From the NCBI GenBank assembly GCA_016871995.1, contig VHBL01000007.1, positions 695 to 32,694 of the forward strand: a stretch of DNA of 32,000 bases, given 5' to 3'. The DNA comes from Nitrososphaerota archaeon (GTDB taxonomy: Archaea; Thermoproteota; Nitrososphaeria; Nitrososphaerales; UBA57). Below are positions 1 to 32,000 of the stretch, piece after piece; positions within the stretch are counted from its first letter, which is position 1, and each line of letters opens with the position of its first letter. Below the pieces are notes generated by a model. That model searched no databases, was not told the origin of the DNA, and worked only from the letters and a program-made list of their open reading frames with translations. A program made the translations under genes and the position numbers.

Positions 1-1477
1 CTATAACAGGGGTAACATAATGATCTGGTCAATCGGCGGAGCGGCTGAAGGGACCTGGGGCGGAAGGTCATATGTTGCAGGTCACGATATTACGACGGGT
101 CAGCTGAAATGGAGATTTTTCTACATCCCACCATGCGGAGATCCAGCAACATGCAAGCCTCTATTCCAAAGGGAGAAGCAAGAATGGGGCAACTGGCTAG
201 TACAAAATTGCAATAAGATATGGATACAAGCCATAAGATCATGCACACTAGATCAGGATCTATTAAGAAACGACTTTGGAAACATGAGGTTCAACTCTGG
301 AGTAAGCAATGTGTGGGGAACTTATGTAGTTGACCAAGAAACTGGCATAGTCTACTTTGGAACTGCGCAGGCAGGGCCAGACTGGAATGCAACGCATGCA
401 CCTGGCTTCAGACTGTTCGGAGCTTCAGTAATAGCACTTAATGCTGGAACAGGAGAGCTTGTATGGGCACATCAGACTACAGCACGGGACCTATGGGACT
501 ATGACTGCTCATGGAATACAGTACTTGCAAATGCAAAGATAAAGGGACAGAATAAGAAAGTAGTCATAAAGGGTTGCAAGAACGGAGTTGTACACGTACT
601 AGATGCGGCTACAGGAGAGCTGATACACTTCCTGCAGAGTCCTGACATAAAGAGAACGCCTGAGCAGTTGTTAGGTAATAGGGAATGGGGTGGTATAACC
701 TACGATCCAAGGAGTAAGGAGCTTATGACGAAGCCGTGGACTAATTACCCAAGCAAAGATCCATTCTGGATGAACTGCCCAGTCACCGGGTGCCTCGAGT
801 CAGACATTGCATATGATCCAACAAGGAACATGGTGTATGCGGGTACCTATAATGCACCTACATGGAGCAGAGTTACAAACGTTGACCACAGAGGAGCGAG
901 CTTAGGAGGACAAATAAATCCGGCTGGTTTTCCTGCACCATACTCACCAAAGATCAACTCAACAATCAATGCTTGGGACCTAGACACTGGTCAATTGAAA
1001 TGGAAATATTTCATCAATGATAAAGGCTTCAGAGGAGGAGTGTTGGTCAGCGGAGGACTAGTATGGTTCGCTGCAGTAGACGGAATCGCGAGAGCTCTAG
1101 ATGCTGATACTGGAAAAGTCCTCTATGAGCAAAACCTTGGTATTTCGACATTAATTCAACCAACAATAGCCGCAGATGCTGATGGCAAGGTGAAGCTCTT
1201 CAGAGTTGTTGGAGGGCGTGCACTTGGCGCACTCCTTGGTCCTGGCGTAGGGTCAGATGTACCTGGAGCAATAATGGCCTATGGTCTAAGCGACAATATT
1301 CCAGCACCAAAGGAAGTCATAAAGGAAGTACCAAAGGAAGTCATAAAGGAAGTACCAAAGGAAGTCATAAAGGAAGTAACAGTGGAGACGGTTTCTCCGA
1401 TATCCTACGCTATAGTAGGGATAGGAATCATCGTAGCTGTAGTAGGTATAGTAGCATCAAGAAGAAAGAAGGCATAG
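1..1477 (+). CDS. PQQ-like beta-propeller (quinoprotein dehydrogenase-like) protein, 5'-truncated by window edge, C-terminally membrane anchored
   Basis: The frame stays open upstream of the ATG at 20, to the window edge. Repeated propeller blade motifs are present (TTGQLKWRF, GTGELVWAH, ATGELIHFL, DTGQLKWKY, DTGKVLYEQ). The C-terminus has a (KEVIKEVP)x3 spacer, one TM helix and an RRKKA tail. Confidence 0.75.
   Translation, partial: YNRGNIMIWSIGGAAEGTWGGRSYVAGHDITTGQLKWRFFYIPPCGDPATCKPLFQREKQEWGNWLVQNCNKIWIQAIRSCTLDQDLLRNDFGNMRFNSGVSNVWGTYVVDQETGIVYFGTAQAGPDWNATHAPGFRLFGASVIALNAGTGELVWAHQTTARDLWDYDCSWNTVLANAKIKGQNKKVVIKGCKNGVVHVLDAATGELIHFLQSPDIKRTPEQLLGNREWGGITYDPRSKELMTKPWTNYPSKDPFWMNCPVTGCLESDIAYDPTRNMVYAGTYNAPTWSRVTNVDHRGASLGGQINPAGFPAPYSPKINSTINAWDLDTGQLKWKYFINDKGFRGGVLVSGGLVWFAAVDGIARALDADTGKVLYEQNLGISTLIQPTIAADADGKVKLFRVVGGRALGALLGPGVGSDVPGAIMAYGLSDNIPAPKEVIKEVPKEVIKEVPKEVIKEVTVETVSPISYAIVGIGIIVAVVGIVASRRKKA
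1307..1378 (+). repeat. Perfect 24-bp tandem repeat x3 (ccaaaggaagtcataaaggaagta), encoding PKEVIKEV x3
   Basis: Three identical consecutive 24-nt units read directly at 1307-1330, 1331-1354 and 1355-1378, in frame within the CDS. Confidence 0.95.
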
Positions 1478-1484
1478 CAGAAGA

Positions 1485-1512
1485 GCCCCGAAGAGGGGCA
1501 CCTATTATTTTT
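1485..1512 (+). terminator. Hairpin (gcccc-gaaga-ggggc) followed by a T-rich tract (ttattttt)
   Basis: It starts 8 nt after the stop codon. The paralog at the other window end has the same hairpin plus ATTATTTTT layout downstream. Confidence 0.4.
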
Positions 1513-1563
1513 CAAACGCTTTTCCGTTCGTAGTAATATGTCGTAATTTGCGATTATTTTTGG

Positions 1564-1575
1564 TGGACCGGGAGG
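1564..1575. repeat. att core, distal copy (TGGACCGGGAGG)
   Basis: Identical to the complement of the last 12 nt of tRNA-Ala (10633-10644). The following 10 nt match 6/10 (tatttgaata versus gattcgaacc). Confidence 0.7.
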
Positions 1576-1804
1576 TATTTGAATATGTTTAGGTTCAAAT
1601 ACCTTACTTTTAGAGGTAATTTATGATATGTCAGTATGTCAGTTAAGGGTTAAATGGGTTTGATTCTTGCTTATTCTAACAATCAGAGCAATTTCTGAAG
1701 GGGTATATATAGGGGTTGGCGGATTGTAGTCTAAGGTCGCTTATCCTCTAGGTCTTTGACTTCCTTAATTTTGGATTTCCTCATTCGTCTTCTAATGTCA
1801 AGAC

Positions 1805-2389
1805 CTACTCAGCCCGAGGCTTTTGGGTATTCAATTCTAAGAGTTTTAGTTTGCTCTCATAATACTTGTCCATATCAGGAACCTTCGCAAGGATATCCAC
1901 CAATAGAAGGGACTGCTGCATTATACCCAAACTTATTACATGTAGCCTTATCGGATCGTGGCTCAGGGGTGTCTCTGATTTCCTTGAAATCAGCATATCT
2001 CGTAAAATAGAATTTGTAAGCATGTCAACCATGTCCCTCCAATATCTGCTATCACCTTCTCCCCTGCGAAGATGCTCGGCTATTTTGGTTCGGTTATGCA
2101 CAACTCTTACGAGTCTTGCACCGAGTTCTATCAACCATTGGCTATATCCATCCTTGGAGAACTCATAAACAGCGTTTGGAGGAAAGACCTTCTCTTTGTG
2201 CCTTAAAATGACACCTTCTTTTTCAAGCCAGTCAAGATACTTTCGCAGTGATGCGGTTCCTATACCCTTCCCCTTCTCTTGAATCTCCCGCCAAGGTTTA
2301 GGCTTCCCATCAGAAAATAATTTTAGAATGAAGTTCATAATACGGTTTTCATCAGAAAGAACCCTCTCTTCAAGATTGGTCATTTCCAT
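1805..2389 (-). CDS. Winged-helix DNA-binding protein (putative element regulator)
   Basis: The N-terminal segment ENRIMNFILKLFSDGKPKPWREIQEKGKGIGTASLRKYLDWLEKEGVILRHK looks like a wHTH. The ATG at 2389 is preferred over the TTG at 2419 because it lies 33 nt from the shared TATA box. Confidence 0.55.
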   Translation of the reverse strand: MEMTNLEERVLSDENRIMNFILKLFSDGKPKPWREIQEKGKGIGTASLRKYLDWLEKEGVILRHKEKVFPPNAVYEFSKDGYSQWLIELGARLVRVVHNRTKIAEHLRRGEGDSRYWRDMVDMLTNSILRDMLISRKSETPLSHDPIRLHVISLGIMQQSLLLVDILAKVPDMDKYYESKLKLLELNTQKPRAE

Positions 2390-2396
2390 AAATGGC

Positions 2397-2463
2397 TCAT
2401 ATTTCAGTATCAAAAACAAACTTTATAAACATGTTGTTTTCATATTTCAGCATCGAAAACAAA
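2397..2463. promoter_or_regulatory. Divergent promoter/operator: palindromic TATA box TTTATAAA (2422-2429) flanked by two 24-bp direct repeats
   Basis: tcatatttcagtatcaaaaacaaa (2397-2420) and tcatatttcagcatcgaaaacaaa (2440-2463) match 22/24. The TATA box is 33-34 nt from both divergent ATGs (2389 minus strand, 2463 plus strand). Confidence 0.5.
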
Positions 2464-2624
2464 TGAAAAAGCAAACCGAATACATCACCCTGTGTTTAGA
2501 CATGGAGACTTTCAAGCGCCTCGAGGCCCGAGCAGAGCAGGAAGAAAGAAAACCGGGGCAGCTTGCACGATTGATTTTGAAAAAAGTGCTTGGAACCGAA
2601 GAGGAGGTTGCAATCGCAGCATGA
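2463..2624 (+). CDS. Ribbon-helix-helix (CopG/Arc-like) protein, 53 aa
   Basis: MKKQTEYITLCLDMETFKRLEARAEQEERKPGQLARLILKKVL fits a beta-strand/helix/helix RHH pattern. This is the internal ATG of track ORF 2328-2624, placed directly after the promoter repeats. Confidence 0.65.
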   Translation: MKKQTEYITLCLDMETFKRLEARAEQEERKPGQLARLILKKVLGTEEEVAIAA

Positions 2625-2848
2625 AGGTTTCACTCGCGAGGACGAAGGGCTACGTTTCGAAATTACCAGTGTCGACTTTCAAAAACATCATTTTGGCCGA
2701 GCGTGATGAAATTGAGCTCTCTGACCTGATTTCGAAACTTGAAACTTGGGAAATTCTACTCAATCAAGAAATGAGCTTTCGGGAGAAGTCCGGTTCAACG
2801 AAACTTCTCCCGGCTGCAGAGCCGGTTTCTTTAGGAGGCCCTGTGTAA
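2621..2848 (+). CDS. Hypothetical protein, 75 aa
   Basis: An ATGA start/stop overlap with the RHH gene suggests translational coupling. It is followed 1 nt later by the prim-pol GTG start. I recognise no motif. Confidence 0.4.
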   Translation: MKVSLARTKGYVSKLPVSTFKNIILAERDEIELSDLISKLETWEILLNQEMSFREKSGSTKLLPAAEPVSLGGPV

Positions 2849-2849
2849 A

Positions 2850-3680
2850 GTGTTTACAGTCAATGCTGATATTAAAACGTTAACGCTTCAGGGGTTCATT
2901 AAGCTCTATCTTGAGTGGGGTATTTCTTTTGTACCTCTAATATACAAAGACAAAGCTCCGGCTCTTCAAGAAGGCGAGATTTACAAGTATCGGAAGAGGC
3001 AACCCAACGAACAAGAGATAAAAAGATGGTTTTACAATGGCTCGCAACATGGCATAGCTGCTGTTTGTGGTTTCAATAACTTAGTATGCTTGGATTTTGA
3101 CGATCGGAAGACATTCGAAGCCTACATAGCTGGAAGGCCCTTACCAGAAACTTTCATAACAAAGAGTGCCAGAGGCGTCCATCTTTACTTCATCAACGAT
3201 AAGCCAATTGGTAGTATGAGATACGAGGGCTTGAAAGTCGAACTGCTGGGGGCGTGGCATCTTTCAACGCTTCCGCCCTCTTTGCATCCTTCTGGCATTC
3301 AACATTCAATACTCAACATGCGTCCGATCAAATCGGTATTTGGAATTGAGACGGCATTTAACGCATTTGCAAAGTCTCAGGGTATAGACACTAAGAAATC
3401 TTCTAAGGCCATCACAAAGGCAGATTTAACGGGAATCGTCCCTGAGGGGATTAGGCACGAAACGGCAAAGAATTATGCTAAGCACCTCATTAGAGGCTTA
3501 AAACTAGATAGTACAACGTCTCTGTTCGAGCTTCAACGCTGGAATGAGAAGCATTGCGTACCTCCCCTTCCTGAAGGGGAACTCATAGACCTAGTACGGT
3601 ATTTCAGCTCGAAGCAAAGGCAGATTTCTGCAGATTTGACCGAGGAGTTTGCAAAAAGGAGGGGTAGCTTTGCAGAGTGA
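2850..3680 (+). CDS. Bifunctional DNA primase-polymerase (prim-pol, archaeo-eukaryotic primase superfamily)
   Basis: Motifs LVCLDFDD (DxD), ARGVHLYF (sGxGxHxyF-like) and VELLG...LPPSLHPSG. GTG start with GGAGG 12 nt upstream. Confidence 0.85.
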   Translation: MFTVNADIKTLTLQGFIKLYLEWGISFVPLIYKDKAPALQEGEIYKYRKRQPNEQEIKRWFYNGSQHGIAAVCGFNNLVCLDFDDRKTFEAYIAGRPLPETFITKSARGVHLYFINDKPIGSMRYEGLKVELLGAWHLSTLPPSLHPSGIQHSILNMRPIKSVFGIETAFNAFAKSQGIDTKKSSKAITKADLTGIVPEGIRHETAKNYAKHLIRGLKLDSTTSLFELQRWNEKHCVPPLPEGELIDLVRYFSSKQRQISADLTEEFAKRRGSFAE

Positions 3681-5007
3681 ACTTTCCACAATCGCTTTGA
3701 CAGAAGACACTAAACCATATGAAGTTGCAGAGGCATACCTTCAAGCAGCTTTTGTAAAGACATTTTTTGACTCGAGTGAGATAGTCCTCTATCACGAAAA
3801 AGGGGTTTATGTTAGAAACGCCGAATGGATAATTGCAAAGGACATCGAAGAGGTCTTTCATAAGAAGAAGTTAGATAAACTTCTGACTAACAACTTCCTT
3901 ACTGAAGTTCTAGGTCATATAAGGAGGAGAACTTATGTTAACCGCTCAGAGTTTGATAAAGAGCCTTTTATTCTTAATCTAAAGAATGGATTACTCAATG
4001 TACAAACAGGGGAATTTACAAAGCACAGTCCTGAGCATCTCTCTTTAGTACAGTTTCAGGTTGAATACAATCCGAAGGCGAATTGCCTTAAGATAGCAAA
4101 GTTCCTTTCAGAAGTGTTATTCCCTGACGATCTCCAATGTGTACAAGAATACGTTGGTTTCTGTTTATGGAAAGAGTACACGGTTGCAAAGGCTCTCTTA
4201 CTCGTTGGAGAAGGTGGAAACGGGAAGTCAACTTTCATTTTATTGATTAAGGCATTAATCGGAAGTGAAAATACCTCCTCAGTTTCACTTCAAGAATTGG
4301 AATATAACAGATTTGCGAAAGCAGATTTGTACGGAAAGCTAGCTAACCTCTATGCAGATCTTCCTGATGAAGCTCTAAAGAGCGCTGGGGTTTTCAAAAT
4401 GTTGACCGGCAAAGATCCAATAAGGGGAGAGTACAAATTCAGAAATTCCTTTCCCTTTGTCAATCTTGCAAAGTTGATTTTTAGTGCTAATAAGGTTCCA
4501 GAGTCATATGAAGATACGACAGCATTCTTTCGGCGTTGGATAATTATTCTATTTCCTTTTACATTCATAGGCAAGAATGAGAACAAAGACCTCGTCAATG
4601 AGCTGACAACGGAAGAGGAGCTTTCAGGCTTCTTGAATTGGGCTTTAGAAGGGCTGCAAAGACTTAGAGCTAACGGTTGGAACTTCAGTAATAGTAGGAG
4701 CGTAGAAGAGGTCAGGGAAGAGTACATTCGAAAATCCTCCCCGATACAAGCTTTCATCATGGATTGTATTGATATTGATAGTTATAGCGAAATTCCGAAA
4801 AAACAGCTATTCGATAAGTTTCTTGAGTACTGTAAGAGCAAGAAACTACCTGCTCCTTCAGATCAGACCTTTTTCAAGAAATTACCTCGATTTGTCAACA
4901 TAACTGACACTAGGCCGGAGGTTGGCGGAAAGAGAGTTCCCTGTTTCAAAGGGATCAAACTAAAGGAAGAGGAGGGCGTAAGAAACGCTCAAGCAAAGAT
5001 TAGTTAA
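3649..5007 (+). CDS. D5/P4-primase-type superfamily 3 helicase (NTPase)
   Basis: Walker A LVGEGGNGKST, downstream LANLYADLPDE, and a C-terminal region typical of phage/plasmid primase P4-family helicases. The in-frame TTG at 3670 sits 7 nt after GGAGG (3658-3662) and is an equally likely start. Confidence 0.85.
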   Translation: MQKGGVALQSELSTIALTEDTKPYEVAEAYLQAAFVKTFFDSSEIVLYHEKGVYVRNAEWIIAKDIEEVFHKKKLDKLLTNNFLTEVLGHIRRRTYVNRSEFDKEPFILNLKNGLLNVQTGEFTKHSPEHLSLVQFQVEYNPKANCLKIAKFLSEVLFPDDLQCVQEYVGFCLWKEYTVAKALLLVGEGGNGKSTFILLIKALIGSENTSSVSLQELEYNRFAKADLYGKLANLYADLPDEALKSAGVFKMLTGKDPIRGEYKFRNSFPFVNLAKLIFSANKVPESYEDTTAFFRRWIIILFPFTFIGKNENKDLVNELTTEEELSGFLNWALEGLQRLRANGWNFSNSRSVEEVREEYIRKSSPIQAFIMDCIDIDSYSEIPKKQLFDKFLEYCKSKKLPAPSDQTFFKKLPRFVNITDTRPEVGGKRVPCFKGIKLKEEEGVRNAQAKIS

Positions 5008-5018
5008 CTCTTCTGACA

Positions 5019-5117
5019 TTAAGATAGGAAAAACCCCTGACAGAGTTGACAGGGTTGACGGAACTAGGGTTTTTGCGTCAGGGCTGTCAGGGCTGTCAAC
5101 CCATTTCCCTATCTTAA
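5019..5117. repeat. Inverted iteron array, candidate replication origin of the element
   Basis: Outer perfect 10-bp inverted repeat ttaagatagg (5019-5028) / cctatcttaa (5108-5117). Left arm has three 9-bp-spaced TGAC units (tgacagagt, tgacagggt, tgacggaac from 5037). Right arm has gtcagggct x2 plus gtcaaccc (5077-5102). gggttgac (5052-5059) and gtcaaccc (5095-5102) are perfect inverted 8-mers. Confidence 0.5.
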
Positions 5118-5359
5118 GTTCCGAAAGCCCAAAGGCTAACCCTTCAACCTTAGACTATTGGATCCAAAGTCCGAAACTTAACGCTAGGTTAACTCTAATC
5201 AAAGAAAAACCCTCTAAACTTAACGGGTTAACTATTCCTTCCTTCAGGCTAGGAATAAAATGCTCTGAGCATAAAGACCTTCAATATAACAATCCAATTT
5301 CATGGAGAGATCACTACCTCTTAACGCATGGCTTGATATTTGAAGAGGAGCAAAGTTAG

Positions 5360-5599
5360 ATGCCGAAAGCTAGGCTTGAAAGCGAAGGCAGTTATGAGAG
5401 ATGGCTTAGTCAGGTTGCGAAGTTTAGCAATCGCTTTAGCCCTTACAAAATTCCCAGAACAAAGGAGCATGGAATAAGGAAGAGGCCGAAGCCTGAGCAT
5501 GAAGCTACAATCAGATACGAATGTAAGCCATGTGATCTAACCTTTCAGAATTTAGATTTGTACGAGATTCACAATGCGCTCAAGCATAAAGCAGGATAG
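5360..5599 (+). CDS. C2H2 zinc-finger protein, 79 aa
   Basis: YECKPCDLTFQNLDLYEIHNALKH has C-x2-C-x12-H-x4-H spacing. Confidence 0.6.
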   Translation: MPKARLESEGSYERWLSQVAKFSNRFSPYKIPRTKEHGIRKRPKPEHEATIRYECKPCDLTFQNLDLYEIHNALKHKAG

Positions 5600-6275
5600 T
5601 GTTAGCAAATTGCAAACAATCAAGAATAAACGCAAAGGAAAGATGCTCCAACCTGAGGTTGCTCAAAAATGGGAAGCTCTGAAGCAATCTCTAAACTTCA
5701 GATCGGATAACGAATTTGCCAATGCTCTTTTAGAAACTCAGAAGGATCGCTTAGTCCCCTTTGTCAGCCATGAAACTGTATTTAATTCACCTGCTCCAAC
5801 TCTCATAATTGGGGAGCCGGGTTCAAGAAAAACAACCTTAGTTAAGCAGTTAATCCCTTCAATTCGAAATTCTATCCTATGCATTGATCCCCATAGCGAG
5901 TACTTAGAATTGGAGCAGTTCAACGGGAAGGGAGAGGTTGTTAGCAAAGTCCCCTTAGGTTTCGAAATACTGAAGGGTTCGATGATTGACTTTAGCAGGA
6001 AACAACGATTGAGGTTTATCCCTTCACAAAACCCCTTTGTTTCTGAAGCTGAGACAACTAGCCTCTTTATGAGTTTGAATGAAAGCAGGGAAAAAATGAA
6101 GGGTTGGACTCTAATCGTTGACGAATGTCATAGGTTCTCAGGTAATAGTTTATTCCGAAGCTTCATAACAGAGAGTAGAAAGTATTCGATAAAGTCAATT
6201 TTGATAACTGCTGATTATGCGAAGTTTGAAGGGTTGGGCTATTTCCTAAGGCCTGCTCCAATTGGAAGGGCTTGA
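5574..6275 (+). CDS. Small HerA/FtsK-like P-loop ATPase
   Basis: Deviant Walker A IIGEPGSRKTT, a HerA-like ILCIDPHSEY motif, and Walker B/sensor TLIVDECHRF. An alternative start is the ATG at 5643 (MLQPEV). Confidence 0.6.
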   Translation: MRSSIKQDSVSKLQTIKNKRKGKMLQPEVAQKWEALKQSLNFRSDNEFANALLETQKDRLVPFVSHETVFNSPAPTLIIGEPGSRKTTLVKQLIPSIRNSILCIDPHSEYLELEQFNGKGEVVSKVPLGFEILKGSMIDFSRKQRLRFIPSQNPFVSEAETTSLFMSLNESREKMKGWTLIVDECHRFSGNSLFRSFITESRKYSIKSILITADYAKFEGLGYFLRPAPIGRA

Positions 6276-6584
6276 ATGTTTCCAATCGTCATATCCCCTG
6301 AAATTACAATAGTCATCTTCGGCGTGATAGTCTTACTTACCCTTCTGTTTCTTCAATCCCTAATATCAGGGTTCGGCTTAAGGGCCATTACTCGTTTCAT
6401 TGTGGCAATCTTGACCCTGCTCGGTTTTGCACTGGGCCTGATGCCATTTATCCTGAACTCAGCAGGCTCTTCGATGGAGCTTTCAATTTTTACTCTGGTC
6501 TTTTTATCAATTGGCCTTTCGGTGTCTAGCTTCGCTTTGAGTTTTTTGATAATAAGACCCTCTGCCAGTCATGCCAGAGCCTAG
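6276..6584 (+). CDS. Small integral membrane protein (about 3 TM helices)
   Basis: The ATG directly abuts the ATPase stop (TGAATG). The protein has three long hydrophobic segments. Confidence 0.5.
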   Translation: MFPIVISPEITIVIFGVIVLLTLLFLQSLISGFGLRAITRFIVAILTLLGFALGLMPFILNSAGSSMELSIFTLVFLSIGLSVSSFALSFLIIRPSASHARA

Positions 6585-6787
6585 AATTTTAGTTAATAGC
6601 TGATCTAAGAAGGGGTACTATCACACGTACACACACTAATAGCAAATCTCAATCAAAATTTGTTATTTTGTTCGTGATCTGTCAAATTCAAAAATTCCGT
6701 CTAGCTGTGGATTGACCAAATCAAATTCAGCAGTTAACTTTCAAATCTTATCAGGCGACAAAAAGAATTGCCCAAAGATGTTAAAGA

Positions 6788-6841
6788 TGGTAAAGATGCC
6801 GAACAACCGTCTGTTAGCATTATTTAATTAGTTGTGGTATA
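6788..6841 (+). CDS. Candidate micro-ORF A1, 17 aa (MLKMVKMPNNRLLALFN)
   Basis: Paralogous to A2. The C-terminus PNN(R)LLxxFN-stop is conserved and the one indel is exactly 3 nt (cgt), so the frame is preserved. Confidence 0.3.
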
Positions 6842-6966
6842 TTGAGCGTCGCCCAATCAAACAATCCTAAAGTTAACCGAAGCTCTGTCAATGATTGATG
6901 TTGACGATGTGGGTGAACAAGAAGAGATTGCCCGTCTATAGATATATTATTTCTATATTGGTAGTT
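6809..6966 (+). repeat. Duplicated intergenic module, copy 1
   Basis: Aligns with 8105-8252. It shares a perfect 38-nt block (ctaaagttaaccgaagctctgtcaatgattgatgttga) and a perfect 22-nt block (tctatagatatattatttctat). Confidence 0.9.
6901..6951 (+). CDS. Candidate micro-ORF B1, 16 aa acidic peptide (MIDVDDVGEQEEIARL)
   Basis: Same length, start and stop position as B2. The first 7 residues are identical and the middle diverges while staying acidic. Confidence 0.3.
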
Positions 6967-7027
6967 GTCGGGCTAGTTTGGAGAATGAGTATGTTTTTAT
7001 TTTTGTTGTCAAGTAGATGTAAAAGAC

Positions 7028-7990
7028 ATGGATAACGCTCTAATTAACAAAATTGAAGGCTCTCTTCTAAAATTAAGAATGTATCAAGCGCAGAGAACTC
7101 TCAGCATAGAAAAATATTGGCAAATGACATCTTTTACAAAGTTAAGGAGTCGGTTCTCGGAAAAATATGCTTATGCTAACAGATACGATTGTTCGGCTTT
7201 CATGTTAGACTTTTGGAATAAAAAATGCCTTGAACTAGAAAAGAGATTCCTTCCATACCCCCCCTTTTCTTTTCTAAGGGACAAGACAATCAGAGCCACA
7301 ATGAATATATCTGAAGGTTATGCTTTCTGGCTCTTACAAAAGTATCTCCAATTCCTAGAAACGAGACTTTCTGAAGATTACCTATCGAATATGCTTCAAG
7401 AAGATTATGTTGGAGAGCAAATCATTCTTAATTCAAAATACATGACTTCGTATGAAACTGTCCAGCATCTTTATCACTTCTTAAAATTAGCTGATTTTGG
7501 ATGCAAAATAGATGATGTATCAAGCGTTGTAGAATGGGGAGGAGGATATGGTGATATGGCGAAGCTTTTTGTCAGAATGAACTCAAATAGAAACGTCAGC
7601 TATACAATAATAGATATTCCCATAATGTCCTGCCTTCAATGGCTTTATCTTTCAAGTATTTTTGGTGAAGGGAAGGTTAAGATTATCCAAGACAGAGGTG
7701 AGCGAATTGATAACGGGAAAATAAATTTGCTTCCTATATCTCTGGTTGAAAAATGCGATATTAACGCTGATCTATTCATATCTACATGGGCTTTAAGCGA
7801 ATGTACTAATTATGCTCAAGATTACGTGGTCAATAAGAACTGGTTCAACGCTAGAAACATCTTGCTCGCCTATCAATATAACACTTCAGAGGTTCCAAAT
7901 GCTGAAAGGTTAGGCAGGTTAGCAGAGCAAAGTGGAGCAAATGTGCAAGAAATGGAGATAGTGCCAAGACATCATTATGCTTTTCGGTAA
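7028..7990 (+). CDS. Class I SAM-dependent methyltransferase (possibly sugar/small-molecule O-methyltransferase-like)
   Basis: Glycine-rich SAM-binding motif VVEWGGGYGDMAKLF followed by an acidic-loop pattern (YTIIDIP). No DNA-MTase (D/S)PPY motif. The gene is visibly AT-rich. Confidence 0.55.
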   Translation: MDNALINKIEGSLLKLRMYQAQRTLSIEKYWQMTSFTKLRSRFSEKYAYANRYDCSAFMLDFWNKKCLELEKRFLPYPPFSFLRDKTIRATMNISEGYAFWLLQKYLQFLETRLSEDYLSNMLQEDYVGEQIILNSKYMTSYETVQHLYHFLKLADFGCKIDDVSSVVEWGGGYGDMAKLFVRMNSNRNVSYTIIDIPIMSCLQWLYLSSIFGEGKVKIIQDRGERIDNGKINLLPISLVEKCDINADLFISTWALSECTNYAQDYVVNKNWFNARNILLAYQYNTSEVPNAERLGRLAEQSGANVQEMEIVPRHHYAFR

Positions 7991-8077
7991 CGGGGTTCAA
8001 TTTAGGCTATTTCTACCACATGGTAAATATTGAATGTATAAATCTAATTAGAAGGCAGAAGATAGTACCTGTTAATA

Positions 8078-8134
8078 ATGGGACTGATGGGATTGGTGGA
8101 AATCCCGAACAACCTGCTAGGTAGATTTAATTAA
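8078..8134 (+). CDS. Candidate micro-ORF A2, 18 aa (MGLMGLVEIPNNLLGRFN)
   Basis: See A1. Confidence 0.3.
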   Translation: MGLMGLVEIPNNLLGRFN

Positions 8135-8252
8135 TTAGTTATGGTGGGACAATCAAACTATTCTAAAGTTAACCGAAGCTCTGTCAATGATTGATGTTGA
8201 TGATGTTGACGAAGGGGACGATGATGCCGGTCTATAGATATATTATTTCTAT
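8105..8252 (+). repeat. Duplicated intergenic module, copy 2
   Basis: Same direct repeat as 6809-6966, with several indels. The two copies bracket the methyltransferase gene. Confidence 0.9.
8187..8237 (+). CDS. Candidate micro-ORF B2, 16 aa acidic peptide (MIDVDDVDEGDDDAGL)
   Basis: See B1. Confidence 0.3.
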   Translation: MIDVDDVDEGDDDAGL

Positions 8253-8437
8253 GCTGATAATAGTTTGATTAGTTAACTTAGTGCAAAGTCCCTAGTATAG
8301 TCAGGCTCAAACCCTAGCTGACAAAGGCATGTTTCGGCATGGGTCCCCCTAGCCAAACAAAGAGGAAATTGGTTAACTCTTATTCAATATTCTCCTAGAA
8401 ACTTAACTTTAATAACCTGCAGGGACTATATCAAATC

Positions 8438-9052
8438 ATGCAAAGTCATTTAGTTTTGAAGGGAGCAGAAGAGCTGATTAAGGAAGAGCTAGGGGATAAT
8501 CCTGCTCAGGATCAGAAGGTCAAGGTTTATGCTTCTCATTTAGCAGATAGATGCACTCAGTTATCAGGGGAAACATGGACTTCTAAGAACTGCACAAACT
8601 CTTTGCGATCTTACGGGCTTTGGGATAGCGAACGGTTTCCAACTTTGCAGGGGAAATACGGCTTCTACGTTTTAGTTTCTTTGAATGACCTAAAGCAATT
8701 GAACCTCTGGGAGTGCTATGTATGCAATAGCAGGATCGTCAAAGGTCAGGGTAATGTTTGGCCTCATATCTTTGAATGTTGGGTAGAAGGGGTTTCCTGC
8801 TCTAATTTATATTGTAATACCGTTGTTAAATCCTATGAAGAGGTACTTGAACATGAAAAAAATTGTCAGGTTTCTTTTATACCCTATAACTATGGTAGTT
8901 GCCCTGCCTGCAATGCGAAAATAAAACTATCAGAAATCAGAAGGCATGTCAATCAATGCAAAGATATCTTATCATGGGAGGAGCCTGAGCAACCTAGCAC
9001 AAAGGAAACAGAAACCCCTAGCATAATCGAAGTTAAGAATGAAGCGCCCTAG
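8438..9052 (+). CDS. Cysteine-rich protein with three CCHC zinc-finger motifs
   Basis: CYVCNSRIVKGQGNVWPHIFEC (C-x2-C-x13-H-x3-C), CSNLYCNTVVKSYEEVLEHEKNC (C-x4-C-x12-H-x3-C) and CPACNAKIKLSEIRRHVNQC (C-x2-C-x11-H-x3-C). Confidence 0.6.
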   Translation: MQSHLVLKGAEELIKEELGDNPAQDQKVKVYASHLADRCTQLSGETWTSKNCTNSLRSYGLWDSERFPTLQGKYGFYVLVSLNDLKQLNLWECYVCNSRIVKGQGNVWPHIFECWVEGVSCSNLYCNTVVKSYEEVLEHEKNCQVSFIPYNYGSCPACNAKIKLSEIRRHVNQCKDILSWEEPEQPSTKETETPSIIEVKNEAP

Positions 9053-9275
9053 AAGAGTCAATCAGGATCTTCTAGCCATAATGCAAAGGTACGGGATTAG
9101 TGAAGATGGTGAAGTTAGTGAAGGCAGTGAAGGTAAAAAACACCCCCCATTATTTCCAGAAGTTCGTCAATTAACTAATAAAGATTCGTCAGAAAAAACA
9201 GGGGAGGCTCTGGGAAGTTCACCACCTTCACCAAGTTCAGTAACTTCAGTAGATAAAGTCAGGAAGGCAGTTTGA
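9039..9275 (+). CDS. Hypothetical low-complexity (S/E/P-rich) protein, doubtful
   Basis: This is an ORF only. It overlaps the upstream gene by 14 nt and the convergent integrase 3' end by 17 nt. Confidence 0.2.
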   Translation: MKRPRRVNQDLLAIMQRYGISEDGEVSEGSEGKKHPPLFPEVRQLTNKDSSEKTGEALGSSPPSPSSVTSVDKVRKAV

Positions 9276-10578
9276 TGATCGCTTTATCGTTAGGGATATG
9301 CGTTGCAAATTCCCAACCCTGCAATATGTAATTCTCCAATTCGTTAAGAGGAATAACCTTCTGCCTTGATCCATTACCCGTTAACATCTCTCTGTACTTC
9401 TTAGCGATAAGCTCCTGAAACTCTTTGCTAGTTATGTTTGCCAAATCTAGTTTAGCGATCTCCCCTTCTGAATAACCTAAATCTGCCAATAGAGCAGCTC
9501 TAAACCCTCCTCTAACATCTTGCTGAGAGCTGATAACCCTAGTCTGCAAATATTCCTTTGAAGCTTTAGCATAGGAAGCTCTCATATCCTCTATTACGCT
9601 CTCAGGTAGTTTGTGCTTATTCGTTGTGTACCTAGCTTCGATATCCCCTTTATGTCCCATGAAAAAGACCCTATAATCTCTTAGAATGAGGCCCTTACTC
9701 TCAGCTAACATCATTTCAGTATCAAAATAACTTCTTAGAACATAGGGCCTCCATGAAAAACCTGCTTCCCTTATGGGACCTCTGAGAGCATCACCAATAT
9801 TGTTAGACCTGATAAACGGCCTGTCAGCTGCTTTGAATGTTGGTGATTTCGCTTTAATGAGAGGGGACTCTGGATCGAATTTACTAGTACCATTCCCCCT
9901 TAACCTGCTCTCAAGATAGTCTTTGAGATATTCGCAAGCCTCTTCATTCAGGAAGCTAAAGTATTGATGTCTTGCTTTGCTAAGTTGCGATCTGACAATA
10001 ACCCTAGCAGGAATAACCGTAAAATTGACCTCTGACCCCTTGATCTCAAGCTCAGGAATATCCATAACTCTGAGTCCGTCAGAGCCGTCATAATTGCCAA
10101 TACTTTCAAGCCTAAGGCCTGCAAAGCACACTAAGGAGGCCGTTGTCTTAACCTTCGGATCGGCAAAGGATAGTATCTTAACCAATTCCTTCTGAGTTGG
10201 GACTCTCTCTTCCTTCAGTGAAGGGGTTTCGTCAGCTCCTTTGACCTTGATTTTTCTTTTAACTTCAATCCCATGATGAGAGAGCCATGACTTTACATTC
10301 TTTAACCTGCTTTCAACATAAGAGCCTGCATATTTCTGCCTCTCCATAGAGCTGACATAATCCATAAGGAGATTATAGAGGTCCTGCTCATTCAGCTTCA
10401 AAAGGTCTTTAGGTTGCTTTCTAACATTCTGACAGAAGTTTCCTAGTCCACGAAGATAAACGTCAGCTGTTGTTATTGCACCCCTAGCAACATTCTCATA
10501 CCATCTTTTGATATCAGGGTCTTTAAGGAGGGCTTGATGTTCACCTTTGCCTTTTTCCCTATACTTCCCCTTAGCCAT
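9259..10578 (-). CDS. int: Tyrosine recombinase/integrase (intact, pNOB8-type arrangement)
   Basis: Catalytic-type motifs FAGLRLESIGN (Arg), YVLRSYFDT (Arg) and GHKGDIEARYT (His...Tyr). The start is set at MAKGKYREKGK (10578) because the 32 upstream codons of the track ORF are read-through of the tRNA gene. Confidence 0.85.
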   Translation of the reverse strand: MAKGKYREKGKGEHQALLKDPDIKRWYENVARGAITTADVYLRGLGNFCQNVRKQPKDLLKLNEQDLYNLLMDYVSSMERQKYAGSYVESRLKNVKSWLSHHGIEVKRKIKVKGADETPSLKEERVPTQKELVKILSFADPKVKTTASLVCFAGLRLESIGNYDGSDGLRVMDIPELEIKGSEVNFTVIPARVIVRSQLSKARHQYFSFLNEEACEYLKDYLESRLRGNGTSKFDPESPLIKAKSPTFKAADRPFIRSNNIGDALRGPIREAGFSWRPYVLRSYFDTEMMLAESKGLILRDYRVFFMGHKGDIEARYTTNKHKLPESVIEDMRASYAKASKEYLQTRVISSQQDVRGGFRAALLADLGYSEGEIAKLDLANITSKEFQELIAKKYREMLTGNGSRQKVIPLNELENYILQGWEFATHIPNDKAIIKLPS

Positions 10579-10632
10579 AACACTAAGTCTAAAAGATTGC
10601 ACTAGATAAGGGTATCTGAACCCGTTTATAGA

Positions 10633-10644
10633 TGGACCGGGAGG
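10633..10644. repeat. att core, tRNA-proximal copy (3' acceptor strand plus discriminator of tRNA-Ala)
   Basis: Same 12-mer as 1564-1575. Confidence 0.7.
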
Positions 10645-10706
10645 GATTCGAACCCTCGACCCCCACCATGCCAAAGTGGTATCCTACCAGGCTAGACGAC
10701 CGGCCC
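10633..10706 (-). tRNA. tRNA-Ala (anticodon GGC)
   Basis: Manual cloverleaf: acceptor GGGCCGG/CCGGTCC with the alanine identity pair G3:U70, anticodon arm CCACT-TTGGCAT-GGTGG, T arm GAGGG-TTCGAAT-CCCTC, discriminator A. Length 74 nt. Confidence 0.9.
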
Positions 10707-10820
10707 ATGTTCAGAAAGTGATCTTAAAGCGCGTTTTGGAGTCCTTATTTGGTTTTTCTAATCCAATCGAAACTTAGCCCTAGTGTAGTTGTACATTTTT
10801 GACTGCAAATAAGATTAATT

Positions 10821-11180
10821 ATGCGGTACCCAATTGGTGAGACCATGACCGAACGAAGAGAGATCCCTGTCAAGATGAGATATTCAGACAAGTTCAGCAG
10901 CATTTATGCGACTGGCGCAGTTGGAGGCTTCAACGGCTATGATTTTCGCATAGCGTTTTTTGTCGATAGAGTTATCCATGCAGAAGATCCGAGCATGCTC
11001 CCTACTGGAGTCAGGGAGATTCAAACGGAGGTTCTGCTTTCGCTCAGGGCTGCAAAAGAACTTAGGGACTGGCTTGATGCCAATGTCAGGGAGATAGAGA
11101 AATCGATGGGCGAGATTAAGAAACCCGAAGAGGGCCAGCCTGTAAGGGCCGTTGACAGCACAACAAAGCCGTATGCATAA
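10821..11180 (+). CDS. Small protein, DUF3467-like (uncertain family assignment)
   Basis: The pattern SSIYATGAVGGFNGYDFRIAFFVD resembles the DUF3467 core as I remember it. Its stop overlaps the helicase start (TAATG). Confidence 0.5.
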   Translation: MRYPIGETMTERREIPVKMRYSDKFSSIYATGAVGGFNGYDFRIAFFVDRVIHAEDPSMLPTGVREIQTEVLLSLRAAKELRDWLDANVREIEKSMGEIKKPEEGQPVRAVDSTTKPYA

Positions 11181-13753
11181 TGCTCCAAAGGTACCGCTGC
11201 CCACAGTGCAAATCAAAACTAGAAATTAGGAGGCTCTTTGACCTAAGGTATCTCCTGAACTGCTCGAAATGTGGCATCTCTGCTATCGTGCTCCCCCCTA
11301 TTGATAGTCAGGATGAAGCCTACCTTTCTTTCCTTGGCTCCTATGACAGAAGAGAACTATCAAATGATCTAAAATACCAAGAGGTTCTGCAGCAAGAAAA
11401 AGTTGTACGCAAAGAAGAAGACATTCGAAGGCTAGTAGAGGATGCTGGAACAACCCTGGACAGAATTCCTGCACCACTCCGAGACGCCCTTTTTTCAAAG
11501 AATGATTATGTTGTAAATTATAGGATATTCGAGCCACAGGAGCCGAAATTAGGCTGCAGGCCAGAAGAGATTCCTTCAATCGTGCCTCTATCTCCTTCCC
11601 TTAAAGACGCAGGGATTGACAGGTTCTACAAGTTTCAGGAAGAATCGTGCAAAGAGGTCTTGGAAGGGAAGAATGTAGTCATAGTGGCTCCAACGGGAGC
11701 AGGAAAAACGGAAGCTTTCGCCTGCCCAATAATAGCCAAGGTACACCAAGAGGTTTCAGAAGCAAAATTAGCAGGAATGGTAAGAAAGCGTGTCAGAGCT
11801 TTATTCATTTATCCCACAAAGGCACTAACAAGGGATCAAGTTCCCAAGATACAAAACCTTGCAGCTCCTCTTGGAGTAAGGACTGCCATATTTGACGGAG
11901 ATACTCCAAAGATAGAGAGGGACAGGATAATTGAAGAGCCTCCAGACATTCTAGCAACTAATTTCGATACAATACATGCTCACCTAATGAACAGGACAAA
12001 ACTCTCCTTCATGCTAAGAAGCGTAAGGTACCTTGTCGTCGATGAGATCCACTCGTACTCAGGCACCTTTGGCACCAATGTATACTTTATACTAAAAAGA
12101 TTGGAAAGGGTTTGCGGAGGATTCCAATGGGTGGCAGCCTCAGCGACGATAGAGAATCCAAAGGAGTTTACCCAGCAACTATTTGGCGAGGAGTCAGAGC
12201 TTATCGAATCAGGTCAGCTGCGACGCAGCAGAATGCACTTCACAATGCTCTTCCCAAGTCTCCGCTCACATAGGTCGCTAGCCCTTGACCTTGTGGAAAA
12301 GACTGCAAAGAGTAACTATGGCACGATAGTGTTTTCGTCATCGCATTTAGGCACAGAATTAACTGCCTTCTACGGCCGAAAAAAAGGAATCAACATCGCT
12401 GTTCACAGGGCAGGTCTGCTGGCAAGTTTCAGAAAGACGGTAGAGGAGAACTTCAAGAAAGGTCTGCTAACAGCAATAGCAGCGACGCCTACACTTGAAC
12501 TTGGCATAGATATTGGCAGAGTGGATGCTGTAGTTTCAGACCTTGTCCCTGTAACAAGATTGATACAGAGGACAGGTAGAGCTGGGAGGAGAGGACAAGA
12601 GAGTCTGGCATTTTTGGTGCTCAGGGATAGCGACCCCATAAGCCAGTATTACAAGAACCACCCAGAGGATTATTTTGATGACGTAGAGCCTGGTTATATC
12701 GATCCCTTTAACCCTGTAATTGCTGACTTTCACCTCCTTGCAGCTTCGCTTGATGAGCCTTTGAAATCCAGTGAATTTGCAGAATACGTAGGTAATCTTG
12801 AAAGACTACAAAAGTCCTTTTTGCTCAAGGAAATCCGCGGTAGATTATTCCCAGATTACAAGGAAGTCAGAAAGCTCCTGCAGAAATACGACATAAGGGG
12901 AATCGGTGAGAGTGTAGCGATAAGATTTGCAAACAAGACGATCGGAGAAAGGAATATGCCTCTGGCAATGGAGGAGCTTCACAAAGATGCTATCTATTTC
13001 CTTGCTGGCACACGTTATCGGTCGAAGAAGTTTGAATTCAATGGAGGAGCAGGTTATGCAGAGGTTGAACGCATATCCCCAAACTATCCATACTACACTA
13101 AGGCCCTGCTGGACGAATGGCCAACGGTAACGCAGGTCTTTGAAACCAAGAGCGTGAAGGATATCGAGGTTTCTTACTGCAATCTGCTGATAGAGAAGAA
13201 GGTTGTTGGCTATGTGAATATAGAAATCGGGAAGGAACTTGCGAGGGGGGAGAGAGTAATGCTAGAGGATCCTTTGTCGTACAAATTTGCGACAAAAGGC
13301 TTCGTCTTTAGAGCGCCAATGCCTAAGAATGCTCTGGAGAATGCCGAGGAAGAGGAAGTTGACAAGACCGCCATGAGCGCATTTCACGCAACTGAGCACG
13401 TCATAATTGAAGGCTCTAATATGATTACTGGAGGGGCATCGCAAGACATGGGAGGGATTTCGCTAGGCACTTCTGGTCTTATCTTCGTCCACGACGGGAC
13501 TCCTGGCGGGAATGGCGCATCAAAAGCACTGTACGACAGGCTCGATAAGGCATATGAGCGAGGGTTAAAGATTCTTTCAGAATGTCAGTGTACTTCCATC
13601 AGTGGATGCCCAAGGTGCACCTATTCGTACAGATGCGGCAATAACAACGAGTTTCTGCACAAACTTGCAGCCAAGGAGGTGCTGGAAAGAATATTGGATG
13701 GGGAAACTACCAACATTATTGAGCCTATGCTAGGTGAGAAGGCCATAGTCTAG
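11180..13753 (+). CDS. COG1205-type DEAD/DEAH-box helicase with C-terminal DUF1998 (MrfA/YprA-like) Zn-cluster domain
   Basis: N-terminal Zn ribbon CPQCKS...CSKCG. Motif I APTGAGKTEAF, II VVDEIHSYSG, III SATIENP, VI QRTGRAGRRGQ. DUF1998 signatures FHATEHVI and CQCTSISGCPRCTYSYRCGNNNEFL. Confidence 0.9.
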   Translation: MLQRYRCPQCKSKLEIRRLFDLRYLLNCSKCGISAIVLPPIDSQDEAYLSFLGSYDRRELSNDLKYQEVLQQEKVVRKEEDIRRLVEDAGTTLDRIPAPLRDALFSKNDYVVNYRIFEPQEPKLGCRPEEIPSIVPLSPSLKDAGIDRFYKFQEESCKEVLEGKNVVIVAPTGAGKTEAFACPIIAKVHQEVSEAKLAGMVRKRVRALFIYPTKALTRDQVPKIQNLAAPLGVRTAIFDGDTPKIERDRIIEEPPDILATNFDTIHAHLMNRTKLSFMLRSVRYLVVDEIHSYSGTFGTNVYFILKRLERVCGGFQWVAASATIENPKEFTQQLFGEESELIESGQLRRSRMHFTMLFPSLRSHRSLALDLVEKTAKSNYGTIVFSSSHLGTELTAFYGRKKGINIAVHRAGLLASFRKTVEENFKKGLLTAIAATPTLELGIDIGRVDAVVSDLVPVTRLIQRTGRAGRRGQESLAFLVLRDSDPISQYYKNHPEDYFDDVEPGYIDPFNPVIADFHLLAASLDEPLKSSEFAEYVGNLERLQKSFLLKEIRGRLFPDYKEVRKLLQKYDIRGIGESVAIRFANKTIGERNMPLAMEELHKDAIYFLAGTRYRSKKFEFNGGAGYAEVERISPNYPYYTKALLDEWPTVTQVFETKSVKDIEVSYCNLLIEKKVVGYVNIEIGKELARGERVMLEDPLSYKFATKGFVFRAPMPKNALENAEEEEVDKTAMSAFHATEHVIIEGSNMITGGASQDMGGISLGTSGLIFVHDGTPGGNGASKALYDRLDKAYERGLKILSECQCTSISGCPRCTYSYRCGNNNEFLHKLAAKEVLERILDGETTNIIEPMLGEKAIV

Positions 13754-13803
13754 CAATGCAGGGTTTAGAAGGATTAATATGTAACTTTGAAATTAACGCA
13801 ATC

Positions 13804-14094
13804 ATGTCCCTCTTCATAAGGCTACTGAGGTTCACGCCAGAAGGTGCCAAGGGGCTGAAACAGTTTGCTGCAAGGCGGGCAGAGTTTGCAAAATCGGCCA
13901 GCAAGCTAGGTATCAAAGTTGTTGGAGAATATGTCACCACAGGTAGATACGACCTGATAACCATCCTTGACGCTCCAAATCTTGATGCAGTGCTAAAGCT
14001 GAGCGCAAAGGTTGCAGCTACTGGAAGGACGACGTCAGAAACACTGTCTGCCGTGACTGCTAAGCAGTTCGAGAAACTCGCAAAGTCTGCTTGA
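13804..14094 (+). CDS. GYD-domain protein
   Basis: MSLFIRLLRFTPEGAKG...VGEYVTTGRYDLITILDAPN carries the (G)RYD signature and the protein is ~96 aa. This is the internal ATG of track ORF 13756-14094. Confidence 0.7.
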   Translation: MSLFIRLLRFTPEGAKGLKQFAARRAEFAKSASKLGIKVVGEYVTTGRYDLITILDAPNLDAVLKLSAKVAATGRTTSETLSAVTAKQFEKLAKSA

Positions 14095-14095
14095 T

Positions 14096-14290
14096 CTACT
14101 TTAGCTTGGCGTACAAGGTTACAAAGCCAGAGACTATCATTGTAATTGCTATAAAATAGAATACTGGAGAAACCTGCGGAGCTACCGGAGAAGTTGCTGT
14201 AAGCGCAACCAATATGGCCCCTAATACTAAGAACATCAAGCCTACAAATTTCACTAATGTGTTAAGGCGTTTTTCAACTATACTTGACAT
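14096..14290 (-). CDS. Small two-TM membrane protein (hypothetical)
   Basis: A 64-aa ORF with two hydrophobic helices. No recognisable family. Confidence 0.35.
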   Translation of the reverse strand: MSSIVEKRLNTLVKFVGLMFLVLGAILVALTATSPVAPQVSPVFYFIAITMIVSGFVTLYAKLK

Positions 14291-14367
14291 TTTTTGACAG
14301 ATAGGCTACACTGGATGCTATATTTAACATTGCTTGCCAAGACACAATCTTAAATTCCAACATTCTG

Positions 14368-15108
14368 ATGCTGTGTAATATGGAGGAACAGAAGCATCCA
14401 CTTACAAGGCGGCAGTTCATCCAGAGGCTCAGGCGCTTGGGTTTGAGTAGGTATCAGGACAAACATCCCTTTACGGTGATACTCAACCAAGGCAAGCTGA
14501 CAAAGACGCAGCTGCAGGCCTATATTCTGAATTGGTACTATTTTGAAAAGATGATACCGCAGAAGGATGCTGGAATCATATCCAATTGCCCTATACCAGA
14601 AGTTAGAAGGATATGGGTTTCAAGGATTCTTCGCCATGATGGGTATGGCGATATTGAGGGTGCGACGGAAGGCTGGCTAAGGCTGTGCTTGGCCGCAGGG
14701 ATAGACCGTAATACTGTAATGAGGGCCCGGTTCCTGCCTGGAGTTAGGCTTGCAATAGATTCCTATGTCCAATACACAAAATCCAAAACATGGCTTGAGG
14801 GAATAGCAACATCGCTTACGCAAGTATTTCTGCCGAGACTTGTTGAAAGAAGGGTGAATGCTTTTGTGAAACATTATGAGGACTATGTTTCTCCCAAAGG
14901 TTTGGAGTATTTTATGTCCCTGCAGAATGCTGCGAAAGAGGGCAGCAAGATGGCCCTTGATTTAGTTCTTCGCTACGCTGCGACGAGAGAAGCGCAAGAT
15001 ATGGTTACCAACGCTGTACTGTATATGGACGATGTCCTGTGGAGCATACTTGATGCGATATATTCTGCTTACGTTGTCAGGAGTGCATCTCTGTCAGCCT
15101 CCATATGA
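14368..15108 (+). CDS. pqqC: Pyrroloquinoline-quinone synthase PqqC
   Basis: Strong resemblance to canonical PqqC: NWYYFEKMIPQKDAGIISNCP, RILRHDG, EGWLRLCLAAGI, FLPGVRLAIDSY and DVLWSILDAIYSAY. The start may be the ATG at 14380. Confidence 0.8.
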   Translation: MLCNMEEQKHPLTRRQFIQRLRRLGLSRYQDKHPFTVILNQGKLTKTQLQAYILNWYYFEKMIPQKDAGIISNCPIPEVRRIWVSRILRHDGYGDIEGATEGWLRLCLAAGIDRNTVMRARFLPGVRLAIDSYVQYTKSKTWLEGIATSLTQVFLPRLVERRVNAFVKHYEDYVSPKGLEYFMSLQNAAKEGSKMALDLVLRYAATREAQDMVTNAVLYMDDVLWSILDAIYSAYVVRSASLSASI

Positions 15109-15349
15109 TCTAGTACTGTTCTACCTAAAGATCCTCAGGTTAGCCTCTGCAGACGGGGGTTACAATATGAAGCCAGAATGAATACTCCTGTACTAGTGTC
15201 CTCCTCTCCCGGCATGAGAGGGGGATGCTACGCTGTTAATTCCTTCCCTGCATTTTTTGCGATGAATTGTTGGGTAGAGTACTTTACTCGAGTAAGAGTT
15301 ACTAAAACGTATCACATGAGCAATATTTTCCGTGTTTTTGTATTTAAAC

Positions 15350-15814
15350 TCAAAAAGTCGGATTTGAATTTCCGCCTGAAAGAGCGATTTCTATTACTTT
15401 TTTTGTGTTGGACGCATTTAGTGCCTTTTCATCCATAAAGAAAATCTCCCATATGTGCCCGTCTAGGTCTTCGAAACTGCGCCCGTACATCCATCCATGG
15501 TCTTGCGACTTTCTAGGCTCTTTGCCGCCTGCATCCAATGCCAATTTTATCATCTTGTCTACCTTTGCCCTGCTTTCAATAGATAGCGCGATCAGCACCT
15601 CTGTACTTTTCTTAGCATCAGAAACCTCCTTGTTTGTGAATGTCTTGAAGAACTTTTCAACCAAGAGCATTACGAATATGTCATCAGCGACGATCATGCA
15701 CGTTGCATTCTTATCAGTAAATTGGGGGTTAAACTTGAATCCGAGTTTGGTGAAGAACTTTATTGTCTTGTTGAGATTCTTAACAGGTAGATTGACAAAT
15801 ATTTGTTTTACCAT
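15350..15814 (-). CDS. VOC/glyoxalase-bleomycin-resistance family protein
   Basis: MVKQIFVNLPVKNLNKTIKFFTKLGF...DHGWMYGRSFEDLDGHIWEIFFMDE matches the VOC beta-alpha-beta-beta-beta pattern. Confidence 0.7.
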   Translation of the reverse strand: MVKQIFVNLPVKNLNKTIKFFTKLGFKFNPQFTDKNATCMIVADDIFVMLLVEKFFKTFTNKEVSDAKKSTEVLIALSIESRAKVDKMIKLALDAGGKEPRKSQDHGWMYGRSFEDLDGHIWEIFFMDEKALNASNTKKVIEIALSGGNSNPTF

Positions 15815-15918
15815 AGCATTTTAGAGTAGTCAATCTATAAAACTTTTGGAAAAAGTTGCCTTTTTGCAACAAAGGCCTCCCGATTCGAATTGTATGCATT
15901 ACAAGCCATCTCTATTTT

Positions 15919-16878
15919 CTAATAATCAGAGAGTCTCTTACCAGATTTCTGAAGAAATATCTTTAGTTCATTCAATGTTGGCACACTACGCGCTCCTTGC
16001 TTTGTGGTCGATACTGCCGCAACCAAATTAGCAAACCTGCAAGCGTCAACAAATCTTTTCTTATCAATCAGCGCAGAAATTAGTGCAGCAGAGAATGCAT
16101 CACCGGCTCCGGTAGTATCTATTGCATGAACATCAACCGGCACCTTGATTTCTTTTGTGTGGCTTTCGTTGATTATGCAGCCATCTTTTCCTAAAGTTAC
16201 TACGACAAGTCTGGGGCCGTAATCCCTGATGATCTTGAAACTTTCCTGTATGTCGTCACTATTGGTGAAGACCTTTACTTCTTCCGAATTTAATTTCAGA
16301 ATAGTAGTATAAGTAAGAATCTTTCTGAACTTTTCAATGCCTTTTACCGCAAATTTGAAGCCCGGATCGAATAGAACGCTTACGCCAGTCTGTGATGCAT
16401 ATTTTGCGGCGACTTCAAGTATCTCTACTGCTTCGTTATTTACGATGCTATGCAATGAAAGGAACGTCGAATTTTGTATATAGTCTTTTTTTACATCGCT
16501 CTTTGAAAAGGTCGACTGCACTCCACCATTTAGATACAAAATTCTCTGGCCCTTTTTGTTGACTATGGCTATTGCCATGCTAGAGCTGTTCTGCTCTATT
16601 TTTGCGCCGCTGATGTCGACTCCTTCCCTCTTGAATTCATCAATCAGAAATTTGCCAAAGTTGTCATTGCCTATCTTTCCGATAAAGCCAGATTTTTTCC
16701 CAAGCCTGCGGACACCGACGGCGACGTTTGCAGCAGAACCACCTCCTTGCAGTTCACTTTTCTCAGTTGTTGCCTCTTGGTCGGATTTTGCAAAATCTTT
16801 TACGTACAGCATGAGGTCTATGTTTGCTGCACCAATTGAAACTAAATCTAGCACAGTATCATCACTGACCACATGCAA
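15919..16878 (-). CDS. PfkB-family carbohydrate kinase (ribokinase-like)
   Basis: N-terminal GGSAANVAVG and the C-terminal PfkB signature DTTGAGDAFSAALISAL. Confidence 0.85.
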   Translation of the reverse strand: MHVVSDDTVLDLVSIGAANIDLMLYVKDFAKSDQEATTEKSELQGGGSAANVAVGVRRLGKKSGFIGKIGNDNFGKFLIDEFKREGVDISGAKIEQNSSSMAIAIVNKKGQRILYLNGGVQSTFSKSDVKKDYIQNSTFLSLHSIVNNEAVEILEVAAKYASQTGVSVLFDPGFKFAVKGIEKFRKILTYTTILKLNSEEVKVFTNSDDIQESFKIIRDYGPRLVVVTLGKDGCIINESHTKEIKVPVDVHAIDTTGAGDAFSAALISALIDKKRFVDACRFANLVAAVSTTKQGARSVPTLNELKIFLQKSGKRLSDY

Positions 16879-17016
16879 TAAAATCCTTACCGATGTTCAT
16901 CTCAGCGGTGTCTTTGTAGTGAGCCAAGGCGCAATCGCTGATGTTAGAAGTCATTTTGGACACTTAATAAATCCAAATCATAAGTATATACCGAGCAAAA
17001 CTCAACGGGTGATTGT

Positions 17017-17958
17017 ATGGGGACCACGCATAAGGTAATTTTTGGTAATTCGCTGAACATGAAAGAGTTGCGGAGGAACAGTATTCATTTGGTAGTAACT
17101 TCTCCGCCATATTTTAACGCGCCTTTCGATTATCCAGATTTTTTCAAAACCTACAAGGATTTTCTAGCACTTATCAAAGGTATGGCGAAGGAGCTTAAAC
17201 GAGTAGTCGCACCGGGCAGAGTTTGTTGCTTTGTTGTAGATGACATGCTTGTGGACGGTGAAAAGTTCCCTGTTGTTTCAGATGTTACACAAATAATGAC
17301 ACGATCAGGTTTCAGATATCGAGACAGAATAGTTTGGATAAAGCCCAAAGGCTATGTTAGGATTAGTCGGAGAAGCGGAGTTCTGTTGCAACATCCCTAT
17401 CCGATGTATTTCTATCCTGACAACATGCAAGAAAGCATCCTTATCTTCCAAAAGGGGAAGTTTGATTATTCTTATCTTAAAACTCTGCCTGCTGAGGTCT
17501 TGGCTAGATCAAAGATAGATGTCAAGGAGTTCAATCTTACGGATGCGCCCTTTATGGTTTGGGACGACCTAAGCGGGGAGGAAAGAAAACCTATTCCAAA
17601 CACGTGGCGGATCACTAATGTTCTGCCGATGAAAGGACGTTTGGAAGAGGGTGTGGCTGCCTTCCCCGGAGAAATCGCTAGACGGCTGGTAAAGCTGTTT
17701 ACATTTATTGGAGAGACTGTGCTTGACCCATTTGCAGGCTCGGGCACCACGCTCAAGGTTGCAAAAGAGTTAGGAAGGAATTCGGTTGGTTATGAAATTG
17801 ATTTGGAGCTTAAGCCAGTCATCGCAGAAAAACTTGGACTTGAACAAGCTACACTTTCGAACGACGCAGTCGAGTTTCTAGAAAGAGATGATGCGGGTCA
17901 TTTCCGAACCACCCTACAGGAAAAAGTGGAGCATAAAGAGAGTGTCGCTACAAGATGA
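17017..17958 (+). CDS. Beta-class DNA methyltransferase (N4-cytosine or N6-adenine)
   Basis: Motif IV VVTSPPYFN lies near the N-terminus and SAM motif I LDPFAGSGTT near the C-terminus (IV before I defines the beta class). Confidence 0.85.
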   Translation: MGTTHKVIFGNSLNMKELRRNSIHLVVTSPPYFNAPFDYPDFFKTYKDFLALIKGMAKELKRVVAPGRVCCFVVDDMLVDGEKFPVVSDVTQIMTRSGFRYRDRIVWIKPKGYVRISRRSGVLLQHPYPMYFYPDNMQESILIFQKGKFDYSYLKTLPAEVLARSKIDVKEFNLTDAPFMVWDDLSGEERKPIPNTWRITNVLPMKGRLEEGVAAFPGEIARRLVKLFTFIGETVLDPFAGSGTTLKVAKELGRNSVGYEIDLELKPVIAEKLGLEQATLSNDAVEFLERDDAGHFRTTLQEKVEHKESVATR

Positions 17959-18147
17959 GCGCATCAGAATAACTGCTGAAATTACTGGTATAAAATATGT
18001 TCCGAAACTTGGAAGGACGCTACACGAATTTTATATCTCATCACTGGCGGAGGCACTTTCGACAGATGTGTCGTTTTTTAGAAACGGATGATTGTACGTT
18101 AAGGGTTTATCTTGGATTTGGGCTGATTCTGGCGATGTTTTTTGTAG

Positions 18148-18222
18148 TGGGCCAGGGCGGACTTGAACCACCGACCTTCGCTGTGTAAGAGCGATGTCCT
18201 AACCAAGCTAGACGACTGGCCC
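18148..18222 (-). tRNA. tRNA-Val (anticodon UAC)
   Basis: Manual cloverleaf: acceptor GGGCCAG/CTGGCCC, anticodon arm TCGCT-CTTACAC-AGCGA, T arm GGTGG-TTCAAGT-CCGCC, discriminator A. Length 75 nt. Confidence 0.9.
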
Positions 18223-18286
18223 GAGCTGAGCCAGAACTTGCATTTTCTAATAAGCATTCTAACTTCATATTTTATTTCTGCAGGTC

Positions 18287-19750
18287 TTATTTCTTTATCC
18301 TGAAGCAAAGGCGTTTGATTTTGAACTCCCCGGGTGAAAGCTTGCAGAGCCAATCATGCACCCTCTGCCTGAGCTCCACCGCTATGTCCATGGTAATGCT
18401 GAGTTCTTCATCGGTAAAGTCTCCATGCGGGCTAATTATCTTGAGAATTCCGCTTGCAAGTTTCCTGATGCTCTTTTCGTCGCGAATCCCGAGATTTCCT
18501 CCCTCTGCTGAAAGTTCTACCCTCTCGGCAATATGGTGCTGAAAGTCTTCCTTCCTTAGCTGGTTCATGACCTCGCAGAAATACTGCGAAACGAATCCGT
18601 AACTCTTTGAAAGATGCAGATCGCTCTGCATGATCTTTGGCAGTTCCCAGCCAGGGATGAATCCGTGAATCCTATCGACAAAAGCAGAATCCCGCATGCA
18701 TTCAGGAATGACCCCTGAAAATTCTTCGCCAGGCAGGTTTCCCTTCACCTCTATATTACCCATGAAGACGAGCGAGCACGTGCTTCTGACGCGCTTTAGC
18801 ATGCCTCTTTCAAATTCGCCACTCTCCATGTAGTCTTTCAGTTTGCCCATCATCTCCTCAGGGTTTGCGAACTCGATCTTGCTTATTTCATCGAAGACTA
18901 CGCATTCCCTGACCCCTATCTCCCCCAGAGTCTTGAAGTTGCCATGATAGAATAACACTGCAGGGCTGACCTTTCCCCCTGAAAAGAGCCTTGTATAGTA
19001 TGAAATATTCTTGAAAAGAAACGATTTGCCTGTGGCTCTTGGTCCGAGCTCCAAGACGTTTACGTTCTGCTCGACCAGCGGGATGAGCCTCGAAAGCAGA
19101 AGCAGCTTCTGCCTGCGTGAATAGACTTCTGGGTTGAGCCCTATTGTATTGATTATTGAGGACATCCACTCTTCAGTTGAAAAATGCTTCCTCTTCCCGT
19201 TGAACTCCTCTATGTTGAAAGTAGAATACTGGAGGGGTTCGAACTCGGTCATGATGATTGGGGAGTTCAGCTCCTGCTGGGTTCCGTAGTTGAACTCTGG
19301 TGAATAATTTATTGTAGCAACTCCCCAAATGCCCGCCTCGAGAAGGTCTTTTTGCTTCTCGAGTAGGGATGCCCTGATTCTTGCATTGTAAATGCCCAGG
19401 CACGGCACTTCGACTCTGTGAATGCCATTTTTGATATCTACGCGTACCTTGAATTCGTCCAAAAGCGTGTATTGGCCTTTAGTAAATAGCTCGTGCAGGA
19501 CCCTGTCCTTCATCTTAGCTTCAGGGTAGTAGCGATTGACAAACTTGGCCATTTCTGCAAGGTCCTTGGGCTTGACACTGTCTCCGCAGAAACGCTTGAT
19601 AGCAGACTCGGCTATGAATCTTGGCAGTCTGCTAACCTCACGCAGCTCGTAAAGTTTCTTGTTGACTATCTGGTCAGGGAAGTTCCTCTTGAGCTTCGAA
19701 TCTAGAAGCTCCTGAGGGCTCTTCACTGACTGGGTAATCGTGGCTGGCAC
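18287..19750 (-). CDS. BrxL-like ATPase (Lon_2/TIGR02688 family) without a C-terminal Lon protease domain
   Basis: FSTEEWMSSIINTIGLNPE, RQKLLLLSRLIPLVEQNVNVLELGPRATGKSF (Walker A), VVFDEISK (Walker B) and DSAFVDRIHGFIPGWELPK follow the BrxL ATPase-domain pattern. It is 487 aa, versus roughly 680 aa for full BrxL as I recall it. Confidence 0.75.
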   Translation of the reverse strand: MPATITQSVKSPQELLDSKLKRNFPDQIVNKKLYELREVSRLPRFIAESAIKRFCGDSVKPKDLAEMAKFVNRYYPEAKMKDRVLHELFTKGQYTLLDEFKVRVDIKNGIHRVEVPCLGIYNARIRASLLEKQKDLLEAGIWGVATINYSPEFNYGTQQELNSPIIMTEFEPLQYSTFNIEEFNGKRKHFSTEEWMSSIINTIGLNPEVYSRRQKLLLLSRLIPLVEQNVNVLELGPRATGKSFLFKNISYYTRLFSGGKVSPAVLFYHGNFKTLGEIGVRECVVFDEISKIEFANPEEMMGKLKDYMESGEFERGMLKRVRSTCSLVFMGNIEVKGNLPGEEFSGVIPECMRDSAFVDRIHGFIPGWELPKIMQSDLHLSKSYGFVSQYFCEVMNQLRKEDFQHHIAERVELSAEGGNLGIRDEKSIRKLASGILKIISPHGDFTDEELSITMDIAVELRQRVHDWLCKLSPGEFKIKRLCFRIKK

Positions 19751-19837
19751 TGGCTACAAGTTATGGCAGCGGTTTATTTGGCGGTGATTCGATCTCCTTT
19801 AACAAAATTGTCAAGCTGGGCCAAGTTAGACATGCTG

Positions 19838-20845
19838 TCAATATTCGAACCTGCTTACCAGATAGTCTGACAGCTTCAGAAGTTTCTTTCCAGCTTCGCT
19901 TGGTATCTGCAGTATCCCTGCCCTAGCCTTCTCTGCATATTCTCTGGCAAGCTTGTTGGCATATTCAATTGAGCCTGCTTGTCTGAATACTCCCTTGGCG
20001 TGGTTGATCTTCTCTTCTCTAGGCTCTTCCTTTCCCATCAGCTTGTATATGCTCTGCAACTGCTGCTTTGAGCCATTATTGATAAGGTGCAAAACCAAGA
20101 TGTTCTTCTTCCCGTGAATTATGTTGTTGAAGATTGGCTTTCCTATCTTGGACGGGTTACCCATGATATCCAGCATGTCGTCGAATATCTGGTAGGCTAT
20201 CCCAAGGTTCTCCCCGATGCTGTAGAATAATTGGATATCTTCGTTGGTGCCTCTGCCGACTACTGCTCCGCAGGCTGCAGGCCCTGCCAAGAGAGCCCCG
20301 GTCTTGTTTCTGACCATTTCTATGTACTCTTCGATCGTCGTTTCGTCTTTCCTTGCAAGCTCTAAATCCAAAAATTCGCCAATGACCGTCGCCTTCGACG
20401 CAGCCCCGGCAATCTTGAGAATGTCATAAACTGCGCCTTCAGGAAGGTCAAAGTTCTTGTACTGCGAAAGTAGCGTATAGGTTTCGGATATCAAAAGGTC
20501 GCAGACCAGTATTGCCATGACTTCTCCACTTTCTGTATGCACGGTCGGAAGGCCCCTTCTCCTGTTTGCCCGGTCTATAATGTCGTCTTGGACTAGTGCT
20601 GCCGCATGTCCTATCTCATAGCTTACCGCCAGAGGGATAGCAGGTCTGTAATCGCCGCAGCATGCCTCGCAGGATAGGAGGCTGAGCATGGCACGTATTC
20701 GTTTCCCTTTGGAGACAGCTTTCCGTGCTATTGCATGGATCACGTAATTCTCGGGAAACAACTCTTCGATCTTGCTGTTTATTGCATCACGGTACTCTGC
20801 AAATTCCTTATCGTAGATAGCCCGAGACACGAAGTTGCCCACCAT
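19838..20845 (-). CDS. Polyprenyl (geranylgeranyl) diphosphate synthase
   Basis: First aspartate-rich motif LVQDDIIDRANRRRG and second motif IFDDMLD. Confidence 0.9.
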   Translation of the reverse strand: MVGNFVSRAIYDKEFAEYRDAINSKIEELFPENYVIHAIARKAVSKGKRIRAMLSLLSCEACCGDYRPAIPLAVSYEIGHAAALVQDDIIDRANRRRGLPTVHTESGEVMAILVCDLLISETYTLLSQYKNFDLPEGAVYDILKIAGAASKATVIGEFLDLELARKDETTIEEYIEMVRNKTGALLAGPAACGAVVGRGTNEDIQLFYSIGENLGIAYQIFDDMLDIMGNPSKIGKPIFNNIIHGKKNILVLHLINNGSKQQLQSIYKLMGKEEPREEKINHAKGVFRQAGSIEYANKLAREYAEKARAGILQIPSEAGKKLLKLSDYLVSRFEY

Positions 20846-21019
20846 TAAGCAGTATATTAGGATAATCAGATGCTTGTATTATCTTAATTTCGGCGTTCAA
20901 GCCAGATGAACTGTTATACACGTTGTTCAGCGGATTTTATCTTATGGAAATTCAACCTGCCAAAGAATTTTATTAAAAGATTTAAATCAATGCCAAAAGG
21001 CTCGTCATTAGGATAACAC

Positions 21020-21751
21020 ATGTTTCCAGCAGCCGCAGGTTATGACAGAGCCATTACTGTCTTCTCGCCTGACGGGAGGCTCTACCAAGTGGAATATGCC
21101 ATAGAGACTGTCAGAAGGGGAAGTTTAGCCGTAGGCGTCAAGACCAAGCAAGGCGTAGTCTTGGCAGTAGACGAGAAGCCTAGGAAGTTGCAGACATCAG
21201 GAGTCACTCAAAAGATATTCCAAGTTGATGATCACCTTGGCGTTGCAGCTGCAGGATATATCCCAGATGCAAGAATCCAAGTAGACCAAGCAAGGGTAGT
21301 TGCCCAGAGCAACAGGCTCATTTACGATGAGCCAGTGGATGTTGAAGTTTTGGCAAAGAGGATAGCCGATCTGTCCCAGCAGTTTACGCAGTATGCAGGG
21401 GTCAGGCCATTCGGAGTTTCGCTGATAATCTCAGGCGTCGACAGAAATGGACCTCAGTTATTCTTGACAGACCCCAGCGGCAACTATGTAGGCTATAATG
21501 CAGTAGCGATAGGTGCTGGAAGCGACCAAGTTACAGAGTTCTTCGAGCAGAAATATGCAGATGACATAAGCGTAGACAATGCCTGCATTCTGGCAATAGA
21601 GGCGATTTACCTAGTCAGCGAAGACAAGACAGGAACCAAGCATATCAAGATGGCCTTCATAGATGCTGATACGAAGAAGATGCGAAGGTTTACCGAGAAG
21701 GAAATAGAAAAGTATGCTGAAAAGGCCAAGAAGCCGGCTCCACCTAGCTAG
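21020..21751 (+). CDS. psmA: Proteasome subunit alpha
   Basis: N-terminus AAGYDRAITVFSPDGRLYQVEYA is the alpha-subunit signature. Confidence 0.95.
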   Translation: MFPAAAGYDRAITVFSPDGRLYQVEYAIETVRRGSLAVGVKTKQGVVLAVDEKPRKLQTSGVTQKIFQVDDHLGVAAAGYIPDARIQVDQARVVAQSNRLIYDEPVDVEVLAKRIADLSQQFTQYAGVRPFGVSLIISGVDRNGPQLFLTDPSGNYVGYNAVAIGAGSDQVTEFFEQKYADDISVDNACILAIEAIYLVSEDKTGTKHIKMAFIDADTKKMRRFTEKEIEKYAEKAKKPAPPS

Positions 21752-22164
21752 AGCCTCTTCCTGTGCTCAGTCCTGATGCAGGCATCCATAACGACCTCAA
21801 TACCAGCAACTCTAGCCTGCTTAGCTGCTTCTTCATTTACTATCCCTAGCTGCATCCATATTGCAAGAGGCTTTTTTGTAAGATTCTTCAGCTTTATCGC
21901 ATCGTCAACGACTGGAGGAACATCGTTAGGCCGCCTGAATATGTTGATAACATCAATTCTCTTTTTTAGGTCGTCGGGTATTGCCAGCAATGATGGGTAT
22001 GATCTTAAACCCATGATCTCTTCCGCAGTGGGATTGACGGGAATTATTTCGTAGCCATGCTCCCTCATGTATATGGAAACTGAATGGCTTTCTTTCGATG
22101 GATCTTTTGAGAATCCTACAACAGCTATGGTCTTCATGCGCTTTAAGATCGAGTCTATGCTCAC
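21748..22164 (-). CDS. CoA-binding domain protein
   Basis: KTIAVVGFSKDPSKESHSVSIYMREHGYEIIPVNP matches the CoA_binding_2 pattern. Confidence 0.75.
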   Translation of the reverse strand: MSIDSILKRMKTIAVVGFSKDPSKESHSVSIYMREHGYEIIPVNPTAEEIMGLRSYPSLLAIPDDLKKRIDVINIFRRPNDVPPVVDDAIKLKNLTKKPLAIWMQLGIVNEEAAKQARVAGIEVVMDACIRTEHRKRL

Positions 22165-22238
22165 AGAACTAATTTCATTTGAAATTATTTATCGTTTAGT
22201 GTGCAAGGTTATATTCAGCGTAGAATATGCTGTGCTAA

Positions 22239-22982
22239 ATGCGGCTCAAGGGTAAGGTTGCCATTGTAACTGGCTCAGCAAGGGGGATAGGCAGAGCAAT
22301 AGCTCTGGAGTTTGCAAAGGAAGGCGCATCTGTAATAGTGAATTATTCAAAATCAAAGACTGCTGCTGAAGAGCTTGCCAAGAGCATAGGGAGCAAAGCC
22401 ATAGCAGTCAAAGCTGATGTTTCAAAGAAGGAAGACGCTGAAAGATTATTGGCTTCAGCCAAGAAATTCGGAAGGCTTGACATACTTGTAAACAATGCAG
22501 GTCATTCTTCAGATAAAGTGTGGTTTGCCAAGCTTGACGATATAGATGATGTGTTATGGTATTCAGCGCTTGACATTGATCTGAAGGGGACGTTCCTCTG
22601 CTCAAGAGCCGCATCAAAGATAATGCTCAAGCAGGGCTCTGGAAAGATAGTCAACGTTTCGTCCATACCTGCGCTCGTCGGCGACGAAAGAGGTCTAGTG
22701 TATACAGTCGCTAAAGCTGGCGTGCTGGGGCTTACAAAGGCTCTAGCGAGGATGTTGGCACCGAAGATTCAGGTCAACGCAATGGTTCTCGGGAGTATCA
22801 AGACTGGATGGATAGACTGGCTAGACAATAAGGAGCTCGATGAAATAATGTTAGGAATACCGCTGAAGAGGCTCGGGAAGCCAGAAGACGTGGCTAAGTT
22901 GGCAGTGTTTTTGGCAAGCAGTGATTCCGATTTTATCACCGGGCAGAGTGTAGTAATCGACGGCGGAGAAACTATGTCCTAG
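22239..22982 (+). CDS. Short-chain dehydrogenase/reductase (FabG-like)
   Basis: TGSARGIG cofactor motif, NNAG, and catalytic YTVAKAG (YxxxK). Confidence 0.9.
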   Translation: MRLKGKVAIVTGSARGIGRAIALEFAKEGASVIVNYSKSKTAAEELAKSIGSKAIAVKADVSKKEDAERLLASAKKFGRLDILVNNAGHSSDKVWFAKLDDIDDVLWYSALDIDLKGTFLCSRAASKIMLKQGSGKIVNVSSIPALVGDERGLVYTVAKAGVLGLTKALARMLAPKIQVNAMVLGSIKTGWIDWLDNKELDEIMLGIPLKRLGKPEDVAKLAVFLASSDSDFITGQSVVIDGGETMS

Positions 22983-23003
22983 TCGAGCAGTTCAGGGTAC
23001 AAT

Positions 23004-24290
23004 ATGGCAAGTGAGCTATTCAATTTTGCATCAGTGATATTCTTCGCAGTATATGCGTTGATCATATTCAGAAATCTGAAGCGAATAAACTTGCCAGTAT
23101 GGGCCATAATGTTTGCAGGTGCAGTTGCGACAATATTCCTCCATGGGATTTCCCTCAAAGACGCTTATGCGGCTATAAACCTTGACGTGATCTTCTTCCT
23201 GATAGGGATGTTCTCCATTGTTGCAGGGCTGGAGGCTTCAGGCCTGTTGCAGTACTTCACCATACGGATACTTTCGTTTGCAGGCTCTCCCCAAAGATTG
23301 CTGCTGTTCATCCTTGTTGTTCTGGGAACAATGTCTGCATTTTTGATGAACGATACTATTGCTGTAGTTGCAACGCCTATCATGATAGGGTTTGCCAGAG
23401 CCATGAAGGTTAGGTCTTCTCCCTTTCTTATCACACTTGCGTTTGCGGTTAGCATAGGCAGCACGATGACTCCTATGGGTAATCCACAAAACCTACTAAT
23501 TGCATTGGATAGCGGCATTGAACGGCCTTTCTTTGACTTTGTCAGGCTACTCGCTATCCCCACAATCATAAACTACTTCCTGACATATATCGTTCTCAAA
23601 TTCTACTATAGGAGCGATCTCCAGAATGCTTCAAAACCTGCTGACCTCTCTCTTGTCCAGACTATAACTGACATGAAGCTTGCCAAGGCTTCGGGAATAG
23701 TTACTCTCTTTACGATTGTCGGATTTTTGGTATTGAACATTGCAAAGAATCTGGGATTTGAGACGGAATTGAACTTTGGCACAGTTGCTCTGTTGGGCTC
23801 AGCAATCCTCTATGCAATAAGCCCAAAGAGGAGGGAGATCATAAGAGGAGTCAACTGGAGCATAATAATATTCTTCATATCGATGTTCATAGTCATGCAG
23901 AGCGTCTGGAATGCTGGACTAATAGCTCTTTTGGCTTCGTATCTCCCTCCACTAACCCATACGGAATCTCTTTCCACAATTCTGAGCATTGTCGGTGCCA
24001 GCGTAATCCTGAGCCAAGTTATGAGCAACGTTCCATTTGTTGCAGTTTACATTAACCTGATGAAGAGTTTGGGTTTCAATTCTATGGATGTAGAGGCATG
24101 GGTAGCTCTTGCTGGCGCATCGACTCTAGCAGGGAACCTGACAATACTCGGGGCCGCGAGCACGATAATAATACTCGAAGTAGCCGAAGAGAAGGGCCAT
24201 ACTTTCAGCTTCTATGAATTCTTCAAGATAGGCTCTATCGTCACATTGGTCAACATTACTGTCCTTGTCTTGTGGCTGGTTCTCATTTGA
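23004..24290 (+). CDS. ArsB/NhaD-superfamily anion permease (CitMHS/SLC13-like)
   Basis: About 10-12 TM segments, with repeated MTPMGNPQN / GNLTILGAAS-type motifs typical of this permease fold. Confidence 0.7.
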   Translation: MASELFNFASVIFFAVYALIIFRNLKRINLPVWAIMFAGAVATIFLHGISLKDAYAAINLDVIFFLIGMFSIVAGLEASGLLQYFTIRILSFAGSPQRLLLFILVVLGTMSAFLMNDTIAVVATPIMIGFARAMKVRSSPFLITLAFAVSIGSTMTPMGNPQNLLIALDSGIERPFFDFVRLLAIPTIINYFLTYIVLKFYYRSDLQNASKPADLSLVQTITDMKLAKASGIVTLFTIVGFLVLNIAKNLGFETELNFGTVALLGSAILYAISPKRREIIRGVNWSIIIFFISMFIVMQSVWNAGLIALLASYLPPLTHTESLSTILSIVGASVILSQVMSNVPFVAVYINLMKSLGFNSMDVEAWVALAGASTLAGNLTILGAASTIIILEVAEEKGHTFSFYEFFKIGSIVTLVNITVLVLWLVLI

Positions 24291-24331
24291 AATTTAAAGG
24301 CTAATTAATTGCGCCATCAGCTCCAAGGCGA

Positions 24332-25153
24332 ATGAGCGCCGAAGCAGCACAGCAGGAAATTCCCGAAGAAGGAGAAGTGGTAATCGCGTCTGTAAGGGAG
24401 ATTACCGATCATGGCGCTTATGTTACTCTAGATGAATACGGAAATCTTCCCGCATTCTTGCACAAGTCTGAAATTACTACTGGCTGGGTAAAGCATATAG
24501 AACGTTATGTGAAGGTAGGCCAGAAGGCAGTTCTCAAGGTCGTAAGAATAAACAAGATAAGAAGACAGGTAGATCTCTCGCTCAGGCAGGTCTCTGGCGA
24601 GGAGAGAAAGGAGAAACTTATCCAAGTTAAGAAGCATGAAAAAGCTAGAGGCATTCTCGAGATAGTCAAGCACAAGGCACAACTTAACGATGCTGAGAGT
24701 GCGAAATATGTGGAGATGCTCGAGGAAGGGTTCGATTCTACCTACGATGCCCTTGAGCAGGCTGCAAGGACAGGCGCTGATGTTCTTAAGAAGATCGACT
24801 TGCCAGCAAAATATGTTGAAATCTTAGCAGATGTTGCAAAGGAAAAGATAGTCTTCCCAACTGTCGAGGTGAAAGGAGTCATCGAAATCAGGATTGATCA
24901 GCCTGCAGGAATTAACATAATAAAAGAGGCTCTTACGAATGCACGGTCAGTCAAGACTGGAGGCTCGAAGGTTATTGTGACGTATATGGGAGCACCAAAG
25001 TACAGAATTGTTGTTGAAGCTGAAAACTACAAGATTGCCGAGAAGGCCCTTGAGCAGGCTGTAGAGAAGGCTAGAGACATTATACAGAAGAAGAAAGGTC
25101 AGTTTGGCTTTGGCAGAATAGACAGGAAGAAGGGCATTGAGCAGGCTTCTTAG
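24332..25153 (+). CDS. eif2a: Translation initiation factor aIF2 alpha subunit
   Basis: N-terminal S1 domain PEEGEVVIASVREITDHGAYVTLDEYGNLPAFLHKSE, then a helical and an alpha-beta domain. The downstream nop10 gives the conserved archaeal gene pair. Confidence 0.9.
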   Translation: MSAEAAQQEIPEEGEVVIASVREITDHGAYVTLDEYGNLPAFLHKSEITTGWVKHIERYVKVGQKAVLKVVRINKIRRQVDLSLRQVSGEERKEKLIQVKKHEKARGILEIVKHKAQLNDAESAKYVEMLEEGFDSTYDALEQAARTGADVLKKIDLPAKYVEILADVAKEKIVFPTVEVKGVIEIRIDQPAGINIIKEALTNARSVKTGGSKVIVTYMGAPKYRIVVEAENYKIAEKALEQAVEKARDIIQKKKGQFGFGRIDRKKGIEQAS

Positions 25154-25316
25154 GAAATGCTCCAGCTGCAGCACTTACACGTTTCAAGATATATGTCCTA
25201 AATGTAGCACCAGGACAGTGTCTCCTCATCCTCCAAAGTTCTCTCCAGATGATAAGTATGCGCGAATGAGGATAGCAGAACGCTACTCGGAGACAAAAAC
25301 AGAAAACAACATATAG
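25137..25316 (+). CDS. nop10: H/ACA RNP protein Nop10 (59 aa; absent from the ORF track)
   Basis: Hand translation gives (M)SRLLRKCSSCSTYTFQDICPKCSTRTVSPHPPKFSPDDKYARMRIAERY, with the Nop10 Zn ribbon and the PxxFSPxDKY motif. An in-frame stop at 25119 and no ATG leave the TTG at 25137 as the likely start, overlapping aIF2-alpha by 17 nt. Confidence 0.85.
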   Translation: MSRLLRKCSSCSTYTFQDICPKCSTRTVSPHPPKFSPDDKYARMRIAERYSETKTENNI

Positions 25317-25354
25317 CCCATCTATTAGAATCATTCTAACACTGTAGAGCAATT

Positions 25355-26152
25355 TTGACACAGAACCCGCGTTCGATATACGATGAGCCCCCAAGACGGC
25401 ACAGTACGAAGAAAGGGCAGGTCAGAGAGGCTATAATCAAAGCCCTGTCGCAGGAACCACATACGGTAAGCGAGCTTTCACGAATCCTCAGAGTTTCTAA
25501 ACCAACGATAAACTACCACATAAACGAACTTACTAGAAGGGGGTCGATTAGAGTTGCGCAAGTGCAAGTCGGCAAGACGGGAGTATTAAGCAAATTTTAT
25601 GCCCTGAAGCCCGGGACACTTTTCATCTCATCAAATCCCGAAACTGACGAGCAGTACCTCCAGACCCTTACTTATTTGTTTGAAAGAAAAAAACTCCAGC
25701 TGACACTTGCAGAGGATGAACCTTTAGGTCCTCAACTCAAGGAAATTCTTTACCACGCCTTCAAGTTGCTGGCAAAGGTTTCTTTTAACAGGCACAGTGA
25801 CATTTTGTACAAGCACGGCTTCTCCATAGGGCTCGATGTAGTAAGTAAGAAAATCGAAGGCGGCTCGGTTAAGGAAACTCTTGGGAACCTGAAAAAATTT
25901 TGGATTGACAATCAGATGGGAGATCTGCAAGTCTCTGCTGAGAGGGGTTACAGACCTGCAGTGTATCTGCATAACTGCATGGATTCGTACGAAACCAGAG
26001 ATATAGGAGGACCCCTGTGCTTCTTGATCAAAGGCATCATAGATGGCGCTCTGGCAGGAAAGTTCGGCAGCAGATACGAAACTGGCAAATACGAATTTAA
26101 TGAAGCTGACTTGCTTCCTTGCAGGTTTCAGATTTTGAAAAAGAAACACTAG
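25355..26152 (+). CDS. ArsR-type winged-HTH regulator with C-terminal V4R-like domain
   Basis: HTVSELSRILRVSKPTINYHINELTRRGSI (HTH). The C-terminus CFLIKGIIDGALAGKFG resembles the V4R small-molecule-binding domain. Confidence 0.55.
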   Translation: MTQNPRSIYDEPPRRHSTKKGQVREAIIKALSQEPHTVSELSRILRVSKPTINYHINELTRRGSIRVAQVQVGKTGVLSKFYALKPGTLFISSNPETDEQYLQTLTYLFERKKLQLTLAEDEPLGPQLKEILYHAFKLLAKVSFNRHSDILYKHGFSIGLDVVSKKIEGGSVKETLGNLKKFWIDNQMGDLQVSAERGYRPAVYLHNCMDSYETRDIGGPLCFLIKGIIDGALAGKFGSRYETGKYEFNEADLLPCRFQILKKKH

Positions 26153-26355
26153 AAAAATATATCGAGGGCCTGTCGCAACCGCTCATCCGTAGTTATAAGA
26201 AATTGTTAAGAATGACACCGAGGGCCTCCCCAAGCCCCCGGTGACCCTCACTCGACTATAGCACGGCAATCGTCCTACGTCAGTATAACTTCGTAGATAT
26301 AGATGCAATATAAACCCCAGAGACAGTTTTCAGAGGTGATTATCAAAGTTGATAG

Positions 26356-26480
26356 TGCCGGGGGTGGGTATTTCGTCTTCAGATTTCGAACCCACGACCT
26401 CCAGATTATGAGTTACGCCCAATTTTTGTGGAGGCTGGCGCTCTAACCAGGCTGAGCTCTCGAGCAGTTAGAACCCCGGC
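26356..26480 (-). tRNA. tRNA with CAU anticodon (elongator Met or Ile2) interrupted by three short introns
   Basis: Exons assemble to GCCGGGGTAGCTCAGCCTGGTTAGAGCGCCAGACTCATAATCTGGAGGTCGTGGGTTCGAAACCCACCCCCGGCA (75 nt, perfect cloverleaf). Inferred introns lie at about 26459-26472 (14 nt, after position 8), 26414-26434 (21 nt, in the anticodon stem 30/31) and 26369-26383 (15 nt, in the T loop). Confidence 0.75.
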
Positions 26481-26529
26481 TGCGCCCCGGCATAGGCAAC
26501 TCAAAGCAAGTCGGTTTAAAATCATTCCC

Positions 26530-28350
26530 TTACAATATAGTTGCTAGCAGGAACATTAGAACGGCTATTGATGCAAGAGCTATCCCACCCTTTCTTGCTA
26601 TTCTAGTCACGTTGTCTAGCGCTACCGAAAAATCTGACAGCAATTTACCTCCGACAACCTTAACATCTGTTTCCATGCCACTTATCCTAAAGTCGCTTTC
26701 AACCATCTTTGAGGAAGCAATTTTGATCAATTTGTTCAATGTCGAAGATATGTCATTAATTTTTGTTAGTCCGCCTAGCGCATCATATCCATTTTCATTC
26801 ATGACCTTCGCTGCATTGAAATGGGTGTCGGTAGTGCATATCTCTATTACGTTGACATCCTTAATCTGCTCCAGCAGTTTCTCCCTGAAACCTATCGATG
26901 CATTGTTCGAGTCAAAACTTATCAACGAATGCAGAATACCATCAATTTCAAAGACAATAAGGCAAATCCCAGCAGGCCCGATGTCTGCTTTCAATCCGAT
27001 ATGCAGTTCGGAAGAGTGCGCGTAGCCTATCTTGAACGGTTTCTGCTTTGCAGGCCTTAATTTTTGGAGCACAGCGCTTGCAGCCTCTATTGTTGAGTTG
27101 CACTCGTCTTCGGTGGGAGGCTTGCCCAGAGAGTTGTGGGCATCCACAACAAAAGCTCCTCTGTATCCTAACTCAAGAGCCTTCCTCTCCACAGTTTCCT
27201 TAACTGACTGCGGAAAGTCTTCCATGCCGTGTGGTGCGAGAGTGATTATGACGAAGGCAAAATCGCCAAATGCCATTCCTGTTACAGTAGCCTTACCTAC
27301 TGTATTTTTCAGGGGGAGGGTGCAAGTATTACCAATTCCAAGAGTCCTCAGATCTTGGAGTGATGAAATGAATTTCTCAACGGCACTCCTTGACGGAAGG
27401 TTTAGGTCGTGTCCCGAAACTCCATGCAGAACCAGAGAAGAATAGCCGTTACTCGTGAACCATTCCTGCAATTCGTATGGAAGATTACTACTACCTATCG
27501 GATAAAAAGGTCCGGGATGTATTTCGGGAACTACTACTGTGGGTTTCTTGCTCCCTTGCAGGAACGTAATGATCTTTGTCTTTACTTTTGCTGTGGTTGA
27601 CGCTTCTTCAAAAATTTCTTCGAAAAGTTTTGCCTTGTTTTCAGTCCACGCCTGCAGGAATGCCCGTAGGAGTTTTAGAGGGGATTCTCTTAGAAATCCT
27701 CTCCCTGTCCTGTTAACTTGAATCAAATATGCAACTGCGGACACTGCAAGAATCGATCCGAGGATAAAAGCCTGGGCAGAAATAAGTAATGTGTAATTGT
27801 CAACGAATACAGCAAGCATCTGAACAACGGGTTGTATAAAGGCAACAGCAAAACCATGCGCAATCTTTTCAAAGAAGACCGATGCAAGAACTACTATCCT
27901 CAAGGCTATTGCGACGAACATCCCGTACAAAGTCATGGAGTAAAACTTCTGAGGAGCAGAAGTTGCGAAAGAGGTCAGCATGCCTACAAGCACAGGTACT
28001 ATCCATAGCACGTTTGAGATTGCCGTTATCATTATCAAACGCCTGAAAGTTGCGACTGGATTATTTCTAAGCAGCAGCATTTCAAGACCTACGGAGAAGA
28101 ACATCGCAGCGACCATTGTTACAAATGTTATGACATCGGAGAGAGCAAAACCTGCCATGCTCCTGATCAGGACGAAGATCGCTAATGCAGAGGCTATGGC
28201 TGCAGATGTAGCAACTTTAGTCGAAGGGAGAGTGAACAGGAGATTATACCGTCTACGAATGTTGGTTGTAGAGTCCAACGGAATTCCTTGCGCTACTAGA
28301 TTCTTAAGAAGACTCGCATGAGTATTGAGACTACAATAAGCGATAAGCAC
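26530..28350 (-). CDS. Archaeal polytopic membrane protein, DUF2070-like
   Basis: An N-terminal half with ~7 TM helices, a soluble C-terminal half and a final TM. Size and architecture match DUF2070 as I recall it. The track start at 28350 overlaps secG, so the true start is probably downstream (for example the TTG at 28278). Confidence 0.55.
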   Translation of the reverse strand: MLIAYCSLNTHASLLKNLVAQGIPLDSTTNIRRRYNLLFTLPSTKVATSAAIASALAIFVLIRSMAGFALSDVITFVTMVAAMFFSVGLEMLLLRNNPVATFRRLIMITAISNVLWIVPVLVGMLTSFATSAPQKFYSMTLYGMFVAIALRIVVLASVFFEKIAHGFAVAFIQPVVQMLAVFVDNYTLLISAQAFILGSILAVSAVAYLIQVNRTGRGFLRESPLKLLRAFLQAWTENKAKLFEEIFEEASTTAKVKTKIITFLQGSKKPTVVVPEIHPGPFYPIGSSNLPYELQEWFTSNGYSSLVLHGVSGHDLNLPSRSAVEKFISSLQDLRTLGIGNTCTLPLKNTVGKATVTGMAFGDFAFVIITLAPHGMEDFPQSVKETVERKALELGYRGAFVVDAHNSLGKPPTEDECNSTIEAASAVLQKLRPAKQKPFKIGYAHSSELHIGLKADIGPAGICLIVFEIDGILHSLISFDSNNASIGFREKLLEQIKDVNVIEICTTDTHFNAAKVMNENGYDALGGLTKINDISSTLNKLIKIASSKMVESDFRISGMETDVKVVGGKLLSDFSVALDNVTRIARKGGIALASIAVLMFLLATIL

Positions 28351-28469
28351 AGGGCGATCACAATTTCAGGCCTTACCCTGACGCCTGTCTGGGTTTCGTC
28401 TTCAAAGAACCTCATGAGCCCTGCGCTGGATGCAGGTAGAGGAGTTTCCTTCTTCTTTTTGCTGCTCAT
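28296..28469 (-). CDS. secG: Preprotein translocase subunit Sec61-beta/SecG (57 aa; absent from the ORF track)
   Basis: Hand translation gives MSSKKKKETPLPASSAGLMRFFEDETQTGVRVRPEIVIALCLSLIVVSILMRVFLRI. It has a basic N-terminus, the AGLxRFFE motif and a single C-terminal TM. Confidence 0.8.
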   Translation of the reverse strand: MSSKKKKETPLPASSAGLMRFFEDETQTGVRVRPEIVIALCLSLIVVSILMRVFLRI

Positions 28470-28557
28470 TACCGAGCACCATAAACAGGTCTTTTCTTAA
28501 ATATGTTTGCTTAGGCGGAAGAAAAACCGAGGTAGTAGGGTGCTCCTACCACCATTT

Positions 28558-29196
28558 CTACTGAGGGAAGTTCAGCTCACCTACGCTCTGTGTAGGCAGG
28601 TCTGGGAGCTTCGAAGCCATCTTCTGCTCTGCTAACACTGCCGCTTCCGATAGTATCTTTTCTGCTTCCTCGTTGCTGGGCTCTATGTTGGCAAAGAATC
28701 CTCCTAGCTGTCCTGCATCCGTCACTATTCCGTTCAACATGCTACCTATCTCCGAAATCTCTGATCCTGCTTCTGGCATTATGCCTTCAATGTTCTTTCT
28801 TATGCTCTTGATCACTCCTACTGTAGGCGATAGAGTTGAGACTACGTCGCCGAACTCCTGCACCGTCCCGAGCCTGAGGTTGATCTGCTCCATGACGAGC
28901 TTTACCTGGGTTATGTTGTTGGACATCTTTCTGACTTCTGCTAGTTCGTTAGAGTATGCCGAGGCTCTCTCTTGATCGTGCTTCTGCAATGATACGACTA
29001 CTTGCTTGAATAGGTTAGAGTCCTTCTCCTTGAGCTGTTTCGTCTTCGAGTCAAGTCTGTTCAGTAAGCCGTTTATCGACTGCTGTGTCGTGCCTAGCTT
29101 GTCCCGCAAAGGCTGCTGGGGTGTTAGCGAACTCCGCAATCTGCTAGCTATAGGCTCCTTGTCGCTCTTGGCCCATTTGTTGTTAAAGGCTGGCAT
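28558..29196 (-). CDS. cdvB: ESCRT-III/Snf7-family protein (CdvB paralog)
   Basis: Coiled-coil Snf7 pattern: KDSNLFKQVVVSLQKHDQERASAYSNELAEVRKM...LRLGTVQEFGDVVSTLSPTVGVIKSIRKNIEGIMPEAGSEISEI. Confidence 0.75.
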   Translation of the reverse strand: MPAFNNKWAKSDKEPIASRLRSSLTPQQPLRDKLGTTQQSINGLLNRLDSKTKQLKEKDSNLFKQVVVSLQKHDQERASAYSNELAEVRKMSNNITQVKLVMEQINLRLGTVQEFGDVVSTLSPTVGVIKSIRKNIEGIMPEAGSEISEIGSMLNGIVTDAGQLGGFFANIEPSNEEAEKILSEAAVLAEQKMASKLPDLPTQSVGELNFPQ

Positions 29197-29278
29197 TTAC
29201 GCTCACCTATGTGGAAATGTAAATCGGATAAACACCGCAAAATTAACTTCGTTAAACCAAAAGGTCAACTTTGTTCTG

Positions 29279-29815
29279 TTATGCTAGGGCCTTTCTCGCC
29301 TTGCTGATGCAGCCAACCTTGGGGCTGAACCATAGAGTAAAGCCCAAGTTTGCAACTGAAATCAAAAGCAGAAGCAGGCCTGCAACATTTGTGGTGTCTT
29401 TGAGAAGTATTATTATTGGAACTGCAAAGGGCGTCACCATGGAGGCGAGCGGGCCTGCAAGGTACATTGCTGCAAAACCTGTCTTACCTGTTCTGCTTCT
29501 TTTTCTATCAATTTTCAGTCCTAGCACAAACAGCATCTTCTTGAACGGATCTGGTATTGCTTCGAGCTTGATTATGTCTGATCTCCCAAGATAGTAGTGG
29601 CTGAACCTTACTCCTGCAACCATTCCCACCAAGAAATGAGCTAAGTCATGAGTGAAGAACCAGAATAAAAACCAGCACAGCAGGCCTAAAACGACAAGAT
29701 AATTTCCAAAAGGCAGGCTTGCCAAGAGAATGATGCTGAATAATGTGGTTATAATGCAGAAAAATGTTCCTAGAAGGACATTTAACTGGAATCTTGCCTT
29801 CTGCACCTTCTCCAT
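29279..29815 (-). CDS. Integral membrane protein with an HxxxH motif (function unknown)
   Basis: About 5 TM helices. THDLAHFLVG sits at a TM boundary and is weakly reminiscent of intramembrane metalloprotease HExxH motifs, but has D in place of E. Confidence 0.4.
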   Translation of the reverse strand: MEKVQKARFQLNVLLGTFFCIITTLFSIILLASLPFGNYLVVLGLLCWFLFWFFTHDLAHFLVGMVAGVRFSHYYLGRSDIIKLEAIPDPFKKMLFVLGLKIDRKRSRTGKTGFAAMYLAGPLASMVTPFAVPIIILLKDTTNVAGLLLLLISVANLGFTLWFSPKVGCISKARKALA

Positions 29816-29837
29816 TAATAAAATGGAGAATAAGAAA

Positions 29838-30440
29838 TTATTGTGCTGTTGGAGCTGCCTGTGGAGGATTTTCTGGAATAGAGAAGAAGGCTACAACCTG
29901 CAGTATGGCAGCAACGAAGATCACCAAAAAGCCGACCAAGACGATTGTTAGAACTGCTCCGATAAGATAAAGCAGCGCTGCTGTGCCGAACATCTTTACG
30001 TTAAGGCCCGAAGCGATTGAATCGAAGCTTTTCTTCAGAAAGACGCCTGATACTATGAATGCTATCCAGATTATCACTAGGCCTGCTATAATCGGCCCGA
30101 GAAAGTTCATGCTCATGAAATCACTAGGTTGGAACCGCCCCGGCATCATGTTTCCCTGAAACATCCCTGGCCCGAAGAAGGAAAGCATCCCTACAACCCC
30201 TACAACTATGCCTGCTACAATACCTGCAATGGCCGCTACAACGGAGATTATCGCGTTGTTAAAGACAGACTTGTTGTTCAAAGCGTCAGAAATGGATTTG
30301 ATTGCTACCAGCATCAGAACGAAGCCAAATATTTCAAGAGCAGGGCCAGCAAGAGGAACTATCCCCAAAAGAACCAGAATAGAACCTATACCGCCCATAG
30401 TTTTGGCTTGTGATAAAGAGCCCATACTATACCCCTGCAC
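29838..30440 (-). CDS. Integral membrane protein, DUF996-like
   Basis: MGGIGSILVLLGIVPLAGPALEIFGFVLMLVAIKSISDAL resembles the archaeal DUF996 N-terminus. The C-terminal tail is P/A-rich. Confidence 0.45.
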   Translation of the reverse strand: MQGYSMGSLSQAKTMGGIGSILVLLGIVPLAGPALEIFGFVLMLVAIKSISDALNNKSVFNNAIISVVAAIAGIVAGIVVGVVGMLSFFGPGMFQGNMMPGRFQPSDFMSMNFLGPIIAGLVIIWIAFIVSGVFLKKSFDSIASGLNVKMFGTAALLYLIGAVLTIVLVGFLVIFVAAILQVVAFFSIPENPPQAAPTAQ

Positions 30441-30469
30441 AACGTTAGTTGAAAAACCTTGTATTTTAT

Positions 30470-31483
30470 TTATGGCAAGAACTTGGGATCAATAGTGTCC
30501 TCAGCTTTAACCGGGATCAAGTTCGAAGGTATAGCACCATAATCAATAGCATACTGCCAACTGTTCCTTATCGCTGTAGATAGTTCCGCTCCGCTCATCC
30601 TTGGCGTCCAGTCTAACTGGCTTAGAGCTTTTTCTGCCAGATCCCTAGTGGTGTTTGTTCTTTTGATGTACAGATCAGCAGCATAGCTCGGGTTCTCCTG
30701 CAAGTGCTTGACAGTTTCCAGCGTAGCCTTGACGAACCTCTTGACGAGATCAGGGTTCTTCTGGATCATATCATCTGTAGCCCATATGACAAAGGAGGAG
30801 TGGGGTCTGGGCACAACATCAGAAACGAATACGAGTATTCGTAATTCTCCTGAATCGACCAGCCTTAGAACTGCGGGGTCAGAGCTTGTGAATGCGTCAA
30901 CTCTTCCATCGCGTAATGCAGTTACCAGATTGGCTGTATTCCCAAGCGAAACAAGTTGAGGCTTTATACCGAACCTGCTTGTCACATAGGAAGTTATCCT
31001 TGCTGTAGCGGAATTGTTGGAGGAGACTCCAACGTTCTTGCCATTCAGATCTTCTATGACTTTTATCGGCCCCTCTGCTTTGACGAAAATCTTCTGAGGA
31101 ACATTGCCGACATAGCTCGCAACTATCTTTACTGGTACGCCTGCTGACATCGCTGAAAGTGGCTCGTTTGTAGATGAGAGGCCCATCTTGATGCCCGAAG
31201 CTAACTGACGTTCTATTTCAGCGGCAGTGAATCCGCGTCGAGTTATAACGAATTGTGGGTCTAGCCCATTGCTCGCCCAGATGCCTTTCTCCTTCCCAGC
31301 ATCGATTACAAGAAATGCGGATGGAGTCCTCTCAAAAGCTCCCGAAACATTGAACCTTGCCACTGCAGACGTTTGGACTTGTCTTGGCACTACGGATGGT
31401 TGTTGGGTAGAATCTCTTGGCAAGAATAGTTCAGGATAAAGTACGATTGTTGCCATAGCTATAATCGCTAGGACGATCAACAC
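30470..31483 (-). CDS. ABC-transporter substrate-binding protein, NMT1/THI5 (nitrate/sulfonate/bicarbonate) family
   Basis: N-terminal signal-anchor, then a periplasmic-binding-protein pattern (KIVASYVGNVPQKIFVKAEGPIK...GKNVGVSS...DGRVDAFTSSDP). Confidence 0.7.
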   Translation of the reverse strand: MLIVLAIIAMATIVLYPELFLPRDSTQQPSVVPRQVQTSAVARFNVSGAFERTPSAFLVIDAGKEKGIWASNGLDPQFVITRRGFTAAEIERQLASGIKMGLSSTNEPLSAMSAGVPVKIVASYVGNVPQKIFVKAEGPIKVIEDLNGKNVGVSSNNSATARITSYVTSRFGIKPQLVSLGNTANLVTALRDGRVDAFTSSDPAVLRLVDSGELRILVFVSDVVPRPHSSFVIWATDDMIQKNPDLVKRFVKATLETVKHLQENPSYAADLYIKRTNTTRDLAEKALSQLDWTPRMSGAELSTAIRNSWQYAIDYGAIPSNLIPVKAEDTIDPKFLP

Positions 31484-31840
31484 ACGGGAGATTAATTTTG
31501 ACGTATGCTATCTCCGACTTTATCGTGGAAATTATCCTATTTAATACCATAGATCGGGAGCTTTTTGTTAGCCGAATGTCGAAGTGGTGTGGACGGTGGC
31601 TCTCCCACCAATTTCAGTTCCTAGATCTTGAATACCATTACTGTTCGTCGTTTGTCGAAGACTAATATCCTTGAGCTTTAATTAACCTTCAATTTAGTGT
31701 AGGTTAAGCTGAAAATGCGGACAGGATAGGCGTGTTTCATGACTCCGTCCGTGGCTTTCCCCCGGCACCATACCCCTATCCTATCCGACACTAATAATGC
31801 AAAATTTCCTAATAAATGAGATGGATAATTTATCCAGTAC

Positions 31841-31864
31841 AAAAAATAATGGAGGGTGCCCTCC
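31841..31864 (-). terminator. Hairpin (ggagg-gtgc-cctcc) followed on the minus strand by ATTATTTTTT
   Basis: It lies immediately downstream of the minus-strand stop at 31875-31877, with the same layout as 1485-1512. Confidence 0.35.
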
Positions 31865-31874
31865 CTTGAGGGCT

Positions 31875-32000
31875 TTATGCCTTCTTCTTTCTGCTGAACA
31901 GTACTCCTGATATTACTACCAGAACTACTCCTATACCAATTGCGGCATATGAGATAGGGCTGATAGTTTCTACAGTTACTTCCTTTGGTACTTCCTTGAT
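31875..32000 (-). CDS. C-terminal end of a second PQQ-propeller paralog (only 41 codons in window)
   Basis: Hand translation gives IKEVPKEVTVETISPISYAAIGIGVVLVVISGVLFSRKKKA-stop, nearly identical in layout to the C-terminus of the 1-1477 protein. Confidence 0.8.
   Translation of the reverse strand: MKEVPKEVTVETISPISYAAIGIGVVLVVISGVLFSRKKKA

Follow-up and report, generated by a model that had tools for sequence, protein, structure and literature searches.

A probable cryptic integrated element with a plasmid-like replicon at a tRNA-Ala(GGC) gene of an uncultured Nitrososphaerota archaeon

In an uncultured Nitrososphaerota archaeon, a cleanly bounded segment of mobile DNA of 9.07 kb occupies the 3' end of a tRNA-Ala gene and brings its own genes for integration and DNA replication. 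In the window considered here, namely the whole 32-kb stretch of DNA that was analysed, the segment from 1564 to 10644 (9,069 bp, counting one copy of the attachment core) is, judged from its sequence, very probably a cryptic integrated element built around a plasmid-like replicon, and, set beside the elements of this kind already catalogued in the Nitrososphaerota, it is unremarkable.

The limits of the element are marked by a 12-mer, TGGACCGGGAGG, of which the window contains just two copies, at 1564-1575 and at 10633-10644, each on the plus strand. A given 12-mer is expected 0.002 times in one orientation in DNA of this length (32000/4^12), and none of 100 shuffles contained two or more matches. 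Genome-wide (1.5 Mb), 12-mers from the tRNA region recur by chance, so the significance of the repeat lies in its position, its orientation and the other features of the junctions, and not in the 12-mer alone. The second copy is the complement of the discriminator A73, the 3' acceptor strand CCGGTCC and four nucleotides of the T stem of a tRNA-Ala(GGC). This tRNA is intact, is encoded on the minus strand (10631-10707 by ARAGORN; 10633-10706 by Rfam, 56 bits with the full model covered) and has G3:U70. Read in the tRNA sense, the distal core runs on into CCA and a trailer rich in A, an order also seen in the tRNA-Ala(GGC) genes of two relatives, G001 and G004, the likeness of the trailers extending over only ~12-14 nt; the proximal core has no such continuation. 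The GC content is 0.36-0.43 within the element versus 0.45-0.47 in the flanks, where the genes are cellular, with a PQQ propeller on the left and a DUF3467 protein and a DEAD/MZB helicase on the right. A preliminary description of this DNA had proposed a ~9.1-kb element at tRNA-Ala(GGC) with a 12-bp core and cellular genes outside the repeats, and this holds: the repeat is exact, and its second copy is the 3' end of an intact tRNA.

Beyond the core, six of the next ten nucleotides are identical at the two sites, as had been claimed, and 18 of 20 positions agree in the tRNA sense. This agreement bears out the suggestion that the arm of the element mimics the T arm, and a motif resembling GGTATCTGAACCC occupies the equivalent place after the tRNA in most loci of the integrase family. 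The 10-mer GGTATYTGAA is found exactly three times in the window against ~0.12 expected, always within 25 bp of the two cores. As single-stranded DNA, the inverted repeat adjoining the distal core folds at -8.6 kcal/mol (z = -4.4), and it is proposed as a candidate arm of attP to which the integrase may bind. Likewise, the region around the integrase-proximal T-arm-like motif is proposed as a candidate integrase-binding and promoter region (Table 1).

Table 1. Features of the predicted element and its attachment sites, in window positions
Feature	Position	Strand	Remarks
Distal attachment site, displaced original tRNA-Ala 3' end	1561..1575	-	Core 1564-1575; CCA complement 1561-1563; chromosomal trailer to the left
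Perfect inverted repeat adjoining the core	1573..1604	.	Arms of 11-12 bp, 10-nt spacer; two copies of GGTATTTGAA
wHTH regulator, HxlR-like, 204-aa ORF	1805..2419	-	PF01638 E = 0.001 (below Pfam cut-off); phrog_2030 transcriptional regulator E = 6e-4
53-aa ORF, earlier called RHH/CopG-like	2463..2624	+	Strand-helix-helix pattern by eye only
75-aa ORF	2621..2848	+	Operon-like overlap with neighbours; one weak tblastn match near an integrase in L058
Primase-polymerase (AEP/prim-pol), 276 aa, separate gene	2850..3680	+	PF09250 E = 9.6e-14; phrog_1156 DNA primase
SF3 helicase, P4-family primase C-terminal module (D5_N + DUF5906 + winged helix)	3649..5007	+	TIGR01613 4e-61; phrog_864 3e-94
79-aa C2H2-type zinc-finger protein	5360..5599	+	Weak zf-met match E = 0.11; Cys/His pattern read from sequence
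Small FtsK/HerA-fold ATPase, longest ORF 233 aa	5574..6275	+	DUF87 9e-5
102-aa hydrophobic protein, probably membrane	6276..6584	+	Start abuts ATPase stop; no family match
~165-bp direct repeat, copy A, flanking the methyltransferase cassette	6795..6965	+	More copies elsewhere in G000
Sugar-O-methyltransferase-like protein, 320 aa, cargo	7028..7990	+	TIGR04371 E = 1.3e-10
~165-bp direct repeat, copy B	8098..8260	+	Repeat comparison
204-aa zinc-finger protein	8438..9052	+	PF18574 zf_C2HC_14 E = 3.7e-6
78-aa ORF without assignment	9039..9275	+	ORF call
Tyrosine integrase, 439 aa, intact	9259..10578	-	PF00589 2.5e-4 (weak); >2000 homologues
T-arm-like motif GGTATCTGAACCC, integrase-proximal	10611..10623	+	TATA-like box after it, in the integrase sense
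tRNA-Ala(GGC) with proximal att core	10633..10706	-	Last 12 nt (10633-10644) are the core, element-derived or shared; no encoded CCA

The integrase gene begins with an ATG at 10578, and the gap to the tRNA end, previously put at 55 bp from an uninterrupted ORF, measures 54 nt, with the ORF indeed intact. The concern that the protein might lack catalytic residues was examined by alignment, and all of them are present in the motif R156...K201...Y279xxR282...H309...Y317, whose six residues are invariant across 28 homologues. The YxxR aligns with the HxxR of XerA (4A8E) and with the YxxR of pNOB8 Int, and the catalytic region is homologous to both. Integrases of the pNOB8 type (class II) are defined by an R...YxxR...Y signature, and the threshold for a family is 30% identity over 60% of the protein (PMC8371274). 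The signature is present here and the gene is not partitioned by integration, the core lying outside the ORF, but identity to pNOB8 Int is only 25% over 233 of 439 residues (53% of the length; E = 4e-6), below the threshold of the narrow-sense pNOB8 family, and hhalign gives a probability of 81% over 135 columns. Thus, the protein, as read from its sequence, is pNOB8-type by motif and outside the pNOB8 family in the narrow sense. As with other class II, or 'classical', integrases, the gene stays intact after integration and attP lies beside the gene, not inside it; pNOB8 Int also shares the length of 439 aa, the motif and a detectably homologous catalytic domain. In contrast, pNOB8 is a 41-kb conjugative plasmid, and the Sulfolobales elements have cores of 40-50 bp rather than 12 bp. 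An SSV-type (class I, 'suicidal') integrase was ruled out, given the intact gene, the att site outside the ORF, and YxxR in place of KxxR.

All 12 ORFs of the element are open and tightly packed, and those between the repeats encode a split primpol/SF3-helicase replicase, regulators, zinc-finger proteins, a small FtsK/HerA-fold ATPase, a membrane protein and a sugar-O-methyltransferase-like cargo protein. Scans of all ORFs against Pfam, PHROGs, NCBIfam and PADLOC gave assignments in replication, regulation, ATPase and methyltransferase functions only, with no recognisable virion, conjugation or casposase genes and with small ORFs left without a match; the reported absence of capsid and conjugation-pilus genes is in agreement with this. 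The further claim that every gene between the repeats is plasmid- or virus-like stands in part. It is borne out for the prim-pol, the SF3 helicase, the ATPase, a C2HC zinc finger and, weakly, the HxlR-like wHTH protein (whose start is probably an internal ATG near 2389), but the supposed RHH protein has no tool support, the 53-aa ORF matching nothing in Pfam, NCBIfam or the PDB and bearing no resemblance to pNOB8 CopG, and one ORF is methyltransferase-like cargo, not a hallmark of plasmids or viruses. A multigene stretch that carries an integrase, is bounded by direct-repeat att sites and has no recognisable virion, conjugation or casposase genes corresponds to what Krupovic et al. (2019) define as a cryptic integrated element (CIE). 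An integrative-conjugative element, which would call for VirB4/VirD4-class ATPases together with genes for a pilus or mating pore, was rejected, the sole candidate being a single-domain ATPase of 210-233 aa, with no other conjugation family matched.

The replicon is predicted from two coupled genes that together correspond to the pRN1 ORF904 type, an AEP prim-pol and a D5_N/SF3 helicase (PF09250, PF08706, PF19263 and TIGR01613). From the sequence, the helicase probably starts at an in-frame TTG at 3670, 5 nt past GGAGGGG, and so overlaps the primpol stop; 1708 homologues of the helicase, split from or fused to primpol, were found, with 50-56% identity. Plasmids of the pRN family in Sulfolobales (pRN1, pXQ1 and pSSVi) are likewise small replicons that combine a primpol-SF3 helicase replicase with regulators that are small DNA-binding proteins, and tRNA genes serve some of them as integration sites. 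However, the pRN1 replicase is one fused protein, as opposed to the two genes found here, and the integrative pRN forms rely on integrases of the SSV type, which integration splits, whereas the present integrase is intact. Among the ORFs of the element, neither a PlrA homologue nor a confirmed CopG homologue was found.

Counterparts are also found within the host phylum. Thaumarchaeal elements are mostly cryptic integrated elements, some of them with split primpol/helicase genes, and their att sites have a median length of 17 bp, with lengths down to 8 bp (PMC6563490). The named examples CalSub-E1, NitKor_MY1-E1 and NitAQ6f-E4 (Krupovic et al. 2019, PMC6563490) share with the present element the host phylum, a tyrosine integrase, a target site in the 3' portion of a tRNA gene, short att sites, a replicase of primpol and SF3 helicase, the size class (most <20 kb), the lack of recognisable virion and conjugation genes, and an auxiliary cargo gene; in the case of CalSub-E1, the primpol and SF3 helicase are also separate genes. 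The differences are the host, which here is another, uncultured lineage, and, going by the published descriptions, the small FtsK/HerA ATPase with its membrane protein, the two zinc-finger proteins and the sugar-O-methyltransferase-like gene. The gene combination had been singled out as one needing comparison, and it proves to be nothing out of the ordinary: thaumarchaeal elements are already known to have replicases split into primpol and helicase, and att sites of 8-17 bp (PMC6563490).

In the proposed mechanism, the integrase would have recombined attP with the chromosome at the 3' end of tRNA-Ala(GGC), with strand exchange inside the shared 12-bp core. The element would now supply the sequence downstream of the last 12 nt of the tRNA, leaving an intact tRNA whose CCA is no longer encoded, and the original 3' end, with its CCA and trailer, would have been moved 9 kb off. 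The integrase may bind the GGTATYTGAA and T-arm-like sites that flank the core, and, after excision, the circle could be replicated by the primpol and SF3-helicase pair in the manner of pRN1-type replicons, with the wHTH and small DNA-binding proteins perhaps controlling copy number and integrase expression. For transfer from cell to cell, nothing recognisable is encoded; the only candidates would be the small ATPase of FtsK/HerA fold and its coupled membrane protein.

If, on another reading of the locus, the 12-mer were a chance repeat, the foreign DNA would be bounded elsewhere, or would have arrived with the tRNA through a chromosomal rearrangement; synteny with G001 and G002 does break directly 5' of this tRNA, the PQQ-propeller gene of the left flank has many paralogues, and the tRNA lacks the intron found in its G001 and G004 counterparts. 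This reading is highly improbable, however: the repeat is direct, coincides with the 3' terminus of the tRNA and marks both the shift in GC content and the border of the mobile genes, and chance leaves the junction-specific 10-mers and the CCA trailer unexplained. It is also conceivable, if rather unlikely, that the insertion is real and the element a fixed, inactive island, domesticated or in decay, that has ceased to excise and to spread. Five or six assemblies contain near-identical copies, the contigs measuring 22.6-35 kb, a size that suggests assembly in the integrated form, the methyltransferase cassette with its ~165-bp flanking repeats may be a later insertion, and the genome contains other integrase fragments. 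Decay would be at odds with the 12 open, closely packed ORFs, the full set of integrase catalytic residues, the identical cores with their exact flanking 10-mers, and replicase genes that are free of frameshifts and whose split has its own ribosome-binding site and start.

The ATPase, which probably starts at the ATG at 5643 to give 210 aa, bears on a further reading, that of a provirus or satellite of a DJR-capsid, membrane-containing icosahedral virus, where it would serve as an A32/B204-type packaging enzyme and the membrane protein as part of the packaging vertex. Its Walker A Lys86 is invariant, the best Foldseek match of its AF2 model (pLDDT 88.8) is the STIV2 packaging NTPase B204 (E = 2e-5), and the matches in a viral structure library include a corticovirus NTPase, the ATPase of virus PH1 and A32-like ATPases. 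Its size and single domain fit B204 rather than HerA or VirB4, and an ATPase in L132 (34% identical) closes a train of large unannotated ORFs. The thaumarchaeal DJR proviruses NitGar-E1/E2 and NitEve-E7 and the STIV-type viruses share with the element a small FtsK/HerA-superfamily ATPase, a tyrosine integrase, zinc-binding proteins and an HxlR-type regulator, the last three also being recorded in the thaumarchaeal proviruses (PMC6563490). However, the TM score of the B204 match is 0.42-0.49, below 0.5, and the VIA-align Z scores for HerA (12.3), VirB4 (12.0) and B204 (11.7) amount to a tie, making the ATPase inseparable from HerA and VirB4 by fold score. Nor is there, by ORF size and assignment, the double jelly-roll capsid gene beside the ATPase that would mark a Turriviridae-like provirus: all ORFs of at least 200 aa are assigned otherwise, and the sole capsid-sized ORF (320 aa) is methyltransferase-like. 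A search of 2.9 million viral contigs in IMG/VR turned up no member of the integrase family and no match to the helicase. The STIV genome is about twice as large as the 9 kb seen here, and a viral origin is considered improbable.

For the cryptic integrated element preferred here, a tRNA followed by an integrase on the same strand, 48-164 nt apart, recurs at 32 of the 80 loci that encode homologues, involving at least eight kinds of tRNA. Among the family loci with at least 6 kb downstream, only L075 has a repeat of the tRNA 3' end that is at least 10 bp long, and short cores thus find little independent backing in the family. The element was not found as a whole in 14 other family genomes, in which only the integrase and ATPase were matched, diverged and at other loci. 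In G001, the tRNA-Ala(GGC) gene has cellular neighbours and no integrase, and the G002 assembly is without this tRNA gene; the region is rearranged in these two same-genus genomes, with synteny ending 95 nt 5' of the tRNA (at about 10802 in the window), which makes them unusable as before/after comparisons, and only the likeness of the trailers supports the insertion by comparison with relatives. Additional integrase fragments are found elsewhere in genome G000.

The methyltransferase-like gene lies in the part of the element with the lowest GC content (0.356-0.365), and structural matches of its product in the Atlas have TM scores of 0.72-0.77 to SAM/sugar O-methyltransferases. A paralogue of the 204-aa zinc-finger protein, with 81% amino acid identity, is encoded beside a different integrase on contig C2 of G000.

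The 12-mer TGGACCGGGAGG occurs in the window only as the distal and the proximal core, both on the plus strand, exactly at the two places claimed for it in the preliminary description (see the table). The chance expectation for a given 12-mer in one orientation over 32 kb is 0.002; genome-wide, 12-mers from the tRNA region do recur by chance, and the weight of evidence therefore lies with position and context. The right-hand copy is the complement of the discriminator A, the acceptor 3' strand CCGGTCC and four T-stem bases of a tRNA-Ala(GGC) that is intact, as had been stated, being called by both ARAGORN and Rfam (56 bits, full model covered) and retaining the G3:U70 pair. The noted identity of six of the ten bases beyond the 12-mer is reproduced from the sequence. 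When both sites are compared in the tRNA sense, 18 of 20 positions agree, and the element's arm thus copies the T loop, bearing out the suggested mimicry of the T arm.

Read in the tRNA sense, the distal core runs on into CCA and an A-rich trailer, and the tRNA-Ala(GGC) genes of a same-genus genome (G001) and a same-family genome (G004) end likewise (discriminator, CCA, A-rich). The tRNA is now completed by the proximal core, beyond which the sequence is unrelated and lacks CCA. Such an arrangement corresponds to the pattern predicted by integration at a tRNA 3' end, as judged from a short match of about 12-14 nt. The G001 and G004 genes themselves carry an insert of ~32-38 nt directly after acceptor-stem position 7, which in G001 folds into a stable 9-bp hairpin. 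Both genes are missed by ARAGORN and matched by Rfam at model positions 10-63 only; the 67 nt left once the insert is taken out match the window tRNA, itself insert-free, at 100% identity. The insert looks like a non-canonical tRNA intron, lost in the source genome. The 67-nt matches were rejected as att remnants, since they represent whole tRNA genes with the insert after position 7.

Positions and assignments of features of the integrated element, its flanks and related loci
Feature	Sequence	Position	Strand	Remarks
PQQ beta-propeller gene	window	20-1477		left flank
Distal core	window	1564-1575	+
GGTATYTGAA	window	1574	+
GGTATYTGAA	window	1594	-
wHTH protein	window			HxlR-like; weak assignment
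Two small ORFs	window			after wHTH
Prim-pol	window			stand-alone gene; PF09250 at 1e-13
In-frame TTG	window	3670
SF3 helicase	window			P4-primase C-terminal type; TIGR01613 4e-61, phrog_864 3e-94
79-aa protein	window			C2H2-like
Small ATPase	window
102-aa hydrophobic protein	window			directly after ATPase
~165-bp repeat, copy 1	window	6795-6965
320-aa protein	window			sugar-O-methyltransferase-like; TIGR04371 1e-10; structural matches TM 0.72-0.77
~165-bp repeat, copy 2	window	8098-8260
204-aa protein	window			C2HC zinc finger
78-aa ORF	window			adjoins 204-aa zinc-finger gene
Integrase	window		-	439 aa; last of twelve ORFs
GGTATYTGAA	window	10611	+
Proximal core	window	10633-10644	+
tRNA-Ala(GGC)	window	10633-10706	-
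Rearrangement region	window	~10708-10802
Rearrangement region	source genome, C6	34745-34897
Rearrangement region	G002, C25
DNA methylase gene	window	16974-18222		adjoins tRNA-Val(TAC)
tRNA-Ala(GGC) with insert	G001, C55 (L021)	4993-5098
tRNA-Ala(GGC) with insert	G004, C64 (L022)	~3657-3771
Complete tRNA, counterpart of 28-nt piece	source genome, C2	90123-90213		without integrase
Second integrase locus	source genome, C2 (L137, L129)	~134900-140355
Second integrase locus	G002, C25 (L116)	112800-118430
Integrase fragment	source genome, C1	706900-707013		38 aa
tRNA-His	source genome, C1	707016-707088
~165-bp repeat relatives	source genome, C2	138082-138197, 79443-79558
~165-bp repeat relative	source genome, C1	282576-282654
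ORF train with ATPase homologue	groundwater metagenome contig (L132)	1643-8579

The repeats enclose twelve closely spaced ORFs, with a GC content of 0.36-0.43 within the element versus 0.45-0.47 outside, and the flanking genes are cellular, as had been claimed (the PQQ propeller to the left, DUF3467 and a DEAD/MZB helicase to the right). One of the two small ORFs had been called an RHH protein, a call for which the tools give no support. The prim-pol gene overlaps the helicase gene in another frame, with the in-frame TTG five bases past GGAGGGG. Close homologues of the helicase are in some cases stand-alone and in others fused to prim-pol and PriCT-1, and the split is therefore a normal arrangement and not a frameshift. 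Primpol and S3H are fused in some thaumarchaeal elements and split in CalSub-E1 (PMC6563490), as they are here.

The uninterrupted tyrosine integrase reported near the tRNA end is present, separated from the tRNA by 54 nt, and an alignment of 28 homologues shows no variation at its R156, K201, Y279, R282, H309 and Y317, so that the loss of catalytic residues, which would have spoken against the original reading, is not seen. More than 2000 homologues at 52-62% identity are found in Nitrososphaerota, Bathyarchaeia, Thermoplasmata and DPANN; tblastn searches of PLSDB and INPHARED gave no match at E <= 1e-3. The family profile matches XerA (4A8E) weakly, with YxxR aligned to HxxR. The preliminary description placed the integrase in the pNOB8 type, and both features by which a review defines that type (PMC8371274), R...YxxR...Y and a gene that is whole after integration, hold for it. 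In BLASTP, the pNOB8 integrase is 25% identical over 233 residues (E = 4e-6), with the GLR and YxLRS motifs aligned, which falls short of the 30% identity across 60% of the protein that the stricter definition of the family demands (PMC8371274). The assignment thus stands for motif and unsplit gene, and does not extend to the pNOB8 family in the narrow sense.

The exact 10-mer GGTATYTGAA occurs three times in the window versus about 0.12 expected, with all three copies <=25 bp from the cores, and the two leftmost copies form a perfect hairpin adjoining the distal core. The reconstructed attP consists of the 12-bp core flanked by these three sites, which are proposed to be bound by the integrase. 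Among 80 loci encoding integrase homologues (L024-L103), a same-strand tRNA gene ends 48-164 nt before the integrase start in 32 (tRNAs for Pro, Ala, Val, Lys, Arg, Ser, Gly and Cys), and the window has the same tRNA-then-integrase order. In most tRNA-linked loci, a T-arm-like motif and then a TATA-like box lie beyond the tRNA end, the motif at a distance of ~8-12 nt; the window's sequence at the motif position is GGGTTCAGATACC. In the family at large (the 80 loci, 8-30 nt past the tRNA 3' end), the element side opens, for any target tRNA, with a T-arm-like motif whose consensus is near GGTTCGRAACC, and then come the TATA-like box and the integrase start. Mimicry of the T arm by the attP arm seems to be general; alternatively, the motif is a promoter/operator conserved for the integrase. 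Far-end repeats of the tRNA 3' end in the family loci are chance-level 10-11-mers only, except at L075.

No true empty site was found in the comparison with G001 and G002, two same-genus genomes in which the region is rearranged. The DUF3467 and helicase flank is syntenic in both, and upstream it is joined there to DNA that lies on contig C6 of the source genome. Synteny ends at about window position 10802, 95 nt 5' of tRNA-Ala, which puts the tRNA-element locus on or beside a breakpoint of a chromosomal rearrangement that took several steps. The tRNA-Ala(GGC) gene was not found in the G002 assembly, and that of G001 has cellular neighbours. Relevant to such a comparison, the PQQ gene of the left flank has dozens of paralogues. 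This family is very large in the genus, with ~60 places each in G001 and G002, and each genome repeats its C-terminal segment of ~170 nt (query 1308-1480) dozens of times.

With the whole element as query, the 14 other family genomes gave only two kinds of match, diverged and at other loci, to the integrase (68% nucleotide identity) and the ATPase (66-77%). On contig C60 of G001 (L024), a 62%-identical integrase adjoins a 59%-identical ATPase beside a 28-nt 3' piece of another tRNA, with no far-end repeat found up to the contig end; in G002, an ATPase homologue adjoins a distant integrase. Proteins nearly identical to those of the element are encoded in five or six further assemblies; the contigs concerned measure 22.6-35 kb and hold five variants of the integrase. 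A scan of JGI metagenome contigs for the left-junction pattern gave no match, in a set that may omit near-identical records.

For the small ATPase, an AF2 model from the single sequence has a pLDDT of 36, rising to 88.8 with an alignment of 59 homologues. The best Foldseek match of the model is the STIV2 genome-packaging NTPase B204 (E = 2e-5, TM 0.42-0.49), with corticovirus, PH1, Zot and A32-like ATPases matched in the viral structure library, and VIA-align Z-scores for HerA (12.3), VirB4 (12.0) and B204 (11.7) amount to a tie. A profile search of PDB sequences gave P-loop matches only. These model comparisons place the protein in the FtsK/HerA superfamily as a single-domain member with the build of the viral packaging enzymes. 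Among 61 genomes of the order, this query found the ATPase only in the three genomes of the genus, each time beside an integrase; in the element, its gene is translationally coupled to that of the 102-aa probable membrane protein.

The element was described as having no recognisable capsid gene, and indeed every capsid-sized ORF is otherwise assigned. That the element is a provirus is a minority reading, because no capsid-sized ORF is left without an assignment and because profiles of the integrase and helicase found no relative among IMG/VR viral contigs. There is a slim chance that the small ATPase marks an undescribed cell-exit route for capsid-less archaeal elements, acting either as a DNA pump of minimal type in the membrane or as an enzyme that packages DNA into hijacked helper-virus particles, the element then being a satellite of a double jelly-roll (DJR)-type virus. 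At the single distant locus obtained with the ATPase alignment in metagenomes (L132), a 34%-identical homologue ends a train of co-directional ORFs (359, 576, 1014 and 84 aa), none with a Pfam match. Such a train could form the structural part of some unknown virus-like element.

The analysis confirms the observation and supports the first reading. The element fits, in every tested respect, the class of 'cryptic integrated elements' that makes up most of the 74 integrated elements catalogued in 20 thaumarchaeal genomes (Krupovic et al. 2019, PMC6563490). In that catalogue, all but one of the tRNA-targeting elements lie in the tRNA 3' region, and the att sites range upward from 8 bp (median 17 bp). 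The element leaves the known picture unchanged. What it adds to the thaumarchaeal mobilome is a single 9-kb replicon, cleanly bounded and apparently intact, from a lineage without a cultured representative; the use of such small elements as a basis for shuttle vectors has been suggested (PMC6563490). Its attP anatomy provides a directly testable substrate for a very large, uncharacterised integrase family. The wider interest lies in how elements without capsid or pilus move, and in the possible part of the small ATPase.

Other traces of mobile DNA are found in these genomes. A second integrase, 23-25% identical to that of the element, occupies an orthologous locus in the source genome and G002, with ~5 kb of cargo that differs between the two. 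In the source genome, a copy of the 204-aa zinc-finger gene (81% identical) sits at this locus, placed as in the element and convergent with the integrase, and in G002 the locus holds the small ATPase. From these gene comparisons, elements resident in one genome or genus appear to swap modules. A fragment 55-57% identical to the integrase's C-terminal end lies beside the 3' end of tRNA-His, and is probably the remnant of another element with the same integrase family. Within the element, a ~165-bp direct repeat (copies ~80% identical, each with a short conserved ORF starting MIDVDDV) stands on either side of the low-GC methyltransferase gene, and one of its relatives in the source genome precedes the zinc-finger paralogue on C2. 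The repeat may mark the boundary of a cassette, serve as a shared promoter/leader or represent a small repeat element. The DNA methylase gene of the window is ~71% identical (DNA) to the methylase preceding the C60 integrase of G001, and to a copy on C2 of the source genome.

Follow-up and report, generated by a model that had tools for sequence, protein, structure and literature searches.

A duplicated intergenic module in an integrated thaumarchaeal element is a candidate promoter/operator ahead of two cargo genes

INTRODUCTION

The locus described here raises the question of what function, if any, is served by a stretch of ~190 bp that occurs twice, once ahead of each of two cargo genes, in the 32,000 nucleotides of archaeal DNA that were analysed (the window). 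The initial annotation preferred translated micro-peptides, such as leader or attenuator peptides or substrates of the methyltransferase encoded between the copies, and named as alternatives a promoter or leader duplicated ahead of each cargo gene, or scars left by the recombination of cassettes. The evidence favours the duplicated promoter or leader, with a history of cassette recombination and with the module placed distal to the genes' own TATA boxes, and leaves the micro-peptides unsupported. With moderate confidence, we propose that the module belongs to a thaumarchaeal cryptic integrated element (CIE), in which it would act as a non-coding control region, one copy standing before each of two cargo genes as a result of duplication. 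This, rather than a pair of peptide genes, is the most likely reading. To our knowledge, regulation and cargo exchange in the mobile elements of Thaumarchaeota are almost unstudied, and most such organisms have no genetic system; the duplicated region, with its palindrome and its GTTAAC vocabulary, offers a concrete candidate promoter/operator and candidate regulators for in vitro tests.

RESULTS AND DISCUSSION

The element and its cargo genes

Both copies of the module lie within the cargo part of an element of ~9.1 kb, integrated at a tRNA-Ala gene of the host, a thaumarchaeon. Its landmarks are as follows:

1557–1583, unstranded: left att-like copy of the tRNA-Ala 3' end (TGGACCGGGAGG, identical in both)
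2850–3680, + strand: Prim-Pol, a replication gene of the element
3649–5007, + strand: D5/DUF5906 helicase, a replication gene of the element
7028–7990, + strand: cargo gene 1, NanM-like putative sugar O-methyltransferase (320 aa), with its own TTTTTATTTTT at 6994–7004
8438–9052, + strand: cargo gene 2, C2HC Zn-finger protein (204 aa; PF18574), with its own TTTAATAA at 8408–8415 (−30 to −23 from the ATG)
9259–10578, − strand: tyrosine integrase of the element (PF00589; >2,253 archaeal homologues)
10631–10707, − strand: tRNA-Ala(GGC), the integration target, its 3' part repeated at 1557–1583 (repeat family D3)

Additionally, the element carries a gene for an HxlR-like wHTH protein (1805–2383), a gene whose 233-aa ATPase product has only weak HerA/AAA matches and an exact counterpart (100% identity) named from a Thaumarchaeota MAG, and a clear symmetric divergent promoter at 2422–2429. 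An integrase, att repeats at the 3' end of a tRNA gene and replication genes are all present, and there are no virion or conjugation genes. In those parts of the survey by Krupovic et al. 2019 (PMC6563490) that are drawn on here, CIEs are integrated at tRNA 3' ends, with short att repeats and a tyrosine integrase; one of them, CalSub-E1, encodes its primpol and superfamily-3 helicase as separate genes, and methyltransferases figure among the cargo annotations. The present element resembles them in its tRNA 3' att repeats, its tyrosine integrase and its separate primpol and helicase genes, and, so far as those parts describe it, matches the CIE class of Thaumarchaeota. It departs from them in two respects: duplicated spacer modules before cargo genes find no mention in the same parts of the survey (PMC6563490), and the Zn-finger cargo family is very rare, with three clusters among 5.8 billion proteins (homologues at 81–84% identity).

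The product of cargo gene 1 scores 41.3 bits against TIGR04371 (NanM-like sugar O-methyltransferases), under the cutoff of 44; the allele in the same slot of the related locus L012 (50.7 bits) and P0127 (50.6 bits) are both over it. The SAM-binding GxGxG motif (E-W-G-G-G-Y-G) is invariant or nearly so, and there are 1514 clusters at 50% identity; Pfam and PDB yielded marginal matches only, and the AlphaFold single-sequence model (pLDDT 36) was unusable. On these matches, the product would be a NanM-like sugar O-methyltransferase, not a peptide-modifying enzyme. Each cargo gene has its own TATA box ~30 nt 5' of its ATG; the module would, therefore, not be the core promoter but a further control region distal to it and, as these boxes stand at the canonical distance, a distal promoter is not needed for expression.

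Extent and identity of the repeat

The direct repeat is real, as established by repeat families D1, D2 and D5 and by pairwise alignment, and comprises the following:

6788–6978, + strand: module copy 1, 5' of the methyltransferase-like gene (direct repeats D1, D2 and D5, and alignment)
8094–8274, + strand: module copy 2, 5' of the Zn-finger gene (repeat scan and alignment)
6867–6904, unstranded: perfect 38-nt block of copy 1, containing the TATA/BRE-like CTAAAGTTAAC (6867–6877) and a palindrome
8163–8200, unstranded: perfect 38-nt block of copy 2, with CTAAAGTTAAC at 8163–8173
6934–6956, unstranded: perfect 23-nt AT-rich block of copy 1, GTCTATAGATATATTATTTCTAT, TATA-like
8230–8252, unstranded: perfect 23-nt AT-rich block of copy 2, an exact match

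The two direct copies had been recognized before, but with narrower limits (6809–6966 and 8105–8252); likewise, the 38-nt block is as first described, but its partner measures 23 nt rather than 22. The observation that the spacers contain no ORF of 60 aa or more holds for both 6585–7027 (443 nt) and 7991–8437 (447 nt). A repeat scan finds exactly two copies of the module in the window, both direct, and the 38-nt block has two matches there against none expected. In the ungapped core, where the copies match at 102 of 125 positions, the identity is significantly clustered: when the mismatch positions were shuffled 100,000 times, a 38-nt run arose with P = 0.0018, and no shuffle combined a run of ≥38 nt with one of ≥23 nt (0/100,000). 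The two perfect runs are separated by 29 nt that contain 12 mismatches but are free of indels. Homology between the module and the spacer at 5008–5359 is not significant, with the exception of a 21/22-nt motif common to the related locus L014; nor do ARAGORN and Rfam point to a tRNA-like or att-like origin for the left part of the module, as they give only two real tRNAs.

Reading frames within the module

The micro-ORFs in question are these:

6778–6831, + strand: A1 (17 aa), coding doubtful, with a 1-nt register shift between copies
8078–8134, + strand: A2 (18 aa), coding doubtful
6891–6941, + strand: B1 (16 aa), probably no gene; start lost in L014
8187–8237, + strand: B2 (16 aa), probably no gene
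6842–6898, + strand: D1 (18 aa, TTG start), absent from the initial annotation and without a selection signal
8141–8194, + strand: D2 (17 aa, ATG start), from translation

That the module codes for one or more translated micro-peptides, whether from ORF A (core PNN-LL-x-x-FN), the acidic ORF B (MIDVDDV...) or ORF D, seems to us highly improbable. The peptides of A2, B1 and B2 are as previously written, as is that of A1, although it starts at 6778 and not 6779. Each of the three ORFs is open in the two window copies, as are A and D in L014 (making D open in all three copies compared), TATA-like stretches lie 35–41 nt 5' of each ORF A start, and the two ORF B mismatches closest to the perfect block are synonymous. 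However, the survival of the frames, which had been taken as a sign of coding, is not above chance. Since there are no indels between the perfect blocks, a frame without a stop in one copy will generally lack one in the other as well, and further overlapping frames are just as open in the two window copies, including a second one across the same stretch (6895–7035 and 8191–8268). At least four overlapping ORF pairs survive in this manner in different frames and strands, and they cannot all be genes. The survival of a frame of 12–18 codons between two indel-free repeat copies carries almost no information, a caution that applies to genome scanning.

A1 and A2 had been described as differing by a single 3-nt indel. 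Instead, the ungapped registers between the copies shift from 1306 to 1307 to 1296, for which the simplest DNA alignment places one indel of 1 nt within ORF A and another of 11 nt just beyond it. Their common C-terminus, FN*, is present, but it falls within TTTAATTAATTAG, where there are stop codons in every frame. The length of ORF A is 17 and 18 codons in the window copies and 12 in L014. Stops or frameshifts in additional copies had been named at the outset as evidence against translation, and such changes are found in the single independent third copy, that of L014: the ATG of ORF B is ATC, there is an in-frame TAA three codons upstream, and the frame stops after 12 codons, four codons early. 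The module remnant of L012 likewise has no in-frame start for ORF B.

The B frame of L014 (I-I-D-I-A-D-V-D-E) does resemble that of the window (M-I-D-V-D-D-V-D-E), and its mismatches lean towards the third codon position: by positions 1, 2 and 3, they number 3/3/6 between the window copies (6 of 12 in third position) and 1/1/5 between copy 2 and L014 (5 of 7). By a rough estimate this lean has a nominal P~0.02, which is not significant allowing for three frames, and the copies are few; it may be a weak hint of coding, or may reflect the 9-nt periodicity of the repeated TGATGTTGA motif. In ORF D, a manual count of the differences between copy 2 and L014 gives 6 at the first, 5 at the second and 4 at the third codon position.

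The position of the ORF B start is also unfavourable. All of the Thaumarchaeota genomes analysed (11/11) were classed in an archaeal group with frequent leaderless transcription (PMC6028130), in which the promoter box lies ~26 nt before the starts of leaderless genes (PMC6028130); locally, an AT-rich signal appears at about −31 to −24 in 35 upstream regions. The ORF B ATG is 24 nt past the start of CTAAAGTT, as against 28–33 nt for local leaderless genes, which places it 4–6 nt upstream of the predicted transcription start, and the sequence before it contains no Shine–Dalgarno sequence; an out-of-frame ATG at 6898 and 8194 suits leaderless TATA spacing better. The module does have a short ORF upstream of a gene in common with the bacterial trp and his leader-peptide attenuators, but it differs from them in its non-conserved ORF start, the lack of regulatory codon runs and the lack of terminator/antiterminator pairing, no such structure being predicted in the module and no intrinsic terminators being found by a terminator scan. 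Moreover, as the host is archaeal, bacterial leader-peptide attenuation is not a relevant model. ORFs of 89 aa and 62 aa in the L012 and L014 spacers were considered as a hidden real gene and discarded, as they are not conserved in the window.

A small RNA gene

The arrangement of a conserved block, a variable stretch of fixed length and a second conserved block, with a promoter-like element adjoining conserved, transcribed-looking sequence on both sides, would also suit a small non-coding RNA gene having the variable 22–29 nt as its specificity region. On the + strand, a short RNA would begin near 6897 and extend as far as the T-rich end of the 23-nt block; on the − strand, it would start at about 6841 or 8137 and be antisense to the 3' flank of the upstream gene. 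Structural predictions argue against either version, which we regard as rather improbable: the RNAalifold energies for 226 columns are only −9.1 and −7.6 kcal/mol, compensatory pairs being almost absent, and the folding z-scores of six candidate transcripts range from −0.7 to +1.6. Against Rfam, only the two tRNAs pass at the gathering score, and 6550–8450 has no match below E = 0.8; the best match, snoR113 (E = 0.81), reaches 18.7 bits against a gathering score of 47. A C/D-box sRNA was set aside since, despite the presence of UGAUGA-like strings, the box spacing does not fit on manual inspection. Guide or antisense specificity was similarly rejected, as the complementarity of the variable stretches within the window is no more than chance, the longest matches being 10-mers (1.6 expected).

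The promoter-like box and the palindrome

The copies share short islands, CCGAACAACC, TTAATTAGT, CAATCAAAC, TAAAGTTAAC and GTCAAT-N-ATTGA, between which the spacers are fixed in length and variable in sequence. The last of these islands coincides with a palindrome:

6887–6899, unstranded: palindrome GTCAATGATTGAT of copy 1, with core TCAAT-G-ATTGA at 6888–6898, enclosing the ORF B ATG (6891–6893)
8183–8195, unstranded: the same palindrome GTCAATGATTGAT in copy 2

In L014, the palindrome reads GTCAATCATTGAC, a perfect 6+1+6 dyad that keeps 11 of 13 positions relative to the window; the change of its central G to C retains the symmetry and removes the ATG of ORF B. The dyad TCAAT-N-ATTGA is present in all three copies independently of the flanks. 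TAAAGTTAAC is also kept in L014, where the next 9 nt, which lead up to the palindrome, are changed at eight of nine positions with their length unaltered (P = 9e-5 versus four-fold sites).

The box comprises a TATA-like octamer and an A-rich BRE-like stretch that resemble promoters of the same genome, as expected of an archaeal BRE/TATA element, and TAAAGTTAAC with its flanks would represent such an element. On the + strand, ACAATC-CTAAAGTT resembles ACAATC-TTAAATTC, the promoter of a host TENA/THI-4-family gene; on the − strand, GTTAAC-TTTAGRAT resembles TTAAC-TTTAATAA of the Zn-finger gene and AAC-TTTATAAA at 2420–2430. The heptamer AACTTTA is common to the module, the Zn-finger promoter (TTAACTTTAATAA; TATA box at −30 to −23) and the divergent promoter at 2420–2430. 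Within the 23-nt block, which is absent from both L014 and L012, GTCTATAT resembles a host promoter (7601 gene of L013). A near-consensus sigma-70 promoter, TTGACA-16-TAGAAT, on the − strand of the 38-nt block was set aside because the host is archaeal. The hexamer GTTAAC occurs 12 times in the window against 5.1 expected; 11 of the 12 sites are inside the integrated element (P = 9e-6) and, of these, eight are in or at the edge of element spacers, mostly as GTTAACTnT.

Two orientations are plausible. Read on the + strand (ACAATC-CTAAAGTT), transcription would start at about 6897 and 8193, with the palindrome over the start site; archaeal repressor sites usually lie on the transcription start site. 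Read on the − strand (GTTAAC-TTTAGRAT), the box is like the element's clear promoters and would direct leftward transcription from near 6841 and 8137. Judging by the box itself, transcription may be bidirectional. The palindrome, ~10 nt from the box, would be an operator, bound by a dimeric DNA-binding protein that the element encodes, the candidates being the Zn-finger protein itself or the HxlR-like wHTH protein (1805–2383).

A repressor site overlying the start of an archaeal BRE/TATA promoter is known, for example, for MDR1, LrpA, Phr and TrmB. The module shares with such repressed promoters an AT-rich TATA-like box, an A-rich 5' flank and a short palindrome at a fixed distance near the predicted start; unlike them, it is ambiguous in orientation and precedes cargo genes that have their own proximal TATA boxes. 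Symmetric (bidirectional) TATA promoters of archaea were reportedly described by Warman et al. in 2021, and the box, as TAAAGTTAAC or GTTAACTTTA, is likewise a plausible promoter on both strands; it differs in having no divergent genes at its flanks and a conserved product on neither side.

Mosaicism, portability and cargo turnover

The left part of copy 2 (8097–8212) is 82% identical to positions 3666–3781 of L014, a different element in which the module again accompanies the Zn-finger gene: module and gene are 82–86% identical, there is no methyltransferase gene, and the integrase is only ~54% identical. In L012, the integrase is 99% identical, the Zn-finger gene is intact, the module accompanying it is no more than degenerate, and the methyltransferase allele (49% identical; 61% GC versus 36% for the allele of the window) is without any module. 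Three independent module copies only could be compared. Look-ups by exact protein brought up, apart from L012 to L015 and L033, nothing but identical copies of this element; blastn of phages and plasmids found no match, and viral contigs yielded nothing related (two scans without a match and two matches in another, unrelated). Protein-based viral scans gave no confirmed relative, five matches of an 18-mer scan of genome contigs fell in unrelated taxa and were judged to be chance, and seven from a 19-specified-base scan of metagenome contigs were chance matches with dissimilar flanks.

The most probable origin of the duplication is a recombination that set a [module + methyltransferase] unit upstream of a [module + Zn-finger] unit already in place. 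A Campbell-type event, in which a methyltransferase circle would have inserted into a single ancestral module, was rejected, as it predicts that the left part of copy 1 should be L014-like, and it is copy 2 that is.

Such shuffling might itself suffice, the repeat being a functionless by-product in which spacer DNA was duplicated along with the methyltransferase unit and the perfect blocks were maintained by gene conversion. The region is indeed mosaic (methyltransferase alleles of 36% and 61% GC, integrases 99% identical in L012 and 54% in L014), a 9-nt patch has been replaced, and assemblies break at the repeat (L004 and L005). Furthermore, the genes of L012 are kept despite a degenerate or absent module, which is, therefore, dispensable, and the left part differs from L014 at 7 of 77 sites, as compared with 11 of the 58 four-fold sites of the Zn-finger gene, a divergence that does not fall significantly below neutral (P = 0.13). 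These last two observations also weigh against a control region, as does the presence in the module of several AT-rich TATA-like stretches, which make promoter calls unreliable. Nevertheless, 12 mismatches within 29 nt, flanked by perfect blocks, are not what one conversion tract would leave behind, the spacer lengths are retained exactly while the sequence is replaced, the palindrome survives a substitution of its central position, and the module shares the element-specific GTTAAC vocabulary; we consider a mere by-product unlikely. The clustered identity, the fixed-length spacers, the palindrome kept in L014, the GTTAAC vocabulary and the portability of the module all speak for a control region, and the best reading of these sequence features is a portable promoter/operator that travels with cargo genes.

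A broader proposal, which we regard as quite improbable, would make the module a portable 'cargo adaptor' of thaumarchaeal elements: a regulated, possibly bidirectional promoter/operator, perhaps with tiled micro-peptides (A-D-B), that moves with cargo, supplies homology for cassette swapping and brings unrelated cargo under a single regulator encoded by the element. Clark et al. are said to have described, in 2001, conserved boundary or linker sequences separating the modules of mosaic lambdoid phages; the module is similar in being short conserved intergenic DNA at the junctions of swapped modules, with mosaic breakpoints adjoining it, and dissimilar in that the concept comes from bacterial phages, whereas here there are three copies and the recombination role would be an extrapolation. 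The locus also recalls integron cassettes (attC) in its repeated element between cargo genes and its signs of cassette exchange; it differs in that the copies are only direct, the repeat scans reporting no attC-like imperfect inverted repeat, the integrase lies beside a tRNA att site, and the cargo genes have promoters of their own rather than being promoterless cassettes. Cargo turnover at one slot is apparent from the two sugar-O-methyltransferase alleles of very different GC, and the Zn-finger unit is common to elements whose integrases are only ~54% identical.

The duplicated module and its host element

As the best reading of the module, a non-coding control region has been duplicated among the cargo genes of a cryptic integrated element in a thaumarchaeon. 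The repeat lies within a ~9.1-kb element integrated at tRNA-Ala(GGC) (window 1557-10707), with the att-like repeat TGGACCGGGAGG at 1557-1583 and 10626-10652, and a GC content of 40.5% versus 45.3% for the host flank.

Features of the integrated element (minus strand where marked)
1557-1583, att-like copy of the tRNA-Ala 3' end
1805-2383, minus strand, HxlR-like wHTH gene
2850-3680, Prim-Pol
3649-5007, D5/DUF5906 helicase
5574-6275, 233-aa ATPase
6276-6584, 102-aa membrane protein
6788-6978, module 1
7028-7990, methyltransferase-like gene
8094-8274, module 2
8438-9052, C2HC Zn-finger gene
9259-10578, minus strand, integrase
10631-10707, minus strand, tRNA-Ala

This architecture matches that of the Thaumarchaeota 'cryptic integrated elements', in some of which separate genes encode primpol and the S3H helicase (PMC6563490). 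The 233-aa product has a 100%-identical counterpart named from a Thaumarchaeota MAG, the source-named members of more than 2,253 integrase homologues derive from archaeal MAGs (Nitrososphaerota, Bathyarchaeia), and the window sequence recurs identically in ENA contig ERZ27247963 k141_436973 and one JGI contig. All 11 Thaumarchaeota genomes analysed fall in an archaeal group with frequent leaderless transcription, where a promoter box precedes leaderless gene starts by ~26 nt (PMC6028130); in 35 upstream regions from this lineage, an AT-rich signal occurs at about -31 to -24. Sigma-70 promoter and leader-peptide models are therefore inapplicable.

The direct repeats of the initial annotation are real, and the duplication is non-random. 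Exactly two copies are present in the window, with similarity spanning 6788-6978 and 8094-8274 and 1-nt and 11-nt indels in the left part. The 38-nt perfect block (CTAAAGTTAACCGAAGCTCTGTCAATGATTGATGTTGA; 6867-6904 and 8163-8200) is as first described, whereas the second (GTCTATAGATATATTATTTCTAT; 6934-6956 and 8230-8252) is 23 rather than 22 nt; for both, the chance expectation is 0 matches. The 29 nt between them carry 12 mismatches but are free of indels. Identity across the ungapped core is 102 of 125 positions, and it is strongly clustered: when the mismatch positions were shuffled 100,000 times, the 38-nt run had P = 0.0018, and runs of at least 38 and at least 23 nt never occurred together. 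Both spacers (443 and 447 nt) are indeed free of ORFs of 60 aa or more. Three Logan contigs of the same strain, from short reads (L004, L005 and L029), end inside the modules, at about 6875, 6890, 6896 and 8192; module copies may be under-represented in public contigs, the repeat fragmenting assemblies.

Related loci and the history of the module

Further copies had been proposed as a check. Exact-word scans of genome, metagenome and viral collections returned chance matches only; three informative loci were reached through homologues of neighbouring proteins, which led to an independent third copy in L014 (3666-3781; 82% identical to window 8097-8212). L013 and L015 include part of this module copy, are identical to L014 there and were grouped with it. 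L014 occupies a different chromosomal site and has neither methyltransferase nor replication genes; its Zn-finger gene is 81% identical to that of the window, its adjoining integrase only about 54%. The same PQQ-repeat gene lies on the left of the element in both (L014 1321-6015; window 20-10707), the right flank being EF-G in L014 versus tRNA-Ala/DUF3467 in the window; an att repeat or tRNA was not found in L014. These observations point to chromosomal rearrangement or a different integration mode.

L012 shares the tRNA-Ala site of the window, and the DNA of the two integrase regions is 99% identical. The same slot holds a methyltransferase allele (248-1201, plus strand, 317 aa) that is 49% identical to the window's and differs in GC content (61% versus 36%), which suggests an independent cargo replacement; public annotation misses this allele and calls a spurious 346-aa ORF on the other strand instead. 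The gap between the L012 methyltransferase and ATPase genes is only 90 nt, so no module precedes the former, and the spacer before the Zn-finger gene holds only module fragments, GGTTAAC and GATGATGTTGAGGAG. L012 thus shows that the module is dispensable. L028 and L016-L018 have the ATPase in common, and lack the cargo region and module. Taken together, these loci indicate that module and Zn-finger unit move as one, and that the slot on the left of the module has been refilled more than once. Moreover, the L014-like left part is that of window copy 2, which speaks against a circle having inserted into one ancestral module and favours placement of a unit of module plus methyltransferase upstream of an intact unit of module plus Zn-finger gene.

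Cargo genes

Each cargo gene has a promoter box of its own: the Zn-finger gene carries TTTAATAA exactly at -30 to -23 (8408-8415) and the methyltransferase gene TTTTTATTTTT at 6994-7004, and the module ends 164 and 50 nt, respectively, before their ATG codons. Given these proximal boxes and distances, the module is not simply 'the promoter' of the cargo genes.

Pfam and PDB searches with the methyltransferase-like protein gave marginal matches only. Against NCBIfam TIGR04371 (NanM-like putative sugar O-methyltransferase; cutoff 44 bits), it scores 41.3 bits and the L012 allele 50.7 bits. The family is large (1514 clusters at 50% identity), with an invariant E-W-G-G-G-Y-G motif, and a glycosyltransferase adjoins one homologue; judged by sequence, the 7028-7990 product is probably a sugar O-methyltransferase. 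Nothing ties it to peptide substrates.

The Zn-finger protein (window 8438-9052, L014 4054-4677, L012 1598-2197) evolves fast: identity at the amino-acid level (79-86%) roughly equals or falls below that of the nucleotides (83-87%), with 27, 19 and 39 mismatches at codon positions 1, 2 and 3 (200 aligned codons). The ~125 nt immediately upstream of its gene (8314-8437) are 86-88% identical across the three loci, well past the core TATA box and including CTAGCTGACAAAGGCAT...TTCGGCATG; this region is an ORF in L012 and L014, interrupted in the window.

Micro-ORFs and RNA structure

Frame conservation had been taken to indicate translated micro-peptides from ORFs A and B. Both exist as written, except that A1 starts at 6778 rather than 6779. 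The single 3-nt indel said to separate A1 from A2 fails at the DNA level, where the registers shift from 1306 to 1307 to 1296, and their common C-terminus sits in TTTAATTAATTAG, which has stops in every frame. In L014, the ORF B start codon reads ATC instead of ATG, with an in-frame TAA three codons ahead of it and a stop after 12 codons. ORF A there has 12 codons (MEIPNNLLGRFN), against 17 and 18 for the two window copies. For ORF B, L012 offers no in-frame start. A third micro-ORF absent from the initial annotation, ORF D (17-18 codons; 6842-6898, 8141-8194 and L014 3710-3763), stays open in each of the three copies, with its TGA stop inside the palindrome; by inspection, its substitutions are evenly spread over codon positions 1, 2 and 3 (6, 5 and 4). 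Open in both window copies are also an out-of-frame ORF over B (6895-7035 and 8191-8268) and a minus-strand pair starting MFGI... (6741-6806 and 8044-8112). Thus, at least four overlapping ORF pairs 'survive', as expected where there are no indels between perfect blocks. The ORF B ATG lies only 24 nt past the start of CTAAAGTT, versus 28-33 nt for local leaderless genes, and no Shine-Dalgarno sequence precedes it. In the ORF B frame, third positions take 6 of the 12 mismatches that separate the window copies and 5 of the 7 that separate L014 from the window, which favours coding; this lean (nominal P~0.02 by rough estimate, before correction for three frames) is confounded by the 9-nt repeat TGATGTTGA, and one such change is the start-codon loss. 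The peptide reading is, overall, unsupported.

For a 226-column alignment, RNAalifold gave -9.1 (plus strand) and -7.6 kcal/mol (minus strand), and compensatory pairs were almost absent; six candidate transcripts were no more stable than shuffled controls (z-scores -0.7 to +1.6), Rfam returned no match to the module, and the variable stretches found no complementary target within the window.

Conserved islands and a possible control function

Shared by all three copies are the islands CCGAACAACC, TTAATTAGT, ATGGT or GTGGT, CAATCAAAC, TAAAGTTAAC, GTCAAT-N-ATTGA and GATGTTGAC-GA. Just past TAAAGTTAAC, a spacer of 9 nt has the same length in copy 2 and L014 but mismatches at 8 of its 9 positions, significantly above the 19% divergence of four-fold sites (P = 9e-5). 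The palindrome that follows this spacer keeps 11 of 13 positions in L014, where it is a perfect 6+1+6 dyad, GTCAATCATTGAC. Fixed-spacing islands around free spacer sequence have the look of protein-binding DNA, rather than of coding sequence or folded RNA. Of the original alternatives, a duplicated promoter/leader before each cargo gene is favoured, in the form of a control region.

GTTAAC occurs at 12 sites versus 5.1 expected, and the element accounts for 11 of them (P = 9e-6). Eight of these 11 fall within or border on its spacers, where the usual form is GTTAACTnT; the spacers of L016 and L017 have similar sites.

GTTAAC sites in the element
5003, 5188, 5227, 6733, 6872, 8168, 8272, 8372: in or at the edge of spacers
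2879, 3937, 9380: other element sites

The 21/22-nt motif AAACTTAACGG(G)TTAACTATTC is found at window 5215-5236 and, in inverted orientation, at L014 3617-3637, just upstream of the module; the two elements are otherwise different.

The 38-nt block looks like a candidate promoter/operator unit. On the plus strand, ACAATC-CTAAAGTT would be the promoter, with a predicted start near 6897 and 8193; it resembles ACAATC-TTAAATTC of a host TENA/THI-4-family gene, with its TATA box at -30 to -23. The palindrome would then overlie the start site, where archaeal repressors usually bind. Alternatively, on the minus strand, GTTAAC-TTTAGRAT would drive a predicted leftward start near 6841 and 8137, and it matches the element's clear promoters, TTAAC-TTTAATAA (Zn-finger gene) and AAC-TTTATAAA (2420-2430). 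Several other AT-rich TATA-like stretches are present, including the 23-nt block with its GTCTATA, which is similar to a host promoter; a start directed by this box would fall at about the end of the repeat. The Zn-finger protein, whose gene always adjoins the module, or the HxlR-like wHTH protein might be the regulator.

A serious rival is that the module is a neutral by-product of recombination maintained by gene conversion. Only three independent copies enter the comparison, and the left part differs from L014 at 7 of 77 sites versus 11 of 58 four-fold sites, which is not significantly lower (P = 0.13). A single conversion tract, however, would not account for two perfect blocks with a highly diverged island in between. 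A duplicated control region would be of modest novelty, a further example of a familiar feature type, in a poorly studied group.

Other features of the window

Inverted arrays of TTGACAG(G/A)G-type short repeats surround a T-rich centre at 5030-5105, in the 352-nt spacer after the helicase gene, and are a plausible, putative origin of replication for the element, or else a major site of protein binding; one TTGACAGAG is present on the minus strand of the module. A symmetric divergent promoter region at 2384-2462, with direct repeats CATATTTCAG on both sides of TTTATAAA (2422-2429), midway between the HxlR-like gene (minus strand, start 2383) and a 53-aa gene (plus strand, start 2463), looks like the element's main regulatory switch. 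In the host flank (17017-19750), N6_N4 DNA methyltransferase and BrxL (BREX) ATPase genes lie either side of tRNA-Val and could be a defence-island remnant. Finally, a 36-nt unit in five in-register copies, 12 nt apart (1303-1386), encodes KEVxKEV-type repeats towards the C-terminal end of the PQQ-repeat protein, also in the L014 orthologue.
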